64,000 nt of DNA from an uncultured Thermococci archaeon (GTDB lineage: Archaea > CAYQAE01 > CAYVLA01), in assembly GCA_964549615.1 (NCBI GenBank), contig CAZJVP010000076.1:1-64000 (forward strand), written 5' to 3'. The notes under the pieces were generated by a model that was not told the origin of the DNA, searched no databases, and worked only from the letters and a program-made list of their open reading frames with translations. Positions 1-64,000 of the stretch are shown one piece after another (the stretch's first letter is position 1; each line of letters opens with the position of its first letter). Both the position numbers and the translations under genes were made by a program.

Positions 1-3000
1 GCCTCGTCACGGACGGCCTCGTGGGCGGGACGGTGGGTCTTGCTGCGGGCGGGGTGACCGGTTTGGGCGTCGGCGCGATGGGCCGTGAGGGTGGGATTGC
101 CGTTGGCGGAGGCGTTGGTCTTGCGGGAGGTACAGCCGGGCCCAACTTCGGTGCCGCACCCGGCAAAGCGCGTGCAGGCTCCACCGGGCGTGGAGGCGCA
201 GGCCTTCTCCCGGGCAGCTCGGACGGCCGCGGCACGAACGGCCTCTCGGGCAGCTTCCTCGCCGGTTTCACCCGAGGCGCACGGGTCGGTTGCCCCCTCA
301 TGATCACATAGGAGAGCCCGATCAGGACGATTGCAAGGATGATCTTGACCAGGGCCGGCCAGGGTAGCGGTCCCTTCGGCGGAAGCTCGAACTGGACTTT
401 GTAGGACTCGCTTCCAAGGCCGACCACATGCAGTACGGGGCCGTCCTCGGTATCGACCACCCACCACTGGTCCTCCGCCAGCCTCTGGCCATCAGCCCCT
501 GCGACGAAGAGCACCGTGCGGTTCGTTCCGAGCAGGAACTGCGAGTACGCCCATCCCTGGACCGCGCGGTCTAACCTCAGGACCGCCGTGTAGTTGTTGT
601 CCTTGGAGGGACCCTGCACGACGGAGCCGCCCACGAGCTCCACGGGAAGGCAGCCGCCCTGCGACTTGAGGAAGACCTGCACGTTCCCTTCCTCCTTGGA
701 GCCGATGATCACAGCGTTCTCGCCCGGCGCCCAGACCGGCACGACCTGGGTCGCGCTGTGGCCGAGCATGTCCGTTGAAGTCACCGTGACGATGGAATGG
801 CCCTCGATCTGGCTCAGCGCGGGCATCCAGGTATACTGGGTGGCCTGCAGCGAGATCACGACGGTTTCGTTGAGCCGGATGACGAGTTCCTTTATGCCGC
901 TGGCGTCCTCCGTCAGCACCCTCATGGCGAATCCGGTGCCGATGGGCTTGTCCTTCGTTGGCAGTTCGATCCAGAGGCTCGGCGGCGTGTTGTCGACCTT
1001 GATGCCTGCCGTCCTGTCCTGTGCGAGGTTGCCCGAGTTGTCGCTGCAGTTGATGACGAACGTGTAGGAGCCGTCGCGGAGGGTCGTATCGATCACGAAG
1101 GAGGCGCCATATACGCCGTCGCCGGCCAGCCCATCGCCGTGCTTGCCGTCATCGAAAAGCTCGAGCGTGAAGTGTACGGTCTCAGCCGAGCTGTTGGAGA
1201 CCAGCGCGAGTACGGTCCTGTTAACGCCGGAGAGCGGATCGGCGCACGAGACGGTCACCTGGACCACGTCACCCAACTTGACGATGTCCGGCTCGCCCTT
1301 GGCGCCCGAAACTGTCGGACTTGTGTTGTCGACGACGAGCGGGCCGAACCTAACGGTCGCCGTGCGCCCCGCGAGGTCGACCACCCTGACCTCGTAGTCG
1401 TACCTTCCCTCCGAATCGGGCATCCTCAGGGTTCCCGTCCACGTCTCCTGGGCGCTCTGCACCAGGGAAAGCGTTCCGAAGGACGCGTTGGCCACGCCGA
1501 AGTTGTCGGATGCCAGCACAGTGACCTCGACGTACGGTGCCCACTTGGAGGCGAAGGCGCGGTCGGTCGAGATCGAGATGATCCTGGGGTCGGACTTGTC
1601 CACGACGATCCATGACGGCTCTTGGACGGAGTTCCCTGCCTCGTCGGTCGCGCTGATCTCGATCGTCTGGTTCCCCTCCGGGATATCGGGGATATTGAAT
1701 ATCGCGCCGAACCGCCCGTCCCCGGCCAGGCCGTCCCGGCTCTGCCCGTCGTCCCTCAGCTCGTAGGCGTGTCCCCTCAGGAGGACGGTTGCCGCGCTGA
1801 TGCCGGTGAAGTCTGACATCTGCGCGTTGACGATCAGCTCGTCCCCGACCTTCAGGTATCTTCTTGAGACGGTGATGGAAGTGACCTCAACGGGCGTGTT
1901 GTCGACCTGAACCACGATCCAGGTGCCGTTCTTCAGCTCGCCGTCCGAGCACACTGCCGTGATATTGTACCATGAGTCCGGATACTCAAACGTCATCCAA
2001 TTGTACGTGGAGGTGGACGAGACCAGCTTTCCGTTGATTCGTACCTCGTAGGTGAGGGGATCCTTCTCGGCGTCGGTTCCGGATACCGATATGGGCTGAA
2101 TTCCTCGCACCTTAGATCCTCCGATGGGGGAATCGATCCGCACGGCTGGGGCCGTGTTCGGCGCTCTGTGAACGACCGTATCCGTGAAGATCTTGTCGTA
2201 GCCGTCTGACAGCTCGAACTTGACCTCATACTCGGCCCCCAGCTCGCCTATGATCTTGACCCGCTTTGCGATGTAGAAGGAGGTCCATTCGGTTGCGTTG
2301 GCCTTCCGGAAGTAGCACATCGGGAAGACCTGGTCGTTGTCCGGGTCGTAGTACGACACCTCGGCGTAGAAGTTGTGGGTGCCTTCCTCGTCTTCTATCG
2401 CCAGGGAGAGGAACACGGGGTATCTGTTGGGCACCGTGGCCTGTACGATCGCGCTTGAGTTCTCCCCGCCGTAAGCGTCCCGCACGACGACCCTGAACTC
2501 CAGCGTCTGCTTGGGAGCGTAACCGTCCGAGGGGGAGATCGAGCAGGTGGCGACGTTGTTCCGGATGGTCATGTTCGTCTCCCTCCAGACCTGCGTTCCC
2601 GACCTCCTGTGCTGGAGAACCGCCGTCATCGCGTCCCCCTCGACATCGAAGAGGTCGGAGGAAATGTCAAGGATATGGCCCGTCCTCTGGAGGTAGGTCG
2701 GGGCGGTGGCGGTCGGATCCTTGTTTGGAAGCTTGAGGGTGCTGACGGTGGTGGACGTGAAGGCTCCGTACTGGTCGCTGATCGTCAGCCGGTACTCGAT
2801 GGCGTCGGCTGGGGTATATCCGTCCTGGACGCTCAGGCTCGTTAGAGCCTGGGAACCGGTGAGGTTCATCACCTTGGCGGTCCAACTTGTGGCTCCCTGG
2901 CGCCTGTGCTCCAGCAGGATCTGCACGATGCTGTCCCCGTCTGGATCGGAGGCCGAGGCGTTCAGGAACGCGATGTGCTGGGTTGGGGATGCCGTCAGGG

Positions 3001-5509
3001 TCAGGTTCACGAGCACCGGCGGGTGGTTGGGGATCTGGTGCGTGTGGATGGTGGAGTTCGTCGATGCGCCGTACTGGTCCCTGACCTGTGCCTTGAACTC
3101 AACGGCGTGGATCGGAAGGTAGCCCTGCTGCGTTCCTATCGTCACGATCGCCGACCCCGCTTGCAAGGACATGTTCGTCACCTTCCACGTGGTTGCCCCG
3201 AAGGCTCGATGATACAGGGTTGCGGATGCGATCGCATCGCCGTCGCCGTCGGCCACCGGGAACGTGATGGTGAAGGCATGCTGGTTGGATGCATCCACGA
3301 TCGCGGGCACGCCGATGGTCGGCGCGACGTTTCCGAGCTGGGACGGGTAGATCGAGCTTTCGGACAGCGCTCCGTAGCTGTCCTGCGCGACGACCTTGAA
3401 CTCTAGCGTCGCCGAGACGGAGATCCCGTCGGAGGGCCCGAGGGTTGCGCCGTATCTTCCTCCCGACAGGGTCATGTTCTTGCTAGAGAAGCCACCGCCC
3501 TGTTCCCTGTAGTAGAGCTTGACCAAGGCCAGCCCGTCCCCCTCCGGATCCGTCACGGTGGCACTGACCGAGAGCGTGTGTCCAGCCCCGCCGGCTGACT
3601 GGATGTTGGATATCGCGGGGGCCCGGTTGGGGATGACGCCGCTGTTAGTCCCCGAGGTTGCGGTGGTCTTCATGTCGCTCACTATGACCTGGACCTCGAC
3701 GAGCAGCCCCGGGACGTAGCCGTCGGCGGTGCCAACCGTTGCCGAAGCCGCGCCCTCCGCAACCGTCATGGGCTTGGAGCTCCACCCGGATCCGAAGAGG
3801 CGGTGCTGCAGGACGGCCGAAAGGGCATCGCCGTCGGGGTCGCTCACCGCAGCCCAGACCGTAAAGGAGTGGGTCGTGTTGGACGGGATGATGAGGGGCA
3901 TGCCCACGGTCGGCGGCCTGTTCGTGATGGCCGGAACCGCGTGGGAGGATGTGGAGGTCTGACAAGTCGCTCCCTTGGAGTCCTGGGCAAGAACGTAGAA
4001 CTCGACCACGGTTCCCACGGGGTAGTCCGTGGAGGATATCGTGGTTGTGTATGTTCCAGGCGCCGTCCCCGACATAGTCCGGGCGGACCAACTACCGGAG
4101 CCCTGCTGCCGATGGTAGAGGGTGGCCGTCACCGCGTCGCCGTCGGGATCGGAGATCGTGCTGAAGACCCTAAAGGAGTTCGTACCCTGGATGTCTGAGG
4201 CCGAGGGCGTGCTTGCGACGGGGGGGCGGTTATGGATGACCCTGACCTTGATGCTGTCAAACGCCGCATCCTCGCCGTCGGTCGCGTTGCCGAATACCTG
4301 ATACCAACCCTCGGGCGAGGCCATCGTGTTCCAGACCTTGGTGCTGCCGGGGTAGGTCGTCCGGTTGGCGGGGTTTGACAGGTCCACAAGGGTAATCGAG
4401 AAAGTTAACGGGTCGCCATCAGGGTCCGACCCGGATATCGCGATCGTGGTGGGCCCGAGCAGCACCGTGCCGTTTGCCGGGGCATCGACGTGGACCGTGG
4501 GCGGGAGGTTTGTTACCGTGACGTTCACGGCGATATTTATCGTGTTGGAGCCCCACTTGACCGCGATGTTCCCGAGTATCTGGCCCTTGGTCGAGGTGTC
4601 CGCCTGGGCCCGGAACGCCCGCGACGTGTCGGGCGGGAGAAAGAAGGAGGACGCCCAGTCGTCAAGCACGGTCACCTTCGGGATGGACTCGGTGACGTTG
4701 ACCTGAACGCCGGCCGTGCCCGTGTTCGCGACGTTGAAGGACTGCACGGTATAGACGTTGCGGGTCACGGCCACCCTCCAGCTGGTCGGGTTAACCTGAA
4801 TGTTTGGGGCAAGGGTGTCCCTGACCTTCATCGCCACGGGCACGTACAACCGTCCGACAGCCGAGTCGATGACGATGTTGCCCGAGAAGTCGCCCGAGGT
4901 GCCCGTGTTGACGTTGGTGACGATGAGTTTCACCGTGCCGGATGCAGGGACGTTAACCGTGAACCCGGAGAGGTTGGACCCGAACTGGATGAAGCTGGGA
5001 TGGGTGACCGTCGCGCTGACGGGTGACCCGCCCGAGTTGGACAGAAGAAACGTCTTGCTAGGGATCGAGGAACCCTTCTGGACGTAACCATATTCGCCTA
5101 TCGTCCAGCTCGTCGGGTCGATGGTTAGCTGGGATGCGGCCAGGATGAATGTTGATGTGTCGGAGGCCGCCGAGTAGTAGGCGGTCACGGTGTATGTCCC
5201 TAGCGGGGCGTTGACGGGCATCGACAGTGCGGTTGAGAAGTGCCCGGTGGAGTTCGTGGTGGATGCGGTCTGCAGGAACAGGCCGCCGCTGGGATTGTTT
5301 ACCTGTATGGTCACGATCGCTCCGCCAATTCCGAAAGAGCCGTATGTCAAGTGCCCCTGAATCGGCACGGGGTTGGTCCTGTAGTACGTGGCTCCAGCGG
5401 GCTTCGTCAGGGCAATCGAGTATGACTGGGCGGAGGCAGGGCCGGCGCTGGCCAGCACCACCATCGTCACGATCCCCGCAAGGCGCAGGTTTCTCATGGG
5501 CCTCAACAT
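1..5509 (-). CDS. Giant secreted/membrane-anchored Ig/cadherin-like repeat protein (>1836 aa, 3' end outside window)
   Basis: Absent from the ORF track, consistent with no in-window stop. Hand translation from ATG 5509 (alt 5497) gives the signal peptide MLRPMRNLRLAGIVTMVVLASAGPASA. It has ~100-aa units beginning NxxP with DPDGD-like motifs, VDxT/SP repeats, an LFDDGKHGDGLAGDGVY motif, the TM helix WPALVKIILAIVLIGLSYVIM (~300-365) and a Pro-rich tail, in the same frame at both ends. Confidence 0.85.
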   Translation of the reverse strand, partial: MLRPMRNLRLAGIVTMVVLASAGPASAQSYSIALTKPAGATYYRTNPVPIQGHLTYGSFGIGGAIVTIQVNNPSGGLFLQTASTTNSTGHFSTALSMPVNAPLGTYTVTAYYSAASDTSTFILAASQLTIDPTSWTIGEYGYVQKGSSIPSKTFLLSNSGGSPVSATVTHPSFIQFGSNLSGFTVNVPASGTVKLIVTNVNTGTSGDFSGNIVIDSAVGRLYVPVAMKVRDTLAPNIQVNPTSWRVAVTRNVYTVQSFNVANTGTAGVQVNVTESIPKVTVLDDWASSFFLPPDTSRAFRAQADTSTKGQILGNIAVKWGSNTINIAVNVTVTNLPPTVHVDAPANGTVLLGPTTIAISGSDPDGDPLTFSITLVDLSNPANRTTYPGSTKVWNTMASPEGWYQVFGNATDGEDAAFDSIKVRVIHNRPPVASTPSASDIQGTNSFRVFSTISDPDGDAVTATLYHRQQGSGSWSARTMSGTAPGTYTTTISSTDYPVGTVVEFYVLAQDSKGATCQTSTSSHAVPAITNRPPTVGMPLIIPSNTTHSFTVWAAVSDPDGDALSAVLQHRLFGSGWSSKPMTVAEGAASATVGTADGYVPGLLVEVQVIVSDMKTTATSGTNSGVIPNRAPAISNIQSAGGAGHTLSVSATVTDPEGDGLALVKLYYREQGGGFSSKNMTLSGGRYGATLGPSDGISVSATLEFKVVAQDSYGALSESSIYPSQLGNVAPTIGVPAIVDASNQHAFTITFPVADGDGDAIASATLYHRAFGATTWKVTNMSLQAGSAIVTIGTQQGYLPIHAVEFKAQVRDQYGASTNSTIHTHQIPNHPPVLVNLTLTASPTQHIAFLNASASDPDGDSIVQILLEHRRQGATSWTAKVMNLTGSQALTSLSVQDGYTPADAIEYRLTISDQYGAFTSTTVSTLKLPNKDPTATAPTYLQRTGHILDISSDLFDVEGDAMTAVLQHRRSGTQVWRETNMTIRNNVATCSISPSDGYAPKQTLEFRVVVRDAYGGENSSAIVQATVPNRYPVFLSLAIEDEEGTHNFYAEVSYYDPDNDQVFPMCYFRKANATEWTSFYIAKRVKIIGELGAEYEVKFELSDGYDKIFTDTVVHRAPNTAPAVRIDSPIGGSKVRGIQPISVSGTDAEKDPLTYEVRINGKLVSSTSTYNWMTFEYPDSWYNITAVCSDGELKNGTWIVVQVDNTPVEVTSITVSRRYLKVGDELIVNAQMSDFTGISAATVLLRGHAYELRDDGQSRDGLAGDGRFGAIFNIPDIPEGNQTIEISATDEAGNSVQEPSWIVVDKSDPRIISISTDRAFASKWAPYVEVTVLASDNFGVANASFGTLSLVQSAQETWTGTLRMPDSEGRYDYEVRVVDLAGRTATVRFGPLVVDNTSPTVSGAKGEPDIVKLGDVVQVTVSCADPLSGVNRTVLALVSNSSAETVHFTLELFDDGKHGDGLAGDGVYGASFVIDTTLRDGSYTFVINCSDNSGNLAQDRTAGIKVDNTPPSLWIELPTKDKPIGTGFAMRVLTEDASGIKELVIRLNETVVISLQATQYTWMPALSQIEGHSIVTVTSTDMLGHSATQVVPVWAPGENAVIIGSKEEGNVQVFLKSQGGCLPVELVGGSVVQGPSKDNNYTAVLRLDRAVQGWAYSQFLLGTNRTVLFVAGADGQRLAEDQWWVVDTEDGPVLHVVGLGSESYKVQFELPPKGPLPWPALVKIILAIVLIGLSYVIMRGQPTRAPRVKPARKLPERPFVPRPSELPGRRPAPPRPVEPARALPGAAPKLGPAVPPARPTPPPTAIPPSRPIAPTPKPVTPPAARPTVPPTRPSVTR

Positions 5510-5533
5510 CCACCGGGTCTCAGGATCCAACTC

Positions 5534-7924
5534 CTAGCTTGGCTGCACGAAGAATGTGTGGACGTATGGGGCCGCAAGTATCCTGACGCCCGCTCCCAAC
5601 TTGTCGTAGGCATAAACCGTCGCGTTGTACTTGGTCTGGCTTCCGATGTTAAGGCCGAGCCACCAGCTGAGCTGTACCGTAGCCTGCGCGCCTCCCGCCA
5701 GCGTCAGCTCGGCATGGATGCCGCCGTATCCAGGGGCCGGGGCGCCCGTCACGTCCTCCACGTTGATCACCGTTATGAAAGTCACTGGCACGCTCCACTG
5801 GTTCTGGATCACCGCCCTGACGCTCATCACGTCGCCCTCAGTGAAGCTGTCGGTCGGGGTGTAGCTCGTAAGGTTCAGGGCCCGCAGGGTTGTGGCCGAA
5901 AGCACCCTCAGCGGGTATTTGACCTCCACGGTCTTCGTGATGACGTTGTTGAGCGTGTTCGCCTCAAGGGTCACATTGACGTTCTGGGCCGCGGCCCTCA
6001 GGGTGAAGATGCCTTCCCCGGCAAGGGCGGGGTTGCTCCTGTCCCAGTAGAAGGTCACGTTAACGGCCTGTCCCGGGTTGAGGCTGAAGGTCCTGGGCGT
6101 GAGATTGGCGCAGAGTATGCCGTTTATGGTCAGGTTGGCGGTGATGCCTCCCTCCCAGAAGGATCCAAGGTTTTTGAACTCCACCTTCACTGGCGGGTCG
6201 TTAACATAGTTGGGGTTGAGCTGGTTGGCGACGTGTATGGCGTATGCCGCTATGTCGTGCAGCGGCTGGGTCACGTTCGCCGTGCAGGTGATGTTCAGCT
6301 TGGGCTCATCCGGGTCGTTTGTCGTTATGATCAAGAAGCCAGTCTGGATCCCCTGCGCGGAGGTGTCGAAGTAGGCCCGGAATCCCTTCGAAGTCCCTGG
6401 GTTTAGAGAGAAGACTGATGTGTCGTTTAGGGAGATCTTGGCCTGGCCGGAGCATGACCCCGAAAGCGTTGCCTGGCCGACGTTTGTGATTGAGAAGTCC
6501 TTGTAGGCGATGCTTCCCATGCTGACGTTTCCATAGCTCCAGTTCCGGTTGCTGAGCGTAAGATCCGGGTTGACGCCGTATGCATCCGACCCGTAGATTC
6601 CGGTTCTGAGGAAGTCGTTCTTGTAGGTCACCCACTTCTTCTGCGAAGAAAGCGTGGTTGTGCCGACCTTGTAGAGGCGCGCGGCCGCGGCGGAAGGCGA
6701 GGTCATGAAATAGACAACATCAAGGTAACCGTCAGCATCGCAGTCGAAGACGACAGGGGCATTTCCTAGGTTCGCCCAGTCCGACCCCGGAGCCCGGGAG
6801 AAGATCTGGCCGCTCCAGTCGAAGACCCTTATCGCATTGTCAACCGCCACAACCTCTGGCCAACCATCGCCGTCCAGATCGGCGATGGCTGGGGTCGCGA
6901 TCCTGCTCTGCGAAGGCTGCGCAAGCCAGTCCTTCCTGTTGCCGTACCGGTCGATAGCCACGAGTTTCGTCCCGACGCCTGTGACGATGACCTCAAGGTA
7001 CCCGTCGCGGTTGATGTCGCCGGCCACCAGCGACGCGGCCACGTTCAACCCCGTGGCGACCGTTTTCTTGAGAGATCCGGTTGACCCCGAGAAATAGCAC
7101 ACCCGACCGTCATCCGTGACCTGTGCAACCTCGACCTCACCATCTGCGTCGAAATCACCCATTATGGGTGACTGCTTCCCAGCGGAGGCCGGGAGCGTTG
7201 CTTCCCACTTCACGACTCCTGTTGAGCTGATCGCCTTTATCTTTCTCTGAGGGGGCTCAAGCAGCACGATCTCCACCGCTCCGTCATTGTCGACATCCCC
7301 TATGACGTGTGGATGGTCATGTGCTTGCGAGGTGGCAGGCTCTAGCGGAACGGTCATGTTCACCGTCCCGTCCTCCGCGTTCAGAACGACCAACTGATCC
7401 GTCCCTCCGTTGGCCCAACGGCCGAAGATGACCTCATACTTGCCGTCCCCGTCCAGGTCATAAAGCGACGGGCATCCGACCATGTCGTAGGTGCCGTATG
7501 TCTTTGTCCAGACCGCCGTTCCATTCCTGTACATGCACTTGAGCGTGTTGGCGGGGGTGGCCGCGATTATCTCCTTGGCGCCGTCCCCGTCGATGTCAAC
7601 GGCTATGGAACTCTGCGTCTCGCCCCCGATCGAATGGGCGGCCTGGTCGCGAAGGACCCTTGTGCCTGTCGCGGTGTTGAGAATGTAGTAGGTCACATCG
7701 ACGGTCACCTGGGGGTCCTGCTCCCACATCATGCGAAAGTCTATCTCCGTGGATCCGACGACCGTGGGGTTCGCCCCAGGGCCTCCCCCGGTTCTAACAA
7801 CCCACGAGGCAATGATGCTGGGCTCCGTCAGAGCATTTCCGATCATGATTATGCTCGGCGGGAGCAATCCAGCCAGAAACAGGCTGACTACGACCAAAGC
7901 TACGAGAGGGGATCTCGACTTCAT
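5534..7924 (-). CDS. Secreted FG-GAP/VCBS beta-propeller protein with C-terminal Ig-like (ASH/CARDB-like) domains
   Basis: Signal peptide; seven DxDxDG-type motifs (DIDGDG, DLDGDG, DVDNDG, DFDADG, DINRDG, DLDGDG, DCDADG); ITNVG...TNDPDEP and NLG...EANTLNN Ig-type motifs. Confidence 0.8.
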   Translation of the reverse strand: MKSRSPLVALVVVSLFLAGLLPPSIIMIGNALTEPSIIASWVVRTGGGPGANPTVVGSTEIDFRMMWEQDPQVTVDVTYYILNTATGTRVLRDQAAHSIGGETQSSIAVDIDGDGAKEIIAATPANTLKCMYRNGTAVWTKTYGTYDMVGCPSLYDLDGDGKYEVIFGRWANGGTDQLVVLNAEDGTVNMTVPLEPATSQAHDHPHVIGDVDNDGAVEIVLLEPPQRKIKAISSTGVVKWEATLPASAGKQSPIMGDFDADGEVEVAQVTDDGRVCYFSGSTGSLKKTVATGLNVAASLVAGDINRDGYLEVIVTGVGTKLVAIDRYGNRKDWLAQPSQSRIATPAIADLDGDGWPEVVAVDNAIRVFDWSGQIFSRAPGSDWANLGNAPVVFDCDADGYLDVVYFMTSPSAAAARLYKVGTTTLSSQKKWVTYKNDFLRTGIYGSDAYGVNPDLTLSNRNWSYGNVSMGSIAYKDFSITNVGQATLSGSCSGQAKISLNDTSVFSLNPGTSKGFRAYFDTSAQGIQTGFLIITTNDPDEPKLNITCTANVTQPLHDIAAYAIHVANQLNPNYVNDPPVKVEFKNLGSFWEGGITANLTINGILCANLTPRTFSLNPGQAVNVTFYWDRSNPALAGEGIFTLRAAAQNVNVTLEANTLNNVITKTVEVKYPLRVLSATTLRALNLTSYTPTDSFTEGDVMSVRAVIQNQWSVPVTFITVINVEDVTGAPAPGYGGIHAELTLAGGAQATVQLSWWLGLNIGSQTKYNATVYAYDKLGAGVRILAAPYVHTFFVQPS

Positions 7925-8230
7925 GCGGTCACTTCCAGTGGAACTTGGAACGGCCAGTTCGGACTGGTGAGGTTTGAGCGAAACCCGAATGACCTATTAT
8001 ATGTTTTGCCGGCTGCGTTGACGCCTGCTCAGTGTCGTCTCTTTTCTTTGCGGCTCGGCCGAGCCTCATCGGCCAAACTTCTTCTACGAGAAATGGGGAT
8101 CCACCCCTGCCGCGCTCTCAGATCCCCCTACGGCAGACCTTCGCCGCCTGACGTCGGGTGCGATCGAACCCCCGTCTCGGACCACGCGCTTTTCTCGCGG
8201 TCTTCGTGGGAAAGCCGTCGAATGCGGGTC

Positions 8231-8244
8231 GAAATATTTAAATA
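8231..8244 (+). promoter_or_regulatory. BRE/TATA promoter of the 8308 gene
   Basis: GAAATATTTAAATA in a GC-rich intergenic region, ~65 nt upstream of a TTG start with GGAGG RBS at 8296-8300. Confidence 0.65.
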
Positions 8245-8307
8245 GACTCTGGGCCCCTTTGACGCCGAACTTTTTTCTAGCCAGAAGAAGCTAAAGGAGG
8301 ATAAAGT

Positions 8308-11300
8308 TTGTACAAAAAGGGATTCTCAGTAGCGACTATCGGAATCGTCCTAGCGAGCATGTTTGCAGCGATCCCCACAGCCGTCGCCCAGGTGCCAAGG
8401 CCGGCCAACTACATGTTGGTCGAATATGCCTGGCTCAAGGAGGACGGCGCGGGACCCGAGACATGGAAGCAGTACAACAACACGGGTTGGAACAGGCTGA
8501 ACCTGAGCTTCAGGTTCTCCAAGGTTGACTTCGCCTATGTGGCTAGGAGCGCGGCGACCGCAGACAGTTTCAACGTGACCTTTATCGTGTACCACAACCA
8601 GAGCGCCGCGAACGGGTTCAACAAGACGGGCCACCTCTTCCCCGGTTCCACCCCGGTCTACACCATCACCATGCCAGCGACCACCACCCAGACGGCGGGT
8701 CTCTACACCTACCACCTGTTCATCACGGTCTACGACCCAGCGGGAGTGCCAGGGATATACCAGCTTAGGATCAACGAGACCGGCCCGGGATCGGGCTCAT
8801 CCTGGACGAGCCCTGCGGGCAACCCGAACGTCCAGTGGATGTTCTTCTTCGTTCCAACCGTTTCCCCAGCGATAACCGTCACGGACCAGCTTGGCAGGCC
8901 CCAGCCGTTCTACCTGGATGGCCCGTCGCCGTCGACCAAGTTTAACGCCACCATGGTGATCGCGCCTCCGGGCAACAACACCGGCGCCACGACGGCAACG
9001 GTGAAGTGGTTCAACCCGGCCGGCGTCCAGATCGGTTCGACCAAGACGGTGCCCATCTATTACGTCGGTGCTGGCAAGTGGGCCGCGCAGAACGTCATCA
9101 ATGCGAACACCAGCGCGTTCCCGTTCAACGCTTCCTACCCCTACAGCGTGCAGATAACCATGGGCTACTTCATCCAGGCCGGGACCTTCTACGTGCTTTC
9201 GACGCAGTGGGTCCAGGTGAGCATTGACGTGACGCCGGTCAAGGGCCAGTGGTTTGACCCAAGCAGCTTCCAGGTTACCTTCACGGCGCAGATCAACACC
9301 GGGATGTCGTACAACCCGTACCAGAGCGTGTGGAACATCTCTCTACAGTTCTGGGACAAGGTCCACTACTTCTCGGGCGGCGTCCCAGTGTGGAGACGTG
9401 GAGGTGTCCTAGCCAACCTCAGCTGGAACATCACCGGCTACCCGGTGATCCCAGGGAGCAGCTACACCTACACCTACACCAAGATGATACCAGCGAGATG
9501 GATCGACAACAGCACTGACAGGTTGAGCGAGTTCTTCGGCGACTACGAGATCAGGTCGGTCCCGATGGCCCAGTTCCCGGCGGTGACTGCAAAGAAGGCC
9601 TTCTACGTGGATGACCCCATCGAGGGATATACCTCGAGGGTGAAGGCATCGACCACGAAGGTGGGCATCTTCGAGCAGAAGCCTGCAACGATCTGGGCGA
9701 ACGTGGAGTTCGACCCGACCTACCTGAGGAGCCGTGTGAACAGCAACGCGGCCTACACGAACAAGAAGACCAACATCACCTGGTACTACCCGACGCCGCC
9801 TACGCTGCTCAAGCCGCCTGGTAACTACCAGACGACGATGACGCAGGATGCGGGCTGGCCGTCGAGCCAGTACTGGGCCTTCAGCGATGCGAAGATCAAC
9901 GCCACCCGGCCGATCGGGACGTACTACATAATCGTTAACGCAACCACCAACAACAACTACGTGGTCAGGGAGCTGATCACTTACAGCGTGGTCTACAGGG
10001 CGCTCTACCTGGAGATCTGGCCCAAGTGGCCGGTGTATCAGCCGTGCATGAAGAAGACCATCATCGGGAAGACCTACTACCTCGACGAGTACGACAACGA
10101 GGTCCCCGTTGACTGGGGCTTCTACATCTACCAGCTGGTCGACCCCAACGGCGTGGTCTACAGCGAGCCAACCGAAAGCTTGGGCGGGTACGTCCAGGCC
10201 TTCGGCACGCTATGGTTCGACGAGTGGGCTCCATTCCCGTGGACCTACACAAAGAAGATCGCTCCGAGCACCCAGGCCCTCGGCGCCATCGTCGATGACT
10301 TGCCATCGGACGCCGAACCGGGAACTTGGACGGTCTACGCCATGGCCTTGAACACTAGCTGGAAGAGCACGGGAGTCCAGACCATAGAGCCGTACAGCTA
10401 CCAGGGACCGGCGACATGCACCTTCGTGGTGAGTGGCGAGGACGTCCACTTCATGATCGACGACATCCTAGCGGCGATCGATGAGACGAGCAGCGTGACA
10501 TGGGACAAGCTTGCCGAGGTGATGACCAAGTTGGACAGCATCTCGAGCCAGATAACCAGCTTGAAGGACACCGAGATCAAGTCGATCATAACCAAGGTCG
10601 ACGCGGTCATGTCCAAGCTGACCAGCATGGACACCAGCATCACCGCCAAGCTGTCCTCGATCGAGGAATACTCCCGTGAGATAAGGGCGCTGACCTCGAG
10701 GATCGACAGGTGGCGCACGGACCTAGCGACGATGTTGACGGACAACTTCGCCAAGGTGATCGCCGAGGTGAAGGCGGTCAACAACAACATCAACAGCAAG
10801 TGGACTGAGCTCGGCGGGCTGTGGGACGTCACCTTCTGGAGGACGTCCAGAGACCCCAGGTCCCTCGCCTGGAGGATCGAGAACGCCAAGGGCGAGGTCC
10901 TGACCCAGCTGACGAACACGCTGAACACGATGATCGCGAAGATGGACACGGTGAACGCTGGTCTGGCAGAGAGGCTGACCAACATCCTGAACTCGATCGC
11001 GTCCGAGGCGGGAGGCCTTGATGCGTCGGTCAGGGCGACCATCACGCAGAACATCAACTACGCCATCTCAAGCATTAGGGAGAAGGTTGATCAGAGCACT
11101 GCCACGACGGGCACCAAGATCGCGGACGCGGCCAACGGGCTGCATGCCAGGTTCGCGGGCGTGATCTCGGAGATCGGGTATGTGAGCGACAAGGTGGACA
11201 AGGTCTACGAGAAGGTCGGCGGCGTTGAGTCCAACATAAAGGACAAGGTCGCGTCCGTCGACTCCTCGGTTGGCACCAAGCTCCTTGTGGCGATCATCCT

Positions 11301-11367
11301 GATCGTGATCGTCCTGATCCTGTGCCTGCTTCCGATCGTCGCTCCAGGGTTCAGAATGAAGGAGTAG
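8308..11367 (+). CDS. Large surface glycoprotein: Ig-like domains + long coiled coil + C-terminal TM anchor (S-layer stalk/SlaB-like architecture)
   Basis: Signal peptide, many N-x-S/T sequons, beta-rich N-terminal ~710 aa, ~280-aa amphipathic helical region, TM LLVAIILIVIVLILCLLPIV; strong RBS and terminator. Confidence 0.7.
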   Translation: MYKKGFSVATIGIVLASMFAAIPTAVAQVPRPANYMLVEYAWLKEDGAGPETWKQYNNTGWNRLNLSFRFSKVDFAYVARSAATADSFNVTFIVYHNQSAANGFNKTGHLFPGSTPVYTITMPATTTQTAGLYTYHLFITVYDPAGVPGIYQLRINETGPGSGSSWTSPAGNPNVQWMFFFVPTVSPAITVTDQLGRPQPFYLDGPSPSTKFNATMVIAPPGNNTGATTATVKWFNPAGVQIGSTKTVPIYYVGAGKWAAQNVINANTSAFPFNASYPYSVQITMGYFIQAGTFYVLSTQWVQVSIDVTPVKGQWFDPSSFQVTFTAQINTGMSYNPYQSVWNISLQFWDKVHYFSGGVPVWRRGGVLANLSWNITGYPVIPGSSYTYTYTKMIPARWIDNSTDRLSEFFGDYEIRSVPMAQFPAVTAKKAFYVDDPIEGYTSRVKASTTKVGIFEQKPATIWANVEFDPTYLRSRVNSNAAYTNKKTNITWYYPTPPTLLKPPGNYQTTMTQDAGWPSSQYWAFSDAKINATRPIGTYYIIVNATTNNNYVVRELITYSVVYRALYLEIWPKWPVYQPCMKKTIIGKTYYLDEYDNEVPVDWGFYIYQLVDPNGVVYSEPTESLGGYVQAFGTLWFDEWAPFPWTYTKKIAPSTQALGAIVDDLPSDAEPGTWTVYAMALNTSWKSTGVQTIEPYSYQGPATCTFVVSGEDVHFMIDDILAAIDETSSVTWDKLAEVMTKLDSISSQITSLKDTEIKSIITKVDAVMSKLTSMDTSITAKLSSIEEYSREIRALTSRIDRWRTDLATMLTDNFAKVIAEVKAVNNNINSKWTELGGLWDVTFWRTSRDPRSLAWRIENAKGEVLTQLTNTLNTMIAKMDTVNAGLAERLTNILNSIASEAGGLDASVRATITQNINYAISSIREKVDQSTATTGTKIADAANGLHARFAGVISEIGYVSDKVDKVYEKVGGVESNIKDKVASVDSSVGTKLLVAIILIVIVLILCLLPIVAPGFRMKE

Positions 11368-11389
11368 AGCCAGCGGAACTCAAACTCAA

Positions 11390-11426
11390 TTTTTTCTTTT
11401 TTCTTTTCTCTTCTTTCCTTCTTTTC
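11390..11426 (+). terminator. Oligo-T/pyrimidine-tract terminator
   Basis: TTTTTTCTTTTTTCTTTTCTCTTCTTTCCTTCTTTT starting 23 nt after the 8308-11367 stop codon. Confidence 0.75.
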
Positions 11427-11505
11427 ACTCAGTAGGGTGTATGAGGTTGTTTTTGGTTTTCTGCCTGGCCGAGGCCGGCCCAGTCTTGCTAGAAGATGGG
11501 TGAAT

Positions 11506-13908
11506 TCATGCGATGCCCGTGCGCCAGTGAATAGGAAGAACCAAGGTTCCCGGTTCTGGTTCCGAAACCTTCCTGACGCTCACGTCGTCGAAGAAGGATG
11601 TTCCGTCCAGATAACCCTCCAGGCCGAACCAGGCCAAGTTCGCCTCGTCAAGGACGGCGGTCTCGGCCACCTGCAGTCCGTCAACGTACATCTTGCACGA
11701 TGCCGGGCCGACGCTGATCGAGAGCCTGTGCCACCCAGGCGTCCTAGCGATGCTAGTTGCAGCGTAGGAGAGGGGGTAGACGTGGTACACGTAGTGCGTC
11801 GCGTTTGCAGCCGGGTAGACCCCCACGCCAATGAAGCTGGAACGGCCGTCGAACAGCCTCAGGATCGCCAGGGTCCTTGTGTCGTTCGCTAGGTCATCGT
11901 AGTACCAGGCGGAATATTCGAAGGGTCCGCCTAGGCTTTTCCTCACCTTCGGGTAGAGCTTCGATCCCACCAGAGCAAGCGCGTATTCCGAATCCCTAGC
12001 GTGAAGGCGCGAGCCCCTTGCGTTGCCCTGCACCGCGTCCCAATCGCCAAGGTCCGGGGTGACGGCCTGGAGGCCTTCCCAGGATCTCGCCAACCCGATG
12101 CGACAGCGGAATGATGTGTCGAAGGCGGAGTAATACAGCCAGATCTCGTCCCCGACCACCACGGGCGAGGATCTGTATATCCTCATGGATTCCCATGTCC
12201 CGGGGACGGGCGCAAGGATCGGGTTCTGCAACGACCTCGTCCAGTTGACTCCGTCGGACGACCTCGCGAGGCAGAGGTGGTACTCGGCGCCGTCGTTGGC
12301 GACGTAGTACAGCAAGAAGGAGCCATTGTGGAAGATCACGTCGCCGTGCCAGATCGCCTTCATGTCATACGATGACGGAAGCGGGCTTAGGAGCGGGTTC
12401 TCAGGCAGCTTGGTCCAGTGGATGCCGTCGGCCGACCTCGCGCCGCACATCCAGACCAGGGTCCTGTTTCCTTCGGCGCCTTCCGAGAAGTACCACATGT
12501 GGAAGCCCGTTTCGTTGTGGTAGACCGTGGGGGACATGAGGAAGTCGTGCGATTCGTGGCCCAGCCCCACGTCCGCGGACAGGACCGGATTAGCATCGAT
12601 CTTGCGGAAGACCTTGCCGTCTTTGGATATGGCGAGTCCTATCCTCTGCCAGCTCTTGTTGGCCGGCCTTCCGGCGTAGTACAGAAACCATGTATCGCCC
12701 ACCTTGACCACGTCGGGGTCGGCGAGCAGCCCGTCGTCCCACTGGCCTGGATCCCCGGGCTCGATGAGGGGATTCCTCACGCCTTTGTCGGTGAAGTGGA
12801 TGCCGTCGTTGGATCGAACAAGGCAGGGCAGTTCGGCCGAATCAGGCGGGTAGGGGGTGTAGTACATCCAGAACTTGTACCCGTCCACGCGCTTTGCAAA
12901 GTACAGGACATCCGGGTGCACGACGCCCGTGCCTTTGTATTCCTTGATTTTCAGCGGGTTTCCTTCAAACCTCTCGAAAGCCTCGCCCATGGGAAGCGCG
13001 GCCTTTGTCTCGAAGGACGTGAAGAACACGAAGGTTTCGGTTCCGTTCGTTCGCGGGCCTGCGCGGCGATTTCCATAATAGAGCCAGATCGTTCTCGTGC
13101 CGTTGGAGGGAATTCGCGGCACCCTGACCCAGATCCTCGTATGCTCTGTGCCGATTCCGGACTCTATCCAGTAGGGAAGCTCGGTCAGATCGTCCTGGTC
13201 GACCAGGCGGATGTCGCTTCCGTCCGGCTTCATCCTGCGCGCGGAGATCAAGCTCTGGGTGTCGATCTGTACGAGAACCTGATGGTCGATCAGGTCCTCG
13301 GCGCTTCCGTTGGCGTCAAGCCTGACGGGCATGCGGAACTTCCAATCGCTGCTCCACCAGTGGCCCGAGTAGGTAACCTCGATCCAGATGCGGTCAAACC
13401 AGCCCATACTCGTCGTAGCCTTCTCATCTGCCTTCACCATAAGAGCGAGGCCTTCCAGCATCGTGGCGTTGACCCCAAGGCGGGAAAGGCTGGACGCCCA
13501 GGTTTTCGAACCGGCCCTCTTGGATGGCCGTATTTCCTTGGCGCTCTGGTCGCCCACCGCCAAGATGAAGCGGAAGCCGAAACCCCGGCTGCGGTTGGTC
13601 AGAAGTGCTTTGACGACGATGCTGTGTATCCTCGATCCTGGGGGGATGTGCCCTTGCCAGCCGGAAAGCACCAGCCGATCCTCGCCCATGCCTCGGATTC
13701 CAGCGGCCTTCCCGTCCTCCTTCGATAGCGGGGCGACGACGTCCTCTCCCTCGGAGCCGATGCTGCGGGTTGGCAGGTACTCGGCCCGGAGCCTGCGCGG
13801 GGCTGCGAGCAGGACAACTGACCCGAGGCCGATGAGCAGGATGACCAACGTCGCTGCAAATATGGCCCTGGTCGGCCGCTCTCTGTATCGCCTCAGCCCG
13901 GGTGACAT
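11506..13908 (-). CDS. Membrane-anchored DUF2341-type protein with five-bladed glycoside-hydrolase-like propeller
   Basis: N-terminal TM; WWxxDWKFR...DGSDIR...LPYWIE...IWVRVP...LYYGN (DUF2341 pattern); repeated NP(V/I/L)L, SxDGxxW/F and DPDVV/SPVV blade motifs typical of GH43/32/130-clan propellers. Confidence 0.7.
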   Translation of the reverse strand: MSPGLRRYRERPTRAIFAATLVILLIGLGSVVLLAAPRRLRAEYLPTRSIGSEGEDVVAPLSKEDGKAAGIRGMGEDRLVLSGWQGHIPPGSRIHSIVVKALLTNRSRGFGFRFILAVGDQSAKEIRPSKRAGSKTWASSLSRLGVNATMLEGLALMVKADEKATTSMGWFDRIWIEVTYSGHWWSSDWKFRMPVRLDANGSAEDLIDHQVLVQIDTQSLISARRMKPDGSDIRLVDQDDLTELPYWIESGIGTEHTRIWVRVPRIPSNGTRTIWLYYGNRRAGPRTNGTETFVFFTSFETKAALPMGEAFERFEGNPLKIKEYKGTGVVHPDVLYFAKRVDGYKFWMYYTPYPPDSAELPCLVRSNDGIHFTDKGVRNPLIEPGDPGQWDDGLLADPDVVKVGDTWFLYYAGRPANKSWQRIGLAISKDGKVFRKIDANPVLSADVGLGHESHDFLMSPTVYHNETGFHMWYFSEGAEGNRTLVWMCGARSADGIHWTKLPENPLLSPLPSSYDMKAIWHGDVIFHNGSFLLYYVANDGAEYHLCLARSSDGVNWTRSLQNPILAPVPGTWESMRIYRSSPVVVGDEIWLYYSAFDTSFRCRIGLARSWEGLQAVTPDLGDWDAVQGNARGSRLHARDSEYALALVGSKLYPKVRKSLGGPFEYSAWYYDDLANDTRTLAILRLFDGRSSFIGVGVYPAANATHYVYHVYPLSYAATSIARTPGWHRLSISVGPASCKMYVDGLQVAETAVLDEANLAWFGLEGYLDGTSFFDDVSVRKVSEPEPGTLVLPIHWRTGIA

Positions 13909-14031
13909 GACAAGGAGCTCGTACGCCGAGGGTCAGCGCCTCAAAAAAGTTTTGGGGTTCACCCCAACCCTCAACGATTCCCCTCCCGGCGTGGATGTCC
14001 AAGGCTATCGGCGGGCGCTCGGGCGATCTTC

Positions 14032-15699
14032 CTACCTCTTGGTGACGGCCTTCATCAGCAGCCCGATATCCATCTCTGCTGCAAGGACCGGAACGGGAAG
14101 TTGCCATGCGGCCAGGACGGCCGGGTGGATCTCGCCCAGCACCCCGATCGCCTGTTGGCCCAGGATCATGCTCGCAGCGCGGCCGTCGATGAAGGCGGGA
14201 TCGGTGGTCGGCCTCATCTCGCAGCTGGCTCCGAGGGAGAGCAGTATCGATTCTGCGACGCCCTTGATCTGGGTGAAGTTCACCTTCGAGTCCGCCCAGG
14301 CGAAGGACAGCTTCCTGGCCGTGCGGCACTCCTGGCCTGCCAGCTCCACCGCATCGCCGACCTCGAAGACGAGCTGCGGGTAGGAGACGTGGGCGTTGTG
14401 GGACAGGAACTCCATCACGGATGGTAGGAGGTTTGGCCTGAAGATCGAGAAATTCTGGCTGACCGGATTCTCGATCTCGACGAACGGGACGCTCCTGTTC
14501 CCCATCCTCGCGCAGACGTTGTCAGGGCTTGTGAGGATGAAGGTCATTATCTCTTGGAACCCCAGCCCGATCATGAGCTCGCGCACCGCATCGGAGAAGT
14601 CCTCAAGTTCGTCGGTGCGTCCCACCGTCGGGATCTCGGGCCGTATCGGCGTCATTCTGTGGTAGCCGTACATCACGGCGACCTCCTCTATCAGGTCCGC
14701 CTCGTGCATGATGTCCCCGCGGTAGGGCGGGACTTCAACCTCTATGAGCGCCCCGTGCGGACGTGCGCCGAACCTAGCCTTTCTTAGCAGGACGATCATC
14801 TGGTTCCTGCTCATGTTGAGCCCGAGGAGCCTATTGCAGCGTTCGGGGTCAAGGGTTCTCGTCTCCGTGGACAGCTCAGGCGTGATGCGGACGTCCCTTT
14901 TGCCGTAGACGAGCTCGACGCTGCCGATCCTCCCTCCTCTGTCCGCGAGCGCGGTCGCGAGCACGTTCAGGCCCAGCGACAGGGCTCGAAAATCCATGCC
15001 CGTGGCCTCGACGAAAAGGTTCCTCGTCTGGGGCGTCACCCTGCCGAGCGTGTTGGAGTTAATGATGGGGGGCATCGAGAGAACCTGGTTTTCTGAGTCC
15101 AGGAGGATGGGATAGCGGTCGAACCCCTCGAGGAGATGCGCAAACTCCCTGCCTTTGGGGTGTTCGGCGAGTATCCGTCGCGGCGTCATCTCCTCTTCGG
15201 AGCCCAACGGGACGAAGGCATGTTCGTCCGGCCGGGTGACCGTGTAGGTGACGGGTGGCTTGATCAGGTCAAGGTCATAGAACCCTATGGCCATCCTCCT
15301 CCTGCCTCGCCCATAAGTCGTGTGCATCTTCTCCTGAAGGTTCATGTAGGAAACGATAGCCTGATCGGAAAGCGTCACCCCCCAGGCGCAGCAGGCGACC
15401 ACGCAGGGCCTGACCTTCTTCACCTTCGGGTCAACGTAAACACGGCCGCCCGAAGGGCGTGTCCTGAACTTCGGCAAGCCGGTCTCGATCCCGAGGTAGC
15501 CTTTGAGCGTCCGGGCAATGCCCTCCGCAGATAGAAGGTCTACCCTGTTGCTGTCTAGGACCTCGAGCCTTATCTCCTCCCCCTCTATGGACTCGACTCT
15601 GGCTTTGCATCCAAGCATGGCGGACTCCAGTTCCTTCTCATCCAGGGTTCGTCCAAGCAACGAAAACAAGTCTGAGGCGAAAATGCTGGTTGCAGGCAT
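14032..15699 (-). CDS. pheT: Phenylalanine--tRNA ligase beta subunit
   Basis: NRVDLLSAEGIAR, QEKMHTTYGRGRR, SMPPIINS, PPYRGDIMHEADLIEE; ATG 15699 overlaps the pheS stop (TGATG). Confidence 0.95.
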   Translation of the reverse strand: MPATSIFASDLFSLLGRTLDEKELESAMLGCKARVESIEGEEIRLEVLDSNRVDLLSAEGIARTLKGYLGIETGLPKFRTRPSGGRVYVDPKVKKVRPCVVACCAWGVTLSDQAIVSYMNLQEKMHTTYGRGRRRMAIGFYDLDLIKPPVTYTVTRPDEHAFVPLGSEEEMTPRRILAEHPKGREFAHLLEGFDRYPILLDSENQVLSMPPIINSNTLGRVTPQTRNLFVEATGMDFRALSLGLNVLATALADRGGRIGSVELVYGKRDVRITPELSTETRTLDPERCNRLLGLNMSRNQMIVLLRKARFGARPHGALIEVEVPPYRGDIMHEADLIEEVAVMYGYHRMTPIRPEIPTVGRTDELEDFSDAVRELMIGLGFQEIMTFILTSPDNVCARMGNRSVPFVEIENPVSQNFSIFRPNLLPSVMEFLSHNAHVSYPQLVFEVGDAVELAGQECRTARKLSFAWADSKVNFTQIKGVAESILLSLGASCEMRPTTDPAFIDGRAASMILGQQAIGVLGEIHPAVLAAWQLPVPVLAAEMDIGLLMKAVTKR

Positions 15700-17180
15700 C
15701 AGGGCACCACCCGGCTGTTCCTCAGCCACTCAAGGTTGTGCGAGAAGAGTTCCCTGATATCATCAAGGCCCAGGCTGAACATGGCCAGCCTGTCTATGCC
15801 CATGCCCCAGGCGATCACGGGGATCCGGACCCCGAACGGCTTCGTGACCTCTTCCCTGAAGATCCCGGCGCCGCCAAGCTCCACCCACCGGTCCTGCGCC
15901 GCCGAGTATGCAATCAGGTCGACGGATGGCTCGGTGAATGGGTAGTAGCTCGGGACGAAGGCGTAGTTGGGCTGGTGGGCGATCTCAACGGCGAACATCT
16001 CGAGGATGCCGAGCAGATGTCTGAAGGTCAGCCCCTTGTCTGCGATTATGCCCTCGCACTGGTTGAACTCTATCAGGTGGTTCCTGTCCAGCACATCCGG
16101 CCTGAAGACCCTCGCTATCGAGAAGTACTTCGCCGACCCGCTTATTCCCCCCGCTAGCGTCCGGGCAGAAAGCGCCGTTCCCTGGGTCCTGCCGACAAGG
16201 CGCGAGGCCTCCTCGGCCGACCATTTGTAGCGCCAGCCCGTTGAACCGGTCGTCCAGCCGTTCTCATGGGTCATCCTGACCCTCCTCACGTAATCCTCCT
16301 TGGGCAGGACGCCGTGCGAGGGATTCTTTATCCTGAATGTGTCGTGTATCTCCCTTGCGGGATGGTTCTGGGCCTGGAAAAGCGCATCGAAGTTCCAGAA
16401 GGCCAGCTCGACAAGGGGCCCGGTCATCTCGACGAATCCCATGGCGACAAGCTTCCTCCGGGTCATGTCGAGGAAGCGCCGGTACGGCTGCTTCTTTGCC
16501 GCCCTCGCGGCGGGAGCGGGCGCACTGACATCGAAGGGCTTGAAACCCCTGACCTTCCATTCGCCGGACCTCAGCGCATCGGGCGTGAGGTCGACCATCC
16601 GTGTGTCGGATCCAACCTGCTTGGCCGCCGCGACGCCTTCCCGGGTGAGGCATGCGTATCTTTCGACGGCCTCCGTCCTCTCGATAAGTCCCCTCCTCAC
16701 CAGCAGCTCGGCTGACTCTGGCTGCTGCCCGTTCGCCACCTTCTCAAGCTCGAGGCGAAGCGGGTGTTGCGTCGCCACGGTCCGCCCCTTCTCCGTGGGG
16801 CTCAGCACTCCCTTCTCCAGCACGATCAGGCCTTGCGACTTAGCCTGCCCCATGCCAATGGTTGCCAGTTCCCTGCCCAGCGCGTCCAGCGCATCGGCCA
16901 CCTCCAGCCGACCCGCCCGAACAACCCTCTCGAGCAAGATCTCCTCAGGCAGCCCATCCCTGAGGGCTTCCCTGCCCCTCGGCGTGAGCGAGAACACGAT
17001 GCGCCGGACGTCCCTTGTCTGGACTAGGCCCCTTTCCCTGAGCATCGATACGCCCGCATAGACGGACTGAACCGGCAGGGAAAGGGTCTGGGCAACCTCC
17101 TCGAGCTTCCTCTCGCCGCCCTTGGCGAGTTCCTGAAGCATCTCAACTTCCAATCGGTGATATTCCGCCATCCAGATCAT
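15699..17180 (-). CDS. pheS: Phenylalanine--tRNA ligase alpha subunit (archaeal type)
   Basis: FWNFDALFQAQNHPAREIHDTF, HLIEFNQCEG, YYPFTEPS, ELGGAGIFR, AWGMGIDRLAM. Confidence 0.96.
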   Translation of the reverse strand: MIWMAEYHRLEVEMLQELAKGGERKLEEVAQTLSLPVQSVYAGVSMLRERGLVQTRDVRRIVFSLTPRGREALRDGLPEEILLERVVRAGRLEVADALDALGRELATIGMGQAKSQGLIVLEKGVLSPTEKGRTVATQHPLRLELEKVANGQQPESAELLVRRGLIERTEAVERYACLTREGVAAAKQVGSDTRMVDLTPDALRSGEWKVRGFKPFDVSAPAPAARAAKKQPYRRFLDMTRRKLVAMGFVEMTGPLVELAFWNFDALFQAQNHPAREIHDTFRIKNPSHGVLPKEDYVRRVRMTHENGWTTGSTGWRYKWSAEEASRLVGRTQGTALSARTLAGGISGSAKYFSIARVFRPDVLDRNHLIEFNQCEGIIADKGLTFRHLLGILEMFAVEIAHQPNYAFVPSYYPFTEPSVDLIAYSAAQDRWVELGGAGIFREEVTKPFGVRIPVIAWGMGIDRLAMFSLGLDDIRELFSHNLEWLRNSRVVP

Positions 17181-17201
17181 CCGGCAGGGCGGGCGATGCC
17201 G

Positions 17202-17570
17202 CTACTGCGTCAGCGAGATTATTGCCTCCGCGATGTCTCCGTTGGCACGGATGAGGGCATCCCGCGCCTTCTCCTTTGAAGTCTTGGCCTGTGATGCGAC
17301 GAGCTGGACATCCTCCTCGGATATCTCCGGCGCACCGGCCAGAGCCTCGCCCTTCACCTGGGCCTTCTCCTTCTCCTCCTCGCCGACCACCTGGTACATC
17401 GTCTGGCCCATTATCTTTGTCTTGGTTACCTGGGGGCTGGTTATGGTGATCTCGCCTTTTTCGCTATAGATGACCACCTTGCTGACGTTGGGTATCTGTT
17501 CGACCCGCATCCCCAACTGGCGCATCATCCTCTCCATCTGCCTCGGGTTCATCCCCTTCATCGGATACAT
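17202..17570 (-). CDS. nac: Nascent polypeptide-associated complex protein
   Basis: MNPRQMERMMRQLG N-terminus and UBA-like EEDVQLVASQA...GDIAEAIISL; start trimmed to ATG 17570. Confidence 0.92.
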   Translation of the reverse strand: MYPMKGMNPRQMERMMRQLGMRVEQIPNVSKVVIYSEKGEITITSPQVTKTKIMGQTMYQVVGEEEKEKAQVKGEALAGAPEISEEDVQLVASQAKTSKEKARDALIRANGDIAEAIISLTQ

Positions 17571-17824
17571 GATGATCCCTTCCCCGTGCTTCTCCTGCAC
17601 CACCAATCAAGCCTCTGCTTAAGAATCTTCAGATCCGTTCTGAGGGAGGGGTTCTCGACATCGGCCATGCGGTCCTCCAACCTACTGATCAGGTCTTGCA
17701 CGTTGCTTGACTCCTCAAGCAGGTTGGCGAGCATCTCGCGGGTCCTCCCGATGTAGCATAGGCTGGGCACCACATCGGCAAACGCCGACCATGCCCTGCG
17801 GCAGCCGTCTTCGTCCATCGGCAA
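17558..17824 (-). CDS. Hypothetical small helical protein
   Basis: Fills the space upstream of nac in the same orientation with a short overlap; no recognised motif. Confidence 0.5.
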   Translation of the reverse strand: MPMDEDGCRRAWSAFADVVPSLCYIGRTREMLANLLEESSNVQDLISRLEDRMADVENPSLRTDLKILKQRLDWWCRRSTGKGSSCIR

Positions 17825-17910
17825 CCCTCAGGATCCCTTCACTGCCACCGTCTGTACCATAGGTCTTCTACCGGATTCATTAATAACATCCACCAAGGGC
17901 GCAAGCATGC

Positions 17911-20388
17911 GTGGAAAGGATATCCTTCTGGATATCTTCCGACAGGAAGAGAGGGAGCAAGTCATTCAAGGTCTGCACGTCGTGCGGGGCGAGGCTTTTC
18001 ACCACGGACCTTGAGTCCCTCGAGTTCTACGGCTGCCATCCATCGAGGGTTCTCTGCCTCTCCTGCAAGGAGGCCATGGACAGAAGCTCGGCATCTTGGC
18101 GCCCCGGATCGCTTGTGCATGCTCTCTCAGCCAGCTTAACGAGGGCAGATACCTCTAGGCCTAACTCCATCGGCGTCTCAACGCTCGCCTGGGTTCTCGT
18201 CGGTTGCCTGCTATGTGCATCCGTCGCCATCAGGTCGGTACAGTCCAGGGCTCAGGCACTGCCGTTCGAAGGGGTTCGTGACCTCGTCCTCGTCTATGTT
18301 CCCTATAACCCGAACGACGAGCAGGTCACGACGGACTGGTTGGCCCCTTACGTGTCATATCTTGACGAGGATGGGCGGAGCAAGGAATGGCTGTTCGACT
18401 CGTTCCTGTTCCTCAGCATCTTCTCGGAATCAAAGGCGTGCTTCTGGGGCTACTCGACGGCTTCGGACTGGCGCTGGTGGATCGACAAGATCTTCGCCGA
18501 GGGCGAACAGGTGGATGCGCTCAACAAGGAGGTGGAGAGGGTGAAGAGAATCCTCGGCAACCCGTCAAAGAGGGGCGTCATCATCTCCATACCGTACCCG
18601 GACCCAGCCGTGGATGACTTCGGACTGAGGTCCAAAGACGGCCGCACCTTGAGCTTCTCGCCTCACGGTGGCCATGGCGCCAGGGATAGGCTTCAGGCAT
18701 GTGTCTGGTTCGTGGACGAGGTTGCGGAGAGGTGGAGGTCGGGAGCACACCGGTACAACAACCTGGAGCTAATAGGTTTCTACTGGTTCCAGGAGGAATT
18801 ACTGGAAGGCGATGCCACTCTGGTGAACGAGCTTGGCGCCCACATCCGCTCGCAGGGTTTCAAGTTCTTCTGGATACCCTACAATTCGGAGTCCAACATC
18901 CAGGCTGTGAAGGACTACAGCGAGGGGGATCTTGGATTCGACTTCGTCTGGATACAGCCCAACTGCCACTCCTCCAGAGAGGGCATACAGGAGAGGTGGA
19001 ACGAGCAAAGGGACATACGTCGCGTCGCGGAACTGGCAGGTTCGCTGGGCGCATCCATCGAGATCGAGATGGATCGGCGCCTGTACCAGACGGGCGACCT
19101 GGAGTGCCTCAACTACTTCTACGACTACCTTGACCAGGGGCTGTCCCTCCAATACATCGACAAGGCCCTTGCTTACTATGTCTTTCCCACCGATCTCTAC
19201 CGCAGCCAGAACCCCATCGTCAGGCGTGCCTACGAGGCGCTGTGCGAGTTCGTCAAAGGGAGGTATAGGCCTGTGGGCTACTTCCTACATTGCGACGTCG
19301 GGGCAAACGATGGGTCGTCGAAGGTGTCATCAATCATCCTAGAGTCGACCTGGGGCTGGGGGAGCCCTGAGGTGGCAGATGGGTCGTCCTGCAGGTTGGC
19401 CCTGCCCGGGGCTGTCTTCGTTCTGGACCAGCTCGACCCCTCCAAGGATCTCGTACTGGCGGTCAGGTACCAAACCGCCCACGAAGGGCATGTGCAGGTC
19501 CGACTTGAGGACTCGTGGGAGACAGTTGGAGAGCTGGTGGCGGACGGCCTCTGGCACACGGGCCACTGGCCGGTGAGGCTCTCTGGCAGCGGCGTCAGAC
19601 ACATTGCGGTCAGTTTGACGAACATCACTAGAGTATCCGACATCTGGGCATATCCGGACGAAACCATCTTCCGCCTGCAATATGGCTCTGGACAAAGCTT
19701 TCCCGGTCTTTACTGCGACCATCCGAAGGAGGGCGACGAATGGAGACTCGGCCCCGGGAGAGAAGTCACGTTTGTACATATGGATTCGGCCTCGGTCTGG
19801 ATCATCGGCGCAACGTACAGGGCCTCAACGCCTGTAACCATGTCGGTGGCCTATCCAGATGTAACTCGGAGCATCGTTCTAGGACCATCCTCGAGTTGGA
19901 CGAGCAGCTTCTTCTGCACGGAGCGTTACGCACGGGACGGACCCATCCTGCTGAGATTCGAGGACGACGTGGAGGTCCAAGAGATCTGGGCCGCGCCCCG
20001 GCGGCTTCACACCGATGTCGGGACATCGTGGGATACCAGCCCACAGCGCCATGACCCAGGCGCTTGCGTCGGTGCGGGGTGGAGTGCCTCGCGAAGGACA
20101 TACTCCAGTCCCAGGGTGACCTACAGGAGCGGGGGCAACGGTTCCACGATCCATATCACGACCCCCGATGCGTCCGTTCCATGCCTTCTCAGTCTGTTGT
20201 ACCGCTCCGAGGACGAATTAAGCGTTCGAATCTCCGGCGCAGCGAACGCGAGCGTGAAAGAGTTGCCTGCCGCATCCGGTTGGGGTCTTCACACAATCTC
20301 CCTGCCGCCTTCGACGGGCCCCTTGACTCTTGAGTTCATGGGCCCCGTCGATCTAGCGTCAATGTGGGTGGAACTCGCCTGCCGGTAG
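17911..20388 (+). CDS. DUF4855-family (putative glycoside hydrolase) membrane protein
   Basis: PYVSY...WLFDSFLFL, IISIPYP, LIGFYWFQE, FFWIPY, QPN, IEIEMD motifs; N-terminal CxxC pair and TM; C-terminal beta-sandwich repeats. Confidence 0.7.
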   Translation: MERISFWISSDRKRGSKSFKVCTSCGARLFTTDLESLEFYGCHPSRVLCLSCKEAMDRSSASWRPGSLVHALSASLTRADTSRPNSIGVSTLAWVLVGCLLCASVAIRSVQSRAQALPFEGVRDLVLVYVPYNPNDEQVTTDWLAPYVSYLDEDGRSKEWLFDSFLFLSIFSESKACFWGYSTASDWRWWIDKIFAEGEQVDALNKEVERVKRILGNPSKRGVIISIPYPDPAVDDFGLRSKDGRTLSFSPHGGHGARDRLQACVWFVDEVAERWRSGAHRYNNLELIGFYWFQEELLEGDATLVNELGAHIRSQGFKFFWIPYNSESNIQAVKDYSEGDLGFDFVWIQPNCHSSREGIQERWNEQRDIRRVAELAGSLGASIEIEMDRRLYQTGDLECLNYFYDYLDQGLSLQYIDKALAYYVFPTDLYRSQNPIVRRAYEALCEFVKGRYRPVGYFLHCDVGANDGSSKVSSIILESTWGWGSPEVADGSSCRLALPGAVFVLDQLDPSKDLVLAVRYQTAHEGHVQVRLEDSWETVGELVADGLWHTGHWPVRLSGSGVRHIAVSLTNITRVSDIWAYPDETIFRLQYGSGQSFPGLYCDHPKEGDEWRLGPGREVTFVHMDSASVWIIGATYRASTPVTMSVAYPDVTRSIVLGPSSSWTSSFFCTERYARDGPILLRFEDDVEVQEIWAAPRRLHTDVGTSWDTSPQRHDPGACVGAGWSASRRTYSSPRVTYRSGGNGSTIHITTPDASVPCLLSLLYRSEDELSVRISGAANASVKELPAASGWGLHTISLPPSTGPLTLEFMGPVDLASMWVELACR

Positions 20389-20552
20389 GCTGCCAGCACC
20401 CACGCAATCCAGGGATGCCCGTGATCATCGGCTCAAGGCTTGGGTCGCGGCAATCGCCCCGGCGTGCATCAAGATCACGGATCGCCTAGGCATCCACTGT
20501 GCATCATCCTCCTTCTTGCGCGGGGGGCCTTCTGGGAGTAAGCACGAGCACT

Positions 20553-21593
20553 CTACCCGGCCTTCACATCCGAGAGGGCCCTGTAAATGTCGGTGAAGAT
20601 CTCCTTCAGTCCTATCCTGATATCCCAGCCCGGAAAGTGTGACCTTGCCTTGTTCACGTTCGATATCCACCAGATGTGGTCTGCCTCTCTCTGCGGGCCG
20701 TGCTCGTAGCGGATCTTCCTGCCGGTCACCTCTTCTATGAGGTCGAATGATTCAAGAAGGGATATTGAGTTGGCCCTTCCTCCGCCCACGTTGTAGACCT
20801 CTCCTGGCTGGGGCTTCTCAACGAAGCGGTAGAACAGCTCGGCAAGGTCCTTCGCGTGGATCACATCCCTGACCTGGTAACCCCCGTACCCGTAGACCGT
20901 TAGCTTCTCACCGGTCAGCGCCTTCTTGATGAAAAACGGTTCCCAGTTGTGCATCTCCACAGCCTTGGCAGCCCCGCCCGTGATGCACCCCATTCTGAAC
21001 ACCCCCGTTTTCAGCCCGTAGAGCCTGGCATACTCTTGGGTGTACAGGTCGGCACACGTCTTGGAGACCCCGAAGGGCGTGTGCATATTCTGATCGATCC
21101 TCAGCGATTCGTCAAAACCATCCTTCAGCGCCGGGTCCACCGGCTCGAACCTCTTGCCGACCTTCTGGTAGGAGAAGTAGTTCGGCATCTCGCCGTAGAC
21201 CTTGTTGGTCGAACAGTAGACGAAGACCGCATCCGGGTTTTCTTTCCTCAACGTTTCAAGGAGGAAGAGCGTGCCCCAGGCGTTCACCTGGAAGTCCTCC
21301 ACCGGAATCTCTATGGATCTTGGGTGCGAGGGCTGGGCCGCCGCATGGATGACCGCGTCCGCGTCCCCCAGGAGCGGCACCACCCGGTCGTCTCGAATGT
21401 CTATCTCGTGGTTTTCCACGCCGATTTCCGCGAGCGCCTTGGCGGTGGGGGCGGTGTCCCCCTCGCTCCCGAACAGCCTGCCGCGCATGAAGTTGTCCAC
21501 GCTGGTCACATTCCATCCCCTCGCCGCGAAGAGGCTGCAGCATTCCCATCCCACTAGGCCGGCGCCCCCCGTCACTACCACCTTGCGGCTCAT
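20553..21593 (-). CDS. NAD-dependent epimerase/dehydratase, CDP-paratose 2-epimerase (RfbE)-like
   Basis: VTGGAGLVG, HAAAQPSH, STNKVYG, PFGVSK, GYQVRD; start trimmed to MSRKVVV. Confidence 0.85.
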   Translation of the reverse strand: MSRKVVVTGGAGLVGWECCSLFAARGWNVTSVDNFMRGRLFGSEGDTAPTAKALAEIGVENHEIDIRDDRVVPLLGDADAVIHAAAQPSHPRSIEIPVEDFQVNAWGTLFLLETLRKENPDAVFVYCSTNKVYGEMPNYFSYQKVGKRFEPVDPALKDGFDESLRIDQNMHTPFGVSKTCADLYTQEYARLYGLKTGVFRMGCITGGAAKAVEMHNWEPFFIKKALTGEKLTVYGYGGYQVRDVIHAKDLAELFYRFVEKPQPGEVYNVGGGRANSISLLESFDLIEEVTGRKIRYEHGPQREADHIWWISNVNKARSHFPGWDIRIGLKEIFTDIYRALSDVKAG

Positions 21594-21768
21594 GTGCCCA
21601 GCTCGCCGACCCTCCTTCAAAAATCTATTTTCGGCGGATCGGCGCGATCTGTGCCAGTTCAAGAGGTGCGTCCGTGCCTAATGCCTCGCCCTGTCGCGGG
21701 TTCCCGGAATCATCGCCCTGGCGAGGTCGCCGGGCCTCGTGCCTGGTGCGAAATATTGAAATGCCGGA

Positions 21769-22626
21769 GTGGCAATTCCTAGCGCCGGTGGCTTGAGGGT
21801 TAAGGGAAGATGGCTATTGCTGGTTCTGGCGCTCGGGCTCGTCACGATAGGGCCGGCCAGCTCGCAGGCCAAGGCGCCGACCTACCGGTTGACGATACAG
21901 ATACACGATTCGCCCGACCCTGGCTCGTACTACCTCTTCTACTTCGCGAACATAGAGTTCGCGCGCTCGGACGAACCCGCGCTGAACCGATCCATACAGA
22001 TCATCATACCCAGGACCGAGCAGCCCGTCATGGCCGTCTCCGCGTACTCGCCGCAAAACTACTCGGCCCCTAAGATGGTACGACAAGAGACCGACCAAGG
22101 GATTAGGTTGACCCTGACTACCGACGCACCGTCGTGCGAGGTGCGGTACTACTTGACCCTGCAGGCGGAATACGGCGGCAGGGAAGGAGACTACCTCTTG
22201 CGGTTCGCGGCGCCAAGGCCGGAGAGCCCGGTCAGCGGCGTGACGGTGTCGATAAACTGGCCCAACTGGAACTACGACGTCAAGAGGATCCTGCCCAAAG
22301 GCGCGGAGCGCGTCGAGAACATCCTGTTCGAGACGGATCCATACAAGGTGGTCTCGTACTACTGGTACTTCCCCGGAAGCGACTTGGCAACCAGGTTCCC
22401 CGACCAGATCTCCGTGACTCTTCGGACCGCGGCAGCCATCTCGAGGATAAATCGCAATCAGAGCATCCTGATCTTCGCCCTCGTGGTGTGCGTGCCCCTC
22501 GCGATCTTCATCGCAGTCCATCCTCCGAAACGCGGGGGGCCGCCCGAAAAGGGTAAGCCGTTCAGGATCGAGGAGACGAAGGGCGAGGGCAGGGTCGTCA
22601 GGCGCGTGAGGTACAAGGTGAAGTGA
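21769..22626 (+). CDS. Hypothetical exported protein with C-terminal TM anchor
   Basis: Signal peptide WLLLVLALGLVTIGPASSQA; TM ILIFALVVCVPLAIFIAV followed by a basic tail. Confidence 0.7.
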   Translation: MAIPSAGGLRVKGRWLLLVLALGLVTIGPASSQAKAPTYRLTIQIHDSPDPGSYYLFYFANIEFARSDEPALNRSIQIIIPRTEQPVMAVSAYSPQNYSAPKMVRQETDQGIRLTLTTDAPSCEVRYYLTLQAEYGGREGDYLLRFAAPRPESPVSGVTVSINWPNWNYDVKRILPKGAERVENILFETDPYKVVSYYWYFPGSDLATRFPDQISVTLRTAAAISRINRNQSILIFALVVCVPLAIFIAVHPPKRGGPPEKGKPFRIEETKGEGRVVRRVRYKVK

Positions 22627-22637
22627 ACCGGATGGTG

Positions 22638-22746
22638 TGCGCCGGCCGGGATTTCCAGAGCTAGATCTTTTGAACCCGGGTCGCAAGCGCTCCGCCCAGC
22701 GCGCGGTTGGCAGGCTTGTGTCTTAACCAAGCTGGACTACCGGCGC
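22638..22746 (-). tRNA. tRNA-Gly(GCC) with two introns (37/38 and 59/60)
   Basis: Acceptor GCGCCGG/CCGGCGC, D-stem GTC/GAC, anticodon stem CAAGC/GCTTG with CT-GCC-A, T-stem CCGGG/CCCGG. The 18-nt (22690-22707) and 17-nt (22652-22668) insertions each form a bulge-helix-bulge. CCA is not encoded. Confidence 0.93.
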
Positions 22747-22774
22747 ACCCAGGCGTCCGGCATCCTGAGAAACC

Positions 22775-22790
22775 CTAATTAATCTTTTCG
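22775..22790 (-). promoter_or_regulatory. BRE/TATA-like promoter of tRNA-Gly
   Basis: CGAAAAGATTAATTAG on the minus strand ~30 nt upstream of the tRNA 5' end. Confidence 0.55.
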
Positions 22791-22792
22791 AA

Positions 22793-23458
22793 TTGATCGA
22801 GGCAGCCGTGCTGTTCCTGACGCTCGTTGACGCGGAGATCGAGCTCGTTCCGGAGGAAATCGCCACCCACGAGGTCATCGTCCGGCGCTCCAGAAGGCGC
22901 CGAATGGATCCCACCGAGATGCTCCTTGACTCCAACCTGGATCACCGCGCCATGGTTGGCCTGGAGGACGGCGCCAGGAGGGGCCGGCCGGACATAGCAC
23001 ATATCTGCCTCCTCAACGCCCTTGACTCCATTCCGTGCAGGGAAGGCAGGATGAGAGTCTACGTTCACACCAGGCACGACATAGTGATGGAGTTTGACCC
23101 CAGGACGCGAATACCCCGAAGCCAGAACAGGTTCTATGGCTTGCTTGAGAAGCTCCTTTCGCAGGGCAGGGGGACGGATCTGGTGAAAGTCTGGAAGATG
23201 TCTCTTCGCCAGTTGCAGGAGCAGCTTGACCCCGATCTCTCGCTGGGATTCAGCAGGAGGGGCGAACCCGCGGACCTTAGGTCGGTTCTCTCCCAGGGAC
23301 AAAAGGTGATGGCGATGGTGGGCGGATTTCCAAGCGGATATTTCCGAAGCCCTGTAGAGAAGATGGCTAGGATCGTGAGGTGCTACGACCAGCCCCTGGA
23401 TGCATGGACCGTGGTGAATCTAATCATATGCGCATACGGAGGCGTACCGGTGGGATAG
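22793..23458 (+). CDS. nep1: rRNA small subunit pseudouridine methyltransferase Nep1
   Basis: LLDSNLDH, RRGRPDIAHICLLNALDS, YVHT, RIPRSQNRFYGLLEKL, VGGFPSG. Confidence 0.93.
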   Translation: MIEAAVLFLTLVDAEIELVPEEIATHEVIVRRSRRRRMDPTEMLLDSNLDHRAMVGLEDGARRGRPDIAHICLLNALDSIPCREGRMRVYVHTRHDIVMEFDPRTRIPRSQNRFYGLLEKLLSQGRGTDLVKVWKMSLRQLQEQLDPDLSLGFSRRGEPADLRSVLSQGQKVMAMVGGFPSGYFRSPVEKMARIVRCYDQPLDAWTVVNLIICAYGGVPVG

Positions 23459-23461
23459 GCC

Positions 23462-23782
23462 TTGCGGCGGCCCCATGGCTCAAGATCGGCTCAGAGGAGG
23501 ATCGCGCGGGAGCGGATTGACAGGTTGCTCCACCTTGCCCAGGCGGAGATTTCGGCCAAACCGGAGAGATCGCTCCGATATGTCCGCCTGGCCAGGGCGA
23601 TAGCGATGAAGTGCCGGCTCAGGATGCCGCGGCGCTGGAGGAGGATGATCTGCAAGCGGTGCGAATGCCTTCTGATCCCGGGCAAGACCAGTCGGGTAAG
23701 GCTGAGGGGATCCCGGCTGAACGTGACTTGCGCAAGCTGTGGTAAGGTCCACCGTTACCCGTATAGAAGCCGCATCACCTAG
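23462..23782 (+). CDS. rnp4: Ribonuclease P protein component 4 (Rpp21)
   Basis: IARERIDRL, RYVRLARAIAMK, CKRC..LIPG...RVRL, TCASCG...RYP. Confidence 0.92.
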   Translation: MRRPHGSRSAQRRIARERIDRLLHLAQAEISAKPERSLRYVRLARAIAMKCRLRMPRRWRRMICKRCECLLIPGKTSRVRLRGSRLNVTCASCGKVHRYPYRSRIT

Positions 23783-23882
23783 CTCGCTGCCGCTGGGCGC
23801 GCCTCTTCCTTCGCATGCGCTTCTTCTTCCACTTCCATCGCATGCGTCCTTTCTTCTTCCATTTTCTCGGTCTTTTTCCCAT
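23775..23882 (-). CDS. rpl41e: Ribosomal protein eL41 (eS32), archaeal long form
   Basis: MGKRPRKWKKKGRMRWKWKKKRMRRKRR closely matches Thermococcales L41e; ATG 23882. Confidence 0.88.
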   Translation of the reverse strand: MGKRPRKWKKKGRMRWKWKKKRMRRKRRAQRQRAR

Positions 23883-24038
23883 GAGGCCACCAAGCGGTAA
23901 GCTCGTTAGACGGAGGCCACGAGGCCCGACGAGGCGGGATCCGTGACCGCGGCGCGGTCGCCCGACCGCATTCTTAAATAGCACCTTTCGCGCCGCTTGT
24001 AGAAAGACGTATCAGAGGCCTCCTGTCTGGAGAGCACC

Positions 24039-24476
24039 ATGGCTTCGGTTGAGGAACACGTGAACAGGCTGAGGGACGCAATCCGCATCATGGCGGAGAA
24101 CTGTCCCTGGCTGAACCAGCAGGAGACGAAGGGAGACTACACGAAATACGGCGACAAGGGCGCATTGTGCCGGCCGGAGGAGAAGATCTCCGCGGGGAGG
24201 GCCGCGGCGTCGGCCTACCAGACGGTAAGGCACCTGGAGTTCGACCACCTCAACCAATGCAGGGATGCCATAAAGGATCAACTTTCTAGGAGGAGGAACC
24301 TCCCGGAGGAAACGGGAGGGTTTCTTGCCAAGGACCTTTTCGAGAAGTGCGAGGCCATAACCAGTTGCATTGCGTGCTCCTGCGGAACGGCCGTCTCGGC
24401 ATACCACAACTTGGAGAACCTCGCGACGATCTTGGCCGGCGAGGGAGCCGGCCAGCAGCCCTCAGGCCAGGCATGA
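24039..24476 (+). CDS. Hypothetical protein
   Basis: ATG with GGAG upstream, typical codon usage; CIACSC segment; no family recognised. Confidence 0.65.
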   Translation: MASVEEHVNRLRDAIRIMAENCPWLNQQETKGDYTKYGDKGALCRPEEKISAGRAAASAYQTVRHLEFDHLNQCRDAIKDQLSRRRNLPEETGGFLAKDLFEKCEAITSCIACSCGTAVSAYHNLENLATILAGEGAGQQPSGQA

Positions 24477-24516
24477 ACTAGTCCCAGCGCGCGGCGCCTC
24501 AGCTAACAGCCATCTG

Positions 24517-26331
24517 CTAGACGATGTGCCCTGTGCTGGGAGCAAAAAGGTTTCTGCGCGAGGCGACCGCCAGACGAAATATCGAGATCAGTCCGAAAAT
24601 GTAGATGACGGCCGCCCTCGCTAGGTGGTCAAGGAGGGCCGAAGCCATTGCATCCGAGCCGGCGATGTTGAACAGGCCCAGAACTCCTCCTATGGTTGCC
24701 TCATGCACGCCTATGCCCCCTGGAGTGATGGGGATCGTCTGCACGACGAACGCCGAAGTGGCTGCTATGACGACTGGGAAGATCTGGACCGGCACGCCAA
24801 GAGCCCGTATCGAGAAGAACAGGCAAGCTATCTCGGCACCCCAAACCGGAAAGGACAGGCCGAACGAAAGGAGTAGTGCGGGCTTGTTGGCCCACATCGA
24901 TTTGAGGCCCCGACCCATCGAATCGATGATCCGAGCCATCCTCGTCAGCCCCGGCAGGCGCTGCAGGAAACCCGTGCCGAATGCCACGAGAGCCATCAGC
25001 AGTACAAGGAGGCCCGCCCCTGCAATGAGGAAGACCAGCCTGTCCCATTCGGCCCCGCCCAGCCAGAAGGAGGACAGACCGAGCAGAACCGCAAGCATGG
25101 CGACGTCCATGACGCGTTCCACCACGACCGTCGAGAGAGCGACCGAGGCTTCGACCCTACGGCTCGCCTTGCTGAGGGCCACGGGCCTCAGGAGGTCGCC
25201 CAGCCTGGCCGGGACGATGTAGTTGACAAGCCATCCGAAGAGGAGCGACGCAAACACCAAGTCCCTACCAGCCACCCTGCCCGCGCTTCTGAGAAGGACG
25301 CTCCAGCGCCAGGTCCGCACCAGAAACGAAAGGAAGATTGCCAAACATGCCACTATCCAGAGACCCAGCGACATCCTCGATAGCGCGGCGGACACCTGGG
25401 AGAAGTCTAGGAAATAGAACATGGCTATGAACATCAATGCGCCGATGAGAATGGATCCGAGCAACCTTAGCTTCGAGATCCTGACGGTCCCGCTCAGTAG
25501 CTCCCGAAGCGCCACCAGGTTGCCCCAGATGAACAGGGACAACAGTCGTCTTCCGTAGGATGGGGCGGATGAGCCGAGGCGGAGCTTGGACTCGCCCCTT
25601 TTTCTCGCTCGCCAGGTCACCGGGACCTCGATGCTCGAAAAGCCGGCTATGTGGGCCTTGAGGGGCAGCTCGACCGTGATCTCGAAGCCTTTCGACTCCA
25701 GCCTCTCGATCCCGATGGCATCCAGAACGTCCCTCCGATAACACTTGAACGCGTTGGTGATGTCCTTGTGAGGAAGCCCGAAGAGCAGGCCGACAAGCCT
25801 GTTGTAGGCCCGGTTGGCGATGAACTTGGCCGGCGGGTAGTCGAGCGCCCTCCCGCCCGGGATGAACCTTGAACCGTAGACCACCCCGTAACCCGTTTGG
25901 GCAGTGGATGCGAGCTTGAGAAGGTCGGCCGGGTCGTCCGAAAGGTCACCCATGAACGGGATGACGTACTGCCCCCTGGCGGCCTTCAGGCCATCCTTCA
26001 TGGCGCAGCCGAAACCCGCCCCCCCTTTTCGATGAACGCACCTTATGCCAGGATTCTCGGACGCGAGCTCGTCCACGAGCTCAGACGTCCCGTCAGTGCT
26101 GTTGTCATCGACCAACACGATCTCCCAAGAGTCCGCGAATTCGGATGATTGGAGCGATGGCACCAGGGCACCGACGAGCTCGCGAACGTTCCCCTTCTCG
26201 TTGTGCGCAGGCACCACCACTGAAAGCCTTGGGGTCGGCTGCAAGTCTCGTTCACCGCGGACTGGGAGGAGCAGAACGACCGGGGATATCAATATTTGGG
26301 GTGCCTGGCGGTCGGCTGGGTGATCGGCCAT
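24517..26331 (-). CDS. GT2 glycosyltransferase fused to LPG-synthase/flippase-like TM domain (AglD-like)
   Basis: SVVVPAHNE, VDDNSTDGT, GSRF, DITNAFKCYRR; C-terminal RTWRW, NYIVPARLGDLLR, ERVMD, TPGGIGVHE. Start may lie slightly downstream. Confidence 0.85.
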   Translation of the reverse strand: MADHPADRQAPQILISPVVLLLPVRGERDLQPTPRLSVVVPAHNEKGNVRELVGALVPSLQSSEFADSWEIVLVDDNSTDGTSELVDELASENPGIRCVHRKGGAGFGCAMKDGLKAARGQYVIPFMGDLSDDPADLLKLASTAQTGYGVVYGSRFIPGGRALDYPPAKFIANRAYNRLVGLLFGLPHKDITNAFKCYRRDVLDAIGIERLESKGFEITVELPLKAHIAGFSSIEVPVTWRARKRGESKLRLGSSAPSYGRRLLSLFIWGNLVALRELLSGTVRISKLRLLGSILIGALMFIAMFYFLDFSQVSAALSRMSLGLWIVACLAIFLSFLVRTWRWSVLLRSAGRVAGRDLVFASLLFGWLVNYIVPARLGDLLRPVALSKASRRVEASVALSTVVVERVMDVAMLAVLLGLSSFWLGGAEWDRLVFLIAGAGLLVLLMALVAFGTGFLQRLPGLTRMARIIDSMGRGLKSMWANKPALLLSFGLSFPVWGAEIACLFFSIRALGVPVQIFPVVIAATSAFVVQTIPITPGGIGVHEATIGGVLGLFNIAGSDAMASALLDHLARAAVIYIFGLISIFRLAVASRRNLFAPSTGHIV

Positions 26332-26530
26332 CGACAGGAACCGGCATCGCGATTTCGCTTGGAATCTTTGGCATCTCGGGCCCAGATCAAAGGCATATCC
26401 GTTGAACAGCCGATGTCTCTGTGGCGGACGGCATCCGCGCCGATGGGGATGCCCCTTTCAAATGGCCTTGGATGCCTGCCGCGATCCTATTTATATTGAA
26501 ACCCGATCCGCCCTCTCGAAAGGGACGGAC

Positions 26531-27325
26531 ATGCCCATAGAGGAACCCGAGATAACCAGGTCCATCCTCCAGTCATACCTCAGGGAGCTGTCGTGCAACC
26601 TCGAACTTGATGTGGCCGTTGGGGGTGCAGGTCCCTCTGGCATGGTCGCGGCGTACTATCTTGCCAAACGGGGATTCCGAACCGCGATCTTCGAGCGCAA
26701 GCTCAGCGTGGGAGGGGGGATGTGGGGCGGTGGGATGATGTTCAACCGGATCGTCGTCCAGGAGGAAGGAAAGCCCGTTCTCGATGAGTTCGGTGTCCGG
26801 GCCGAGCCTGCACCGGACGGGGCCAAGGGCCTCTACGTCGCCGATTCGGTCGAGGCGACGTCGGCTTTGTGCCTGGGCACATTGAGGGCGGGGGCGAAGA
26901 TCTTCAACCTCATCACGATAGAGGATGTGGCAATCCGCCGCGGGGCCATGGTGGGGCTTGTGGTAAACTGGAGCGCAGTCGAGATGGCGAAGCTCCACGT
27001 TGATCCAATGGTCGTCATGGCGAAGAAGACCATCGATGCAACGGGCCACGACTCGGAGCTGTGCAGGATGGTGGAGCGCAAGGTCGGCCCAAAGCTGAGA
27101 ACGCCCACGGGGAAGGTGATGGGAGAGGGTCCGATGTGGGCCGAGAAGGGCGAGAAGGAACTTGTGAGGAACTCAAGGGAGGTCTATCCCAATCTCTTCG
27201 TGGCTGGCATGGCGGCAAACGCCGTCTTCGGGGGTCCAAGGATGGGGCCCATCTTCGGCGGGATGCTTCTCTCCGGCAAAGCTTGTGCGGAAAGGGTCGC
27301 GGCTGCTCTCGGACGCGCACGATAG
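26531..27325 (+). CDS. thi4: Thiazole synthase Thi4 (His-type, sulfide-dependent)
   Basis: GAGPSG, GGGMWGGG, LHVDP, DATGH, GGPRMGPIFGGMLLSG; start trimmed to ATG 26531. Confidence 0.94.
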   Translation: MPIEEPEITRSILQSYLRELSCNLELDVAVGGAGPSGMVAAYYLAKRGFRTAIFERKLSVGGGMWGGGMMFNRIVVQEEGKPVLDEFGVRAEPAPDGAKGLYVADSVEATSALCLGTLRAGAKIFNLITIEDVAIRRGAMVGLVVNWSAVEMAKLHVDPMVVMAKKTIDATGHDSELCRMVERKVGPKLRTPTGKVMGEGPMWAEKGEKELVRNSREVYPNLFVAGMAANAVFGGPRMGPIFGGMLLSGKACAERVAAALGRAR

Positions 27326-27329
27326 ACGG

Positions 27330-27884
27330 ATGAGGCAATTGAAGGTCGTCGGTCTCGTGGGAAGGGCTGGAGCTGGCAAGGACACCGTGTGCCAGATCAT
27401 GGCCAGCCGCTTTCCATCGGTGAGGATGGGCGATGTGGTCATACAGGAGACCAAGCGCAGAGGGCTTGAGCCGACCGATGACAACGTTGCTGCTGTGGCA
27501 AACGACCTGAGGCGCACCGAGGGCATGGCTGCGGTGGCAAGAAGGTGCATCGACGCGATACGCGGCTTGGACTCACCCGTCGTCATCGTGAACGGGATAA
27601 GGGGTTTGGACGAGGTGAGAGTCTTTCAGGCCGAGTTTCCCCGATTCTTCTTGGTGGAGGTGTGGGCGCCGGAGAGGCTGAGGTATGAGAGGATCATGAA
27701 AAGGGCGAGGCCGGATGACGTCAGGGATTTTGAGCAGTTCCTGGCGCGCGATCGGCGGGAGGAGTCCTGGGGCCTTGGCCGGGCGATCGCGTTGGCTCGC
27801 CACAGGATCAACAACGACGGGGGCCTGGAGGATCTGGAGGCGAGAACGAGAGAGCTATTGGAATCAATCGAGGCAGATCCCTAA
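27330..27884 (+). CDS. Dephospho-CoA-kinase-like P-loop protein (UPF0200)
   Basis: GRAGAGKDT, MGDVV, NGIRGLDEV, R..R.RPDD, RDRRE..WG, INND. Confidence 0.8.
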   Translation: MRQLKVVGLVGRAGAGKDTVCQIMASRFPSVRMGDVVIQETKRRGLEPTDDNVAAVANDLRRTEGMAAVARRCIDAIRGLDSPVVIVNGIRGLDEVRVFQAEFPRFFLVEVWAPERLRYERIMKRARPDDVRDFEQFLARDRREESWGLGRAIALARHRINNDGGLEDLEARTRELLESIEADP

Positions 27885-28011
27885 GAGGCCTTCCTGCATC
27901 AGCGGTCCGCGTTAGAAAAGTTGGCTTCTCGTTGGAGGGTGGCGGTTGCTCGGCGAGGGCCTGATCCGAGGAAAGGGGGGAGCTAGAACGTCGAGGCGGC
28001 AGGAATAGCAC

Positions 28012-28488
28012 CTACCTTTTTCCCAACACCTTTCCCTCCTCGTCGATCTCTCCCCGCCTGATCCTCGTCGAGGAGATTGGCCTGCCGTCCTCGGCATTTA
28101 TGATCTCGACCATGACTATGTCCAGGGGCTTCATGCCCCGTGCGACCCTCCGGACGTTGATCTTGTGGGCGTTCTGTGCTGTGAGTTTTGTGACCACGAT
28201 GGCCTGGAGATTGGCGAAGTCGGCCGCGAAGCCGTACTCGTCCTCGATCCGAAAGACGTGCGCGCGATCGGCACATCCAGCGTCCTGAAAGTAGCGCAGG
28301 AGGTTGCTTTTCCTGATTCCGTAGGTAGGGATATCCTCGCCCGGCTTAGTCCGCCTCACCATGTCGTCGGAGGTTAGGCCTACGAAGACCTCCCCTCCGT
28401 CCGAGAAAGCCTTCCGCAACAGGGCCTTGTGTCCCTTGTGCAGGGGCCAGAACGTGCCGGCGACCGCGATCCTTTCATAGCGCCACAT
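28012..28488 (-). CDS. coaD: Phosphopantetheine adenylyltransferase (archaeal type)
   Basis: GTFWPLHKGH (HxGH), GLTSD, INxRR..RGMKPL, ISSTRIRRGEID; start trimmed to ATG 28488. Confidence 0.9.
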   Translation of the reverse strand: MWRYERIAVAGTFWPLHKGHKALLRKAFSDGGEVFVGLTSDDMVRRTKPGEDIPTYGIRKSNLLRYFQDAGCADRAHVFRIEDEYGFAADFANLQAIVVTKLTAQNAHKINVRRVARGMKPLDIVMVEIINAEDGRPISSTRIRRGEIDEEGKVLGKR

Positions 28489-28558
28489 GGCGGCGGGACC
28501 TACGCATACATATTTTAAATTATTCTGACCGCCACGACGGGGCGATAACCTGATCAGC

Positions 28559-29371
28559 GTGCTCTTGTCAGGCTGCGGGCGTATGGGAAAAAGGGTCGCT
28601 GCCTTGGCGGCGGGCTCGACCGACATCAAGATCGTCGGAGCCCTCGAGAGTCCGAGGAGCCCGGACCTGGGCAAGGACGTCGGAGAGGTCTCCTACGCGG
28701 GCGATCTGGGAGCCAAGGTCTTCCCCGCCGAGGAGATCGAAAGGGTTGTTAAGGAGTCGCAGCCCGATGTCCTCGTCGACTTCACCAATGCCGAGGCTTC
28801 CACCCAGAACGTCGTCGCGGCATCCAGGCTGGGCCTGCGGATCGTTATGGGCACGACCGGGCATAGCGAGGAGCAGATGAGCAGGATCGTGGAATCGATC
28901 AGAGCAAACAGGGTGGCGGCCGTCATCGCGCCCAACATGTCCCTTGGCGTCACGGTCCTCCTCGAGGCCTGCCAACTTGTTGCCAAGATGCTACCCGGTT
29001 ACGACGTGGAGATACTCGAGGTCCACCACAGGCAGAAGATAGATGCCCCCTCTGGCACGGCGCTCAAACTCGCCCGCGCAATATCCGAAACGCTTCATAT
29101 GGACCCAGCAAAGGACATCGTGTCGGGCAGGGCCGGGATTCGCAAGAGAGGCGACCGAGAGATCGGCATCGCGTCCCTTAGGGCTGGCGACATCGTGGGC
29201 GACCACACCATCATCTTCGCCGGGCCCGGCGAGAGAATAGAACTCACCCACCGCGCTCACAGCCGGGACGCATTCGCATCAGGGGTTCTGTCCAGCATCA
29301 GGTTCGTTTCCAAGGCCGAGCCCGGCATCTATTCGATGAAGGACGTACTGAGGCCTGCCTCGGGTGGGTAG
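28559..29371 (+). CDS. dapB: 4-hydroxy-tetrahydrodipicolinate reductase
   Basis: GRMG, VDFT, GTTG, APNMSLG, EVHHRQKIDAPSGTA, HRAHSRDAFASG. Confidence 0.95.
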   Translation: MLLSGCGRMGKRVAALAAGSTDIKIVGALESPRSPDLGKDVGEVSYAGDLGAKVFPAEEIERVVKESQPDVLVDFTNAEASTQNVVAASRLGLRIVMGTTGHSEEQMSRIVESIRANRVAAVIAPNMSLGVTVLLEACQLVAKMLPGYDVEILEVHHRQKIDAPSGTALKLARAISETLHMDPAKDIVSGRAGIRKRGDREIGIASLRAGDIVGDHTIIFAGPGERIELTHRAHSRDAFASGVLSSIRFVSKAEPGIYSMKDVLRPASGG

Positions 29372-29683
29372 ATGGCTCTTCGCAACCTGGAGAGGGAGAT
29401 GGATCTCGTCCTAAGACACGTGCGCGTCCTGCAGGTCCTGAGCGAAAAGGGCCCCATGGGCATACGCAGGATCTCAAGCGAGACGAACATACCGAGGCAC
29501 CAGGTCAGGTACTCGCTGAGGGTGCTTGAGAAAGCTGGGGTACTGGTCCCCACTTCCAGGGGAGCCAAGCTCACGGCAAAGGTTGGCGAGTACGTGCGCG
29601 ATCTTGTCGCCGACTTAGAGGAGTTGGATAAGCGCCTCTCCGGCATCGTGCAGATGGCGCACGACCTCTTTCCCGCCGCTTAG
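29372..29683 (+). CDS. Winged helix-turn-helix transcriptional regulator
   Basis: RHVRVL...GPMGIRRIS...HQVRYSLRVLE..GV..PT.RGA; abuts the dapB stop. Confidence 0.75.
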   Translation: MALRNLEREMDLVLRHVRVLQVLSEKGPMGIRRISSETNIPRHQVRYSLRVLEKAGVLVPTSRGAKLTAKVGEYVRDLVADLEELDKRLSGIVQMAHDLFPAA

Positions 29684-29916
29684 AGCTTCTTCTTGGCTAG
29701 GGTCAGGTAGAAGGATAGATCTTGGTCGGCGGGGTCAGCGAGCAGGTCAAGGACCCTGCCTCCGAGCAGCTTGTACTCAGTCTTCTCAAGATCCAGCACG
29801 ACCTTCTTCTCCCCTCTCAGCTCCACAAGCACTCGTGGGAACTGGCTGTCCCGGTCTATCATGACTTCGGTCACGTTGGACTCCACGATTGGCTTGCCGT
29901 CCAATAGTATCTTCAT
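29680..29916 (-). CDS. Small hypothetical protein
   Basis: ATG with GGAGTGA RBS and TATA at 29953-29966; typical codon usage. Confidence 0.6.
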   Translation of the reverse strand: MKILLDGKPIVESNVTEVMIDRDSQFPRVLVELRGEKKVVLDLEKTEYKLLGGRVLDLLADPADQDLSFYLTLAKKKL

Positions 29917-29952
29917 CTCAATTCACTCCCGGCTCCACCGGGTCGGGATCTT

Positions 29953-29966
29953 TCTATTTAAATAGA
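29953..29966. promoter_or_regulatory. Palindromic (bidirectional) TATA element
   Basis: Perfect 14-bp palindrome TCTATTTAAATAGA. Confidence 0.6.
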
Positions 29967-30289
29967 TGTGTCCGCCTGCCCCGAACGCTTCGCGAGGAAA
30001 AGGCGAGCAGCATGAGGAGAACGGCGGCCACCGGGCCGCGGTTCGCATGCGGCAAGACCGACATCGTTCGTTGGGAGTTGGTGGCAAACAATATCACCGC
30101 GGAGTACTGGGGCGACCCTTTGCGAGGTCAAGGGAAGTCCGTGGATACCCTGTCTTGAGCCTGACCGAAGTCCCACCCTCCGTGCGTCGCACGGGACTCG
30201 GGAAACTTGACACCATCGTTGATCGGGCAGATTCGACCTCGCCTGGTCATACAAGATCATCATTTAACTAGGGCTTCCCAAATCCAACG

Positions 30290-30967
30290 ATGGTGCTGGG
30301 GATGGATCTGCGGGAAGAGTTGGAATTATTGGGCCTCGACCAGTCAAGGGTTGCTTTTGAGGCGGGCCGCCAGGAACCGCTGATTTCGGTGAATTCCATA
30401 CGGACGATCGGGGGTTGCAGCCAGCTCTCGCTTCCCGACGGGGCGGTGGCTTCGTGCGTGGTCTGCCTTGGGTTGCCTGGGCTGAAGGAAATCTGCGGAT
30501 CCTGGGCATTGACGTGGACGGATCTACAGTACGAGCCGACGTACCTCGCGTACAGGGAGGGGCCGGCCTTGATCAAGGCTGTCCAGCGGCTTTCAAGGAC
30601 GCCCGACGTTCTGCTGATCCCTGCGGCGGGGATCGATCATCCGAGGGGACTGGGAATGGCGCGGCACGTCGGCTATCTCCTCTCCATCCCAACGGTGGGG
30701 GTGACTCGGACGCCGCTGGTTGGACAAGGGGTCGCTATACAACCTAAGGCGGGGCAAGCGCGTGTCGCCTTCACGCGGGGTCCGGGACGTGGGACGATCT
30801 ACGTTTCGCGTGGCTGGGGCGTCGACGCGGCGAGCGCGGTCGAGATCGTCCGGCTCTGCACAAGGGAACACAGGATGCCTGAACCAGTCTACCTCGCGAA
30901 GGCCGTCTGTAGGGAGATGATGAGGGATCTCCGCCTAGCTGGCCTAGGGTTCCCAACGCAGAGCTAG
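30290..30967 (+). CDS. nfi: Endonuclease V homolog with degenerate catalytic residues
   Basis: YEPTYLAYREGP, PDVLL, G.DHPRGLGMARH.G, PTVGV, IYVS.G, RMPEP match EndoV; the catalytic Asp positions are substituted. Confidence 0.8.
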   Translation: MVLGMDLREELELLGLDQSRVAFEAGRQEPLISVNSIRTIGGCSQLSLPDGAVASCVVCLGLPGLKEICGSWALTWTDLQYEPTYLAYREGPALIKAVQRLSRTPDVLLIPAAGIDHPRGLGMARHVGYLLSIPTVGVTRTPLVGQGVAIQPKAGQARVAFTRGPGRGTIYVSRGWGVDAASAVEIVRLCTREHRMPEPVYLAKAVCREMMRDLRLAGLGFPTQS

Positions 30968-31542
30968 CTGCGGTCCGCGGTTGGCCCCGTTCTCAAGCAG
31001 CTTGCTTTTGCACGGCAGCGGGGACACATCGAATAGCCTTTGGCGTCGGTGTCGAGTATCGAATTGGAGAAGAACATGACGCACCTGCGGTCCGCGCAAT
31101 GTGGTAGGCCGAGCAGATGGCCAAGCTCGTGAACGGACTCGGTGGCGGTTCTTACAAGCAGCACGCGTTCGTCCCCCGCAAGTCCGTAGAAGGAGGGCTC
31201 GAGACGGTGGGTCGAGACGACGGCCACCCTGTCCTGCGGGCTCGCCAAGCCGAAGACGAAGTTCAGTTCTGGGACGTACAGATCCAGATCCGTCAGCCCG
31301 ACCATGAAGTCGCAGCCGGCTAGGTCGAGAGCATTCCTGAGGCACGGGATGAAGTCCTCCGCCCTATGCTGGATCGCTCCCGCCCGACGCGTCCGTGCAT
31401 GGGGGAGATCGAGGTTCCTGCAGGCAACCAACCTAAGGAAAGGGTAGCTACTCTCCAGCAGCAAGGCCAACCTTCCCAGGTCCAGGTGGACACGGTCGAA
31501 TCGAGCGAGCCCGACCGATCTAGCTTCGCTCATCGGTCTCAA
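30964..31542 (-). CDS. amzA: Archaemetzincin zinc metalloprotease
   Basis: DLY..LNFVFGLA, HELGHLLGLPHC....CVMFFSNS...TD.K....C..C. Confidence 0.9.
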   Translation of the reverse strand: MRPMSEARSVGLARFDRVHLDLGRLALLLESSYPFLRLVACRNLDLPHARTRRAGAIQHRAEDFIPCLRNALDLAGCDFMVGLTDLDLYVPELNFVFGLASPQDRVAVVSTHRLEPSFYGLAGDERVLLVRTATESVHELGHLLGLPHCADRRCVMFFSNSILDTDAKGYSMCPRCRAKASCLRTGPTADRS

Positions 31543-31990
31543 CTATCATTGCGACCTCGTCGCAGTCTGGAAACTTCGGGCATTTTATGCACTCGGCCCA
31601 TATCTTTTGGGGCAGCTCCGACTTCTCGACCGGCCGAAAGCCGGCCTTCTCGAAATAGCGCGGTATGGCCGTCAGGATGAAAACCCTCCTGATTCCAAGC
31701 GCAGGAGCCTCGGAAAGCACGGCCTTGATCAGATGGATCCCGATATGCCTGCCCAGGTGGTCCGACCGGACGGCCAGCGAGCGGAGTTCGGCGAGGTCCT
31801 TCCAGAAGATGTGCAGGGCGCAGGACCCCACGATCTCGCCCCCGTCCTCCGCCACATGGTAGTCTCTTATGTTCTCATAGATTTCGCTCAGTGAGCGGGG
31901 AAGCATCCTGTTCTCGGAGGCGTAGGAGTTGATCAGCTTCCTTATCTCCTCGGCGTCCCTCACGTTTGCCTTGCGAATCCTGATGGCCAT
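31520..31990 (-). CDS. GNAT N-acetyltransferase (short ArgA-like)
   Basis: MLPRSLSEIYENIRDY, LAELRSLAV, LPQKIWAECIKCPKFPDCDE; start trimmed to ATG 31990. Confidence 0.85.
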   Translation of the reverse strand: MAIRIRKANVRDAEEIRKLINSYASENRMLPRSLSEIYENIRDYHVAEDGGEIVGSCALHIFWKDLAELRSLAVRSDHLGRHIGIHLIKAVLSEAPALGIRRVFILTAIPRYFEKAGFRPVEKSELPQKIWAECIKCPKFPDCDEVAMIVETDERS

Positions 31991-32022
31991 TGGCCGGCTC
32001 TCCGATCCTGTCCTGAAAAATA

Positions 32023-33924
32023 TCAGCCGAAGGGGTTGACGGGCTCCTTGACCGCCCAGGTGAGCAGCGGGCAGAGCTTGGTGCAGGAGGCGCAGTGCGC
32101 ACATCGGTCGGTGATCCAACTTCTGCCCTCGCGGATCTCTATGGCGCTTCTCGGGCAAGACCCCACGCACGTGCCACATCCCACGCAGTACTTCGCCTTG
32201 ACCAGGCAGTAGGTCACCTTCCGCCCCACCTCCCACAAGAGATCGATTTCCCGACAGGGCCCAACTACGATCCCTCCGTCGATGCCAACCTCGATGGGGA
32301 CGTGCGAGTGCGCGGTTGAGATGCGCCCCTCCCGGTTCTGGATCGGCCCCAACGCATTCAGAAGGTTCGCCGCCCTCCGGCTGTCGCACCCGCTCAGCTT
32401 TGCCGTGAGGAGGGCACCCGAATCGGACCTTGATTCCCGGAAGACCACCTGTTCGGTGCGGGCATGGGGATCATCGAGCTTGATGCAGGGACCTGCCCAG
32501 GCCGGCGGATCCCTCCATCGCCAAAGACCCAGAGAAAACCACTCATGCGGCATCTTGTTCATTCGGCCGTGGGCCTCGATCTCCGAGAGGAATCGGGTCG
32601 CAGTCTCAGGGTGGGTGCGTTCAAGCAGGTGGAATTCTGCCATTTCGCCGGATGGGCAGACCATGCATCCTATCCTGGCATATCCCCTGTAGTAGAGCGG
32701 GTTCATCTCGGCGTTCTCCCTCATCGCATAGAGCCAGACGTGGAGAGCGGTCCAGGACCTGATCGGGCTGGCCGCGATCTGGCCGGGGACCCATGGGTTG
32801 TGGGAGATCCGGCCACGCTCGAACCTCGGCTGGGATTCGTACTTCCGTTGGCCCACGAACGTCAGGCAGCTTCCCCCGAAGACCTCTTGGATGATCGATG
32901 TGGTTGGGCCGAGCTTGCAGACCTTGCAGCACCAACGGGCGTCCCTGGCCGGCGGCCCGAAGATCTTCATCGCCCGCCAGAACCTGTCGCCGACCGACCT
33001 CAACACCAGCCTGTCCTTCAGCCCCATCCTGTTCAGGGTGTGATCCGTGTACTGCAACGTTTCTGGGAACTCTATGCCGGTGTCCACGAAGATGACTCTG
33101 AAGTCCTGGATCGCTTTCGCCACCAACAGCAGGGTGCAGAGGCTGTCCTTTCCGCCGCTGAAGGCGATGGCCTTCGGGATCTGGTAGGAAGCGGACACCT
33201 TCCTGATGAACTCTAGCGCCTCTTCCTCCCTCTTCCTGAGGACATCCTCGTTGGCCCGGGCGGCATCTACCCAGGACTGGCCGCCGGGCAGCATGACCGG
33301 CTCCCTCGGGAACGCCGCCTCTCGTATCTTGGCTGCCATGCCCCGTTTCCGCTGAAGCATCTCTGAGCCGCTCATCCTTGCGCTGCCAACCGAGAACACC
33401 CTGCCCTCCGGGTCTATGACCGTAACCTCGTCGCCAGGCTGGATGGACTCATCGGCTTCGACGACGCCGACCGCAAGGAGGCTTCCGCCGCTCAGTATGG
33501 GTTCAACCGCGCCCCTGTCAGCCTGGATTACCTTCCGCGTCGACAGGCGGGCGAGCCTTGAGGCCCCTTCGACGGTTGGCTTGAACGCCCAACTGCGGGA
33601 GTCCGGGTCGTAGAAGGCCCGCCCGACGATCTTTCCGTCCAGCACGACCTCTATGGCCCTGTCTTGGAAAGGGATGCTGTTTAGCAGGATGAGCTTATCT
33701 CCGGGAAGGAACTTGTCTCCGACCCCGATCCCGTAGGCGTCGTCCACGGTGGACCTGAGGAGCTCGATCGACCTGCCGACCGCAGGATAGGCATCTCCCG
33801 GGGGAGTCAGCGGAACCTCATGGGTGTCCGAGCCGCAGACCGGACAACTCCTACGCTCCAGGATGGGCAGGTTGCACTTCATGCACCAAGAGACTAGTAT
33901 CCTGCCATGGTAGATTGCCGGCAT
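32023..33924 (-). CDS. PAPS-reductase-family PP-loop protein with PUA and 4Fe-4S domains
   Basis: N-terminal WCxxC/CxxC, PUA-like segment, FSGGKDS, RWCCKVCKLGP, RIGCMVCP, C-terminal 2x CxxCxxCxxxCP. Confidence 0.85.
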   Translation of the reverse strand: MPAIYHGRILVSWCMKCNLPILERRSCPVCGSDTHEVPLTPPGDAYPAVGRSIELLRSTVDDAYGIGVGDKFLPGDKLILLNSIPFQDRAIEVVLDGKIVGRAFYDPDSRSWAFKPTVEGASRLARLSTRKVIQADRGAVEPILSGGSLLAVGVVEADESIQPGDEVTVIDPEGRVFSVGSARMSGSEMLQRKRGMAAKIREAAFPREPVMLPGGQSWVDAARANEDVLRKREEEALEFIRKVSASYQIPKAIAFSGGKDSLCTLLLVAKAIQDFRVIFVDTGIEFPETLQYTDHTLNRMGLKDRLVLRSVGDRFWRAMKIFGPPARDARWCCKVCKLGPTTSIIQEVFGGSCLTFVGQRKYESQPRFERGRISHNPWVPGQIAASPIRSWTALHVWLYAMRENAEMNPLYYRGYARIGCMVCPSGEMAEFHLLERTHPETATRFLSEIEAHGRMNKMPHEWFSLGLWRWRDPPAWAGPCIKLDDPHARTEQVVFRESRSDSGALLTAKLSGCDSRRAANLLNALGPIQNREGRISTAHSHVPIEVGIDGGIVVGPCREIDLLWEVGRKVTYCLVKAKYCVGCGTCVGSCPRSAIEIREGRSWITDRCAHCASCTKLCPLLTWAVKEPVNPFG

Positions 33925-34272
33925 TCGAAGACGGTTTTCTGACCGCACCAGATAAATGGATGCGGCATTCTCCTAGGCGTGTCCAGGTGGGTTCGGCCGG
34001 CTGCCTTGCCGTTGCACATCCGATCTCCCTGCAAGCGTTGCAAAGGAGGCCGATCAACGGGTGCAGCGCCCCCGAGCTTGCCGGCGCAACTGAGGCTGCT
34101 AACCATAGGCAGCGTAGAAGGCGCTGCGCATGCAGGCCGGGCGCGCCCGGGTCCTTGGCCATGTGTGGCGGTGCGAGGCGGCCTATCGCCTTGCCTATCC
34201 GCATGGGAGCGGCTTTGCGATCGCTACACGACCAGGCGAGAGATATTAATTGCAGCTTCCTTCGTCTGGCCC

Positions 34273-36216
34273 GTGTCGATTGCCCGTGTCTTCGCCATCG
34301 CCCTATTTGCTCTGACGCTAAGCGCCGCTGCATTGGTCGCTTGGATGCGTTGGAGGTGCAGAAGGCAGGTGAGAAGGGCGGTTCTCATCATCCTGCCCAT
34401 CCTGGCGCTGGGAGAGTTTTTTGCTCTGTACCCGATCCCGCTCCTCCCCCACAACCCCGCCGTGGCGGCCGAGGGACGGACCTATGGGCCTCGCCCTGGT
34501 TTTCCGGTCGTCCTGGTCATGGGCGAGACGGCGGATGCTAAGACCTTCCGCCAAGCCGACTGGAGCGGCGCATGGGCCAACACGCTTGTACAGGAGATTT
34601 CTGGTTGCTCCGTGATCTCCGTTTCCCGCGTGGACGACGATCTTCTCCAGGATACTAGCCTCTTGGTCTTGTCAAGAAGTGCGTCTGGTCAACTTGCTGG
34701 GACTCAAGTGGCGAGCCTGGAGAAGTGGGTCATGCGCGGCGGGTTGGCGATAGTGGAGCAGCAATCGAACACGCTGTCGAACCTGACGGGGGTGAGTGTG
34801 GCAGGGGTTGGAGAGGCGTGGTCGCCTGCGAGGGTGACCAAGGTGGCAGGAAGCGCCCAAGAGTGGGCGGACCTAACGCTGATGCCTCTCGTTACCTCCT
34901 GCATGACGTTGTCCAAGAGAGCCGATGATACGACCGTGGCGATGGAGATGGACGATCAGCCCGTCGTCCTGGTCAGACACATCGGTGAGGGAGCCGTTTG
35001 TACATACCTCTTCGACGTGGGCCAACAATTGACGGCCCTGCAGCAGGGCGTCCCCTCCAAGGGATTCCGGGTGGTGGACAAGAGGGGCGCCGGCGGCATC
35101 GTCGATGCGCCGGATCTCATCTGCAGCTCCGGCCCGTTGGATTGCAGCATTCCTTTCGCCGATGTCTTGGAGAGATGGATGGTTGGATTGTTGGAGGACA
35201 TCCGGGCGATTCCGCGGATGTGGTACTATCCGTATGATTATGACGGAGCTGTGGCCATCACGCACGACGAGGACTGGTTCGGCGATGCATCGAGTTTTGT
35301 AACCGAACACGAGAAGGCCAGTAACTACTCATCGACCTTCTTCATGATCGCGAGGGGTCCTCTGACCTCCCAAGGCCTTGACATCATGAGCGGCCTGGGA
35401 GCCGACATACAGATCCACTGGAACAGGGAGATGCTCAGATGGCGGGACAAAGCGGTGCGCAGATGGTTCGTGGTGTTCACTAGGGGCGATGGCAGCTTGA
35501 GGAAGCAGATCCGCGTACTGGAGGAGAAGCTTGGAGGCAAGGGCGAGGTGTCGCTGTGCAGAATTCACAGACTAAGCTGGGGAGGTCGGTACACTCGGCC
35601 ATACAGGATCATGGAAGCTGCGGGTGTGAAGCTCGACTCGACGTTGGGACCAGCTGGAAAGACCGGAAGGGGATACCTTTTCGGAACCGGCCTGCCGTTC
35701 CATCCCATAGACACCAACGGCAAATTGTTCTCCTTGTTGGAGGTTCCCTTCCAGATCCAAGCGAGGTATTCCGGGGTAGATCGCTCCTACATCGGTGACT
35801 TGCTTCGAAACAGCAGCGTGCGCTACCACGAGATCATCACCGCTCTGTACCACCCATCCGACTTGGTCGAGGGCTCGCCGGTGACGGAGGACTGGTACGT
35901 TTTCCACGAGCTTGCACGGCAAGAGAACCACTGGATGATTACCCTTTCGGATCTGGTTGGATGGTGGACCGCAAGGCAAGCAGTGGAAATAGGCAACGTT
36001 AAGTGGAACGGCACCTCCCTCAGTTACGATTGCGCGGCCACGCTGGATCGGATGGCGATCATTGTGCCCCTCTCACACAACGGTCTTGCGATCTCGTCCA
36101 TCTTCGTGGATTCAGGGCCGGCCCAGGCAACGAGAACGATTTCGCTGCAGGGAAGGCAGTACGTGTTGGTTCGGATCGACCAGGGCAGGCATTTCATCTC
36201 CGTCGTCTACCGATGA
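34273..36216 (+). CDS. Membrane-anchored polysaccharide-deacetylase-like (NodB/CE4) protein
   Basis: Two N-terminal TM segments; ITHDED, IQIHW, RIHRL, DSTLG, FGTGLPF, LLEVP, LYHP. The ORF is open from 33979; GTG 34273 chosen because it follows an AT-rich TATA-like stretch at ~34243. Confidence 0.6.
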   Translation: MSIARVFAIALFALTLSAAALVAWMRWRCRRQVRRAVLIILPILALGEFFALYPIPLLPHNPAVAAEGRTYGPRPGFPVVLVMGETADAKTFRQADWSGAWANTLVQEISGCSVISVSRVDDDLLQDTSLLVLSRSASGQLAGTQVASLEKWVMRGGLAIVEQQSNTLSNLTGVSVAGVGEAWSPARVTKVAGSAQEWADLTLMPLVTSCMTLSKRADDTTVAMEMDDQPVVLVRHIGEGAVCTYLFDVGQQLTALQQGVPSKGFRVVDKRGAGGIVDAPDLICSSGPLDCSIPFADVLERWMVGLLEDIRAIPRMWYYPYDYDGAVAITHDEDWFGDASSFVTEHEKASNYSSTFFMIARGPLTSQGLDIMSGLGADIQIHWNREMLRWRDKAVRRWFVVFTRGDGSLRKQIRVLEEKLGGKGEVSLCRIHRLSWGGRYTRPYRIMEAAGVKLDSTLGPAGKTGRGYLFGTGLPFHPIDTNGKLFSLLEVPFQIQARYSGVDRSYIGDLLRNSSVRYHEIITALYHPSDLVEGSPVTEDWYVFHELARQENHWMITLSDLVGWWTARQAVEIGNVKWNGTSLSYDCAATLDRMAIIVPLSHNGLAISSIFVDSGPAQATRTISLQGRQYVLVRIDQGRHFISVVYR

Positions 36217-36491
36217 AGGTTAGCGCGGATCTCGATCTCCGGAACGTTTTCGGAATCCCGCCGACTGTGGCTCACGAGGCCCACGAATGGCCATGGCCGT
36301 CAACTGGCCCGTTCTTCGCGCTTCCGAGGATTGCCTTGCGCAGCTACGGCAAAGGCCATACCAAGAGACCCCCCGTTTGCACTGTGGCGCTCGCTCGGGC
36401 AAGCGGTGGTGGCCTTAGCCATAGCTGTAGCTGTAGCTACAGATAACCTTTAAATCCAAACGGGTCCCAGCCGGCCCAATCAGTGACATGA

Positions 36492-36737
36492 ATGACGTCC
36501 CGGAAGTCGCGGCATAAGAAGTGGGGAAAGTACAAGAAGAGCGTGGGGCGCCAGAGAACCGTTTCCTGCGTTTTCTGCGGGCGCTCCGTGCCAAGGGGGA
36601 AGGCCACGCCCGTCGAGAGGGGTATGCGGTTGGGCGACCTAAGGTCTTTGGGCGTGAAGCGCGAGCAGGTAATGCTGCCGAGCTACAAGTACTATGCGTG
36701 CATAAGCTGCGCCAAGCATCGGAAGCTGATCAAGTAG
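36492..36737 (+). CDS. rps26e: Ribosomal protein eS26 (divergent)
   Basis: GR..TVSCVFCGRSVPRGKA...YACISCAKHRK zinc-ribbon pattern; TTTAAAT promoter at ~36448. Confidence 0.85.
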   Translation: MTSRKSRHKKWGKYKKSVGRQRTVSCVFCGRSVPRGKATPVERGMRLGDLRSLGVKREQVMLPSYKYYACISCAKHRKLIK

Positions 36738-37722
36738 CCTCTGCGGGGACTGGCTGCGCAGGTGCGGTGACTCCTGCGCACTTGGTGCACATGTTCTTCT
36801 CCTTTATGAAATGCTCCGGGCAGACGTAGAACCCGCAGGAGTTGCAGAACGTGCGGTGCCTGTCGCAGATGGGCTCCCTGCAAACCCTGCATCGGATCGT
36901 GATGGCCACCGAGTCGCAGAACTTGCACCTCAGGGCTCCCTTCTTCCTCTGCTCCAAGACCCTGGCTCTCTCTTGTGGGTTCACGAGATTCAGCGATGTC
37001 GAGTGCACGACCTTTACTAGCCCGCTCGGGGCTGTGGCCGTGACCTTGAACTTGACTCCCAGCGCTTCAACCTCTTCGCCGACGCGCACGGACTGACCGA
37101 CGATGTCCTCCTTCGCGAACTTCCGGAGGAGCTCGCAGGCCTTGTAGCTCAGGAAGGTTTGGGGCTCAAGGACCACGACCTTCGCATCTTCCAGGTCGGA
37201 CGTAGTCTTTTTGGACGCGCTCGTCATCCTGACCCTGATCCTCTTCGCCTTCCCCTTGGCAGCGCATTCGATGCACGTGTAACTGGCCTCGTCGTAGCAG
37301 TTCTCGCAGATGAACTTGCCGCAGACCAAGCAGTGAGCATTCCCAAGTCCAACGCCGCATATGGGGCATGTCAGGCACTCCTCACAGTAGCCTGCAAGCG
37401 GGGCGTTGGGATGGGCGCACTTGTACCCAAATCTCCTTCCGCATTCGGGGCAGGTTTCCCGGCCGAACTCGACGCCGCATATCTCGCACTTTCCGCTGGC
37501 CAATCTCAGGCCGAGGCCTTTGCCCATGAAGTGGAGCAGCGCGAACAGTCCGCCCGAGACGGCACTCATGATGACGACCGCGAAGACCGTGTCGTTGAAG
37601 ACGCCCAGGAGCACGTAGAGCCTCCAGGCGATGCTGAGGCTCAGCACGAAGCCCACCAGGGCCAGGATGTTGCCCATGTAGCGGAAGACATCTGCGTAAC
37701 CTGTTCTTCTCATGGTTGCCAA
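36730..37722 (-). CDS. 2-TM protein with three Cys/His zinc-finger modules and a Cdc48-N-subdomain-2-like domain
   Basis: Two TM helices, repeated CxxC/CxxH clusters, and AKVVVLEP...GQSVRVGE...FKVTATAPSGLVKV; GGAGG RBS before TTG 37722. Confidence 0.75.
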   Translation of the reverse strand: MATMRRTGYADVFRYMGNILALVGFVLSLSIAWRLYVLLGVFNDTVFAVVIMSAVSGGLFALLHFMGKGLGLRLASGKCEICGVEFGRETCPECGRRFGYKCAHPNAPLAGYCEECLTCPICGVGLGNAHCLVCGKFICENCYDEASYTCIECAAKGKAKRIRVRMTSASKKTTSDLEDAKVVVLEPQTFLSYKACELLRKFAKEDIVGQSVRVGEEVEALGVKFKVTATAPSGLVKVVHSTSLNLVNPQERARVLEQRKKGALRCKFCDSVAITIRCRVCREPICDRHRTFCNSCGFYVCPEHFIKEKNMCTKCAGVTAPAQPVPAEAT

Positions 37723-37733
37723 GCGGGAACCTC

Positions 37734-38690
37734 CTAAGCTTCTATGGATACCTCCGTTGGCCTCATGACGCGAACTCTTCCGGGAGGATCGGTCTCCAGA
37801 ACCTTGAAAGGCATCTCGACGGCCTCTATGGCGTCCCCCGCTGCGAGTCTCTGGCCGATGAGCTCGTTCCTGACAAACCTGTTAAGGATCTTGATCATGG
37901 ATGCGCTTAGGTAGTGATCGCTCTTAAGGCGAACGGTCTTGGCGGGCTTGATGTCTGGCATCTGTATCTCCTCGTTCACGACCCCGCCGTCCCTCAGGTA
38001 TATGATCAGGTCGGCCTCGGCCGTTATCTTCGGGTCGTGCGTGCTGACCAGAAGGGTCGAGTGCTGCTCCTCCTGGAGCTCCTTCATGAGAGCCACGATC
38101 TCGAGGCCGGTCTTGGCGTCCAGGTTCGCGGTGGGTTCGTCGGCCAGTATGAGCGGCGGATTGAAGACCAGCGCCCGCGCGATGCCAACCCTCTGCTGCT
38201 CGCCGCCCGAAAGCTCTATTGGCCTGTGGTGCATTCGGTCTTTGAGTCCCACCCGCGTCAGGACCTCAACCGCCCGCTTCCGCCTGTCTTCCTTGTCCAC
38301 CCCCGCCATCTCCAGGGGCAGTTCAGTGTTCTCAAGCGCGGTGAGAAGCGGGACGAGATTCCAGGTTTGGTGGATGAACCCTATCGTCTCCTGCCTGAGG
38401 ATGTTGAGGAAGTCCCTGTCCCCCTTGGTGATGTTCAGCCCGCCGATGTAGACCTCCCCGCTCGTCGGCGAGTCGAGCCCGCTTATCATGTTCAGGAAGG
38501 TGGTTTTCCCTGATCCCGACGGCCCGATCATGACGGCGAAGGCCCCTCTCTCTATGCGGATGTTGACTCCCCTTAGGGCATGTACCTTAACCTCTCCTCC
38601 CGCGAGCTTGAAGGTCTTGGTGAGGTCCCGCGTGTCGACCATGAAGGGCCCGCGTATCTCTATGAGGTGCTTGCCGAGGTCAGTACTCAA
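37734..38690 (-). CDS. ABC ATPase (LolD/MacB family) with C-terminal Cdc48-N-subdomain-2-like extension
   Basis: GPSGSGKTT, LSGGEQQRVGIARAL, ILADEPTANLD, STHD; extra 69-aa C-terminal domain AKTVRL...FKVLETDPPGRVRV..TEV. Confidence 0.9.
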   Translation of the reverse strand: MSTDLGKHLIEIRGPFMVDTRDLTKTFKLAGGEVKVHALRGVNIRIERGAFAVMIGPSGSGKTTFLNMISGLDSPTSGEVYIGGLNITKGDRDFLNILRQETIGFIHQTWNLVPLLTALENTELPLEMAGVDKEDRRKRAVEVLTRVGLKDRMHHRPIELSGGEQQRVGIARALVFNPPLILADEPTANLDAKTGLEIVALMKELQEEQHSTLLVSTHDPKITAEADLIIYLRDGGVVNEEIQMPDIKPAKTVRLKSDHYLSASMIKILNRFVRNELIGQRLAAGDAIEAVEMPFKVLETDPPGRVRVMRPTEVSIEA

Positions 38691-40632
38691 GTCTAAACGC
38701 CTCCGCAGGAGCCATTCCCGACGCCCTTCGGGAGGGATACCAGGATGAGAGGTAGCTTATGCCGACGGCCAGGAATAGCCCGAGCCCCATCATGGACAGG
38801 ATCATGAGCCAGTTCAGACCCCGGAAGTTCCAGGTGAACAGGAACGGCAGCATCGCTGCGAAGAGTCCTATCAGAGCGCCTATCACCCCGCCTATGAAAC
38901 CTATGATGCTCGCCTCGACCCTGAACATCCTCCGTATGTGCTTTGGCTCCCCGCCGATGGCGATCATCGCTCCGATCTCCCCCGTTCTCTCGAGTACAGC
39001 CGTTATCATCGTGTTGAAGGTTCCGAGGGCACCGATCGCGATCGCGACGAGCGCCAGCGCGGTCTGGTAGGCCTCGACCACCACCTCACCTCCTGCTATC
39101 TGGCTCTTGATGGCCTGAGAGGTTATCATGAGTTGGACGAACAGGCCTATGCCTATGGCAATGCCTATGGTCGCAAGCAACGACCGGGTGAACCTTCGCA
39201 GCAGGTTCCTCACGGCCAGGGAGGTGTATATCCTCTTGCGAAGGAACTTCATCTTCACCAGCTTCTTGTAGATGGGGTTCATGTATTTCGTGACTATGCT
39301 TTCGGACGCTGCCTCCAGCCCGTACCTCATGGCTGTCAGCGGGTCGTAGAGGGCGGCTCTGAAAGCAGGGACTATGGAGGCTATGAGGGCCAACCCGACG
39401 GCCAGCATCAGGGGAGCTGCTACCAGGGAAACGGTGAATCGAAGGGAGATGAGGGTCGGGTACAGGCGGCTGGCCATGAACGCGATGGAAACGCCCAGCG
39501 CCCCGCCGATCAAACCGAGGATGATAGCCTGGATCATGAAGATGCTCATTATCCTGAATATGGTTGCGCCGAAACTCCCCATGATGCCTATGTCGCGGAC
39601 TCTCTCGTAGACTCGCGTGAACATCATGTTCATGATCACGACCGCGACCGCGATGAAGGAGATCACGATCGTGGTGGTGTGCGCGAGGCGGGTGCTCCCC
39701 ATGGTCCCTGCCCCTGTCGGCGTGATGAAGTACGGAGCAACCTCGGCCATCTTGCGTAGCGGCACGATCACGTTGTTAATGATGTCGATGCCGCTCACGC
39801 CCTCTTGGTAGCGCACGTATATGCGCGAGACGGTGTCCGGTTCCATCGCGAACAACCGCTCTGCGTCCTTGCGGTGTATGAGGATGGTGTTCCCTGACCA
39901 GGCTTCCTCTGGCCTACCCAGCCGGTCCAGCGCTGGGTCGTCCAGCGTCTTGAACAGGCCAACCACCCTCAACGTGATGGTGCCATGGGTCGCTCCGCCG
40001 GTGGTCCCGCGCTTGGCAATCATCCCGGGGCGCAAGGTTATGTTGTCCCCAACGCCTATGACCCCTATCCCGTACTTCTGGAACTGTTCATGGTAGTACT
40101 CGGCCATGTCCACGCCTATCAAACACTCGCCCGGCTGGCTTATGTACGAGCCGTCGGTCACGAAGTCTCTGAGCCCCCTGCCGTCATCCGTAACGACCTT
40201 CCTCCACCACGCGTCCTCGGATTCGGGATCGATGCCGAATATGCTCAGCGGCCTCCCACGCATTCTCCTCTCAAGTGCCGTGAGTTTTTGGGCCACGGAT
40301 GTCCCATTCACATCAATGTAACCTCGAGGGTCCTCCGCGATGAACTCGGTTCGCGGGTTCACTATATCAACGCCCTTGAGATTTCTGATCTCATCAGCGC
40401 TGGAAATGGGGGTGTTAGGTTGCCGGAAGGAGTACAGGACCTTGGTGACGCTCTGCCGCTCGGCGGCGTACATCTGCAGATTCATGGCCGTCCCCACGGC
40501 GATCTCGAAGTTCTCTGCGAGCGGAAGGATGCATAGGAATGCCGATATCGCAAGCGTGATGCTGGCGACGGTCACCGAGGTTATCAGGAGTCGACGTCTC
40601 AGGTCCCGGATCGCGATGGAGAAGGAGCCCAT
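38680..40632 (-). CDS. ABC permease (FtsX/MacB family) with two TM repeats
   Basis: RDLRRR/RNLLRR amphipathic helices, VYERVRDIGIMGSFGA and VLERTGEIGAMIAIGG, PAFRAA/PSRRAS; start trimmed to ATG 40632 with GAGGTG RBS. Confidence 0.88.
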   Translation of the reverse strand: MGSFSIAIRDLRRRLLITSVTVASITLAISAFLCILPLAENFEIAVGTAMNLQMYAAERQSVTKVLYSFRQPNTPISSADEIRNLKGVDIVNPRTEFIAEDPRGYIDVNGTSVAQKLTALERRMRGRPLSIFGIDPESEDAWWRKVVTDDGRGLRDFVTDGSYISQPGECLIGVDMAEYYHEQFQKYGIGVIGVGDNITLRPGMIAKRGTTGGATHGTITLRVVGLFKTLDDPALDRLGRPEEAWSGNTILIHRKDAERLFAMEPDTVSRIYVRYQEGVSGIDIINNVIVPLRKMAEVAPYFITPTGAGTMGSTRLAHTTTIVISFIAVAVVIMNMMFTRVYERVRDIGIMGSFGATIFRIMSIFMIQAIILGLIGGALGVSIAFMASRLYPTLISLRFTVSLVAAPLMLAVGLALIASIVPAFRAALYDPLTAMRYGLEAASESIVTKYMNPIYKKLVKMKFLRKRIYTSLAVRNLLRRFTRSLLATIGIAIGIGLFVQLMITSQAIKSQIAGGEVVVEAYQTALALVAIAIGALGTFNTMITAVLERTGEIGAMIAIGGEPKHIRRMFRVEASIIGFIGGVIGALIGLFAAMLPFLFTWNFRGLNWLMILSMMGLGLFLAVGISYLSSWYPSRRASGMAPAEAFRLEY

Positions 40633-40903
40633 GCATGCACCTCGGCGTTGCCGAAAAGGAGACGATCCAAACCCGCTCGAAAAACTCATATAAATGTTTT
40701 CGGCGCGTTGGAAGAGGCAGAATACGCCGTCTTGTGGCCCGATCGTTGACGTGGTGTCTTGGATCCGATATCTGCGTGCAAAGCTTCCTCCAAAGGCGCC
40801 GAAACCGATCCTGGTGAAGGGACTAGGGGTCGTTTTCCGAGGCACCGTCCGCAGGCGAACCCGCGCCTCTACATTTTTCTTGGGTTCCGCCCAAAGGAGG
40901 TCG

Positions 40904-41638
40904 ATGGCCTCCTTTGTCGTGACGGACATCGCATTCATGCCAAATGGGGTCGAGGGCCTACGTCTCTGGTCCAGAAAGCAGACCGCAATTTTGCCTCTAG
41001 AAAGAGGAAGGACGATCTCGTTCAGGGTTTCAGGCCAGCCCACGGCCAGCCGGCCGAAGGACCGATGCGCCCTCTGCGATGGGTCTCTGTGCCTGAAGGC
41101 AAGGATGGATTGCACGGTCCCCCATGTTTTGTACCTTGCCCTTTTCGGCCGGGCAGCCAAGATCGGCGTCACCAGGGAATCGAGATACGAAAAGAGAATT
41201 AGGGAGCAGGGAGCACCGTTTGCATGTGTCGTGGCCAGGTTCGAAGATGGCCTGGAGGCCCGCAGGGCGGAGAGGGCCTACTCGGCTTGGGAGGGCGTTA
41301 GGCTCTCTGTCAGGTTCGAGGACAAAGTTGGCGCGATCGGAAAGGTACCGGACGTGTTGGAGGCAAACCGGATAGTGAGGACTATCCCCCTTCCCGCCGT
41401 CCCGCAGCTGGAGGACATGAGGCACCTCTATCAGAACCCGGATCTTGACTCGATGGAGACTCCACTGATTCTTGACGGGGACGTGGTCAAGGGCAGGGTT
41501 GAGGACACGCGCGGTGAGGCGCTGTACTTCAGGCACCGGGACAACCTCTACGCGTACGATCTGAGGAGGACCCTGGGAAGGAGCCTTGGCCTCGGCGAAC
41601 ACAAGGTGGAGGCGCAGATGACGCTGAGCAACTTCTGA
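40904..41638 (+). CDS. DUF2797-family protein
   Basis: PHVLYLA...KIGVTR...RIREQGA...DGLEARRAE; ATG 40904 with GGAGG RBS. Confidence 0.75.
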   Translation: MASFVVTDIAFMPNGVEGLRLWSRKQTAILPLERGRTISFRVSGQPTASRPKDRCALCDGSLCLKARMDCTVPHVLYLALFGRAAKIGVTRESRYEKRIREQGAPFACVVARFEDGLEARRAERAYSAWEGVRLSVRFEDKVGAIGKVPDVLEANRIVRTIPLPAVPQLEDMRHLYQNPDLDSMETPLILDGDVVKGRVEDTRGEALYFRHRDNLYAYDLRRTLGRSLGLGEHKVEAQMTLSNF

Positions 41639-41649
41639 AGGGGTTGCCC

Positions 41650-42408
41650 ATGGTTCCTCGCTTCAATATGCATGTGCATACTTGGCGATCATCATGCGCC
41701 AAGCCCGAGATGCTTCTGGAGTCGATCAACAGGAAGGCTCGGTCAGCCGGGCTGCGGTACGTAGGTCTGTCTGATCACATCGACGTTGCTGCGCATAACG
41801 ACCGTCCCACGCGGAATCGCGAGGATCTGTCGATGGGCTCGTGGGATGTCAATTTCCTGGTGGGTTGCGAGGCAACGGCTCTGTCTCCTAGCCGCGTGGC
41901 CGTTTTCGATGACGTGGCCCGTCGGCTGGACTACGTGATGGTCGCGGCAAACCACTACCACCTGGGGGTCGTGGAGAATCCTGCTCGCCGAGAAGCTTCT
42001 TCGTATGCCTCTCACTACCTGAGGATGCTCGAAGGGGTCCTAGGCTGGGGCTTGGCCGACATAGTTGCGCACCCATTTCTTCATTCAAAGATCGCCAGGG
42101 TACTGAACCCCCTGGATGTCCTTGAGTGCTATGATTGGGATGAACTGGAAAGGATCTTGGTTGAGTCGGCGCAAAGGGGCCTTAGCTTTGAGTTGAGGCC
42201 CGGTTCGTTGAGCGCTGCGCCCGAGTTCTTCCGTGAGCTTGTTCGATTGTGCAGGGAAAGCGGGGTGAAGTTCAGCCTGGGCAGCGACGCCCACAGGCTT
42301 TGCGAAATCGGGTATCCACCCCATTTCGGCGACGAACTGGAATCGATCGGAGTGAGAAACAGCGATCTCATCGAGCCAGAACAGTTCCTGGTTTCTTCGC
42401 CCAGGTGA
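41650..42408 (+). CDS. PHP-family phosphoesterase
   Basis: NMHVHT, GLSDH, GCE, AHP, GSDAH metal-binding motifs. Confidence 0.85.
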   Translation: MVPRFNMHVHTWRSSCAKPEMLLESINRKARSAGLRYVGLSDHIDVAAHNDRPTRNREDLSMGSWDVNFLVGCEATALSPSRVAVFDDVARRLDYVMVAANHYHLGVVENPARREASSYASHYLRMLEGVLGWGLADIVAHPFLHSKIARVLNPLDVLECYDWDELERILVESAQRGLSFELRPGSLSAAPEFFRELVRLCRESGVKFSLGSDAHRLCEIGYPPHFGDELESIGVRNSDLIEPEQFLVSSPR

Positions 42409-42520
42409 AAGAGCCCATCGCCCCCTGGGGCGTGACGCGGGAGAGCGACGAAATTGGCCTTCCCGCCCGCAGCCGGCTGCGCCATGGGCCATGGCCATGG
42501 CATGAACCCTGAGCCTGAGC

Positions 42521-42535
42521 TCCGAGCCGCGAGCC
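42521..42535 (+). repeat. Left target-site duplication of IS481 (15 bp)
   Basis: TCCGAGCCGCGAGCC, identical to 43578-43592. Confidence 0.9.
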
Positions 42536-43577
42536 TGCGTTATCCGAAATTTATTTCCGCCCCCTGTTTGGGCCGGGTCGGTGGTCAAGCTAACCGACTC
42601 AAGGATTCGATGGATCATACGCCAGAAAGAGAAGGGAGAGATGACCGAGAAGAAGATCGCAGCTGTCTACGGCATCACCACAAGAAGACTACGACAACTA
42701 TGGACCCAGTACAGATCCACCGGACAGATGCCCACCCTATCCCAGCCAGGCAGGCCCACAACACCACGGGATCCCGGGGAAGAAGACCTGGTCCTGGAGG
42801 CGTACAAGAAGCACCACGTCTGCGCGGTTGTACTGGAACACCTCATCCAGAAGGATCACTCCACAAGGATTCCGCACAACCGGATCCACACAATCCTGAT
42901 CAAACATGGCTACGCCAAGAAGACCCCCCGCAAACAGAGAAAGCGCAGATGGGTCAGATACGAGAGAAAGCACTCCATGTCGCTCTGGCATCTTGACTGG
43001 TTTGCCCTTGGCAAGATCGCTCCATCCCTAGGGAGGTGGCTTCTGGTCGTGCAGGACGATGCGTCCAGGAGGGTTATGGGGTTTGGCGTCTTTGACCAGC
43101 CCACCGCTGCGGGCAGCGTCAAGGTGCTTGAGGATGCTATAGGGATGCATGGTGACCCGGATTCCGTGATCACGGATAAGGGTACACAGTTCTACGCTGT
43201 TGAGAGTGATGGTAGAAAGAAGGGTTTCAACGAGTTCGAGCTCTTCCTCCAGGTGCACGGCATCAGCCATATCCTGGCTAGGACCAGTCATCCCCAGACC
43301 AATGGCAAGATCGAGCGCTTCTTCCAGACCTTGGCAAGCCAGATGGATCACTACTCGTCTCTTGACGGTCTTGTTGAGTGGTATAATACTCGGAGGCCCC
43401 ATATGAGTCTGGGCATGGTCACACCTGAGGAGGCTTTCTGGCGCAGGCTGGGAGCTGAGAGGGTTCTCGGGAGGGCCAGCCATCTACTTTACCGGGAACT
43501 GGAACCTGCCGCGAAGTGACCTAGATGACCCACAAAAAGCACGCCCAGAAAAGAGGAAATAATTATGGGATAACACA
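42536..43577 (+). mobile_element. IS481-family insertion sequence (1042 bp)
   Basis: 23-bp imperfect terminal IRs (TGCGTTATCCGAAATTTATTTCC at 42536-42558; reverse complement of 43555-43577 is TGTGTTATCCCATAATTATTTCC), 15-bp flanking direct repeat, single DDE transposase. Confidence 0.92.
42581..43519 (+). CDS. IS481-family DDE transposase
   Basis: N-terminal HTH; RYER.HSMSLWHLD, DDASR, TDKGTQF, HPQTNGKIERF, WYN..RPHMSL...TP. Confidence 0.93.
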   Translation: MVKLTDSRIRWIIRQKEKGEMTEKKIAAVYGITTRRLRQLWTQYRSTGQMPTLSQPGRPTTPRDPGEEDLVLEAYKKHHVCAVVLEHLIQKDHSTRIPHNRIHTILIKHGYAKKTPRKQRKRRWVRYERKHSMSLWHLDWFALGKIAPSLGRWLLVVQDDASRRVMGFGVFDQPTAAGSVKVLEDAIGMHGDPDSVITDKGTQFYAVESDGRKKGFNEFELFLQVHGISHILARTSHPQTNGKIERFFQTLASQMDHYSSLDGLVEWYNTRRPHMSLGMVTPEEAFWRRLGAERVLGRASHLLYRELEPAAK

Positions 43578-43592
43578 TCCGAGCCGCGAGCC
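43578..43592 (+). repeat. Right target-site duplication of IS481 (15 bp)
   Basis: TCCGAGCCGCGAGCC, identical to 42521-42535. Confidence 0.9.
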
Positions 43593-43699
43593 CGAAAGCT
43601 ATAATAGCACATGCTGACAACCTCGCGCATGCCGACCACCGAGCGCCTGCCGTTTGCCTCGCCACTCGTATTTGGGTCACCCAGCTTTCATTCACGGGG

Positions 43700-45370
43700 G
43701 TGGCTCCCGTGACCAAGTATGTCATCGTCACAGGGGGGGTCATGAGTGGATTGGGAAAGGGGATCACAGCGGCCTCCATAGGCAAGATGCTCCAGGCGCG
43801 CGGGTACACCGTCACCGCGATGAAAGCCGACGGTTACTTCAACTACGACGCCGGGACGCTCAGGCCTACGGAACACGGCGAGGTATGGGTCACACATGAC
43901 GGCGGCGAGATAGACGAGGATTTCGGGCACTACGAGAGGTTCCTGGACATATCGTTGCCCAAGAACCACAACGTGACCTCCGGGCAAATCTACGGGCAGG
44001 TCATCCAGAACGAGAGGCAGGGCAAGTACCTGGGCACGACCGTCCAGTTCATCCCACACGTGACCGACGAGGTTAAGAGAAGGATCCGTGAGGTCGCGCT
44101 CAGCGAACAGGTCGACATCCTGATATTCGAGATCGGGGGGGTGGTGGGCGACTACGAGAATCTCCACTTCACGGAGGCGGTCCGCCAGATGCGGATGGAG
44201 GAAGGCCCGAGGTCCCTCGTTCACGTTCATGTCAGCTACGTCCCGATCCCCGAACACTTGGGAGAACCAAAGACGAAGCCGACCCAGCATTCCGTGTACA
44301 AGCTCCGGGAGCAAGGCATCCCGCCCGACTTCATAGTTTGCAGATCGAGCAGGATGATGGACGAGGTCAGGAGGAGCAAGATCTCGCTCTTCTGCGATGT
44401 CTACCCGCAGGACATAGTATCCAATCCGGACATGGAGTGCATATACGAGATACCCCTCATTCTTGAGGAACAGGGGCTCGGGGAAAGGCTCACGGAAAGG
44501 CTCGGCCTGAGATACAAGAAGCCGCGGCTGGAGGAGTGGGCCGCGATGGTTCAGCGGATGAAGAACCCCAAGACCTGGGTCCGGATCGCCTTGGTGGGGA
44601 AGTACGTGGACACGGGGTCTTACAGGCTTCCCGACTCCTACGTGTCGATAAACGAGGCGATAAAGCACGCCGCGGCCTGGCACGAGGCTGGCGCCAAGAT
44701 ATCGTGGATCGACTCAAAGCAGTTTGAGACGGATCGGGATTCGCTCGGATGCCTTGACGCTCAAGACGGCATCATAATTCCCGGCGGCTTCGGGACGACG
44801 GGCGTTGAGGGCAAGATCAAGGCTGTGGAATATGCGAGGGTGAAGGGCATCCCCTTCCTCGGCATCTGCTTCGGATTCCAGTGCGCGGTCGTGGAGTACG
44901 CGCGTAACAAGATGGGCCTTGAGGGGGCAAACAGCACAGAGATCGATCCGGACACACCACATCCCGTCATCGACATCCTTCCGGAGCAGGAGAAGATCAT
45001 CAGGGAAAGCAGGTACGGGGCAACGATGAGGCTGGGGGCATACCCTGCAAAGCTCACGCCAAAGACCAAGATCGCCCAGCTGTACGAGTCCCTGGGCAGG
45101 GTGGAAAAGGAGGGGCTGGTGTTCGAGCGGCATCGCCACAGGTATGAGGTGAGTCCAAGGTACTCCGAGATGATAGACGCCGCCGGCATGAGGTTCGTGG
45201 GAAAGTCCCCCGACGGGCTGCTCATGGAGTTCTTTGAGGTGGACTCTCACCCCTACTTCGTCGGAACCCAAGCGCACCCGGAGTTCCTCTCAAGGCCCCT
45301 GTCGCCCGCGCCGCTTTTCGTGGGCCTGATCGAGGCAGCTCTTAAGAGGGCCGGAGCGAGGACATCATGA
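43700..45370 (+). CDS. pyrG: CTP synthase
   Basis: TGGVMSGLGKG, EHGEV, KTKPTQ, PGGFG, GICFGFQ, ERHRHRYEV, QAHPEF. Confidence 0.97.
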   Translation: MAPVTKYVIVTGGVMSGLGKGITAASIGKMLQARGYTVTAMKADGYFNYDAGTLRPTEHGEVWVTHDGGEIDEDFGHYERFLDISLPKNHNVTSGQIYGQVIQNERQGKYLGTTVQFIPHVTDEVKRRIREVALSEQVDILIFEIGGVVGDYENLHFTEAVRQMRMEEGPRSLVHVHVSYVPIPEHLGEPKTKPTQHSVYKLREQGIPPDFIVCRSSRMMDEVRRSKISLFCDVYPQDIVSNPDMECIYEIPLILEEQGLGERLTERLGLRYKKPRLEEWAAMVQRMKNPKTWVRIALVGKYVDTGSYRLPDSYVSINEAIKHAAAWHEAGAKISWIDSKQFETDRDSLGCLDAQDGIIIPGGFGTTGVEGKIKAVEYARVKGIPFLGICFGFQCAVVEYARNKMGLEGANSTEIDPDTPHPVIDILPEQEKIIRESRYGATMRLGAYPAKLTPKTKIAQLYESLGRVEKEGLVFERHRHRYEVSPRYSEMIDAAGMRFVGKSPDGLLMEFFEVDSHPYFVGTQAHPEFLSRPLSPAPLFVGLIEAALKRAGARTS

Positions 45371-46323
45371 GCTCGTCGCCACGGGGCTTCCTTTTCCCGC
45401 AAGTGGACCCGATAGTCTCGGCCCAACAGCTCTCCATCTTTCTGGAGGTATCTGGCGAACCGAAGCCAGGGAATGTGACGAGGCGCAAGGCCTTTCCCGA
45501 GATCTCTTACGACGATTTCGCCTTCGCTTCAGCCTCGATCCGAGACCCGCTGCGGCGTTCCTACAGGCGTGCAAGGAGCGCGGCCTGTGAGGGGAAGAGG
45601 CTCTGCGGGCTCTGGGGACGGGCGCTTCTTGAGTCCAGCAAGGAGTCCATGTTCGGGCTTTCGAACACGATATTCGGGACCCTGCTCGTCGAGATACCAT
45701 TGGGAATTGGGGCAAGCGTCGCGAGGCCATGGGACAGCGTGGTGCGGAAGGCCGAAGAGGTCGTCCGAGCCTCGGACTGGACAGATTCGCTGGATTTCGT
45801 CAGATCGATCCGAGGTTGCGGCGTGGGCAACCTGTCCCACCCGGGCTTCGTGCGATCGGACGAGGCGCTGGATCTTGAGGACCCGGCAATTGAGGCCAAG
45901 ATAAGAAAAAGGAAGGTGAGCCTTGAACGCCTGCTCGCGCCCTCGGTCGGATACGACCTTCTAGCATCGGAGCTCGTTGGAGGCTTCCCCATCATCAGCA
46001 AGTACGCCCCTAAGTTCGTGGCATGGCTTCGCGAGTTCCAGGACCCGATCAAGGCGTCGGCTGCAACATACTGTTCGCTGCTAGCGGAATACCCCGACTC
46101 GCTGGTGGGCCGCAAGGCCGGAGCCGAAGTGGCAAAGCAGGTAATGGTACGCGCAGCAAGGGTGATGCGGTTCCCGCTCTTCTCGGCCAGATGGCTTAAG
46201 GGGATGGAGAGGCTGGATGCGGACCTGAGAAAGAGGGACCTGAACCCCGGAACGCTTGCCGACCTGACGGCCGCAAGCATCTTCCTCGCTCTCATTGGAG
46301 CCGTGCCTACTTCCGCTGTATGA
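45367..46323 (+). CDS. CitG/triphosphoribosyl-dephospho-CoA synthase-family protein
   Basis: LEVSG.PKPGNV, NT.FG, YPDSLV.RK.G, NPGT.AD; ATGA overlap with pyrG. Confidence 0.8.
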   Translation: MSSSPRGFLFPQVDPIVSAQQLSIFLEVSGEPKPGNVTRRKAFPEISYDDFAFASASIRDPLRRSYRRARSAACEGKRLCGLWGRALLESSKESMFGLSNTIFGTLLVEIPLGIGASVARPWDSVVRKAEEVVRASDWTDSLDFVRSIRGCGVGNLSHPGFVRSDEALDLEDPAIEAKIRKRKVSLERLLAPSVGYDLLASELVGGFPIISKYAPKFVAWLREFQDPIKASAATYCSLLAEYPDSLVGRKAGAEVAKQVMVRAARVMRFPLFSARWLKGMERLDADLRKRDLNPGTLADLTAASIFLALIGAVPTSAV

Positions 46324-47002
46324 CTCGCGTCCCCGAGCTTGTCCCGACGATGACCAGATCAGCGACCTGACAAAAGATGCCGCTGTCGACTACTCCAGGT
46401 ATCGACCTTATGTCCGCCTCGAGCGCATCGGGGTCAGCGATCGGGCCAAAGTCGCAGTCCAGAATGAGGTTCCCGTTGTCCGTTCTGAATGGTCCCTTTC
46501 CTCCCTCGGCCATCCTGATCTTACATCTTCCGCCGAGGTCGGATATCTCGCGCGAAACCAAGGGAAGCGCGAAGGGGATGATTTCGACGGGAACCGGGCT
46601 CTTCTCTCCCAGCCGTCGCGAAAGCTTGGATTCATCGACCACTATCGCGACGAACTCGCTTGCCCTTGCGACGATCTTCTCCCTAACGTGCGCGCCGCCG
46701 CCCCCCTTTATGAGGTTGAGATCGGCGTCGACCTCGTCCGCGCCGTCGATATCCAGATCCAGTCTCGGGCGTTCCTCGAGGCCGATCAACGGGATGCCGA
46801 GCTCCTTGGCAAGGCTCTCGGTCGGGAGGGAGGTGGGAACCCCCGATACGCGAAGGCCTTCATTCTTGATTCTGTTGGAGAGCTCCTTCAAGAAATAGTG
46901 GACGGTGGACCCCGTGCCGAGCCCAAGGGCCATTCCGTCCTTGACCAGCCGTGCCGCCTCCATCCCTGCGTTGCGCTTGGCGACCTCGGTATCGGACCTC
47001 AC
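46307..47002 (-). CDS. rpiA: Ribose-5-phosphate isomerase A
   Basis: GLGTGST, IDGADEVD, IKGGGGA..REKIVA, TDNGN.ILD, GVVDSGIF. Confidence 0.96.
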   Translation of the reverse strand: MRSDTEVAKRNAGMEAARLVKDGMALGLGTGSTVHYFLKELSNRIKNEGLRVSGVPTSLPTESLAKELGIPLIGLEERPRLDLDIDGADEVDADLNLIKGGGGAHVREKIVARASEFVAIVVDESKLSRRLGEKSPVPVEIIPFALPLVSREISDLGGRCKIRMAEGGKGPFRTDNGNLILDCDFGPIADPDALEADIRSIPGVVDSGIFCQVADLVIVGTSSGTRVIQRK

Positions 47003-47077
47003 ATCCTGCCTCGGGCCGTTACCAACTGAAAATGGTTTTGCCTTCCATTTTTCCCGGCTAGGACTGCGAGGGCTGGG

Positions 47078-47443
47078 CTACTCTCCCCGTTTCAGTTTCT
47101 CGGATATCTCCATGCGCTTTCCCTTCCTGACGAAGGAGATCGTAGGCTCAAGCCCCTTGATCTTGCGTTCGATTGCCTTGACTATGATCCTGTCGATCTT
47201 GTATCTGATCCTCCTCTGGACCACAAGCGCTATGATGGTCTCCTCGATCTTCGCGGCGACCTCGGGGTCGGATGAGCGGACCTCCTTCAGGTAGGCTAGG
47301 CCGTCCGGTTGCATGACCTGGGACAGTATGCGCTCGATCTCCTGCCGCTCCCTCTGCTTCCTCTCATCGGCGAGCTTCTTCTCCTTGAGCATCCTCTGCA
47401 TTTCGCGCATCTTCCGACGGCGTATCTCCTCTATGTCCTCCAT
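47078..47443 (-). CDS. PDCD5-like DNA-binding protein (divergent)
   Basis: MEDIEEIRRRKMREMQ N-terminus and helical pattern of the archaeal PDCD5/MTH1615 family. Confidence 0.65.
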   Translation of the reverse strand: MEDIEEIRRRKMREMQRMLKEKKLADERKQRERQEIERILSQVMQPDGLAYLKEVRSSDPEVAAKIEETIIALVVQRRIRYKIDRIIVKAIERKIKGLEPTISFVRKGKRMEISEKLKRGE

Positions 47444-47449
47444 GCTCGA

Positions 47450-48634
47450 TCACACAAGTACCTTGCGGAGCTTCCACAGAAGCTTGGGCGAAGTGCTGGA
47501 CATAGCCCTGATTATCCCAAGGGTGTTGAACTCAACGCCCGATACATTCTGGAAGGCCTTCGCTATGCTGTCCAGCTCCTCGTCCTTGAGCTCAAGATAC
47601 ACGTCCTTCGCCTTTAGGAGTCTCCAGTGGTAGTTGCCGATCGCCTCGATCCAGCGTTCGTCGTAGAGGGCCAGCGATTTTCTGGAGAAGTCGCCGGTTT
47701 GCATGATCTCCCCTGCTGTCTTTCCCGCGATCTTTGCGCAGGTGACCGACGAGCCGATGCCTCCGCCCGTTATCGGGTTGACCTGCCTGGCCGCGTCGCC
47801 CACGAGCATCACGTTGTCTGCCACGGCCGATCTCAGCGGCCCCGAGACCGGAACCCCGCCGGCCTTGACCTCGATTATTGCTCCATCTTTGAATCTGTGG
47901 GAAAGACTTGGGTGCTCGATGAACGCGTCAAGGTACTCCACCGCCGGCTTGCCGGCGATCTTCGGTATGACCGCCAGTCCGACGTTTGCACGGTCATCCC
48001 CCTTCGGAAAGATCCAGGCATACCCTCCCGGAGCATAACATCGTCCCACGAACATCTCTATCTCATCATGCACGTCGATGCCTACCATCTCGTACTCGAT
48101 GCCGGACTCGATGTCGTTCGGACCCAGATGCGTGTCGATTCCCGCCCAACGGCCGACCTTCGACATGACTCCGTCAGCACCGATAACGATCTTTGCTCGG
48201 ATCTGTCTGGGCTCGCCGAACTCCTGGTACGAGACAACCGCCCTACTACCATCCCTCGAGAGCCCGGTGGCCTTACAGCAGAGCCTAAGGTCGGCGCCCG
48301 CATCGACGGCGAGGCGGCCCAGGTGCTTGTCGAAGATCTTCCTCTCCAGCACATAACCGAAATCGAACCCCTTGACGTTCTGTCTAAGGTCAACCGTGAT
48401 GCCGGAGGGGGAGATGAGCTTGACGTTCTCCACCCTCTTGGCAGTCCATGCGCCCTCGCCAAGGCCCAGCTCGTCCAAGACCTTGGAGGACACGCCCTCC
48501 GCACACTGGACCGGCTCCCCTATCTCGGCCCGTTTCTCAAGCAGGATCGTGTTGCACCCCGATTCGGCCGCGTACCGCGCCGCGGTGGAACCCGCGGGCC
48601 CAGCCCCGACGACTACGACGTCAGCCTCCTCCAA
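47450..48634 (-). CDS. Digeranylgeranylglycerophospholipid reductase (GGR)
   Basis: VVGAGPAGS, PVQCAEG, APGGYAWIFPKG, VGDAARQVNPITGGGI; start trimmed to TTG 48634. Confidence 0.9.
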   Translation of the reverse strand: MEEADVVVVGAGPAGSTAARYAAESGCNTILLEKRAEIGEPVQCAEGVSSKVLDELGLGEGAWTAKRVENVKLISPSGITVDLRQNVKGFDFGYVLERKIFDKHLGRLAVDAGADLRLCCKATGLSRDGSRAVVSYQEFGEPRQIRAKIVIGADGVMSKVGRWAGIDTHLGPNDIESGIEYEMVGIDVHDEIEMFVGRCYAPGGYAWIFPKGDDRANVGLAVIPKIAGKPAVEYLDAFIEHPSLSHRFKDGAIIEVKAGGVPVSGPLRSAVADNVMLVGDAARQVNPITGGGIGSSVTCAKIAGKTAGEIMQTGDFSRKSLALYDERWIEAIGNYHWRLLKAKDVYLELKDEELDSIAKAFQNVSGVEFNTLGIIRAMSSTSPKLLWKLRKVLV

Positions 48635-48839
48635 CCTCAGCCTCCCTCCTCTTGGCGATAGCGCCCAGGGGGCAGGTCCTGACGCAAATGAAGCAGCTGT
48701 TGCACCTGGAGGCGTCATGAACGACATTGAACTCCGAGACGTCTATGGCGTCGCGTTCGCACACGGCTGCACAAGCGCCACACCTCAGGCACTTCTCCAG
48801 CTTGATCTCGATCAAGCTCTCACTGGATCTAGGCGGCAA
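48621..48839 (-). CDS. 2x[4Fe-4S] ferredoxin
   Basis: CLRCGACAAVC and CNSCFICVRTCP; overlaps the GGR start. Confidence 0.85.
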   Translation of the reverse strand: MPPRSSESLIEIKLEKCLRCGACAAVCERDAIDVSEFNVVHDASRCNSCFICVRTCPLGAIAKRREAEVGGG

Positions 48840-48919
48840 CGCGTTTTATTAAATCATTTGTGGGCGGGTGCAACATCACCGGCTCCTGGACTGCAATGCA
48901 AAACTGGGGTTCTGGGTGA

Positions 48920-49087
48920 TCAGGCGTTCGCGGTCCTTGACGACTTCAGCATTCGCCGATATCTGCCGAACTTGTCCTGGGGGGAGAACTTGGGCGGATG
49001 AGGGGTGCAAGTCCTTCCCCCGCATCTTGCGCAGGTTGGCTGCAGGGTGTAGACCTTGCAGGCCTTGCACCGCTTCAGCTTCTTCAA
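48920..49087 (-). CDS. nop10: H/ACA RNP protein Nop10
   Basis: Hand translation (below the ORF-track cutoff): (M)KKLKRCKACKVYTLQPTCARCGGRTCTPHPPKFSPQDKFGRYRR; canonical position after aIF2-alpha. Confidence 0.92.
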   Translation of the reverse strand: MKKLKRCKACKVYTLQPTCARCGGRTCTPHPPKFSPQDKFGRYRRMLKSSRTANA

Positions 49088-49093
49088 GAGTTC

Positions 49094-49891
49094 TCACTTG
49101 GAGGGCCGAGAGAACGCAAAGGTGTGGTCGAACTTCTTTAGGTAGGACTCCATCTGCGCGATCCTCTGCTGAAGGGTGCTCTCGGCAGTCTTGTAGTCAT
49201 CCGCCTCGACGGTAACCCTGTACCTGGGAGGGCCGATTATCTGAACGGCTATCTTCGTCTCTTTTTCCCCGTCCGTGGGCTTGGCCAGCTCCTTCAAGGC
49301 CTCGCGGATCACTTCGACGCCGTTCGGCTCGAAACACTGGAGGGAGATGTATCCCTCGATTTCGACCTTGTGGAGCTCGATGGTGGAGACTATGATGGGG
49401 TAGAGAGCCTCGATCCAGTCCTTGGAGATCCCTCTCTTCTCCAGAACCTCCTTGCCCCCGGCAACGACTTCCTCGAAGGCTGAGTAAACGTCCGGGTACT
49501 CGGCGAGGAGCTTGTCCACGACCTCGGACTTGGCCTGCTCCGGGGTCTTGCCCAGCTTCTTGCTCGCCAGCTCAAGCAGCTTGAGGGATTTCTGCCTCTG
49601 CTTCCATTGTTGGACCTTGTATCGCTTCTGTTGCTCGGTCGTCCTCTTGAGGGACATGTCGATGTGCCGCTTGGCCACATCGACCCTCGTCACCTTGGCC
49701 ACGACCTTGCGGCCCTCTTTGAAGAAGTCCCTGATGTTCTTTACCCAGTTGGGCGATACCTCCGATATGTGGATGAATCCCTCCTTGTCGCCGTACTCGT
49801 CAAGCGTGAGGAAAGCCCCGAACTTCTCGACCTTCCTCACGGTGCACATCACGACCTCACCCTCCTTGGGCCACTCGCTATCGAAGGACAT
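49094..49891 (-). CDS. eif2a: Translation initiation factor 2 alpha subunit
   Basis: S1 domain LDEY..KEGFIHISEV...WVKNIRD, HIDMSLKR, GPPRYR, DYKTAE. Confidence 0.95.
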   Translation of the reverse strand: MSFDSEWPKEGEVVMCTVRKVEKFGAFLTLDEYGDKEGFIHISEVSPNWVKNIRDFFKEGRKVVAKVTRVDVAKRHIDMSLKRTTEQQKRYKVQQWKQRQKSLKLLELASKKLGKTPEQAKSEVVDKLLAEYPDVYSAFEEVVAGGKEVLEKRGISKDWIEALYPIIVSTIELHKVEIEGYISLQCFEPNGVEVIREALKELAKPTDGEKETKIAVQIIGPPRYRVTVEADDYKTAESTLQQRIAQMESYLKKFDHTFAFSRPSK

Positions 49892-49903
49892 GACCTCTCC
49901 CTC

Positions 49904-50110
49904 CTACTCGAGGACTTCGATTATGCTCGTGCTCACTTTGCCCTTGCCCGAGCGGGGAACCGCGAGCGTGTTCTCGCAGACCACGCACTTCACCAGGCTG
50001 GCCGGAGATCCGAATATCACCTGTTCGTTTCCGCAACTTGAGCACCGCACCCTGAGGAAGCGTGACTTGGGCAGCGGTATGTGCTTCCTTATCCTGTCGT
50101 CCATTCGCAT
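49904..50110 (-). CDS. rps27e: Ribosomal protein eS27
   Basis: [20 protein letters not shown]...CVVC..LA.P..GK. Confidence 0.93.
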
Positions 50111-50117
50111 TCCACCC

Positions 50118-50420
50118 TCAGTCAGTTAGCTCGAGTGCCCTCGCCCTGAACCCGGGCCTGGTCTGGGACTTCTTGCACACCGTGCATGTGAACCTCAGGT
50201 CGTGGCGCTTCGTGGGTTTCTCCCTCTTCTGCTTGGACTTTGGGAAACCGCGCGCTCCCCTCGTCTTGCCGGTGGGTTTGACCTTTCGCCTGAACCTGCG
50301 GTGTCCCTTTCTTAGCTCTCCCCTGGGTTTCTTGCGGGCTCGGGAGATCGAATGCTCCGTGTGCTTCTTGCAGGTCGGACAGTACATGCTTAGCGTCTTC
50401 GGCATCTTCAACCTACTCAC
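50118..50420 (-). CDS. rpl44e: Ribosomal protein eL42 (L44e)
   Basis: MPK....[26 protein letters not shown]...GFRA; start could be 50411 or 50405. Confidence 0.93.
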
Positions 50421-51066
50421 CTGCGGGCCTAACCCTTTCTGCCACCTTCCTTCCGAGCAGGATCTCCGATACCTCGCCTGGCAATGCGACGATGTCCTCC
50501 CCTGCGAAGGGACCGTAGGTCTTGAGATCCCGAGCCACGAATGATGGGAACTCCCTTACGATCCTGAGGATCTCGTTGCGTTCCGGCCGGCGGGGCTTAG
50601 CAGCCTCCCTCGGCACGTCTCGGGCTTGGACGGGTTCCGTCTCCGCCGGGCGTACCGCGGGCATCTGCGCCGATTCGGGAATGCTCCCTACCGGGGAAGT
50701 TGCCCCCGGTAGTTCCCCTGAAGGTCTATAAAATCTTTTCTCATAAGACTCGATGACCTGTCTGAGGTCCTGTAAGAGTTTCCGCTCTGGCGCCGTCAGG
50801 CCGGTGGGGACGCGGCCTTCCGTGGCTTGGGCGGCGAGCTTGCTTACTCGAACCTGCATCATCTGCGTTAGGAAGGCCTTCAGCTTCTCCTTCTCGGCCA
50901 GCATCAACGATCTGCGTGGTTCATCTTGGCCCGAGCGTGCAATGGATTCCTCAACCAGCTCGATTGTTTTCGCTAGGTCCGCGAGAAAGCCCTCGGGCAG
51001 TTCCTGCAGATCGACCGAGAGCACCTCCCTCAGCCAGGCCTCCTTGGCCGCCTGATAGGTTATCAA
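50413..51066 (-). CDS. DNA replication complex GINS subunit (Gins15/51-like)
   Basis: LQELPEGF, R..K, LTAPE, C-terminal B-domain PSFV..D.KTYGPF..EDIVALP; position between PCNA and L44e. Confidence 0.8.
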   Translation of the reverse strand: MITYQAAKEAWLREVLSVDLQELPEGFLADLAKTIELVEESIARSGQDEPRRSLMLAEKEKLKAFLTQMMQVRVSKLAAQATEGRVPTGLTAPERKLLQDLRQVIESYEKRFYRPSGELPGATSPVGSIPESAQMPAVRPAETEPVQARDVPREAAKPRRPERNEILRIVREFPSFVARDLKTYGPFAGEDIVALPGEVSEILLGRKVAERVRPAGE

Positions 51067-51121
51067 CGCTAGCCCGGTAGCTCGGCCCGTATAAAATATT
51101 ACCGCGAGGGCTCAGCCCAGC

Positions 51122-51868
51122 CTAGTCCTCGACCCGAGGTGCCAGGAGGAACGCCAGCCTTCCGCCCTCCAGAGGAACGGTCAATCTCAGAGGCAGGTCC
51201 TGGCCCCACTCCAGTTCAACGATGTCCGTGGCCTCCGCCGCCTTGAGCATGTTCTGGATGTAAGAGATGATGTATATCGCCCGGCACTCCTTCTTGACCT
51301 CCATGTGTGCTATGCCCTCGCTCTGCTTGTTCAGGCGGACGTTTACGCTCTCCACGTCGCTCTCCCCCTCCAGTCGCAGGAAGTCCGGCGTCGCCCTGAG
51401 CGTCACGTGGTCTCCTACGATTCCCACATCTTTCAGTGCCTCGGAGAGAACCCCGGCCTCCATCCGGACCGTGGCGGTGAAGGGGATCTGCGGGGTGGGC
51501 GCTGCGCTTTCGCCAAGGTCAAGAAGCGGAATGCTGAACGTGGTGACGGAAATGCCCTCGAACGTGAGGACGAACCTGTTGGTCTGCTCGTCCAGCGCCA
51601 TCCTGAGCCGGTCTCCGGGCCGCGCCCTTCGAAGCATCTTATTCATGTCCTCGAGGTTTAGGCCGATGTTCCTTGTCGCATCCACCTTGTAGGTCTCGAA
51701 GGACTCGGCGGCAAGCTCGAAGTCGACCATCGATATCCTTGCGGGATCCATCGAGTTGAACCTAACCTTGGCCGGACTCACGCAGAATATGCCCTCTTCG
51801 ATCAACGTGGAGATGGCATCGATGCATCTCTTCCAAACGGCAGCTTGAGACAGAGTCGCCTCGAACAT
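51122..51868 (-). CDS. pcn: DNA polymerase sliding clamp PCNA
   Basis: MFEA, SMDPARISMVD, PLRL, FLLAPRVE. Confidence 0.95.
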   Translation of the reverse strand: MFEATLSQAAVWKRCIDAISTLIEEGIFCVSPAKVRFNSMDPARISMVDFELAAESFETYKVDATRNIGLNLEDMNKMLRRARPGDRLRMALDEQTNRFVLTFEGISVTTFSIPLLDLGESAAPTPQIPFTATVRMEAGVLSEALKDVGIVGDHVTLRATPDFLRLEGESDVESVNVRLNKQSEGIAHMEVKKECRAIYIISYIQNMLKAAEATDIVELEWGQDLPLRLTVPLEGGRLAFLLAPRVED

Positions 51869-51892
51869 TCGCAACACCCTTGACGAAGAGAA

Positions 51893-52195
51893 TCAACCCA
51901 GCAGCTGTCTGACGCTCCTGTGCAGATCCAAGTCCAACTTGTCCATGTCCTGGATGATTTCCCCTTGCAGCACCGCCTCAGGATCCTTAAAAATCCTTCC
52001 GATCACGCGCACGCGCTGGCCCTCTCTTATGGAGGAAAGCTTCTCCGGGTCGGCCATGACTTGTATCTGGCCCTCCCCATCGTCCAGGGTGAAGCATCCC
52101 TCCCGAAGCTCAAGCGCGGTGCCGAGTATGCGTACCATGACGTCTTGGTCCTTGATTTCTCGGATCCTCCTCTCGACCGCTGGCTGTCGTTTCAT
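51893..52195 (-). CDS. Single OB-fold protein, RPA14 (Rpa3)-like
   Basis: R.PAVERRI.EI...D..V.ILG, LDDG.G, GQ.VRVIGR, EIIQD...LDL resemble Pyrococcus RPA14. Confidence 0.75.
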   Translation of the reverse strand: MKRQPAVERRIREIKDQDVMVRILGTALELREGCFTLDDGEGQIQVMADPEKLSSIREGQRVRVIGRIFKDPEAVLQGEIIQDMDKLDLDLHRSVRQLLG

Positions 52196-52281
52196 TCTCT
52201 CCAATATGGGTCTTGGAAGAGGCGATGGCGCTGGTTTATATCTATAACGGAGGCCGGCCGGGTCGGATCGCCGGGCATGAC

Positions 52282-53409
52282 CTAGAGGCACATCCCGATT
52301 CTCATGTTCTCCAACTCGCCCTCATCAACGGTGATTCCCAGCCCGGGGCGATCCGGGACGTCGACATGCGCGCCCTCGACCCTGATGCCATCCGCTAGGA
52401 GGGTCGACAAAAACTGCGGCCCGTTCGTGTCGACGGGCAGCGCCATCGGGAGCGTGGAGAAGACGTGCACAGACGCTGCTAGCCCCACGCCGGTCTCCGT
52501 CATGCCGCTGCCCAGGACCTGGATGCCTGCCGACTCGGCGAGGGTGGCGATCTTCTGCGTCCCCAGTATCCCGGACTTGGCGATCTTCAGCACAACCATG
52601 TCGCCCGCATTCATCGTTATGACCCTCAACATGTCGTAATGGGTGAAGACCGACTCATCGACGGCGATGGGGATCGAGCTTATGGCTGATGTCCTCTGGA
52701 GGCCCAAGTAGTCGTAGGTTGGCACCGGCTGCTCGAGACAGACGATGTTCGCAAGGTCGCCTATGAGGGCCAGGAGCCGTCGCAAGGTCGAAGCGTCGTA
52801 CGCCTGGTTAGCATCTGCCCAGATCCGCGCCTTCCCCGCTGCTTCCGAGAGGCATCTCAGTCTATCCGCATCGAGATCCGGCTTGCCCGATATTTTGATC
52901 TTGAAGCAGGTGTACCCCTTCCTCCTTGCCGACCTTGCGCGCCTGGCAAGCGCCTCGACATCACCTGACACCATGTAGCACAGCTCAAGCTTGTCGGTGA
53001 GGCGGCCTCCCAAGATCCTGTGGAGAGGAAGGCCGGATTCCTTGCCGAGGATGTCGAAGAGCGCCTGCTCGACCGCGGATACTGCGAAAGGCTGGCTTGC
53101 GCTGACGGAAGGCGTAATCGAGGAATCGATCTTTGACCTGATCGACCTAACGGAGGAGCAGTCCTCGCGCAGGAGGATCGGCGCGATGTGGTTCTTGAGG
53201 GTCGAGCAGACAGTCTCCATCGTCTCGTAGCTCCAGGTGGGGTTTGGCCTTGACTCGCCCCAACCGGTCTCGCCGTCGGAGGTGGTGAGCTTCAGGTAGA
53301 CGTGCTGCCCAGGCTTGCCGGGCCCGCCCACGAATCCGCGCGAAAGGAGAAAGGGCTCGCGAAACGGTATCTCGACGGGGAAGATCTCGACGCTCGTGAT
53401 CTTTGTCAT
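52282..53409 (-). CDS. Mandelate racemase/muconate cycloisomerase (enolase superfamily) enzyme
   Basis: GWGE, FKIK, ADANQ, LEQP, AVDES, LK.AK.G, GSG; start trimmed to ATG 53409. Confidence 0.88.
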   Translation of the reverse strand: MTKITSVEIFPVEIPFREPFLLSRGFVGGPGKPGQHVYLKLTTSDGETGWGESRPNPTWSYETMETVCSTLKNHIAPILLREDCSSVRSIRSKIDSSITPSVSASQPFAVSAVEQALFDILGKESGLPLHRILGGRLTDKLELCYMVSGDVEALARRARSARRKGYTCFKIKISGKPDLDADRLRCLSEAAGKARIWADANQAYDASTLRRLLALIGDLANIVCLEQPVPTYDYLGLQRTSAISSIPIAVDESVFTHYDMLRVITMNAGDMVVLKIAKSGILGTQKIATLAESAGIQVLGSGMTETGVGLAASVHVFSTLPMALPVDTNGPQFLSTLLADGIRVEGAHVDVPDRPGLGITVDEGELENMRIGMCL

Positions 53410-53471
53410 GGGCCCTCTTGGATCGGAAGAGTTCTGAAAAGTATTTCCCGAGGTCGTCGTGGGAACGGAGG

Positions 53472-53490
53472 GAAAAAAGAAAGAGGAGAT
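53472..53490 (-). terminator. T-rich terminator after the FG-GAP gene
   Basis: Minus strand TCTCCTCTTTCTTTTTTC just downstream of the 53501 stop. Confidence 0.5.
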
Positions 53491-53500
53491 ATGAGGGGTT

Positions 53501-54973
53501 CTACCGCGCGATCTTGCGGGTGGCTGCAAGGAGCCCGAATGCTGCTAGGGGCAGGATGGCGCCCTCGATTATGGGGATCACTGCCACGTTGCCCATGGTG
53601 TTGTAGCCTCTCGGCCAGATCATGTTGTTCGCGTTGTACGCCCCGCCCGCCGTGAAGCAGTAGACGACGGTATCCTCGGAGCAGACGAACGCCCACTCGA
53701 CCTTGCCGTCGCCATCGAAGTCTCCCATTATCTGCTTGACATCGCCCGGGCCCCACAACGGCGCACCGACCGTGGGGTCCACTGGTATGTTCGGGTTAAC
53801 CCAGAGTTGGTCCCATGCGTACTCGATGCTACCCTTCGAGTCTATCGAGAAGATCAGCGTCGTCGCCCTGCCGCCGACAACGTCCATCTTTCCGTCGCCG
53901 GTGAAGTCACCGATCAGCGAGGTGAAGGCGATCGCTGGGGCCGTCCACTTCTTCTTTCCATTGTAGTCCAGACAGTAGAGGTGAAGGGCCAGACCTGTTG
54001 GTCCGATGCCCACGTCAGAGACGAAGACCTCAAGGAACCCATCGCCATCGATGTCCCCGATGGACGGGCTCTCCGAAGCCCAGCCCGTCATCGCGGCGGT
54101 GGGGTCCAGGCTGAAAGTCCATTTCTCGGTTCCAAAGAAAGTAAGGCAGTATAGCTTGAGCTCGTCTGGCACCATAACTAGGATCTCGTACTCGCCGTCC
54201 TTGTCGATGTCGCCAACCGCTGCGGTCGATTGCCCGGGCTTGTTGCCGAAATTGAAGCGCCATTTCTCAACCCCGGAGCTGGTCAAGCAGTAGATCATCT
54301 TTCCGTTCTGGCACGGGATCAGGATCTCAACCTCGCCGTCCTTGTCGACGTCCCATGCGGTGGGCCCACTGTTCGTGCCTTCAGCCATCTGGAACCTCCA
54401 CTTCTCGCGGCCGTCGTGGCTGAGGACGTAGAGCCAGCCAACGCCCCCTGTTGCGAAGATTACCTCCTTCTTGCCGTCACCATCGATGTCAAAGATCGTC
54501 GGGCTGTTGTCCGAGCCTGCCTCAGGGGTGAACTGCCACTTGAGCTGGGGCCTGCCCCCGATAACGTTGAAACAGTGCACCCAGTTGTTCCTGCCTATGG
54601 CGACAACCTCGAGCTTCCCGTCGCCGTCCAAGTCATCTATCGCCGGGACACACATTGGGTCGCCAGGAAGGTTGTCCTTGTCGGGCGGGGGATAGATCCA
54701 CTGGATCGCACCCGTCTTCCCGCTCAGGCAGACCAGCCTGTCGGTCATCTGCTGGAGGCCCTTTCTCCTGCAGAGGAGGATATCAACCGTTCCGTCGCCG
54801 TCGATGTCAGCGTAGTTCATCCCACCGAGAACGCTCTCGTACAGGCCCGTCTGGGCTGTCACGTTCGAAGCCCATTTTAGTGTGAGGCGCTTCTGCGCGT
54901 ATGCGCTTGTCGCTAGAGACACTGCGGCTAGAACCACAACTAGAGAGTACTTGAGGGCCGTTTTCACGCCCAC
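53501..54973 (-). CDS. Secreted FG-GAP/VCBS beta-propeller protein with C-terminal membrane anchor
   Basis: Signal peptide; eight D(I/L/V/F)xxDG motifs with G..KW.F blades; C-terminus IPIIEGAILPLAAFGLLAATRKIAR. Confidence 0.8.
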   Translation of the reverse strand: MGVKTALKYSLVVVLAAVSLATSAYAQKRLTLKWASNVTAQTGLYESVLGGMNYADIDGDGTVDILLCRRKGLQQMTDRLVCLSGKTGAIQWIYPPPDKDNLPGDPMCVPAIDDLDGDGKLEVVAIGRNNWVHCFNVIGGRPQLKWQFTPEAGSDNSPTIFDIDGDGKKEVIFATGGVGWLYVLSHDGREKWRFQMAEGTNSGPTAWDVDKDGEVEILIPCQNGKMIYCLTSSGVEKWRFNFGNKPGQSTAAVGDIDKDGEYEILVMVPDELKLYCLTFFGTEKWTFSLDPTAAMTGWASESPSIGDIDGDGFLEVFVSDVGIGPTGLALHLYCLDYNGKKKWTAPAIAFTSLIGDFTGDGKMDVVGGRATTLIFSIDSKGSIEYAWDQLWVNPNIPVDPTVGAPLWGPGDVKQIMGDFDGDGKVEWAFVCSEDTVVYCFTAGGAYNANNMIWPRGYNTMGNVAVIPIIEGAILPLAAFGLLAATRKIAR

Positions 54974-55094
54974 AAACCTCCGCGTTCTGCATGCCGTATG
55001 AAGATAAAAAGATTATGGCAACCAACCAACCAAGCAGGTGAGGCTGTTGCATTGGCTGGGGGTCGCGGCCTGCCGTTGACTACCTAGGCACCGG

Positions 55095-55526
55095 CTAGAT
55101 CGCCGGGTCTTTGCGGGAGGCGGGGGGCTTGCCGGTCATCCTTGCCTCGAGGTTGCAAAAATAGGTATAGAGGCCTTCGATGTGGGAGATCTCGCCCATG
55201 GTGGCTTTCTGTATCCTCCTCCTGTATTCCAGGTCGGGCGCGATGCCCAGCGACCTAGCAGCCGCCTCGGCCGCGCGGGCGATCTCTCTGCCCTCGCGGT
55301 CGTAGTCCGTGAGGATGACCACCTTGCTGCAGATAGGCAGGAGTCCGAAGAGCGGCTTCGTGCTCGCCTGAATGATGGGGGCTCTGATGCCGAGCCTCCT
55401 AAGTGCGCTGGTATCCCTGGGCCCTTCGACCAGTATCGACGTATCCAGCGGCAGCGATCTTAGATCCTCAAGTATCTCGCAGAGGTCTTGGTAGATAGCT
55501 TCCTTGGGTTGCAACGGAAGGCTCAT
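55095..55526 (-). CDS. Small TOPRIM-domain protein
   Basis: LVEGPRD..AL..LG, ILTDYDREG, IEGL; start trimmed to ATG 55526. Confidence 0.85.
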   Translation of the reverse strand: MSLPLQPKEAIYQDLCEILEDLRSLPLDTSILVEGPRDTSALRRLGIRAPIIQASTKPLFGLLPICSKVVILTDYDREGREIARAAEAAARSLGIAPDLEYRRRIQKATMGEISHIEGLYTYFCNLEARMTGKPPASRKDPAI

Positions 55527-55578
55527 TGGGGGCCTAGGCATAAATTTGGTTTTCCCGGACTTTCGGAACGACCTTGCT

Positions 55579-56031
55579 TTACATGGCGGAATCCCGGCGT
55601 TCCGATCCAAGCTGGATCCTCCGGGTGGTTCCCGTCCTCGTCTCAGTCACCACTCCGCTTTCCATGAGCTGCTTCACCCGGCTGGCAACGATCCTCCTGG
55701 ATGCCTTGCCCCTTTCTTGTCTGATGTCCCGGGTGAGCTCGGAGATATTCCTCGGCCCTTTCCTCGCGAGAGATAGTATGATGTCCTTTGCGAGCTGGTC
55801 TTTGGAGATCCACGCGTCCTGGGTGGCCCTCCTGAAGCTTGAGATGTAGGAAAGGAGATGCGAGACCTCGTCGTAGAAGCGGATGCTTCCTCTGAAGAAG
55901 GCGAAGAGACCCCGCACCTCGTCCATCTGGGATTCTTGGGATGCAAGAAGGCTCTCGATCTTTTCGAGCCTGTCCTCTAGCCTGCCTAGCTGCTCTTCGA
56001 GCCTTCTGAGTCGCTGGTCACCTGAGGCCAC
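55579..56031 (-). CDS. Coiled-coil + winged-HTH transcriptional regulator
   Basis: N-terminal heptads LRRLEEQLGRLEDRLEKIE; GPRNISELTR...GKASRRIVASRVKQL..GVV. Confidence 0.7.
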   Translation of the reverse strand: MASGDQRLRRLEEQLGRLEDRLEKIESLLASQESQMDEVRGLFAFFRGSIRFYDEVSHLLSYISSFRRATQDAWISKDQLAKDIILSLARKGPRNISELTRDIRQERGKASRRIVASRVKQLMESGVVTETRTGTTRRIQLGSERRDSAM

Positions 56032-56275
56032 GGCCCCTCACGATCTCCCTCAGGTGAATCTGGCCGGATCTATAGGCTTTGGAAAGCTCCCTTACGGCCT
56101 GGGCCGGGAGATTCTCTTCGACGAGCGCGCGTCTGAAGGCCTTGGCGGAGGCCTCTCGCTGAGTGAGGTACAGCGCGCCCACCTTGCCTGCTTCAAGCGC
56201 CAGGCCCAGCGCAGCTCCTGCCAGGGAGGCTCCTCGGCGCAAGCGAGAAACGCTCGACATGCTGAAGCTCTTCAT
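56018..56275 (-). CDS. Small hypothetical protein
   Basis: ATGA-coupled to the upstream gene; AFRRAL.E..LP..AV.EL...Y helical motif. Confidence 0.6.
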   Translation of the reverse strand: MKSFSMSSVSRLRRGASLAGAALGLALEAGKVGALYLTQREASAKAFRRALVEENLPAQAVRELSKAYRSGQIHLREIVRGRGLR

Positions 56276-56529
56276 TCGTTCTTTCGTCCCAGTCCTTGGA
56301 AGATCTTCCTGAAGTCGATCACCAGCCCCTTGGACATCTCGAGGGCTTCCTTCTGCTCTATTCCGTTCTCGACCAACGTCTTGTAGAAGGTCGCAATCGA
56401 CTTGGCCATCGTCGCGGCGGTCTCCGGCGAGTAGACGGCGTCAATCAGGTCCTTAATCAGCCCTGGAACCTCGCTTCGCAGCGCCGAGAAGATCTCGGCG
56501 ATCTCCTGTGCGTCCTTCCTTTCGGTCAA
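56272..56529 (-). CDS. Small conserved-type hypothetical helical protein
   Basis: GAGGAG RBS; VPGLIK.L..AVYSPE....MAKS.A.FYK.LVE.G. Confidence 0.7.
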   Translation of the reverse strand: MTERKDAQEIAEIFSALRSEVPGLIKDLIDAVYSPETAATMAKSIATFYKTLVENGIEQKEALEMSKGLVIDFRKIFQGLGRKNE

Positions 56530-56655
56530 CTCTCTCTCCTCAATTCGTCGCTGGATCCGTTACAGCTGTGCACTTGATAAAACGTTGTTGGCCAGAAGTG
56601 GTCAGGCCGACCGCATTTGATGGCGCCGGGCTTCGAGGCGGGCCAAGGGCTCTCC

Positions 56656-57000
56656 CTAGCCGTAAGCGGCACTCTCGGTTTGATCCTTTGGCCCTGCCTG
56701 GACCATCCTGGGACTGGGCATCGTTATCTCGCCGAACCGCGACTCGTACCTCTTCAGGTTCTCTGACATCGCATTGCAGAGCGCCTTGAAGTGTGCCGGC
56801 GTAAGCACTACCTCCGCGACAACGTCCTTGCTCTGGCTGATCCCTCCGCCCGGAGCCGGCTGGGTCATCCATGTATCGAAGAACGTTACCCTGAACTCCG
56901 TCGCCGAATGGTTGACCATGGCGTCGGTGGAAAACACGGCGTTCTTGTCCCTCTTGATGTTTGCTTGGAGCTTCTTTTCCTTGTCCACGTCGTGGCTCAA
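56656..57000 (-). CDS. DUF3467-family protein
   Basis: FS..A.V.HS..EF...F, V.LTP.H.K.L..A...NL..YE..FGEI; start estimated at TTG 57000. Confidence 0.75.
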   Translation of the reverse strand: MSHDVDKEKKLQANIKRDKNAVFSTDAMVNHSATEFRVTFFDTWMTQPAPGGGISQSKDVVAEVVLTPAHFKALCNAMSENLKRYESRFGEITMPSPRMVQAGPKDQTESAAYG

Positions 57001-57088
57001 ACCAACATCGCCCCAGACGGCGGTGGCCTTCTTGCTTATTAGTCTTTGGAGAGTCCCGTCCCGTCCCGAGCCGTCGGCCCGGGCGAGC

Positions 57089-57658
57089 CTAGATGACCGT
57101 GGTCTCTCCGCATTTCTGACAGACGACCTTGGATCCGCGGCTGACCTTTTTTGCCTGTTGCACATCGAGAATCCGATTGCCGCATCTGCAGACGTAGCCG
57201 GCTAGCCGCGCGGGGTTCCCGACGACTAGGGCATGCGGCGGAACGTCGCGGGTGATCACGGATCCAGCCCCAGCCATGGAGTATTCCCCAACGGTCACGC
57301 CGCAGATCACCGTGCAGTTGGCACCGATGGATGCGCCCCGCTTCACCAACGTCGGCACTATCACCCATTGCCGCGAAAAGGCCCTTGGGTACTTGTCGTT
57401 AGTGAAGACGACATGGGGCCCGATGAACACGTCGTCCTCAACGGTGACGCCCCTGAAGATCGATGCCCTGTTTTCGATCTTAACCCCGCTGCCGATGCGC
57501 ACATCGGCGTCCACGTAGGCGCACTTGCCCAGTATGCAGTTCCGCCCGATGACGGCACCCTCGCGCACCTGCGCGTGGTGCCAGATCTTGGTCCCCTCCC
57601 CGATCTTTGCCTTCTCGGATACGACGGCAGTCGGGTGGGCAAAATAGGGTTCACTCAA
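57089..57658 (-). CDS. Hexapeptide-repeat N-acetyltransferase (WbpD/WlbB-like)
   Basis: AHPTA.V, IG.GTKIWH, VFIGP..VFTND, GASIGAN, VVGNPAR..G.VC.CG, C-terminal CQKC. Confidence 0.85.
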   Translation of the reverse strand: MSEPYFAHPTAVVSEKAKIGEGTKIWHHAQVREGAVIGRNCILGKCAYVDADVRIGSGVKIENRASIFRGVTVEDDVFIGPHVVFTNDKYPRAFSRQWVIVPTLVKRGASIGANCTVICGVTVGEYSMAGAGSVITRDVPPHALVVGNPARLAGYVCRCGNRILDVQQAKKVSRGSKVVCQKCGETTVI

Positions 57659-58494
57659 GCCAAAGCCTCCCGAGAAGCGGCCTTGAAAGCTGCCTCAGCA
57701 TCCTCGCCCTGATGCACGATCCGTCTCAGCGCGCGAGCCAGCAAGGCCGGATACCTGTCCAAGAGGAGATTGCGACCGATGACAAGGCCGGAGCCCCCGT
57801 CGCAGATGGCATCGTGGCTGCGCTCCAGGAAGTCCTTGACGGACACCTTCTTTCCACCAAGCACGAGCACCCGGGCATTGACCGACCGTACGATATCCCG
57901 GAAGCTCCTCCGGCGCGATGACCTTGACCGCCCGTCCGGATACGGGATCTTCAAGGCCGGCACGGAGAAGTCGGCCGCCACTATTGCAGCATAGCGTATC
58001 CTATCCGGGCGGGAGTCGACCTTCAGCTTTCCGCCGACCCGGACGCAGTAAAGCGGCTCCAGGACGAGGGGTAGGTCCCATTTCTCACAGACCTCGCAGA
58101 TCTCGCCGCACATCTCAAGTTGGCGAGAGGTTTCCGGGCTCGTCGGATCGATCCTGAGCAAGAGCTTTGCCCCGTCCAGACCCCAGCGGACGGCCGTCTG
58201 AGGTCGTGCGACAAGCCTGTCGTCCCATTCGAATGCAGACTGGGAAAGCCCGGTGCGGTTGAGGGAAAGCAGTAGCGCCTTCCGAGGTAGTTCCTTGGGC
58301 CATGAGGTTATCAGGTGGCGCATCGGCTCCTTGGTGGCGATCAGCCCATCTGCGAAGGGCAGGACGGAGAAGAGCGTCGAGGCTAAGCGCGAGAAGTCGG
58401 TCAGGCCTTCTTGGACGCCCCGCTGGCGATGGTCCGCGGCAACTATCAGCGTCCTGCCGTCGGTCCCGAAGATCCTAGACATGCGGTTGACCAT
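57655..58494 (-). CDS. Class I aldolase (LacD/YihT/IolJ-like)
   Basis: IVAADHR, G.DGAKLLL, LPLVLEPL, LKIPY, VLGG, IGRN. Confidence 0.75.
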   Translation of the reverse strand: MVNRMSRIFGTDGRTLIVAADHRQRGVQEGLTDFSRLASTLFSVLPFADGLIATKEPMRHLITSWPKELPRKALLLSLNRTGLSQSAFEWDDRLVARPQTAVRWGLDGAKLLLRIDPTSPETSRQLEMCGEICEVCEKWDLPLVLEPLYCVRVGGKLKVDSRPDRIRYAAIVAADFSVPALKIPYPDGRSRSSRRRSFRDIVRSVNARVLVLGGKKVSVKDFLERSHDAICDGGSGLVIGRNLLLDRYPALLARALRRIVHQGEDAEAAFKAASREALA

Positions 58495-58539
58495 GCCCGC
58501 GCGATGGTCCCAGGGGTCCTCTGGCTCCTTCAGAATGGA

Positions 58540-60132
58540 TCACGTCTCAAGGTTTCTGGATTCTCCGTAGAGCTCGTAGAAGTCCGGATAGATCGTCGCC
58601 ATCTTCTCGTAGACGGCTTTGAAGAGCGCGTATCCCTTCCTGTAGACGGCTGCATTCCTTGGGTCCGGATTCACCGTTTGCTTCTTCGGCAGCCACGAGT
58701 GGATGGCTTCTGGCCTGACCTCCTTCACGCCCACGGCACCGATCAGCGCGTCCCCGTACGGCGTGCCTGGGAACTCGGCCATGAAATCAATGCTCGTCTC
58801 CAGCACGTCCGCTAGGATGGATCTCCAGACCGGGGACTTGCTCCCACCGTCCACGAGGAGGGTGGGTTTGTCGAGGGTAACGCCCGACTGGACGGCCTGC
58901 TCCACGTTCCACTTGTGAAGGTAAGCCGCCCCCTCCAGCACGGACCTGTAGATGGCTCCCGTGTCGTGAAGGTGTCTGAGGCCGAAGAAACCTCCGGTCG
59001 CAGCCGTGTTCCAGATCGGCGTTCTCTCGCCCATGAGGAAGGGATGGAAGATGATCCCAAGGCTGCCCGGTGGGACCTTTGCAGCCAACTCGTCGAGCTC
59101 CTTGGGCTTCAGGCGTCCGCCGAGGTTCGTCCGGAACCACGGATCGACCGCGCCGCCGGGGTAGGCACCGCCGCCAAAGGAGTAGATGAGGTCCCTTGAT
59201 CTCACGGCGTGCGGGTAGTTGATCAGCCTCTTGGCGAAGGATGCCTTTGCAGGGTCCTGAAGGATGCCCCAGCACCAGCTGGTTCCAGTCATCAGGCCGT
59301 TGAACCCGGACTCCACGCCACCAGTGGCCACGAGCGAGACTGGCGCATCTATCCCGCTCGCCACAACCGGGGTCCCTGGACGGACGCCGATGGCCTTGGC
59401 AGCCTCCGGCAAGACCTCGCCGACGACCTCGTCCGAGGAAACCAGCTCGCCGAAGATCTCGGGGTGAAGGTCGATGTCCTTGAACTCGGCTGACACCCTC
59501 TTGCGAGCCGATCTCGTGAGCATGGATAGGACCTCCTCGGATATCTTGTACTTCCGTATGTCGAAGACCCCTGCGAAGTTGCCCATCGAGCAGTAGTCGG
59601 TGACGACCCTCCCGGTGAGCTTCTCGATGACGTAGCCATTCGGGGTGACGAGGTGCTTGGTCTTCTTGAAGAGACGCGGCTCGTTGACCATGAACCAGAA
59701 CATCTTAGTGTAACCGTAGTAGGAGTGGATGGTGTAGTTCCCGGAGACCCCGCCGAACACCTCCTCGCCTATCTCCTCCCTGAGGATGTCGCACTCCCGG
59801 AAGGCCCTTTGGTCCAACCATATCATGCACGGCCTTATGGGCCTCATCTCCGCGTCGACCGGGATGCCCGATCCGCCGTAGAGCCCGGAGAAGCATACGG
59901 CGCCGATGTCCTTGGGGTCGAGGCGGGACTTCTTGATCGCTTGTGTGGATGTGGACTTGACGGCCTCCCACCATGGGTCTGGCCATTGCTCGGCCCCGTT
60001 TGGGTGCTCCTTTGGAACCGTGAATCCCGGCTTGTAGTCCACGGAGCTTTCAGCCACTATTCTGCCCGATCCAACATCGACGATGATGGTCTTTGTGCTC
60101 CCGGTGCCGATGTCACCCGCAAGGACGAACAT
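58540..60132 (-). CDS. FGGY-family carbohydrate kinase (xylulokinase-like)
   Basis: GDIGTGSTK, AEQ.P..WW, IWLDQRA, SGID, GTS, GERTP.W, LEG, DGG.KS; start trimmed to ATG 60132. Confidence 0.9.
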   Translation of the reverse strand: MFVLAGDIGTGSTKTIIVDVGSGRIVAESSVDYKPGFTVPKEHPNGAEQWPDPWWEAVKSTSTQAIKKSRLDPKDIGAVCFSGLYGGSGIPVDAEMRPIRPCMIWLDQRAFRECDILREEIGEEVFGGVSGNYTIHSYYGYTKMFWFMVNEPRLFKKTKHLVTPNGYVIEKLTGRVVTDYCSMGNFAGVFDIRKYKISEEVLSMLTRSARKRVSAEFKDIDLHPEIFGELVSSDEVVGEVLPEAAKAIGVRPGTPVVASGIDAPVSLVATGGVESGFNGLMTGTSWCWGILQDPAKASFAKRLINYPHAVRSRDLIYSFGGGAYPGGAVDPWFRTNLGGRLKPKELDELAAKVPPGSLGIIFHPFLMGERTPIWNTAATGGFFGLRHLHDTGAIYRSVLEGAAYLHKWNVEQAVQSGVTLDKPTLLVDGGSKSPVWRSILADVLETSIDFMAEFPGTPYGDALIGAVGVKEVRPEAIHSWLPKKQTVNPDPRNAAVYRKGYALFKAVYEKMATIYPDFYELYGESRNLET

Positions 60133-60471
60133 TTCGCACCCACCCGGCGGTAAGGACGTTTTGAACTCCAAAGACGGGATAAAAGTCTTTCTCGGTGCGT
60201 CTGGCAGCGTGGAAACTCCCTTCCGCGTGCACCGAGGTCCATCCGCCACCGTGCGGGCGATTATGTTTCGCTGGAGCTCCTTGCCCTCTGGCCGTTGCAG
60301 GCGGACCTTGGAGTTCAGCGCGGAGCCTTCGACGGCTGGCTGCGAGTCTCCCGGCGTTCAGGGGGACCTGCGTCCGGAGTCCCTCACGGCACGTGCAGCG
60401 CCCCATTCGCCCATCACGGACCAGGACAAGCTAAGAGTTAAGAGAAACTCCTGCAGGAGGCGGGGCGGTCG

Positions 60472-61269
60472 ATGGATTTGTCCTCCCAGATGGGAAAGGA
60501 GATTCGCCTGTCCAAGTTCCTGGACCCGTCGGGCCGTGCGGCGATCGTTGTGAAGGCCGATCAGGGTCTTGCGCTGGGGCCAGTGCCCGGGTTGGAGGAA
60601 ATGGCGTCTGGCCTCGGGGCAATCGTCTCGGCCGGGGTCGACGCCGTCATCCTCAGCCCGGGCCAGGCTGCGAAGCAGGCCCATCTCTTCAAGGGAAGGC
60701 GGGCGCCCGCGCTCCTTGTTAGGTCAGACTGGTCAAACGTCGCAAGAACCCAGTCCTTCCCTCTGCCCTGGAAAAGGATGACCCACGTGGCGGTCGCTGG
60801 GGCAAAGCATGCCGCGTTCCTCGGAGCGCATGGGTTAGTTGCCAGCTTCTACGTCGGATACAAGGATGACGAGGATGAGGCGGACAACCTTCAGTCCGTC
60901 TCACAGCTGGCTGCCGAGTGCTTACAGTACGGCCTCCCGCTTCTGGTGGAGGCGCTGCCTCTTGGCGAGCGCATCACGGAGCAGAACTACCTTGACTCGC
61001 TCAAGATGGCCGGAAGGATGTCGCTCGAGGTCGGGGCGGACGGGATCATCGTGCCGTATGCAGGATCGGAGCGCTCGATGCGCGATGTTGTGGAAGCTGC
61101 CGGAGCCGCGCCGGTGCTTCTTTTGCTTTCTGGCGTGAAGGATGGAGAGGGGATCTCGGAGTCGGTGAGGGCCGGGGTCAAGGGGGTCGTGATCGAGGCC
61201 ACGGGGCTAGGGGAAGACGTAGGACCCTCGATCGCGGGCCTCTCGCGGCTTCTCGGCCGGGGTGGGTAG
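60472..61269 (+). CDS. DhnA-type class I aldolase paralog lacking the Schiff-base lysine
   Basis: GKEIRLS, ADQG, LSPG, RSDW, GADGIIVPY (no Lys), no GRN motif. Confidence 0.75.
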   Translation: MDLSSQMGKEIRLSKFLDPSGRAAIVVKADQGLALGPVPGLEEMASGLGAIVSAGVDAVILSPGQAAKQAHLFKGRRAPALLVRSDWSNVARTQSFPLPWKRMTHVAVAGAKHAAFLGAHGLVASFYVGYKDDEDEADNLQSVSQLAAECLQYGLPLLVEALPLGERITEQNYLDSLKMAGRMSLEVGADGIIVPYAGSERSMRDVVEAAGAAPVLLLLSGVKDGEGISESVRAGVKGVVIEATGLGEDVGPSIAGLSRLLGRGG

Positions 61270-61271
61270 AC

Positions 61272-62504
61272 TTGATGACCGGTCCGGGGAAGGAGATACG
61301 GCTCAGCAGGATCATCGATCCCGGCGACGGCCGCGCGGTCGTGATCGCGGCTGACCATGGCTACATGCTGGGTCCCATAAGCGGGGTGGTGGATCTTGCG
61401 AAGACCATCGAGTCCGTTGCGGGAGGCGGCGCGGACGGCATACTGGTGAGCCCCGGCCAGGCGGCCCGGATAGGGTACCTGTTCAAAGGCAGGGATCGGC
61501 CAGCGATGCTTGTGAGAGCGGATTGGACTAACGCCTTCAGGACGAAGACCTACACCCTTCCGTCAAGGCACGTGCAGCACAGGTACATGACCTCGCCCAG
61601 CGAGGCACTTGCGTTGGGGGCAGACGCCATCGTGATATACTTCTTCGTCGGCTATGCGGATGACAGGGAGGAAGCCGAGCATGTGTCAAGGGTCGCCAGA
61701 TATGCGAGGGAGTGCGAGGAGATCGGGCTCCCCCTGATAGTTGAGCCGATCCCGCTGGGCGAAAGGATAACCGGCGCCAACTACAATGAACTGGTTGGGA
61801 TATCTATCAGGATGTCTGCTGAGATAGGGGCAGATGCCATAAAGGCACCCTACACGAACGATGTGGAGATGTACAGGGAGATCGTAAGATCGGCTGGGAT
61901 TCCGATCCTTATCCTCGGAGGGGCCAAGTCCAAGACCCTGAGGGATGCCCTCGAGGTGGTGGAGGAGGCGCTGGAGTCGGGCGCCTGCGGTACAGTTTTC
62001 GGCCGGAACGTCGTGCAGGCCCCGGACCCTGGGGACATGGTGAGGAGGATATGCCAGGTCGTTCACGGTGGCAAGTCTGCGAGGGAGGTTACACGGCCGG
62101 TGGCCGTCGGGCCGATGAGGTTGAAGGTCTCTCGCCCGCAAGATTGCACGGGCTGTCGGATGTGCGAGATTGCGTGCAGCGCAGCGCATGGACCAGGGTA
62201 CGACCTGGAGTCGGCGAGGCTGATCGTGCGCGCAACCAGCGATGGCTTTAGGCCAACGGTGTGCACCCAGTGTCTGAAGTGCCTGGAGGCCTGTCCGAGC
62301 AAAGCTCTTTCCGTCGACGAGAGGCTGGGCTTCGTGGCTTTGGACGCCTCCAGATGCGACGGCTGCGGGCTGTGCGCCCAGGCCTGTCCGGTGGGAGTGA
62401 TCAGGATGCGGGAGGGCAGGCCGCTATTGTGCGACCTCTGCGGGGGCATTCCCGAGTGCGAAGAGTGGTGCCCGAGGCAGGTCCTCAGCTCGGCGGGTGG
62501 GTGA
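61272..62504 (+). CDS. DhnA-type class I aldolase fused to 4x[4Fe-4S] ferredoxin domain
   Basis: ADHG, GADAIKAPY, LGG.K, FGRN; C-terminal CTGCRMCEIAC, CTQCLKCLEACP, CDGCGLCAQACP, CDLCGGIPECEEWCP. Confidence 0.88.
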   Translation: MMTGPGKEIRLSRIIDPGDGRAVVIAADHGYMLGPISGVVDLAKTIESVAGGGADGILVSPGQAARIGYLFKGRDRPAMLVRADWTNAFRTKTYTLPSRHVQHRYMTSPSEALALGADAIVIYFFVGYADDREEAEHVSRVARYARECEEIGLPLIVEPIPLGERITGANYNELVGISIRMSAEIGADAIKAPYTNDVEMYREIVRSAGIPILILGGAKSKTLRDALEVVEEALESGACGTVFGRNVVQAPDPGDMVRRICQVVHGGKSAREVTRPVAVGPMRLKVSRPQDCTGCRMCEIACSAAHGPGYDLESARLIVRATSDGFRPTVCTQCLKCLEACPSKALSVDERLGFVALDASRCDGCGLCAQACPVGVIRMREGRPLLCDLCGGIPECEEWCPRQVLSSAGG

Positions 62505-64000
62505 TGGTTATGCCGAACGACTGGTATGGCTTCATGGGCCGGTTGCTTGAGGCCGACCTTTCGAAGGGATCGTTTTCCCAACGCGAACTGGATCCCAGGG
62601 TGACGCGGTTGCTGCTTGGAGGAAAAGGCCTGGGGGCCTACCTGCTGTACAATGGCCTGAAGCCCAAGACCGACCCGCTTTCGCCCGACAACATGATCCT
62701 CTTTCTGACCGGCCCGCTCACCGGGACGATCGCGCCCGGAAGCAATCGGTTCTGCGTCGTCACCAAGAGCCCCCACACGGGAACATTCCTGGACTCCCAC
62801 TGTGGAGGTTCATTCGGACCGGCCTTGAAGTACGCTGGCTACGATGGCTTGATCGTCACCGGGAGGGCCGAGCAGCCATCCGTGTTGGTCGTTGACGGTG
62901 GCGGGCCGAGATTGATGCCCGCCGGCGAGCTTTGGGGGACGACCACAGCGGCGTGCCAAGACAAGCTTGACCGCCTGCTTGGGGAAGGATACGGAAAGGT
63001 CGTCATAGGTCCTGCGGGTGAGCGGCTCTCGACCATAGCCGGGGTCTACAGCGGGACGCGCGCGGCCGGGAGGGGCGGAGCGGGAGCCGTGATGGGATCC
63101 AAGAACCTCAAGGCCATCTGCGTGAGGGCTGGCTCTTACACCATACGTGTGGCCGATCCGGCCGAGATGAGGAGGGCGTGCTGGACGGCCCACCGCATGG
63201 TTCGAATGAGCGAGATCACGGTTCGTAGCCTGCCGATGGAGGGGACCTGCAACATACTGGAAACGGTGAACCAGGCGGGTGCCTTGCCAACTCGCAACTT
63301 TCAGACGGGCAGGTTTGAGTCGTCCGAGGCCTTGTCGGGCGCTAGATGGAGGGAGGAGGTGTGGATCCGCGACTCGGCCTGCTTCGGGTGCTCGATCGCG
63401 TGCAGCAAGATCTCCCGGATTCGGGAAGGGAGGTTCAGCGGCGATTCCACGGAGGGTCCTGACTACGAGACCGTCTGGGCCTTCGGGCCGCAGTGCGGAA
63501 ACTCCGACAAATCCTTGATAGTCCATTTGGAGAAGCTTTGCGACGACTACGGCATCGACACGATAAGCGCCGGGAACATCATCGGCTTCGTCATGGAGAT
63601 GTACGAGCGGGGGATGATTCGGCCCGAGGAGATCGGCGGGATGAGGCCGTCCTGGGGCGATGCGGAGGCGATGGTGGGGATGGTCGAAGCCATGGGGAGG
63701 ATGGACGAGCTGGGCTCGATGCTTTCGAGGGGGGTAAAGAGGCTCAGCGAGGAACACCCGGGTTCGGGCGCCTTTGCGATGCACGTCAAGGGCCTCGAGT
63801 TGCCCGCCTATGCTCCGAGGGCATCCAAGGGCATGGCGCTTGCCTACGCCACGTCGGATCGGGGCGGATGCCACCTGAGGGGATACCCGGCAATGCAGGA
63901 GCTCTTGGGCATGCGGGGCGGGGCCGATCCCTTGGAGACCAAAGGCAAGGCACAGCTGGTCATCGACAGCCAGGACGAGATCGCGGTCGTCGATTCCTGC
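62504..64000 (+). CDS. aor: Aldehyde:ferredoxin oxidoreductase family protein (3' end outside window)
   Basis: Hand translation: GFMGRLL..DLS, LGGKGLG, DPLSPDN, GPLTGT, KSP.TG, LK.AGYD, GRGG.GAVMGSKNLKA, C..C.I.C, GPDYET, DDYGID.IS, DRGGCH; ATG overlaps the upstream stop (TGATG). Confidence 0.92.
   Translation, partial: MVMPNDWYGFMGRLLEADLSKGSFSQRELDPRVTRLLLGGKGLGAYLLYNGLKPKTDPLSPDNMILFLTGPLTGTIAPGSNRFCVVTKSPHTGTFLDSHCGGSFGPALKYAGYDGLIVTGRAEQPSVLVVDGGGPRLMPAGELWGTTTAACQDKLDRLLGEGYGKVVIGPAGERLSTIAGVYSGTRAAGRGGAGAVMGSKNLKAICVRAGSYTIRVADPAEMRRACWTAHRMVRMSEITVRSLPMEGTCNILETVNQAGALPTRNFQTGRFESSEALSGARWREEVWIRDSACFGCSIACSKISRIREGRFSGDSTEGPDYETVWAFGPQCGNSDKSLIVHLEKLCDDYGIDTISAGNIIGFVMEMYERGMIRPEEIGGMRPSWGDAEAMVGMVEAMGRMDELGSMLSRGVKRLSEEHPGSGAFAMHVKGLELPAYAPRASKGMALAYATSDRGGCHLRGYPAMQELLGMRGGADPLETKGKAQLVIDSQDEIAVVDSC

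Follow-up and report, generated by a model that had tools for sequence, protein, structure and literature searches.

A type VII ABC operon of an uncultured Thermococci archaeon in which the ATPase and a membrane zinc-finger protein carry paired CDC48_2-like beta-clam domains

The locus described here raises the question of why the ATPase of an archaeal ABC operon and a membrane zinc-finger protein encoded beside it carry copies of the same domain. The window (the whole stretch of DNA that was analysed, 64,000 nucleotides) contains three tightly coupled genes on the minus strand, in the order permease, ATPase and zinc-finger protein. The permease and ATPase genes overlap by 11 nt (38680-38690), where the ATPase start runs into the permease stop, and a gap of 11 nt (37723-37733) separates the ATPase stop from the zinc-finger start. 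A preliminary description of the locus had given both distances, and the ORF coordinates bear them out. The features and the evidence for each are as follows.

38680..40632, minus strand: duplicated FtsX/MacB-type permease, 650 aa (Pfam FtsX, hydropathy, orthologue starts)
37734..38690, minus strand: ABC ATPase of LolD/MacB/DevA/FtsE type, 318 aa (Pfam ABC_tran, NCBIfam)
37737..37958, minus strand: C-terminal beta-clam (CDC48_2-like) domain of the ATPase, residues 245-318 (AF2, Foldseek, VIA, Pfam, hhalign)
36730..37722, minus strand: membrane multi-zinc-finger protein, 330 aa (ORF list, relatives, invariant Cys/His ligands)
37516..37698, minus strand: N-terminal transmembrane hairpin of the zinc-finger protein, residues 9-69 (AF2 helices, hydropathy)
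37264..37488, minus strand: N-terminal zinc module of the zinc-finger protein, residues 79-153 (Cys map, invariant columns)
36979..37197, minus strand: internal beta-clam (CDC48_2-like) domain of the zinc-finger protein, residues 176-248 (BLASTP, AF2, Foldseek)
36778..36927, minus strand: C-terminal zinc module of the zinc-finger protein, residues 266-315 (Cys/His map, Pfam DZR, AF2)

The permease ORF was listed as 38680-41172, and its real start is 40632 (MGSFS...), in agreement with the starts in the related loci L002 and L004. Pfam FtsX matched the permease in two stretches (89.9 bits), and MacB_PCD scored 23.9 bits, under its cut-off of 27. The best NCBIfam matches were MacB, ADOP and LolCE, every one under its cut-off (LolCE 55.1, equivalog cut-off 362.45). 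Eight TM helices were predicted from hydropathy. A large extracytoplasmic domain (approximately residues 39-319, a loop of about 280 residues) follows TM1, and the second half has a loop of only about 20 residues. The FtsX match and the extracytoplasmic domain between TM1 and TM2 are those of the four-helix membrane module of type VII ABC transporters (MacB/FtsX fold), such as MacB, LolCDE, FtsEX, YbbAP and BceAB. The duplication within one chain resembles the ADOP-type match, and YbbP-type permeases are also duplicated in one chain.

The ATPase gave 110.9 bits with Pfam ABC_tran. Its top NCBIfam matches were LolD, MacB, DevA and FtsE, with E values from 2e-62 to 8e-56 (LolD 2e-62, MacB 2.5e-62), which is the ATPase subfamily of type VII ABC transporters (LolD/MacB/FtsE). 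The whole N-terminus is kept in 10 relatives, and the alignment reads GPSGSGKTT, LSGGEQQR and ILADEPT, which we take to be intact Walker A, signature and Walker B motifs. Unlike the known type VII systems, the system here is archaeal and misses all NCBIfam equivalog cut-offs by far (for the ATPase, LolD 210.6 against 307.75, MacB 211.1 against 966, FtsE 189.1 against 264.85). We know of no type VII member with a beta-clam on its ATPase or with a cytoplasmic zinc-finger subunit, and we regard the trio as a type VII ABC system of a new make-up. Type VII systems operate with dedicated partner proteins, and the partners named in this context, EnvC, LolA, MacA-TolC and TesA, belong to cell-envelope systems (PMC12646458, PMC7668044).

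ATPase residues 246-316 and zinc-finger protein residues 176-246 were aligned by BLASTP without gaps, with 23 identities in 71 positions, 62% positives and an E value of 6e-14, in agreement with an earlier manual count of 22 of 68. Judged by this one comparison of sequences, the similarity of the two copies is far beyond chance. The preliminary description had also likened both to subdomain 2 of the Cdc48/VAT N-domain (Pfam CDC48_2, PF02933), and this reading was confirmed by several lines of evidence. In Pfam searches with the full-length proteins, CDC48_2 scored 17.2 and 16.3 bits, and the ATPase domain searched by itself gave 21.2 bits. Neither copy attains the gathering cut-off of 22.4 bits, and the copies are therefore divergent CDC48_2 homologues rather than members by Pfam's operational rule. 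The window and four related loci supply 10 copies, of which 8 matched CDC48_2 at E<=1; a single match to any other family was seen (E 0.16). When the proteins of the same genome were ranked for CDC48_2, the two copies came 3rd and 4th, after two true Cdc48 proteins.

Profile comparisons gave the same assignment. With hhalign, a profile of both copies matched true CDC48_2 domains over 73 columns (98.5%, E 2.2e-15), and the copy profile also picked up, at E 2.6e-7, the true Cdc48 encoded in a related genome. Searched against 1.84 billion representatives, a profile of the 10 copies retrieved just 25 proteins at E<=1e-3. These include three CDC48_N+CDC48_2 proteins (P0034, P0038 and P0044, matched in their CDC48_2 part) and three with CDC48_2 alone, all above Pfam cut-offs. 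The C-terminal pattern F.V..T.P.G.V.V...T is also present in the genome's own Cdc48.

The ATPase domain was modelled by AF2 at pLDDT 94.3 from an input alignment holding no Pfam-confirmed CDC48_2 rows. Its top Foldseek matches were VAT-N, p97 N and Cdc48, and the best 50 listed rows were all Cdc48, p97, VAT, PEX1, PH1500, MSMEG_0858 or SPATA5 (TMq 0.60-0.79). By VIA, 18 Cdc48-type N-domains were found at Z 11.5-6.4, including MSMEG_0858 (11.5), Sec18p and PEX1 (9.1), plant CDC48A-N (8.3-8.4) and VAT-N (8.1); the next row was at 3.7. The zinc-finger copy was modelled at pLDDT about 80, and the top Foldseek match of the zinc-finger protein was PH1500-N (26% identity, E 5.1e-4), followed by p97/Cdc48 N. 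Among the matches listed, both copies matched Cdc48-type N-domain C-lobes only. Both copies are CDC48_2 / beta-clam homologues. In contrast to Cdc48, p97 and VAT, the clam sits on an ABC ATPase and on a zinc-finger protein; no double-psi barrel N-lobe (CDC48_N) precedes it and no AAA+ domain follows. Pfam gave no CDC48_N or AAA match in the zinc-finger protein, and in the ATPase AAA-named matches fell only on the ABC P-loop and below cut-offs. The N-domain of PH1500 from Pyrococcus horikoshii (PDB 2jv2, 2m3x, 4uzr) is likewise an archaeal beta-clam outside an AAA+ ATPase (Z 8.0, rmsd 1.7 over 65 residues against the ATPase domain). PH1500 differs in being, by entry title, a soluble homohexamer on a beta-propeller, and ABC, zinc-finger and membrane parts are all lacking in it.

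TOBE in MalK and NIL in MetN are C-terminal regulatory domains of ABC importer ATPases and bind small ligands or soluble regulators. As in these proteins, the extra domain here lies directly behind the nucleotide-binding domain, placed to couple binding to the ATPase cycle; the fold is different, and the partner proposed for it is a paralogue carried by a membrane protein. The fold lists were checked for a common ABC appendage of this kind, and TOBE, NIL and AbrB were found neither there nor among Pfam matches at E<=1, although a family missing from such a list may still be present. Given the positive CDC48_2 assignment, a TOBE-, NIL- or AbrB-like identity of the ATPase C-domain is unlikely. 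The ABC ATPase fusion to CDC48_2 had been put forward as previously undescribed. This is consistent with our searches, in which a precomputed PF02933 match was present in 0 of 10 related database ATPases and nothing was found in the literature on a beta-clam (CDC48_2-like) domain fused to an ABC ATPase.

The zinc-finger protein has 12 relatives at 71-90% identity, none of which has a Pfam family, and its Cys/His ligands are invariant across 15 sequences. AF2 places the helices of the hairpin at residues 9-39 and 44-69 (pLDDT about 80), where hydropathy gives segments 19-37 and 45-63. Because Arg/Lys charges flank the hairpin at both ends, both ends and all the domains that follow are probably cytoplasmic. 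The N-terminal zinc module contains seven CxxC pairs and C102, matches no Pfam family above cut-off and is also present in the protein of a second, paralogous system (system B). The C-terminal module is missing from the system B protein; its AF2 pLDDT is 70-83 (43-83 for the zinc modules overall). Of the RING, B-box and double zinc ribbon families, DZR matched the protein itself at 18.3 bits, under its cut-off of 27.3, and relatives matched Prok-RING_2 (16.7 bits) and zf-B_box (18.0 bits) weakly. Since the zinc modules match no family above its cut-off, any output function of the protein is a guess. The partner of the type VII transporter BceAB, BceS, also has a two-helix hairpin anchor and a cytoplasmic functional part, an arrangement that the likely topology here resembles. 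Unlike a BceS-type sensor, in which histidine kinase domains follow the TM hairpin, the zinc-finger protein has no kinase or other known signalling domain among its Pfam and NCBIfam matches, and the proposed contact would be made through an ATPase appendage, not membrane helices. In the zinc-finger family the membrane anchor is N-terminal, C-terminal, present at both ends or absent, which speaks against specific TM contacts to the permease.

The order permease, ATPase, zinc-finger protein was kept in 4 of 4 related loci, one of them with just 37% identity and 32% GC. System B in the same genome is a second trio, again with both domain copies. All five Hadarchaeota genomes (5/5) contain both trios, so that the unit occurs twice per genome, and the copies are always paired, 0.7-0.9 kb apart. 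The synteny on which the preliminary description had made its proposal depend is thus conserved. In a fusion protein, P0025 (711 aa), the order in one chain is ATPase, clam, TM hairpin, zinc module, clam, zinc module and two TM helices; it was found in two sources, on 4 contigs. No FtsX permease was found within 12.2 kb of the fusion locus (best tblastn E 0.51), and the ATPase-zinc-finger pair may therefore function independently of this permease or rely on a permease gene at another site.

The two domains were submitted to complex prediction, and the score was 0.83, against 0.02 for the best of three controls. The score is the model's own confidence; among 80 solved complexes 58 attained that mark, as did 2 of 110 mismatched pairs, a calibration that holds only roughly here because custom alignments were used. 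Contact agreement between runs was at least 97%, and partner pLDDT was at least 86. The predicted contacts are H259-F272 and V291-M293 of the ATPase and T189-D206 and L221-V223 of the zinc-finger protein. They include the family-invariant residues M265, L269, F272, V291 and M293 of the ATPase and F190, S192, Y193, A195, L198, L199 and F202 of the zinc-finger protein. The model suggests that the two copies form a pseudo-symmetric heterodimer. It had been proposed earlier that the copies dock the zinc-finger protein onto the ABC motor; the complex model supports this pairing and leaves binding itself as a prediction.

We lean slightly towards the view that the three genes encode one membrane machine, in which the clam pair docks the zinc-finger protein onto the ABC motor as an accessory subunit. 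An unlikely alternative is that the clams are independent peptide- or adaptor-binding modules that share a third partner or a linear motif of a substrate and do not bind each other. Solved members of the fold do bind adaptor motifs (PDB titles name SHP-box and Ufd1 complexes with the p97/CDC48 N-domain), and other archaea have the domain by itself or joined to VWA (P0028, P0032, P0043). Against this stand the direct heterodimer model and the gene neighbourhood, in which distant loci share only the three genes and offer no conserved neighbour as a candidate third partner. Most adaptor binding by Cdc48 also requires the N-lobe, which is absent here.

It is rather improbable that the ATPase C-domains homodimerise as a MalK/MetN-like appendage and the zinc-finger copy does so separately, with co-occurrence reflecting shared ancestry only. 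ABC ATPases function as dimers. The domains are homologous and equivalent residues of both lie in the pseudo-symmetric interface, so that ATPase-ATPase or zinc-finger-zinc-finger homodimers formed through the same surface are geometrically plausible. The domain tree places ATPase and zinc-finger copies in separate old groups, with weak support (85/86). However, the strict co-occurrence in two trios and the single-chain fusion are hard to explain without joint function, and the hydrophobic contact residues are conserved in both partners. An ERAD-like quality-control route, in which the domains recruit Cdc48/VAT or the proteasome, as the preliminary description had alternatively proposed, and the ABC system passes extracted membrane proteins to the unfoldase, is very improbable: the genome encodes two true Cdc48 homologues and the domain is homologous to part of their substrate/adaptor-binding N-domain, but a partial copy of Cdc48's own N-domain is no known Cdc48-binding element, and no Cdc48, proteasome or ubiquitin-like gene adjoins any trio examined. 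Neither neighbouring genes nor the searches gave a hint of a role in membrane-protein extraction or quality control.

In the docked machine that we favour, the duplicated 8-TM permease and two copies of the LolD/MacB-type ATPase would form a type VII ABC core, and the hairpin-anchored, cytoplasmic multi-zinc-finger protein would be its dedicated accessory subunit. Each ATPase ends in a beta-clam of about 74 residues, homologous to the C-lobe of the Cdc48/VAT N-domain, with a paralogue in the zinc-finger protein. The copies would pair as a pseudo-two-fold heterodimer through the hydrophobic face of their single helix and the neighbouring strand, and so tie the zinc-finger scaffold to the motor. 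Since the clam immediately follows the nucleotide-binding domain, the zinc-finger protein would be moved or released as the ATPase dimer opens and closes, and an effect in the other direction may also occur. The zinc-finger partner would most likely regulate the motor or relay the motor's state to cytoplasmic binding partners of the zinc modules, and we infer a regulatory or adaptor role for it.

A further reading, possible and still doubtful, is that the clam pair is a plug and socket through which an ABC mechanotransmitter drives a tethered zinc-finger scaffold, carrying force or signal inward as well as outward. If so, the trio would represent a class of its own among ABC-coupled devices for signalling or for handling membrane proteins; it would have been present in the ancestor of Hadarchaeota and would be mobile in the form of the single-chain fusion, and the Cdc48 C-lobe would be an old, free-standing protein-protein docking module. 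In a little-studied group of hot-spring archaea, two related copies of a small domain familiar from the Cdc48 unfoldase probably clip an ABC machine to a zinc-finger protein, an undescribed way of building such machines.

Three genes stand head to tail on the minus strand of the window and make up the operon:

38680-40632, minus strand: permease (start at 40632 common to the orthologues; the listed ORF starts at 41172)
37734-38690, minus strand: ABC ATPase, 318 aa (Pfam ABC_tran, 110.9 bits)
36730-37722, minus strand: cysteine-rich zinc-finger protein, 330 aa (from the ORF listing)

The tight coupling claimed in the preliminary description was confirmed: the first 11 nt of the ATPase gene overlap the end of the permease gene, and 11 nt lie between the ATPase stop and the start of the zinc-finger gene. 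The permease matched Pfam FtsX in two stretches (89.9 bits) and MacB_PCD at 23.9 bits, under the cut-off of 27. Its best NCBIfam matches were MacB, ADOP and LolCE, all under their cut-offs. Hydropathy indicated eight membrane segments, with a loop of about 280 residues behind the first segment versus about 20 at the equivalent position of the second half. The best NCBIfam matches of the ATPase were LolD, MacB, DevA and FtsE (E 2e-62 to 8e-56), all far under the equivalog cut-offs. The trio belongs to the type VII (MacB/FtsX-fold) ABC systems, and its permease is duplicated and asymmetric. Systems of this type are seen as machines that transmit motion, powered by ATP, to cell-envelope partners. 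They are common in archaea, and we know of no role assigned to the archaeal members. PADLOC gave only generic ABC and FtsX matches and none for the zinc-finger proteins; a known defence system was not indicated. The sequencing runs that contain the stretch are all labelled hot springs metagenome, and the genome assembly (3.2 Mb) is 99% complete.

The zinc-finger protein begins with two helices, at residues 9-39 and 44-69 in the structure model or 19-37 and 45-63 by hydropathy. Since Arg and Lys flank the helix pair at both ends, we infer that this hairpin anchors the protein and that the remainder is cytoplasmic, a location that also fits the zinc sites. The remainder is arranged as follows:

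residues 79-153, minus strand: first zinc module, seven CxxC pairs and C102
residues 176-248, minus strand: CDC48_2-like beta-clam domain (clam), then a helix, from sequence and structure model
residues 266-315, minus strand: second Cys/His module

The Cys/His ligands are invariant in 15 sequences with identity as low as 36%. No Pfam family covered the zinc modules above its cut-off (DZR, 18.3 vs 27.3 bits), and relatives of the protein gave weak Prok-RING_2 and B-box matches. NCBIfam had no family for the zinc-finger protein of this trio or of a second trio described below, and the ESM Atlas yielded no usable match for the one of this trio. The AlphaFold2 model of the full protein had a pLDDT of 65.7 overall and about 80 in the clam. 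The juxtamembrane sequence FMGKGLGL (residues 65-72; window 37507-37530, minus strand) does not vary among 13 close relatives and is similar to FxGxGxxL, the SHP box bound by the C-lobe of Cdc48. An SHP box was rejected as a general mechanism because FMGKGLGL is missing from the distant protein of the same system (locus L004, protein P0024), from the second trio and from the single-chain fusion described below.

The preliminary description had aligned the ATPase C-terminus with an internal domain of the zinc-finger protein. BLASTP recovered this pairing with the last 88 residues of the ATPase (23 of 71 identities, no gaps, E 6e-14). The same pairing was found in four related loci, and the ten copies align with eight invariant positions. 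Ten related ATPases share 77-92% identity over the clam, 12 related zinc-finger proteins share 71-90%, and both proteins are conserved along their whole length. Precomputed Pfam annotation placed PF02933 in none of these 10 ATPases and any family in none of these 12 partners; the architecture is therefore invisible to public annotation. In our own scan, Pfam CDC48_2 scored 17.2 and 16.3 bits with the whole window proteins and 21.2 bits with the ATPase domain alone (cut-off 22.4). It matched 8 of the 10 copies at E<=1, and no other Pfam family competed.

A profile of the ten copies was searched against 1.84 billion representatives, and only 25 proteins were found at E<=1e-3. Pfam was run on 21 of them, the other four being the query families' own representatives (two) and giant repeat proteins (two). 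Three carried both CDC48_N and CDC48_2 over the cut-off and were matched in the CDC48_2 part; another three carried CDC48_2 alone over the cut-off. P0026 (2558 aa) and P0027 (2163 aa), with 8-9 partial stretches, and the repeat proteins P0042 and P0045 were set aside as apparent chance matches of repeats. An alignment of 20 ABC and zinc-finger copies, which held no Pfam-confirmed CDC48_2 row, was compared with six true CDC48_2 domains, including those of Cdc48 from the window's genome and from a relative. The profile-profile comparison gave 98.5% probability and E 2.2e-15 over 73 columns. AlphaFold2 modelled the 20-copy alignment with pLDDT 94.3 and pTM 0.81. The first 50 Foldseek rows were all VAT-N, p97/Cdc48 N, PEX1 N, PH1500-N, MSMEG_0858 or SPATA5. 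A second, Foldseek-independent fold search returned 18 rows at Z 6.4-11.5, all C-lobes of Cdc48-type N-domains, and the next row fell to Z 3.7. These 18 included MSMEG_0858 (Z 11.5, rmsd 1.9, 70 residues), Sec18p, PEX1, NSF, UFD1, CDC48A-N, VAT-N, PH1500-N, Pex6 and DEPDC5-type domains. The model of the zinc-finger protein independently matched PH1500-N (26% identity) and p97/Cdc48 N in Foldseek. The plain PDB sequence search with the ten-copy profile found no Cdc48 entry, its best match being a designed helical repeat (E 0.032), so the link to Cdc48 needs the profile-profile and fold comparisons. TOBE, NIL and AbrB, the common ABC appendages named earlier as an alternative, were absent from every Pfam and fold listing. 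The representative search, profile-profile comparison and fold comparison thus bear out the proposed CDC48_2 resemblance, and the paired domain is a Cdc48-type beta-clam. In a domain tree of 28 copies, 14 of the 25 inner branches were unresolved, and no order of events was drawn from it. P0043 and its cluster, named by NCBI as VWA domain-containing proteins of Thermoplasmatota or Thermoplasmatales archaea, combine a CDC48_2-like domain (21.8 bits) at the N-terminus with a VWA domain, a further case of a free-standing clam.

Synteny, which the preliminary description had left to be checked, was found in all four related loci, with permease, ATPase and partner in this order on one strand. In one of these loci the GC content is 32% and the partner is only 37% identical. 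The window's genome also encodes a second, paralogous trio:

L010:3358-7639 (contig C104), plus strand: permease 792 aa, ATPase 347 aa with clam, zinc-finger partner 275 aa

The partner of the second trio is Gly-rich at its N-terminus and has a TM anchor; it shares the first zinc module, ends in a clam and lacks the second zinc module. Proteins of 268 and 422 aa without Pfam families flank this trio in family f1. A profile search found at least four clam copies at E<=1e-5 in each of five Hadarchaeota genomes, the window's included. The four best copies formed two pairs, 0.7-0.9 kb apart, in all five. The second trio was present in all four other genomes, and the most distant one shares only these three genes. 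The fifth profile match in that genome was its true Cdc48; the window's genome encodes two true Cdc48 homologues at other sites. Because both trios occur in 5/5 genomes searched, their function is probably core to these organisms.

None of the operon neighbours is conserved with the trio or gives a hint on substrate or role; they encode ribosomal protein S26e, a PAPS-reductase/PUA protein, DUF2797, a transposase and CTP synthase. The following genes lie near the operon:

33979-36216, plus strand: ORF of 745 aa, no Pfam family at E<=0.01
36492-36737, plus strand: S26e-like gene, 81 aa (23.4 bits, under the cut-off of 27)
42581-43519, plus strand: transposase with integrase core (rve 44.7 bits, rve_3 45.5 bits)

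The S26e-like gene is convergent with the zinc-finger gene, and their stop regions overlap by 8 nt (36730-36737). In the related locus L002 the PAPS-reductase/PUA/4Fe-4S gene directly follows the zinc-finger gene; in the window, the 745-aa ORF and the S26e-like gene therefore separate two genes that adjoin each other elsewhere. A PHP-like gene and CTP synthase flank the transposase, which is some 2 kb upstream of the operon. In the distant relative of low GC content, the trio is preceded by three genes (L004:643-3296, plus strand), none of which is conserved in the window. Two encode paralogous proteins of 334-336 aa, whose hydrophobic N-termini end in Cys, ahead of an acidic stretch rich in Asn and Thr; these proteins are possibly secreted or lipid-anchored. 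The third gene lies 55 nt in front of the permease, and its 152-aa product is acidic at the N-terminus.

One protein from the representative search, P0025 (711 aa), joins the ATPase and the partner in a single chain. Its cluster has two members from two sources on four contigs. Two features of its locus concern us here:

L012:4036-6183, plus strand: fusion P0025, in the order ATPase, clam, two TM, zinc module, clam, zinc module, two TM
L012:10488-10973, minus strand: stand-alone CDC48_N protein (double-psi barrel), 160 aa, 48.4 bits

As a Rosetta-stone protein, this fusion argues for joint action of the ATPase and the partner, 1:1. An FtsX permease was not found within 12.2 kb of the fusion locus (best tblastn E 0.51), and the conserved core is therefore the ATPase-partner pair. 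Genes for a tyrosine integrase, an AAA_25 protein and the stand-alone CDC48_N protein surround the fusion, which may be carried by a mobile element. The CDC48_N barrel, the other half of a Cdc48 N-domain, is encoded 4.3 kb from the fusion on the opposite strand.

ATPase residues 236-318 and partner residues 165-258 were submitted to complex prediction, each with its own alignment, together with three controls. The complex scored 0.83 in three runs, versus 0.02 for the best of the three controls. Among solved complexes 58 of 80 reached the 0.83 mark, and among mismatched pairs 2 of 110, a calibration that is only rough with own alignments. The runs share at least 97% of contacts, with a partner pLDDT of at least 86. 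The predicted interface consists of ATPase residues 259-260, 262-265, 268-269, 272 and 291-293 and partner residues 189-195, 198-199, 202, 206 and 221-223. It is pseudo-symmetric, with equivalent positions in the two copies at an offset of 70, and it covers the (F/Y)LS motif of the preliminary description and residues invariant within each family. The complex model supports clam-clam binding, and we lean towards the reading that the zinc-finger protein is a dedicated cytoplasmic subunit, attached to the ATPase through the clam pair. Unlikely, beside a model that places one clam on the other, is that both clams bind a common third partner. Because the two clams are homologous, the same predicted surface could form homodimers; we nevertheless consider it quite improbable that the clams homodimerise separately, like classical ABC regulatory domains. 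Recruitment of Cdc48 or the proteasome, for which nothing was found, is very improbable. If the zinc-finger protein is docked on the ATPase, it would regulate the ATPase cycle, or would report the cycle to proteins that bind the zinc modules.

No paper on an ABC ATPase with CDC48_2 or a beta-clam, or on the zinc-finger partner, was found in the literature covered, with subscription journals outside its scope. The machine as such falls within an already known class, the type VII ABC systems. The ATPase clam, the matching zinc-finger subunit and their fusion are new in so far as they were not found in annotation or in that literature. With its named residues, the predicted interface of the trio is concrete and can be tested. 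As a module in its own right, the C-lobe of the Cdc48 N-domain is found in several archaeal architectures (ABC ATPase, zinc-finger membrane protein, VWA protein and stand-alone), and this bears on the origin of the composite N-domain of AAA+ unfoldases.

Follow-up and report, generated by a model that had tools for sequence, protein, structure and literature searches.

Aldolases that pass a reactive aldehyde straight to an oxidising partner are known from DmpFG and BphIJ, in which a class II pyruvate aldolase is combined with an acylating dehydrogenase that depends on NAD and CoA. AOR reactions are reversible, and some anaerobes use them to reduce acids; DhnA-type aldolase barrels form large rings in solved structures. 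Within the AOR family, class II WORs, composed of WorL and WorS, are defined in sections 9 and 19 of PMC13328260. The word "aldolase" is absent from the main text of that paper, whose large neighbourhood data set lay outside the searched text, and literature searches found no published description of the architecture reported here, in agreement with an original prediction, made from the DNA alone, that no aldolase-AOR metabolon has been described. We analysed a window of 64,000 nucleotides from a contig of an uncultured Thermococci archaeon (CAZJVP010000076.1), in which an aldolase gene is fused to a gene for an AOR-type iron-sulfur subunit; this architecture points to an undescribed complex that would make an aldehyde and oxidise it at once.

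A conserved unit of pseudo-aldolase, fusion and AOR

All five genes of the original prediction, arranged as two divergent groups (kinase and aldolase; paralog, fusion and AOR), were recovered at the same positions by ORF translations and Pfam profile matches (Table 1). The kinase ORF opens with GTG at 60249, the likelier start being an ATG at 60132. The predicted TGATG overlap of the fusion and AOR genes is also present, the fusion's TGA (62502-62504) sharing letters with an in-frame AOR ATG at 62504. The AOR gene runs 357 nt beyond the window end to a stop at contig position 64357, and encodes 618 amino acids, of which the first 500 lie in the window.

Table 1. Predicted genes and protein domains of the locus, in window positions.
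Feature	Position	Strand	Remarks
Cgl0159-like/DeoC-family class I aldolase, 279 aa	57655..58494	-	PF22649 83 bits; PF01791 (DeoC) 52.7 bits
FGGY-family carbohydrate kinase	58540..60249	-	FGGY_N 134.7 bits, FGGY_C 70.4 bits
Pseudo-aldolase, DhnA-type paralog	60472..61269	+	Lys-less copy of the fusion's aldolase domain
DhnA-Fer4 fusion, whole	61272..62504	+	DeoC 117.8 bits plus Fer4 families
Fusion, aldolase domain (DhnA-type TIM barrel)	61272..62120	+	
Fusion, WorS/AorA-like domain, four [4Fe-4S] clusters (16 Cys)	62121..62504	+	
AOR-family pyranopterin oxidoreductase (WorL)	62501/62504..64000 (window end)	+	AFOR_N, AFOR_C

The central claim of the original prediction, that an aldolase is fused to an AOR-type Fe-S subunit, was borne out by a search for DeoC/DhnA plus Fer4 architectures and their linkage to AOR. 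Of the 120 best database clusters (42-87% identity), 119 combine DeoC and Fer4 Pfam domains, and their fused forms of the same length come from several sources and phyla. Fused proteins are also encoded in 20 species genomes and on 80 metagenome contigs, and in relatives within the same family of genomes the fused frame is open, without stops. In one public run, a 25-kb contig matches positions 60400-63400 with zero differences, but this run may be the source of the assembly; the independent support for the fusion is its conservation across loci. These data support a fusion that is real, old, and conserved.

Comparison of 101 loci (the window, 20 genome loci, and 80 metagenome loci) identified a conserved unit of three genes, pseudo-aldolase, fusion, and AOR, which is distributed across uncultured archaea and bacteria. 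The paralog was found in each of the 92 loci whose sequence reaches 900 bp or more upstream of the fusion and satisfied a strict adjacency rule in 84 of these; in loci L006 and L127 it is placed after AOR. Among the 80 loci whose sequence reaches 900 bp or more downstream of the fusion, 78 have an AOR gene; L142 and L143 (identical hits) encode the fusion and the paralog, but the 2.7-3.5 kb that follow contain no AOR. The original prediction of a five-gene pathway thus held for the three-gene unit but not for the FGGY kinase and the Cgl0159-like aldolase, which adjoin the module in 8 of the 101 loci, each closely related to the window, and are companions specific to the window's archaeal lineage, outside the conserved module; elsewhere, the sugar kinases and the remaining neighbours differ. 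The aldolase next to the kinase had been called LacD-like; it does belong to the DeoC/LacD Pfam family, but the label is loose, and Cgl0159-like (PF22649) describes it better. This protein (42 database clusters; every NCBIfam match far below cut-off) is probably active, because its AADH, ALKIPY Lys, GG, and GRN motifs are retained. In the kinase, both FGGY domains score above Pfam cut-offs, and the best equivalog is XylB (264 bits, cut-off 380.25). The window's lineage has a second, seemingly active aldolase beside the kinase, which would be superfluous for a simple linear pathway.

Features of the fused protein and its partners

The fused aldolase domain retains a large set of invariant residues; D28, H29, R82, D84, R90, Y123, E158, N170, K191, Y194, G216, G217, R224, G244, and R245 are identical in 50 homologues, including the Schiff-base Lys (K191, also kept in 100 of 100 fusion loci), the active-site Asp (D28), and the GG (G216, G217) and GR (G244, R245) loops. 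The W-S-Y-P-R segment of the archaeal (T. tenax) FBP aldolase, by contrast, aligns with E-P-I-P-L in the fusion, and all 50 homologues have I, L, M, or V at the Tyr position and L, M, F, Y, V, or I at the Arg position. Tyr146 of the T. tenax enzyme is the proton shuttle; because this Tyr of the solved relatives is missing, aldolase chemistry of the fusion is assumed rather than certain. All curated NCBIfam equivalogs of the aldolase domain scored below their cut-offs, including those for archaeal class I FBP aldolase (140.8 bits, cut-off 430), ADH synthase (175 against 299.45, and 202.1 against 241 for the subfamily model), and LsrF (107.2 against 297). In a tree, the fusion clade and the paralog clade each form one side of a branch with a support of 100 and are jointly separate from the four other DhnA genes of the genome, and a family-specific RADWTNAFR segment is common only to the fusion, the paralog, and a few unfused relatives. 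The domain is thus specialised. An AF2 model of the fusion with both domains has a pLDDT of 90.7 and a pTM of 0.83; Foldseek aligned its barrel with MJ0400 (TM to target 0.87-0.88) and returned no solved chain that spans both fusion domains, the best TM normalised to the query being 0.59.

The paralog had been described as dead, and the alignment agrees: Ile193 stands where the fusion has Lys191, and the AADHG His and both phosphate loops (GGAK and GRN) are gone as well. The Schiff-base Lys is found in 0 of 32 aligned paralogs and in 0 of 95 paralog loci. By analogy with DhnA aldolases, which pair with themselves, the paralog is most likely a structural subunit paired with the active barrel. 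A predicted complex of fusion and paralog scored 0.55 (best of three controls, 0.00), with runs sharing at least 96% of contacts and a partner pLDDT of at least 88; while the mark for such scores was passed by 58 of 80 solved complexes and 2 of 110 mismatched pairs, passing scores of 0.60 or less came from 7 of the 80 solved complexes and from both passing mismatches. The model thus lends slight support to a heteromer, and this prediction may reflect memory of solved DhnA homo-oligomers.

The C-terminal ~125 amino acids of the fusion contain 16 Cys in four CxxCxxCxxxC-type groups that are invariant or nearly so in 50 homologues, in all of which the connector from H265 to the first Cys measures 24-26 residues. 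As had been predicted, this part is homologous to small subunits solved with AOR-family large subunits: its best solved relatives are WOR5-S (6x6u_B, 79 bits), AorA (8c0z_C, 64.5 bits), and the 9mqx small subunit (9mqx_E, 60.4 bits), followed by the BamC-like benzoyl-CoA reductase small subunit (4z3w_E, 43 bits). An AOR gene is present, mostly adjoining, in the loci of 50 of the 60 closest free-standing relatives. Homology and gene order thus suggest that the fused Fe-S domain is the small subunit of the AOR.

The 500 amino acids of the AOR in the window scored 233.4 bits with AFOR_N (cut-off 29.8) and 303.8 bits with AFOR_C (cut-off 27), as compared to 54.5 bits against a cut-off of 1300 with the NCBIfam GAPOR_Arch model. 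The closest solved enzyme is the broad-range AOR of P. furiosus (PfAOR, 1aor; 482 bits), with 407 bits for the AorABC large subunit and 247 bits for WOR5. Thr243, Glu313, Tyr427, and His448 of PfAOR, which section 5 of PMC13328260 names for aldehyde-oxidising members, and the four cluster Cys (CxxCxxxC...C) are all identical in the alignment, and the AOR looks catalytically competent, probably with tungsten or molybdenum at a pyranopterin-type centre. In a tree, the 15 fusion-linked AORs form one clade (SH-aLRT 100). [quoted passage not shown]

Genomic context, proposed reaction and alternatives

Sugar-related genes were counted in 45 dereplicated loci; the counts are dominated by Chloroflexota-like loci, which are mutually related and hence not independent. 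FGGY kinases were found beside the module in 11 loci and PfkB kinases in 7; xylose-isomerase-like TIM barrels of three clusters in 10, 5, and 4; and LarA, GlcD-like, and GlcF-like genes in 8, 6, and 5, respectively, with one neighbouring LarA scoring 499.6 against the NCBIfam lactate-racemase cut-off of 460. Glycosidases (GH38 and alpha-galactosidase) and isomerase/epimerase-like genes also occur beside the module. No one kinase family is constant and many loci have no kinase within reach; the module may act on some common metabolite, or its substrate may vary from lineage to lineage.

From the observed architecture and its conservation, the catalytic residues kept in the fusion, and the Lys lost from the paralog, we infer a complex, a direction, channelling, and a type of substrate, and we consider it fairly probable that the module encodes a three-protein complex in which the aldolase splits a phospho-ketose and the AOR oxidises the released aldehyde while reducing ferredoxin. 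The AOR large subunit, the aldolase-bearing Fe-S small subunit, and the Lys-less aldolase copy would form this complex, and a neighbouring sugar kinase would phosphorylate a ketose or keto-sugar acid. Through a Schiff base on Lys191, the aldolase domain would cleave the phosphorylated compound to DHAP, which the conserved GG and GR loops would bind by its phosphate, and a non-phosphorylated aldehyde, for which D-glyceraldehyde, lactaldehyde, glycolaldehyde, and malonate semialdehyde are candidates. The pterin centre would then oxidise the aldehyde to an acid, with ferredoxin receiving the electrons by way of the AOR's own cluster and then the four in the fused domain; this oxidation would pull aldol cleavage forward and keep free aldehyde low.

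The same proteins could also work in reverse, with reduced ferredoxin driving the AOR from acid (lactate, glycolate, glycerate, acetate, or formate) to aldehyde, and the tethered aldolase condensing the aldehyde with DHAP to sugar phosphates. The reversibility of AOR enzymes is in keeping with this reading, a tight tether would be of greatest use if the aldehyde has to be kept at a very low concentration, and the LarA and GlcDF-like neighbours suit a hydroxy acid as substrate equally well as product. We nevertheless regard it as unlikely, since the neighbouring kinases, glycosidases, and isomerase/epimerase-like genes speak for sugar breakdown, and the resulting deoxy- or pentulose-1-phosphates have no evident use. 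That the module is a ferredoxin-driven machine for C-C bond formation, with the Lys-less barrels building a ring for several AOR units, is in our view similarly doubtful; if true, it would mean that anaerobic archaea and bacteria convert organic acids into sugar phosphates by a route not known before.

Other readings assign the aldolase domain a different role. It could be an FBP aldolase whose product glyceraldehyde 3-phosphate is oxidised by the AOR, as by GAPOR or C. bescii GOR (CbGOR); the closest solved aldolases do bind or cleave FBP (MJ0400 with F1,6P, 2qjg; T. tenax, 1ojx), and CbGOR, a class II WOR with a large and a small subunit, offers a precedent for two-subunit oxidation of glyceraldehyde 3-phosphate (PMC13328260, section 9). 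This pairing is improbable given the replaced W-S-Y-P-R segment with its hydrophobic or aromatic residue at the Arg position in every homologue, the FBP aldolase and GAPOR model scores given above, the similarity of the AOR to the broad-range P. furiosus enzyme, and the four other DhnA/DeoC genes of the same genome, one with a canonical M-Y-P-R-G motif. Alternatively, the barrel and its dead copy could assemble or regulate an aldehyde-detoxifying AOR without supplying its substrate: one barrel of the pair certainly lacks catalytic activity, the rings formed by DhnA barrels are consistent with the many chains per matched PDB entry, and many AORs are broad-range detoxifiers (PMC13328260, abstract and section 9). 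However, a pure scaffold or sensor seems quite improbable: in 50 of 50 fusions, which come from two domains of life, the catalytic Lys, the Asp-His, and the two phosphate loops never vary, whereas the adjoining paralog loses this whole set. That the fusion arose during assembly, or by the recent loss of a stop codon between two genes of this genome alone, merits next to no credence; apart from the possible identity of the only spanning public contig with the assembly source, no sign of either was found, and this explanation was rejected on the fused database clusters, the genomes and metagenome contigs, and the fixed connector.

Comparison with known systems

Aldehyde transfer in DmpFG and BphIJ is alike in principle to that proposed here, but these are unrelated proteins with unrelated chemistry and no gene fusion, and they have no ferredoxin, pterin cofactor, or pseudoenzyme. 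MJ0400/ADH synthase (2qjg), the T. tenax FBP aldolase (1ojx), and E. coli LsrF (3gkf) have the same TIM-barrel fold as the fused domain, which shares the Schiff-base Lys, Asp, and phosphate loops with solved DhnA aldolases and differs from them in the replaced Tyr-Pro-Arg and the presence of the RADWTNAFR segment. AorABC of Aromatoleum aromaticum (8c0z) has a large subunit and an AorA that are homologous to parts of the module; AorA, however, has no aldolase domain, and no gene for AorC, the FAD subunit, lies beside the module. P. furiosus WOR5/ASOR (6x6u, 6x1o) and C. bescii GOR consist, as here, of a large pterin subunit and a small subunit with four [4Fe-4S] clusters, although the large subunit of the module is nearer to P. 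furiosus AOR than to WOR5. Like class II WORs, the module would use ferredoxin as carrier, without a FAD subunit, as judged here from its genes; unlike them, it has a small subunit that bears a 280-aa N-terminal aldolase and is always accompanied by a pseudo-aldolase gene.

Gene content of the locus

The window takes in positions 1–64000 of a 97.8-kb contig, in an assembly of 3.2 Mb (104 contigs, 99.5% complete); among public sequencing runs, related sequence originates from hot-spring metagenomes. Between 57.6 and 64 kb, two divergent gene groups were identified, and the stop codon of the fusion, which joins a DhnA-type aldolase barrel to a domain with 16 Cys for four [4Fe-4S] clusters, overlaps the ATG of the AOR-family gene in the motif TGATG. 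The gene set described in the original prediction was borne out in each of its statements; only its label for the minus-strand aldolase, "LacD-like", is loose.

Upstream of 57 kb, no sugar transporter or isomerase was found in the window, and the sole upstream context of this kind is an enolase-superfamily gene close to the module (i.e., paralog, fusion and AOR), which possibly encodes a sugar-acid dehydratase and overlaps the end of the gene for an FG-GAP protein. A repeat scan of the divergent intergenic region yielded two short matches only, at chance level. An integrase-core (rve) gene at 42581–43516 (+), possibly a transposase, is flanked by housekeeping genes.

Features of the module and its surroundings (window positions)
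Feature	Position	Strand	Matches and remarks
Mandelate-racemase/enolase-superfamily gene	52282–53526	-	overlaps next gene; ~4 kb from module
Secreted FG-GAP beta-propeller protein	53501–54973	-	overlaps preceding gene
Aldolase, 279 aa	57655–58494	-	Pfam Cgl0159-like 83 bits, DeoC 52.7
FGGY kinase	58540–60249 (probable start 60132)	-	Pfam
DhnA-type protein (paralog), 265 aa	60472–61269	+	
Fusion, 410 aa	61272–62504	+	DeoC/DhnA domain and 4Fe-4S dicluster domains
AOR-family gene, 618 aa	from 62501/62504, ending 357 nt past the window	+	

The fusion and the conserved gene unit

Several lines of comparative evidence show that the fusion is genuine and of long standing. When 5.8 billion clustered proteins were searched (E <= 1e-10), 255 relatives were identified, the best 120 of them with identities from 87% down to 42% over approximately 98% of the length; named sources include Bathyarchaeia, Thermoproteota, Lokiarchaeota, Sigynarchaeota, Promethearchaeota, candidate division KSB1 and Zhuqueibacterota. 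That the fused frame might be a sequencing artefact or the stop loss of a single genome, an eventuality raised in the original prediction, is contradicted by the co-occurrence of DeoC and Fer4 Pfam domains in 119 of the best 120 of these 255 clusters (the sole exception is P0056, a protein of 281 aa) and by the presence of the fused form in many genomes and metagenomes. Contigs from one genome per species provided 20 loci with the aldolase part of the query, mostly near full-length with five cut or broken, from Bathyarchaeia, Hadarchaeota, Sigynarchaeum, Bacteroidota, Ignavibacteriales, Zhuqueibacterota, Chloroflexota and Phycisphaerae, the nearest named relative being in a Hadarchaeota MAG (73% identity); a metagenome scan added 80 further loci. 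Clustering at 50% leaves only about five full-length fused representatives, and unfused aldolases of the same subfamily exist (e.g., P0152, 282 aa, 49–51% identity). P0152, P0155, P0156 and P0157 are all unfused database proteins of about 280 aa that retain the Lys as well as the RADWTNAFR and EPxP segments of the subfamily.

Within the window's phylum, five species genomes were examined, including four from the window's family (its own genome among them) and one from another. The fusion adjoins the paralog in all four family genomes, and in three the fused frame runs uninterrupted through both domains, the fourth (G003) ending with its contig at query residue 332; the lone genome of the other family carries only an unfused homologue (35% identity). 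A 25-kb contig of one public run covers the stretch with zero differences, but this run may be the assembly's own source. Two other runs, X2 and X3 (shares 0.12 and 0.09), hold only short pieces of relatives, none of which clearly bridges the aldolase/Fe-S junction, and are therefore uninformative on both habitat and fusion. RNA runs holding the sequence were not listed among public sequencing runs.

The fused Fe-S domain appears, from its homologues, to be an AOR small subunit. Residues ~285–405 match the Fe-S subunit of Pyrococcus furiosus WOR5 (79 bits), followed by Aromatoleum AorA (64.5), the 9mqx small subunit (60.4) and that of benzoyl-CoA reductase (43), and every solved match listed was determined jointly with an AOR-family large subunit. 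Similarly, an AOR-family gene is part of the locus, mostly immediately adjacent, for 50 of the 60 closest free-standing Fe-S relatives in species genomes. The connector from His265 to the first Cys comprises 24–26 residues in 50/50 homologues, and an AlphaFold2 model of the whole fusion has high confidence in either domain (mean pLDDT 90.7, pTM 0.83), with loop 92–97 as the sole disordered part. A structure search with this model found no solved chain that spans both domains; the top matches (M. jannaschii ADH synthase, LsrF and archaeal FBP aldolase) cover the barrel alone.

The conserved unit consists of three genes, namely paralog, fusion and AOR. Using the window proteins as tblastn queries against 101 loci (the window, 20 genome and 80 metagenome loci), we found a second, non-overlapping DhnA-like gene in 92/92 loci that extend 900 bp or more upstream of the fusion; its end lies within 250 nt of the fusion in 84 of these, the rest being mostly alignments that stop before the end of the gene, and in loci L006 and L127 the paralog is placed after the AOR. 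Among the 80 loci that extend 900 bp or more downstream, 78 contain an AOR, no more than 300 nt away in 77. The sole roomy loci without one, L142 and L143, have identical matches, probably represent one organism and show no AOR within the following 2.7–3.5 kb; at L142:8658-13470 (and in L143), fusion and paralog are present and are followed by two minus-strand ORFs of 256 and 502 aa. In a Chloroflexia MAG (L023:9866-11384, on a 470-kb contig), the fusion-type aldolase lies in pieces in different frames, neither Fe-S domain nor AOR was detected, and the copy is either decayed or carries frameshift errors. The original prediction had placed five genes in a single sugar-oxidation pathway; the FGGY kinase and Cgl0159-like aldolase of the window occur jointly in only 8/101 loci, all close relatives of the window (80–100% identity in the aldolase part of the fusion).

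The oxidoreductase and the Lys-less paralog

The nearest solved relative of the window AOR is P. furiosus AOR (482 bits), followed by 9g7j, 9mqx_D and AorB (407), with FOR (302) and WOR5 (247) well behind. Thr243, Glu313, Tyr427 and His448 (P. furiosus AOR numbering), the residues listed in PMC13328260 for aldehyde-oxidising members, are conserved in the window AOR along with the four cluster Cys. In a tree of 56 AORs from the fetched loci (the L004 AOR was left out by the ORF filter), the 15 fusion-adjoining AORs form one clade with SH-aLRT 100, and the AORs nearest to this clade have small subunits of the ordinary, free kind. By this monophyly, oxidoreductase, fusion and paralog have travelled together; the genome encodes four other AORs.

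The Schiff-base position of solved relatives, which aligns with Lys191 of the fusion, is Lys in 100/100 fusions and in 0/95 paralogs (A in 46, I in 32, V in 13, and M, C, S and T once each); six loci have no paralog call, since four lack upstream sequence and two alignments stop before the position. In curated alignments, D28, H29, K191, Y194, G216, G217, G244 and R245 are kept in 50/50 fusions; Lys is found in 0/32 paralogs, whose His and two phosphate loops are degenerate and which retain many structural positions. A segment, RxDWxNxxR, is common to paralog and fusion and absent from canonical DhnA proteins. An 88-row aldolase tree (disregarding the outgroup row OUT_L088, a wrong ORF with a very long branch inside the paralogs) places the 50 fusion barrels and the 32 paralogs each on one side of a branch with support 100, and the two clades jointly are distinct from the four other DhnA/DeoC genes of the genome. 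By this grouping, the paralog arose through duplication of the fusion's specialised aldolase, and it is a conserved pseudoenzyme. In one genome of the window's family (G004:C5:16593-17369, minus strand), the pseudo-aldolase has one in-frame TAA in the search output, representing either an assembly error or decay.

A predicted complex of full fusion and paralog scored 0.55, as compared to 0.00 for the best of three controls, with runs agreeing in at least 96% of contacts and partner pLDDT of at least 88. The mark was reached by 58/80 solved complexes and 2/110 mismatched pairs, and at scores of 0.60 or less by just 7/80 solved complexes and both passing mismatches. As DhnA homo-oligomers have been solved, the pass may stem from likeness; the prediction lends weak support to pairing. 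With the pseudo-aldolase as a further member, a defined complex becomes more probable.

Chemistry, neighbouring genes and implications

All curated family models scored under their cut-offs on the fusion barrel, and the segment that reads W-S-Y-P-R in T. tenax FBP aldolase and M-M-Y-P-R in MJ0400 is E-P-I-P-L in the fusion; Glu158 is invariant in fusion barrels, Tyr is replaced throughout by I, L, M or V, and Arg, which never occurs, by L, M, F, Y, V or I. The barrel is thus not a canonical FBP aldolase or ADH synthase. The phosphate loops, which hold DHAP in solved relatives, are intact in the fusion, and this argues for a DHAP-type donor with a second half that would lack phosphate, as would suit an AOR better than an enzyme of the GAPOR type.

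For a neighbour survey, the 85 of 101 fusions recovered as intact ORFs (16 were left out) were collapsed into 45 groups at 85% identity, with one representative locus each and 8 kb on each side. FGGY kinases were found at 11 loci, three clusters of xylose-isomerase-like TIM barrels at 10, 5 and 4, LarA at 8, PfkB kinase and UPF0261 at 7 each, creatininase-like, TauE/SafE-like membrane and GlcD-like proteins at 6 each, GlcF-like proteins and DUF4432 at 5 each, a D-lyxose-isomerase-like cupin at 4 and GH38 alpha-mannosidase at 3; many loci are mutually related, so these counts overstate independence. Two co-directional operon types of Chloroflexota-like loci place GlcD-like, GlcF-like, epimerase-like, UPF0261, creatininase-like and LarA genes before the module and a TauE-like gene after it, or GH38 and PfkB kinase genes before and cupin and DUF4432 genes after. 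In Bathyarchaeia-like loci, an FGGY kinase follows the AOR, one of them barely at the XylB cut-off (384 vs 380.25), and one LarA lies above the curated lactate-racemase cut-off (499.6 vs 460). These neighbours point to sugar breakdown, probably via a phosphorylated ketose, and the AOR would release malonate or a 2-hydroxy acid such as glycerate, lactate or glycolate; no single substrate stands out, as every kinase model scores under its cut-off or just reaches it, and D-lyxose isomerase is matched only in part (31.3 bits).

One operon type, at locus L159, has a CoA-acylating methylmalonate-semialdehyde dehydrogenase four genes after the AOR (16379-17860; 548 bits, cut-off 448.5) and a PfkB kinase (8002-9201) that matches IolC, the kinase of the inositol pathway, best but weakly. 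The two genes hint at an inositol-like route, with malonate semialdehyde as the aldehyde. Directly after the AOR, some bacterial loci (L007:13079-13753, L010:5178-5798 and L145:12799-13419) encode a hydrophobic protein of about 210 aa without Pfam or NCBIfam match (two compared copies are 34% identical), and Chloroflexota-like loci have the TauE/SafE-like membrane protein at the same place; these proteins may be transporters for substrate or product.

The original prediction proposed a metabolon in which an aldolase passes its aldehyde to the AOR. Comparative evidence supports well the joining of an aldolase to an AOR electron-transfer subunit with a dedicated AOR clade; complex formation, aldehyde channelling, reaction direction and substrate are what we infer from it. 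As described in PMC13328260 (2026), class II tungsten oxidoreductases consist of a large subunit and a four-cluster small subunit, only two have been characterised, and a physiological role is known for only five of 92 clades of tungsten oxidoreductases. The module would represent a tungsten-type oxidoreductase of class II into which an enzyme that generates its substrate is built, and none was found in print: full-text literature searches brought up no paper describing a fusion or complex of aldolase and AOR and nothing relevant on Cgl0159, "aldolase" is absent from the main text of PMC13328260, and its supplementary text, which seemingly does not hold the large neighbourhood table, contains neither "aldolase" nor DeoC identifiers. 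Because the architecture names the tethered aldolase as the likely aldehyde source, the natural substrate of one clade becomes directly testable.

Should the complex form, sugar breakdown would gain a low-potential, ferredoxin-yielding step in Hadarchaeota-like archaea, Bathyarchaeia, Asgard archaea, Chloroflexota and several candidate bacterial phyla, all of them lineages known from metagenomes only, and the paralog would exemplify a conserved pseudoenzyme in a structural role. The complex would then be the first assembly of an aldolase with an AOR and a ferredoxin-linked counterpart to the NAD-linked aldolase-dehydrogenase channelling pairs.
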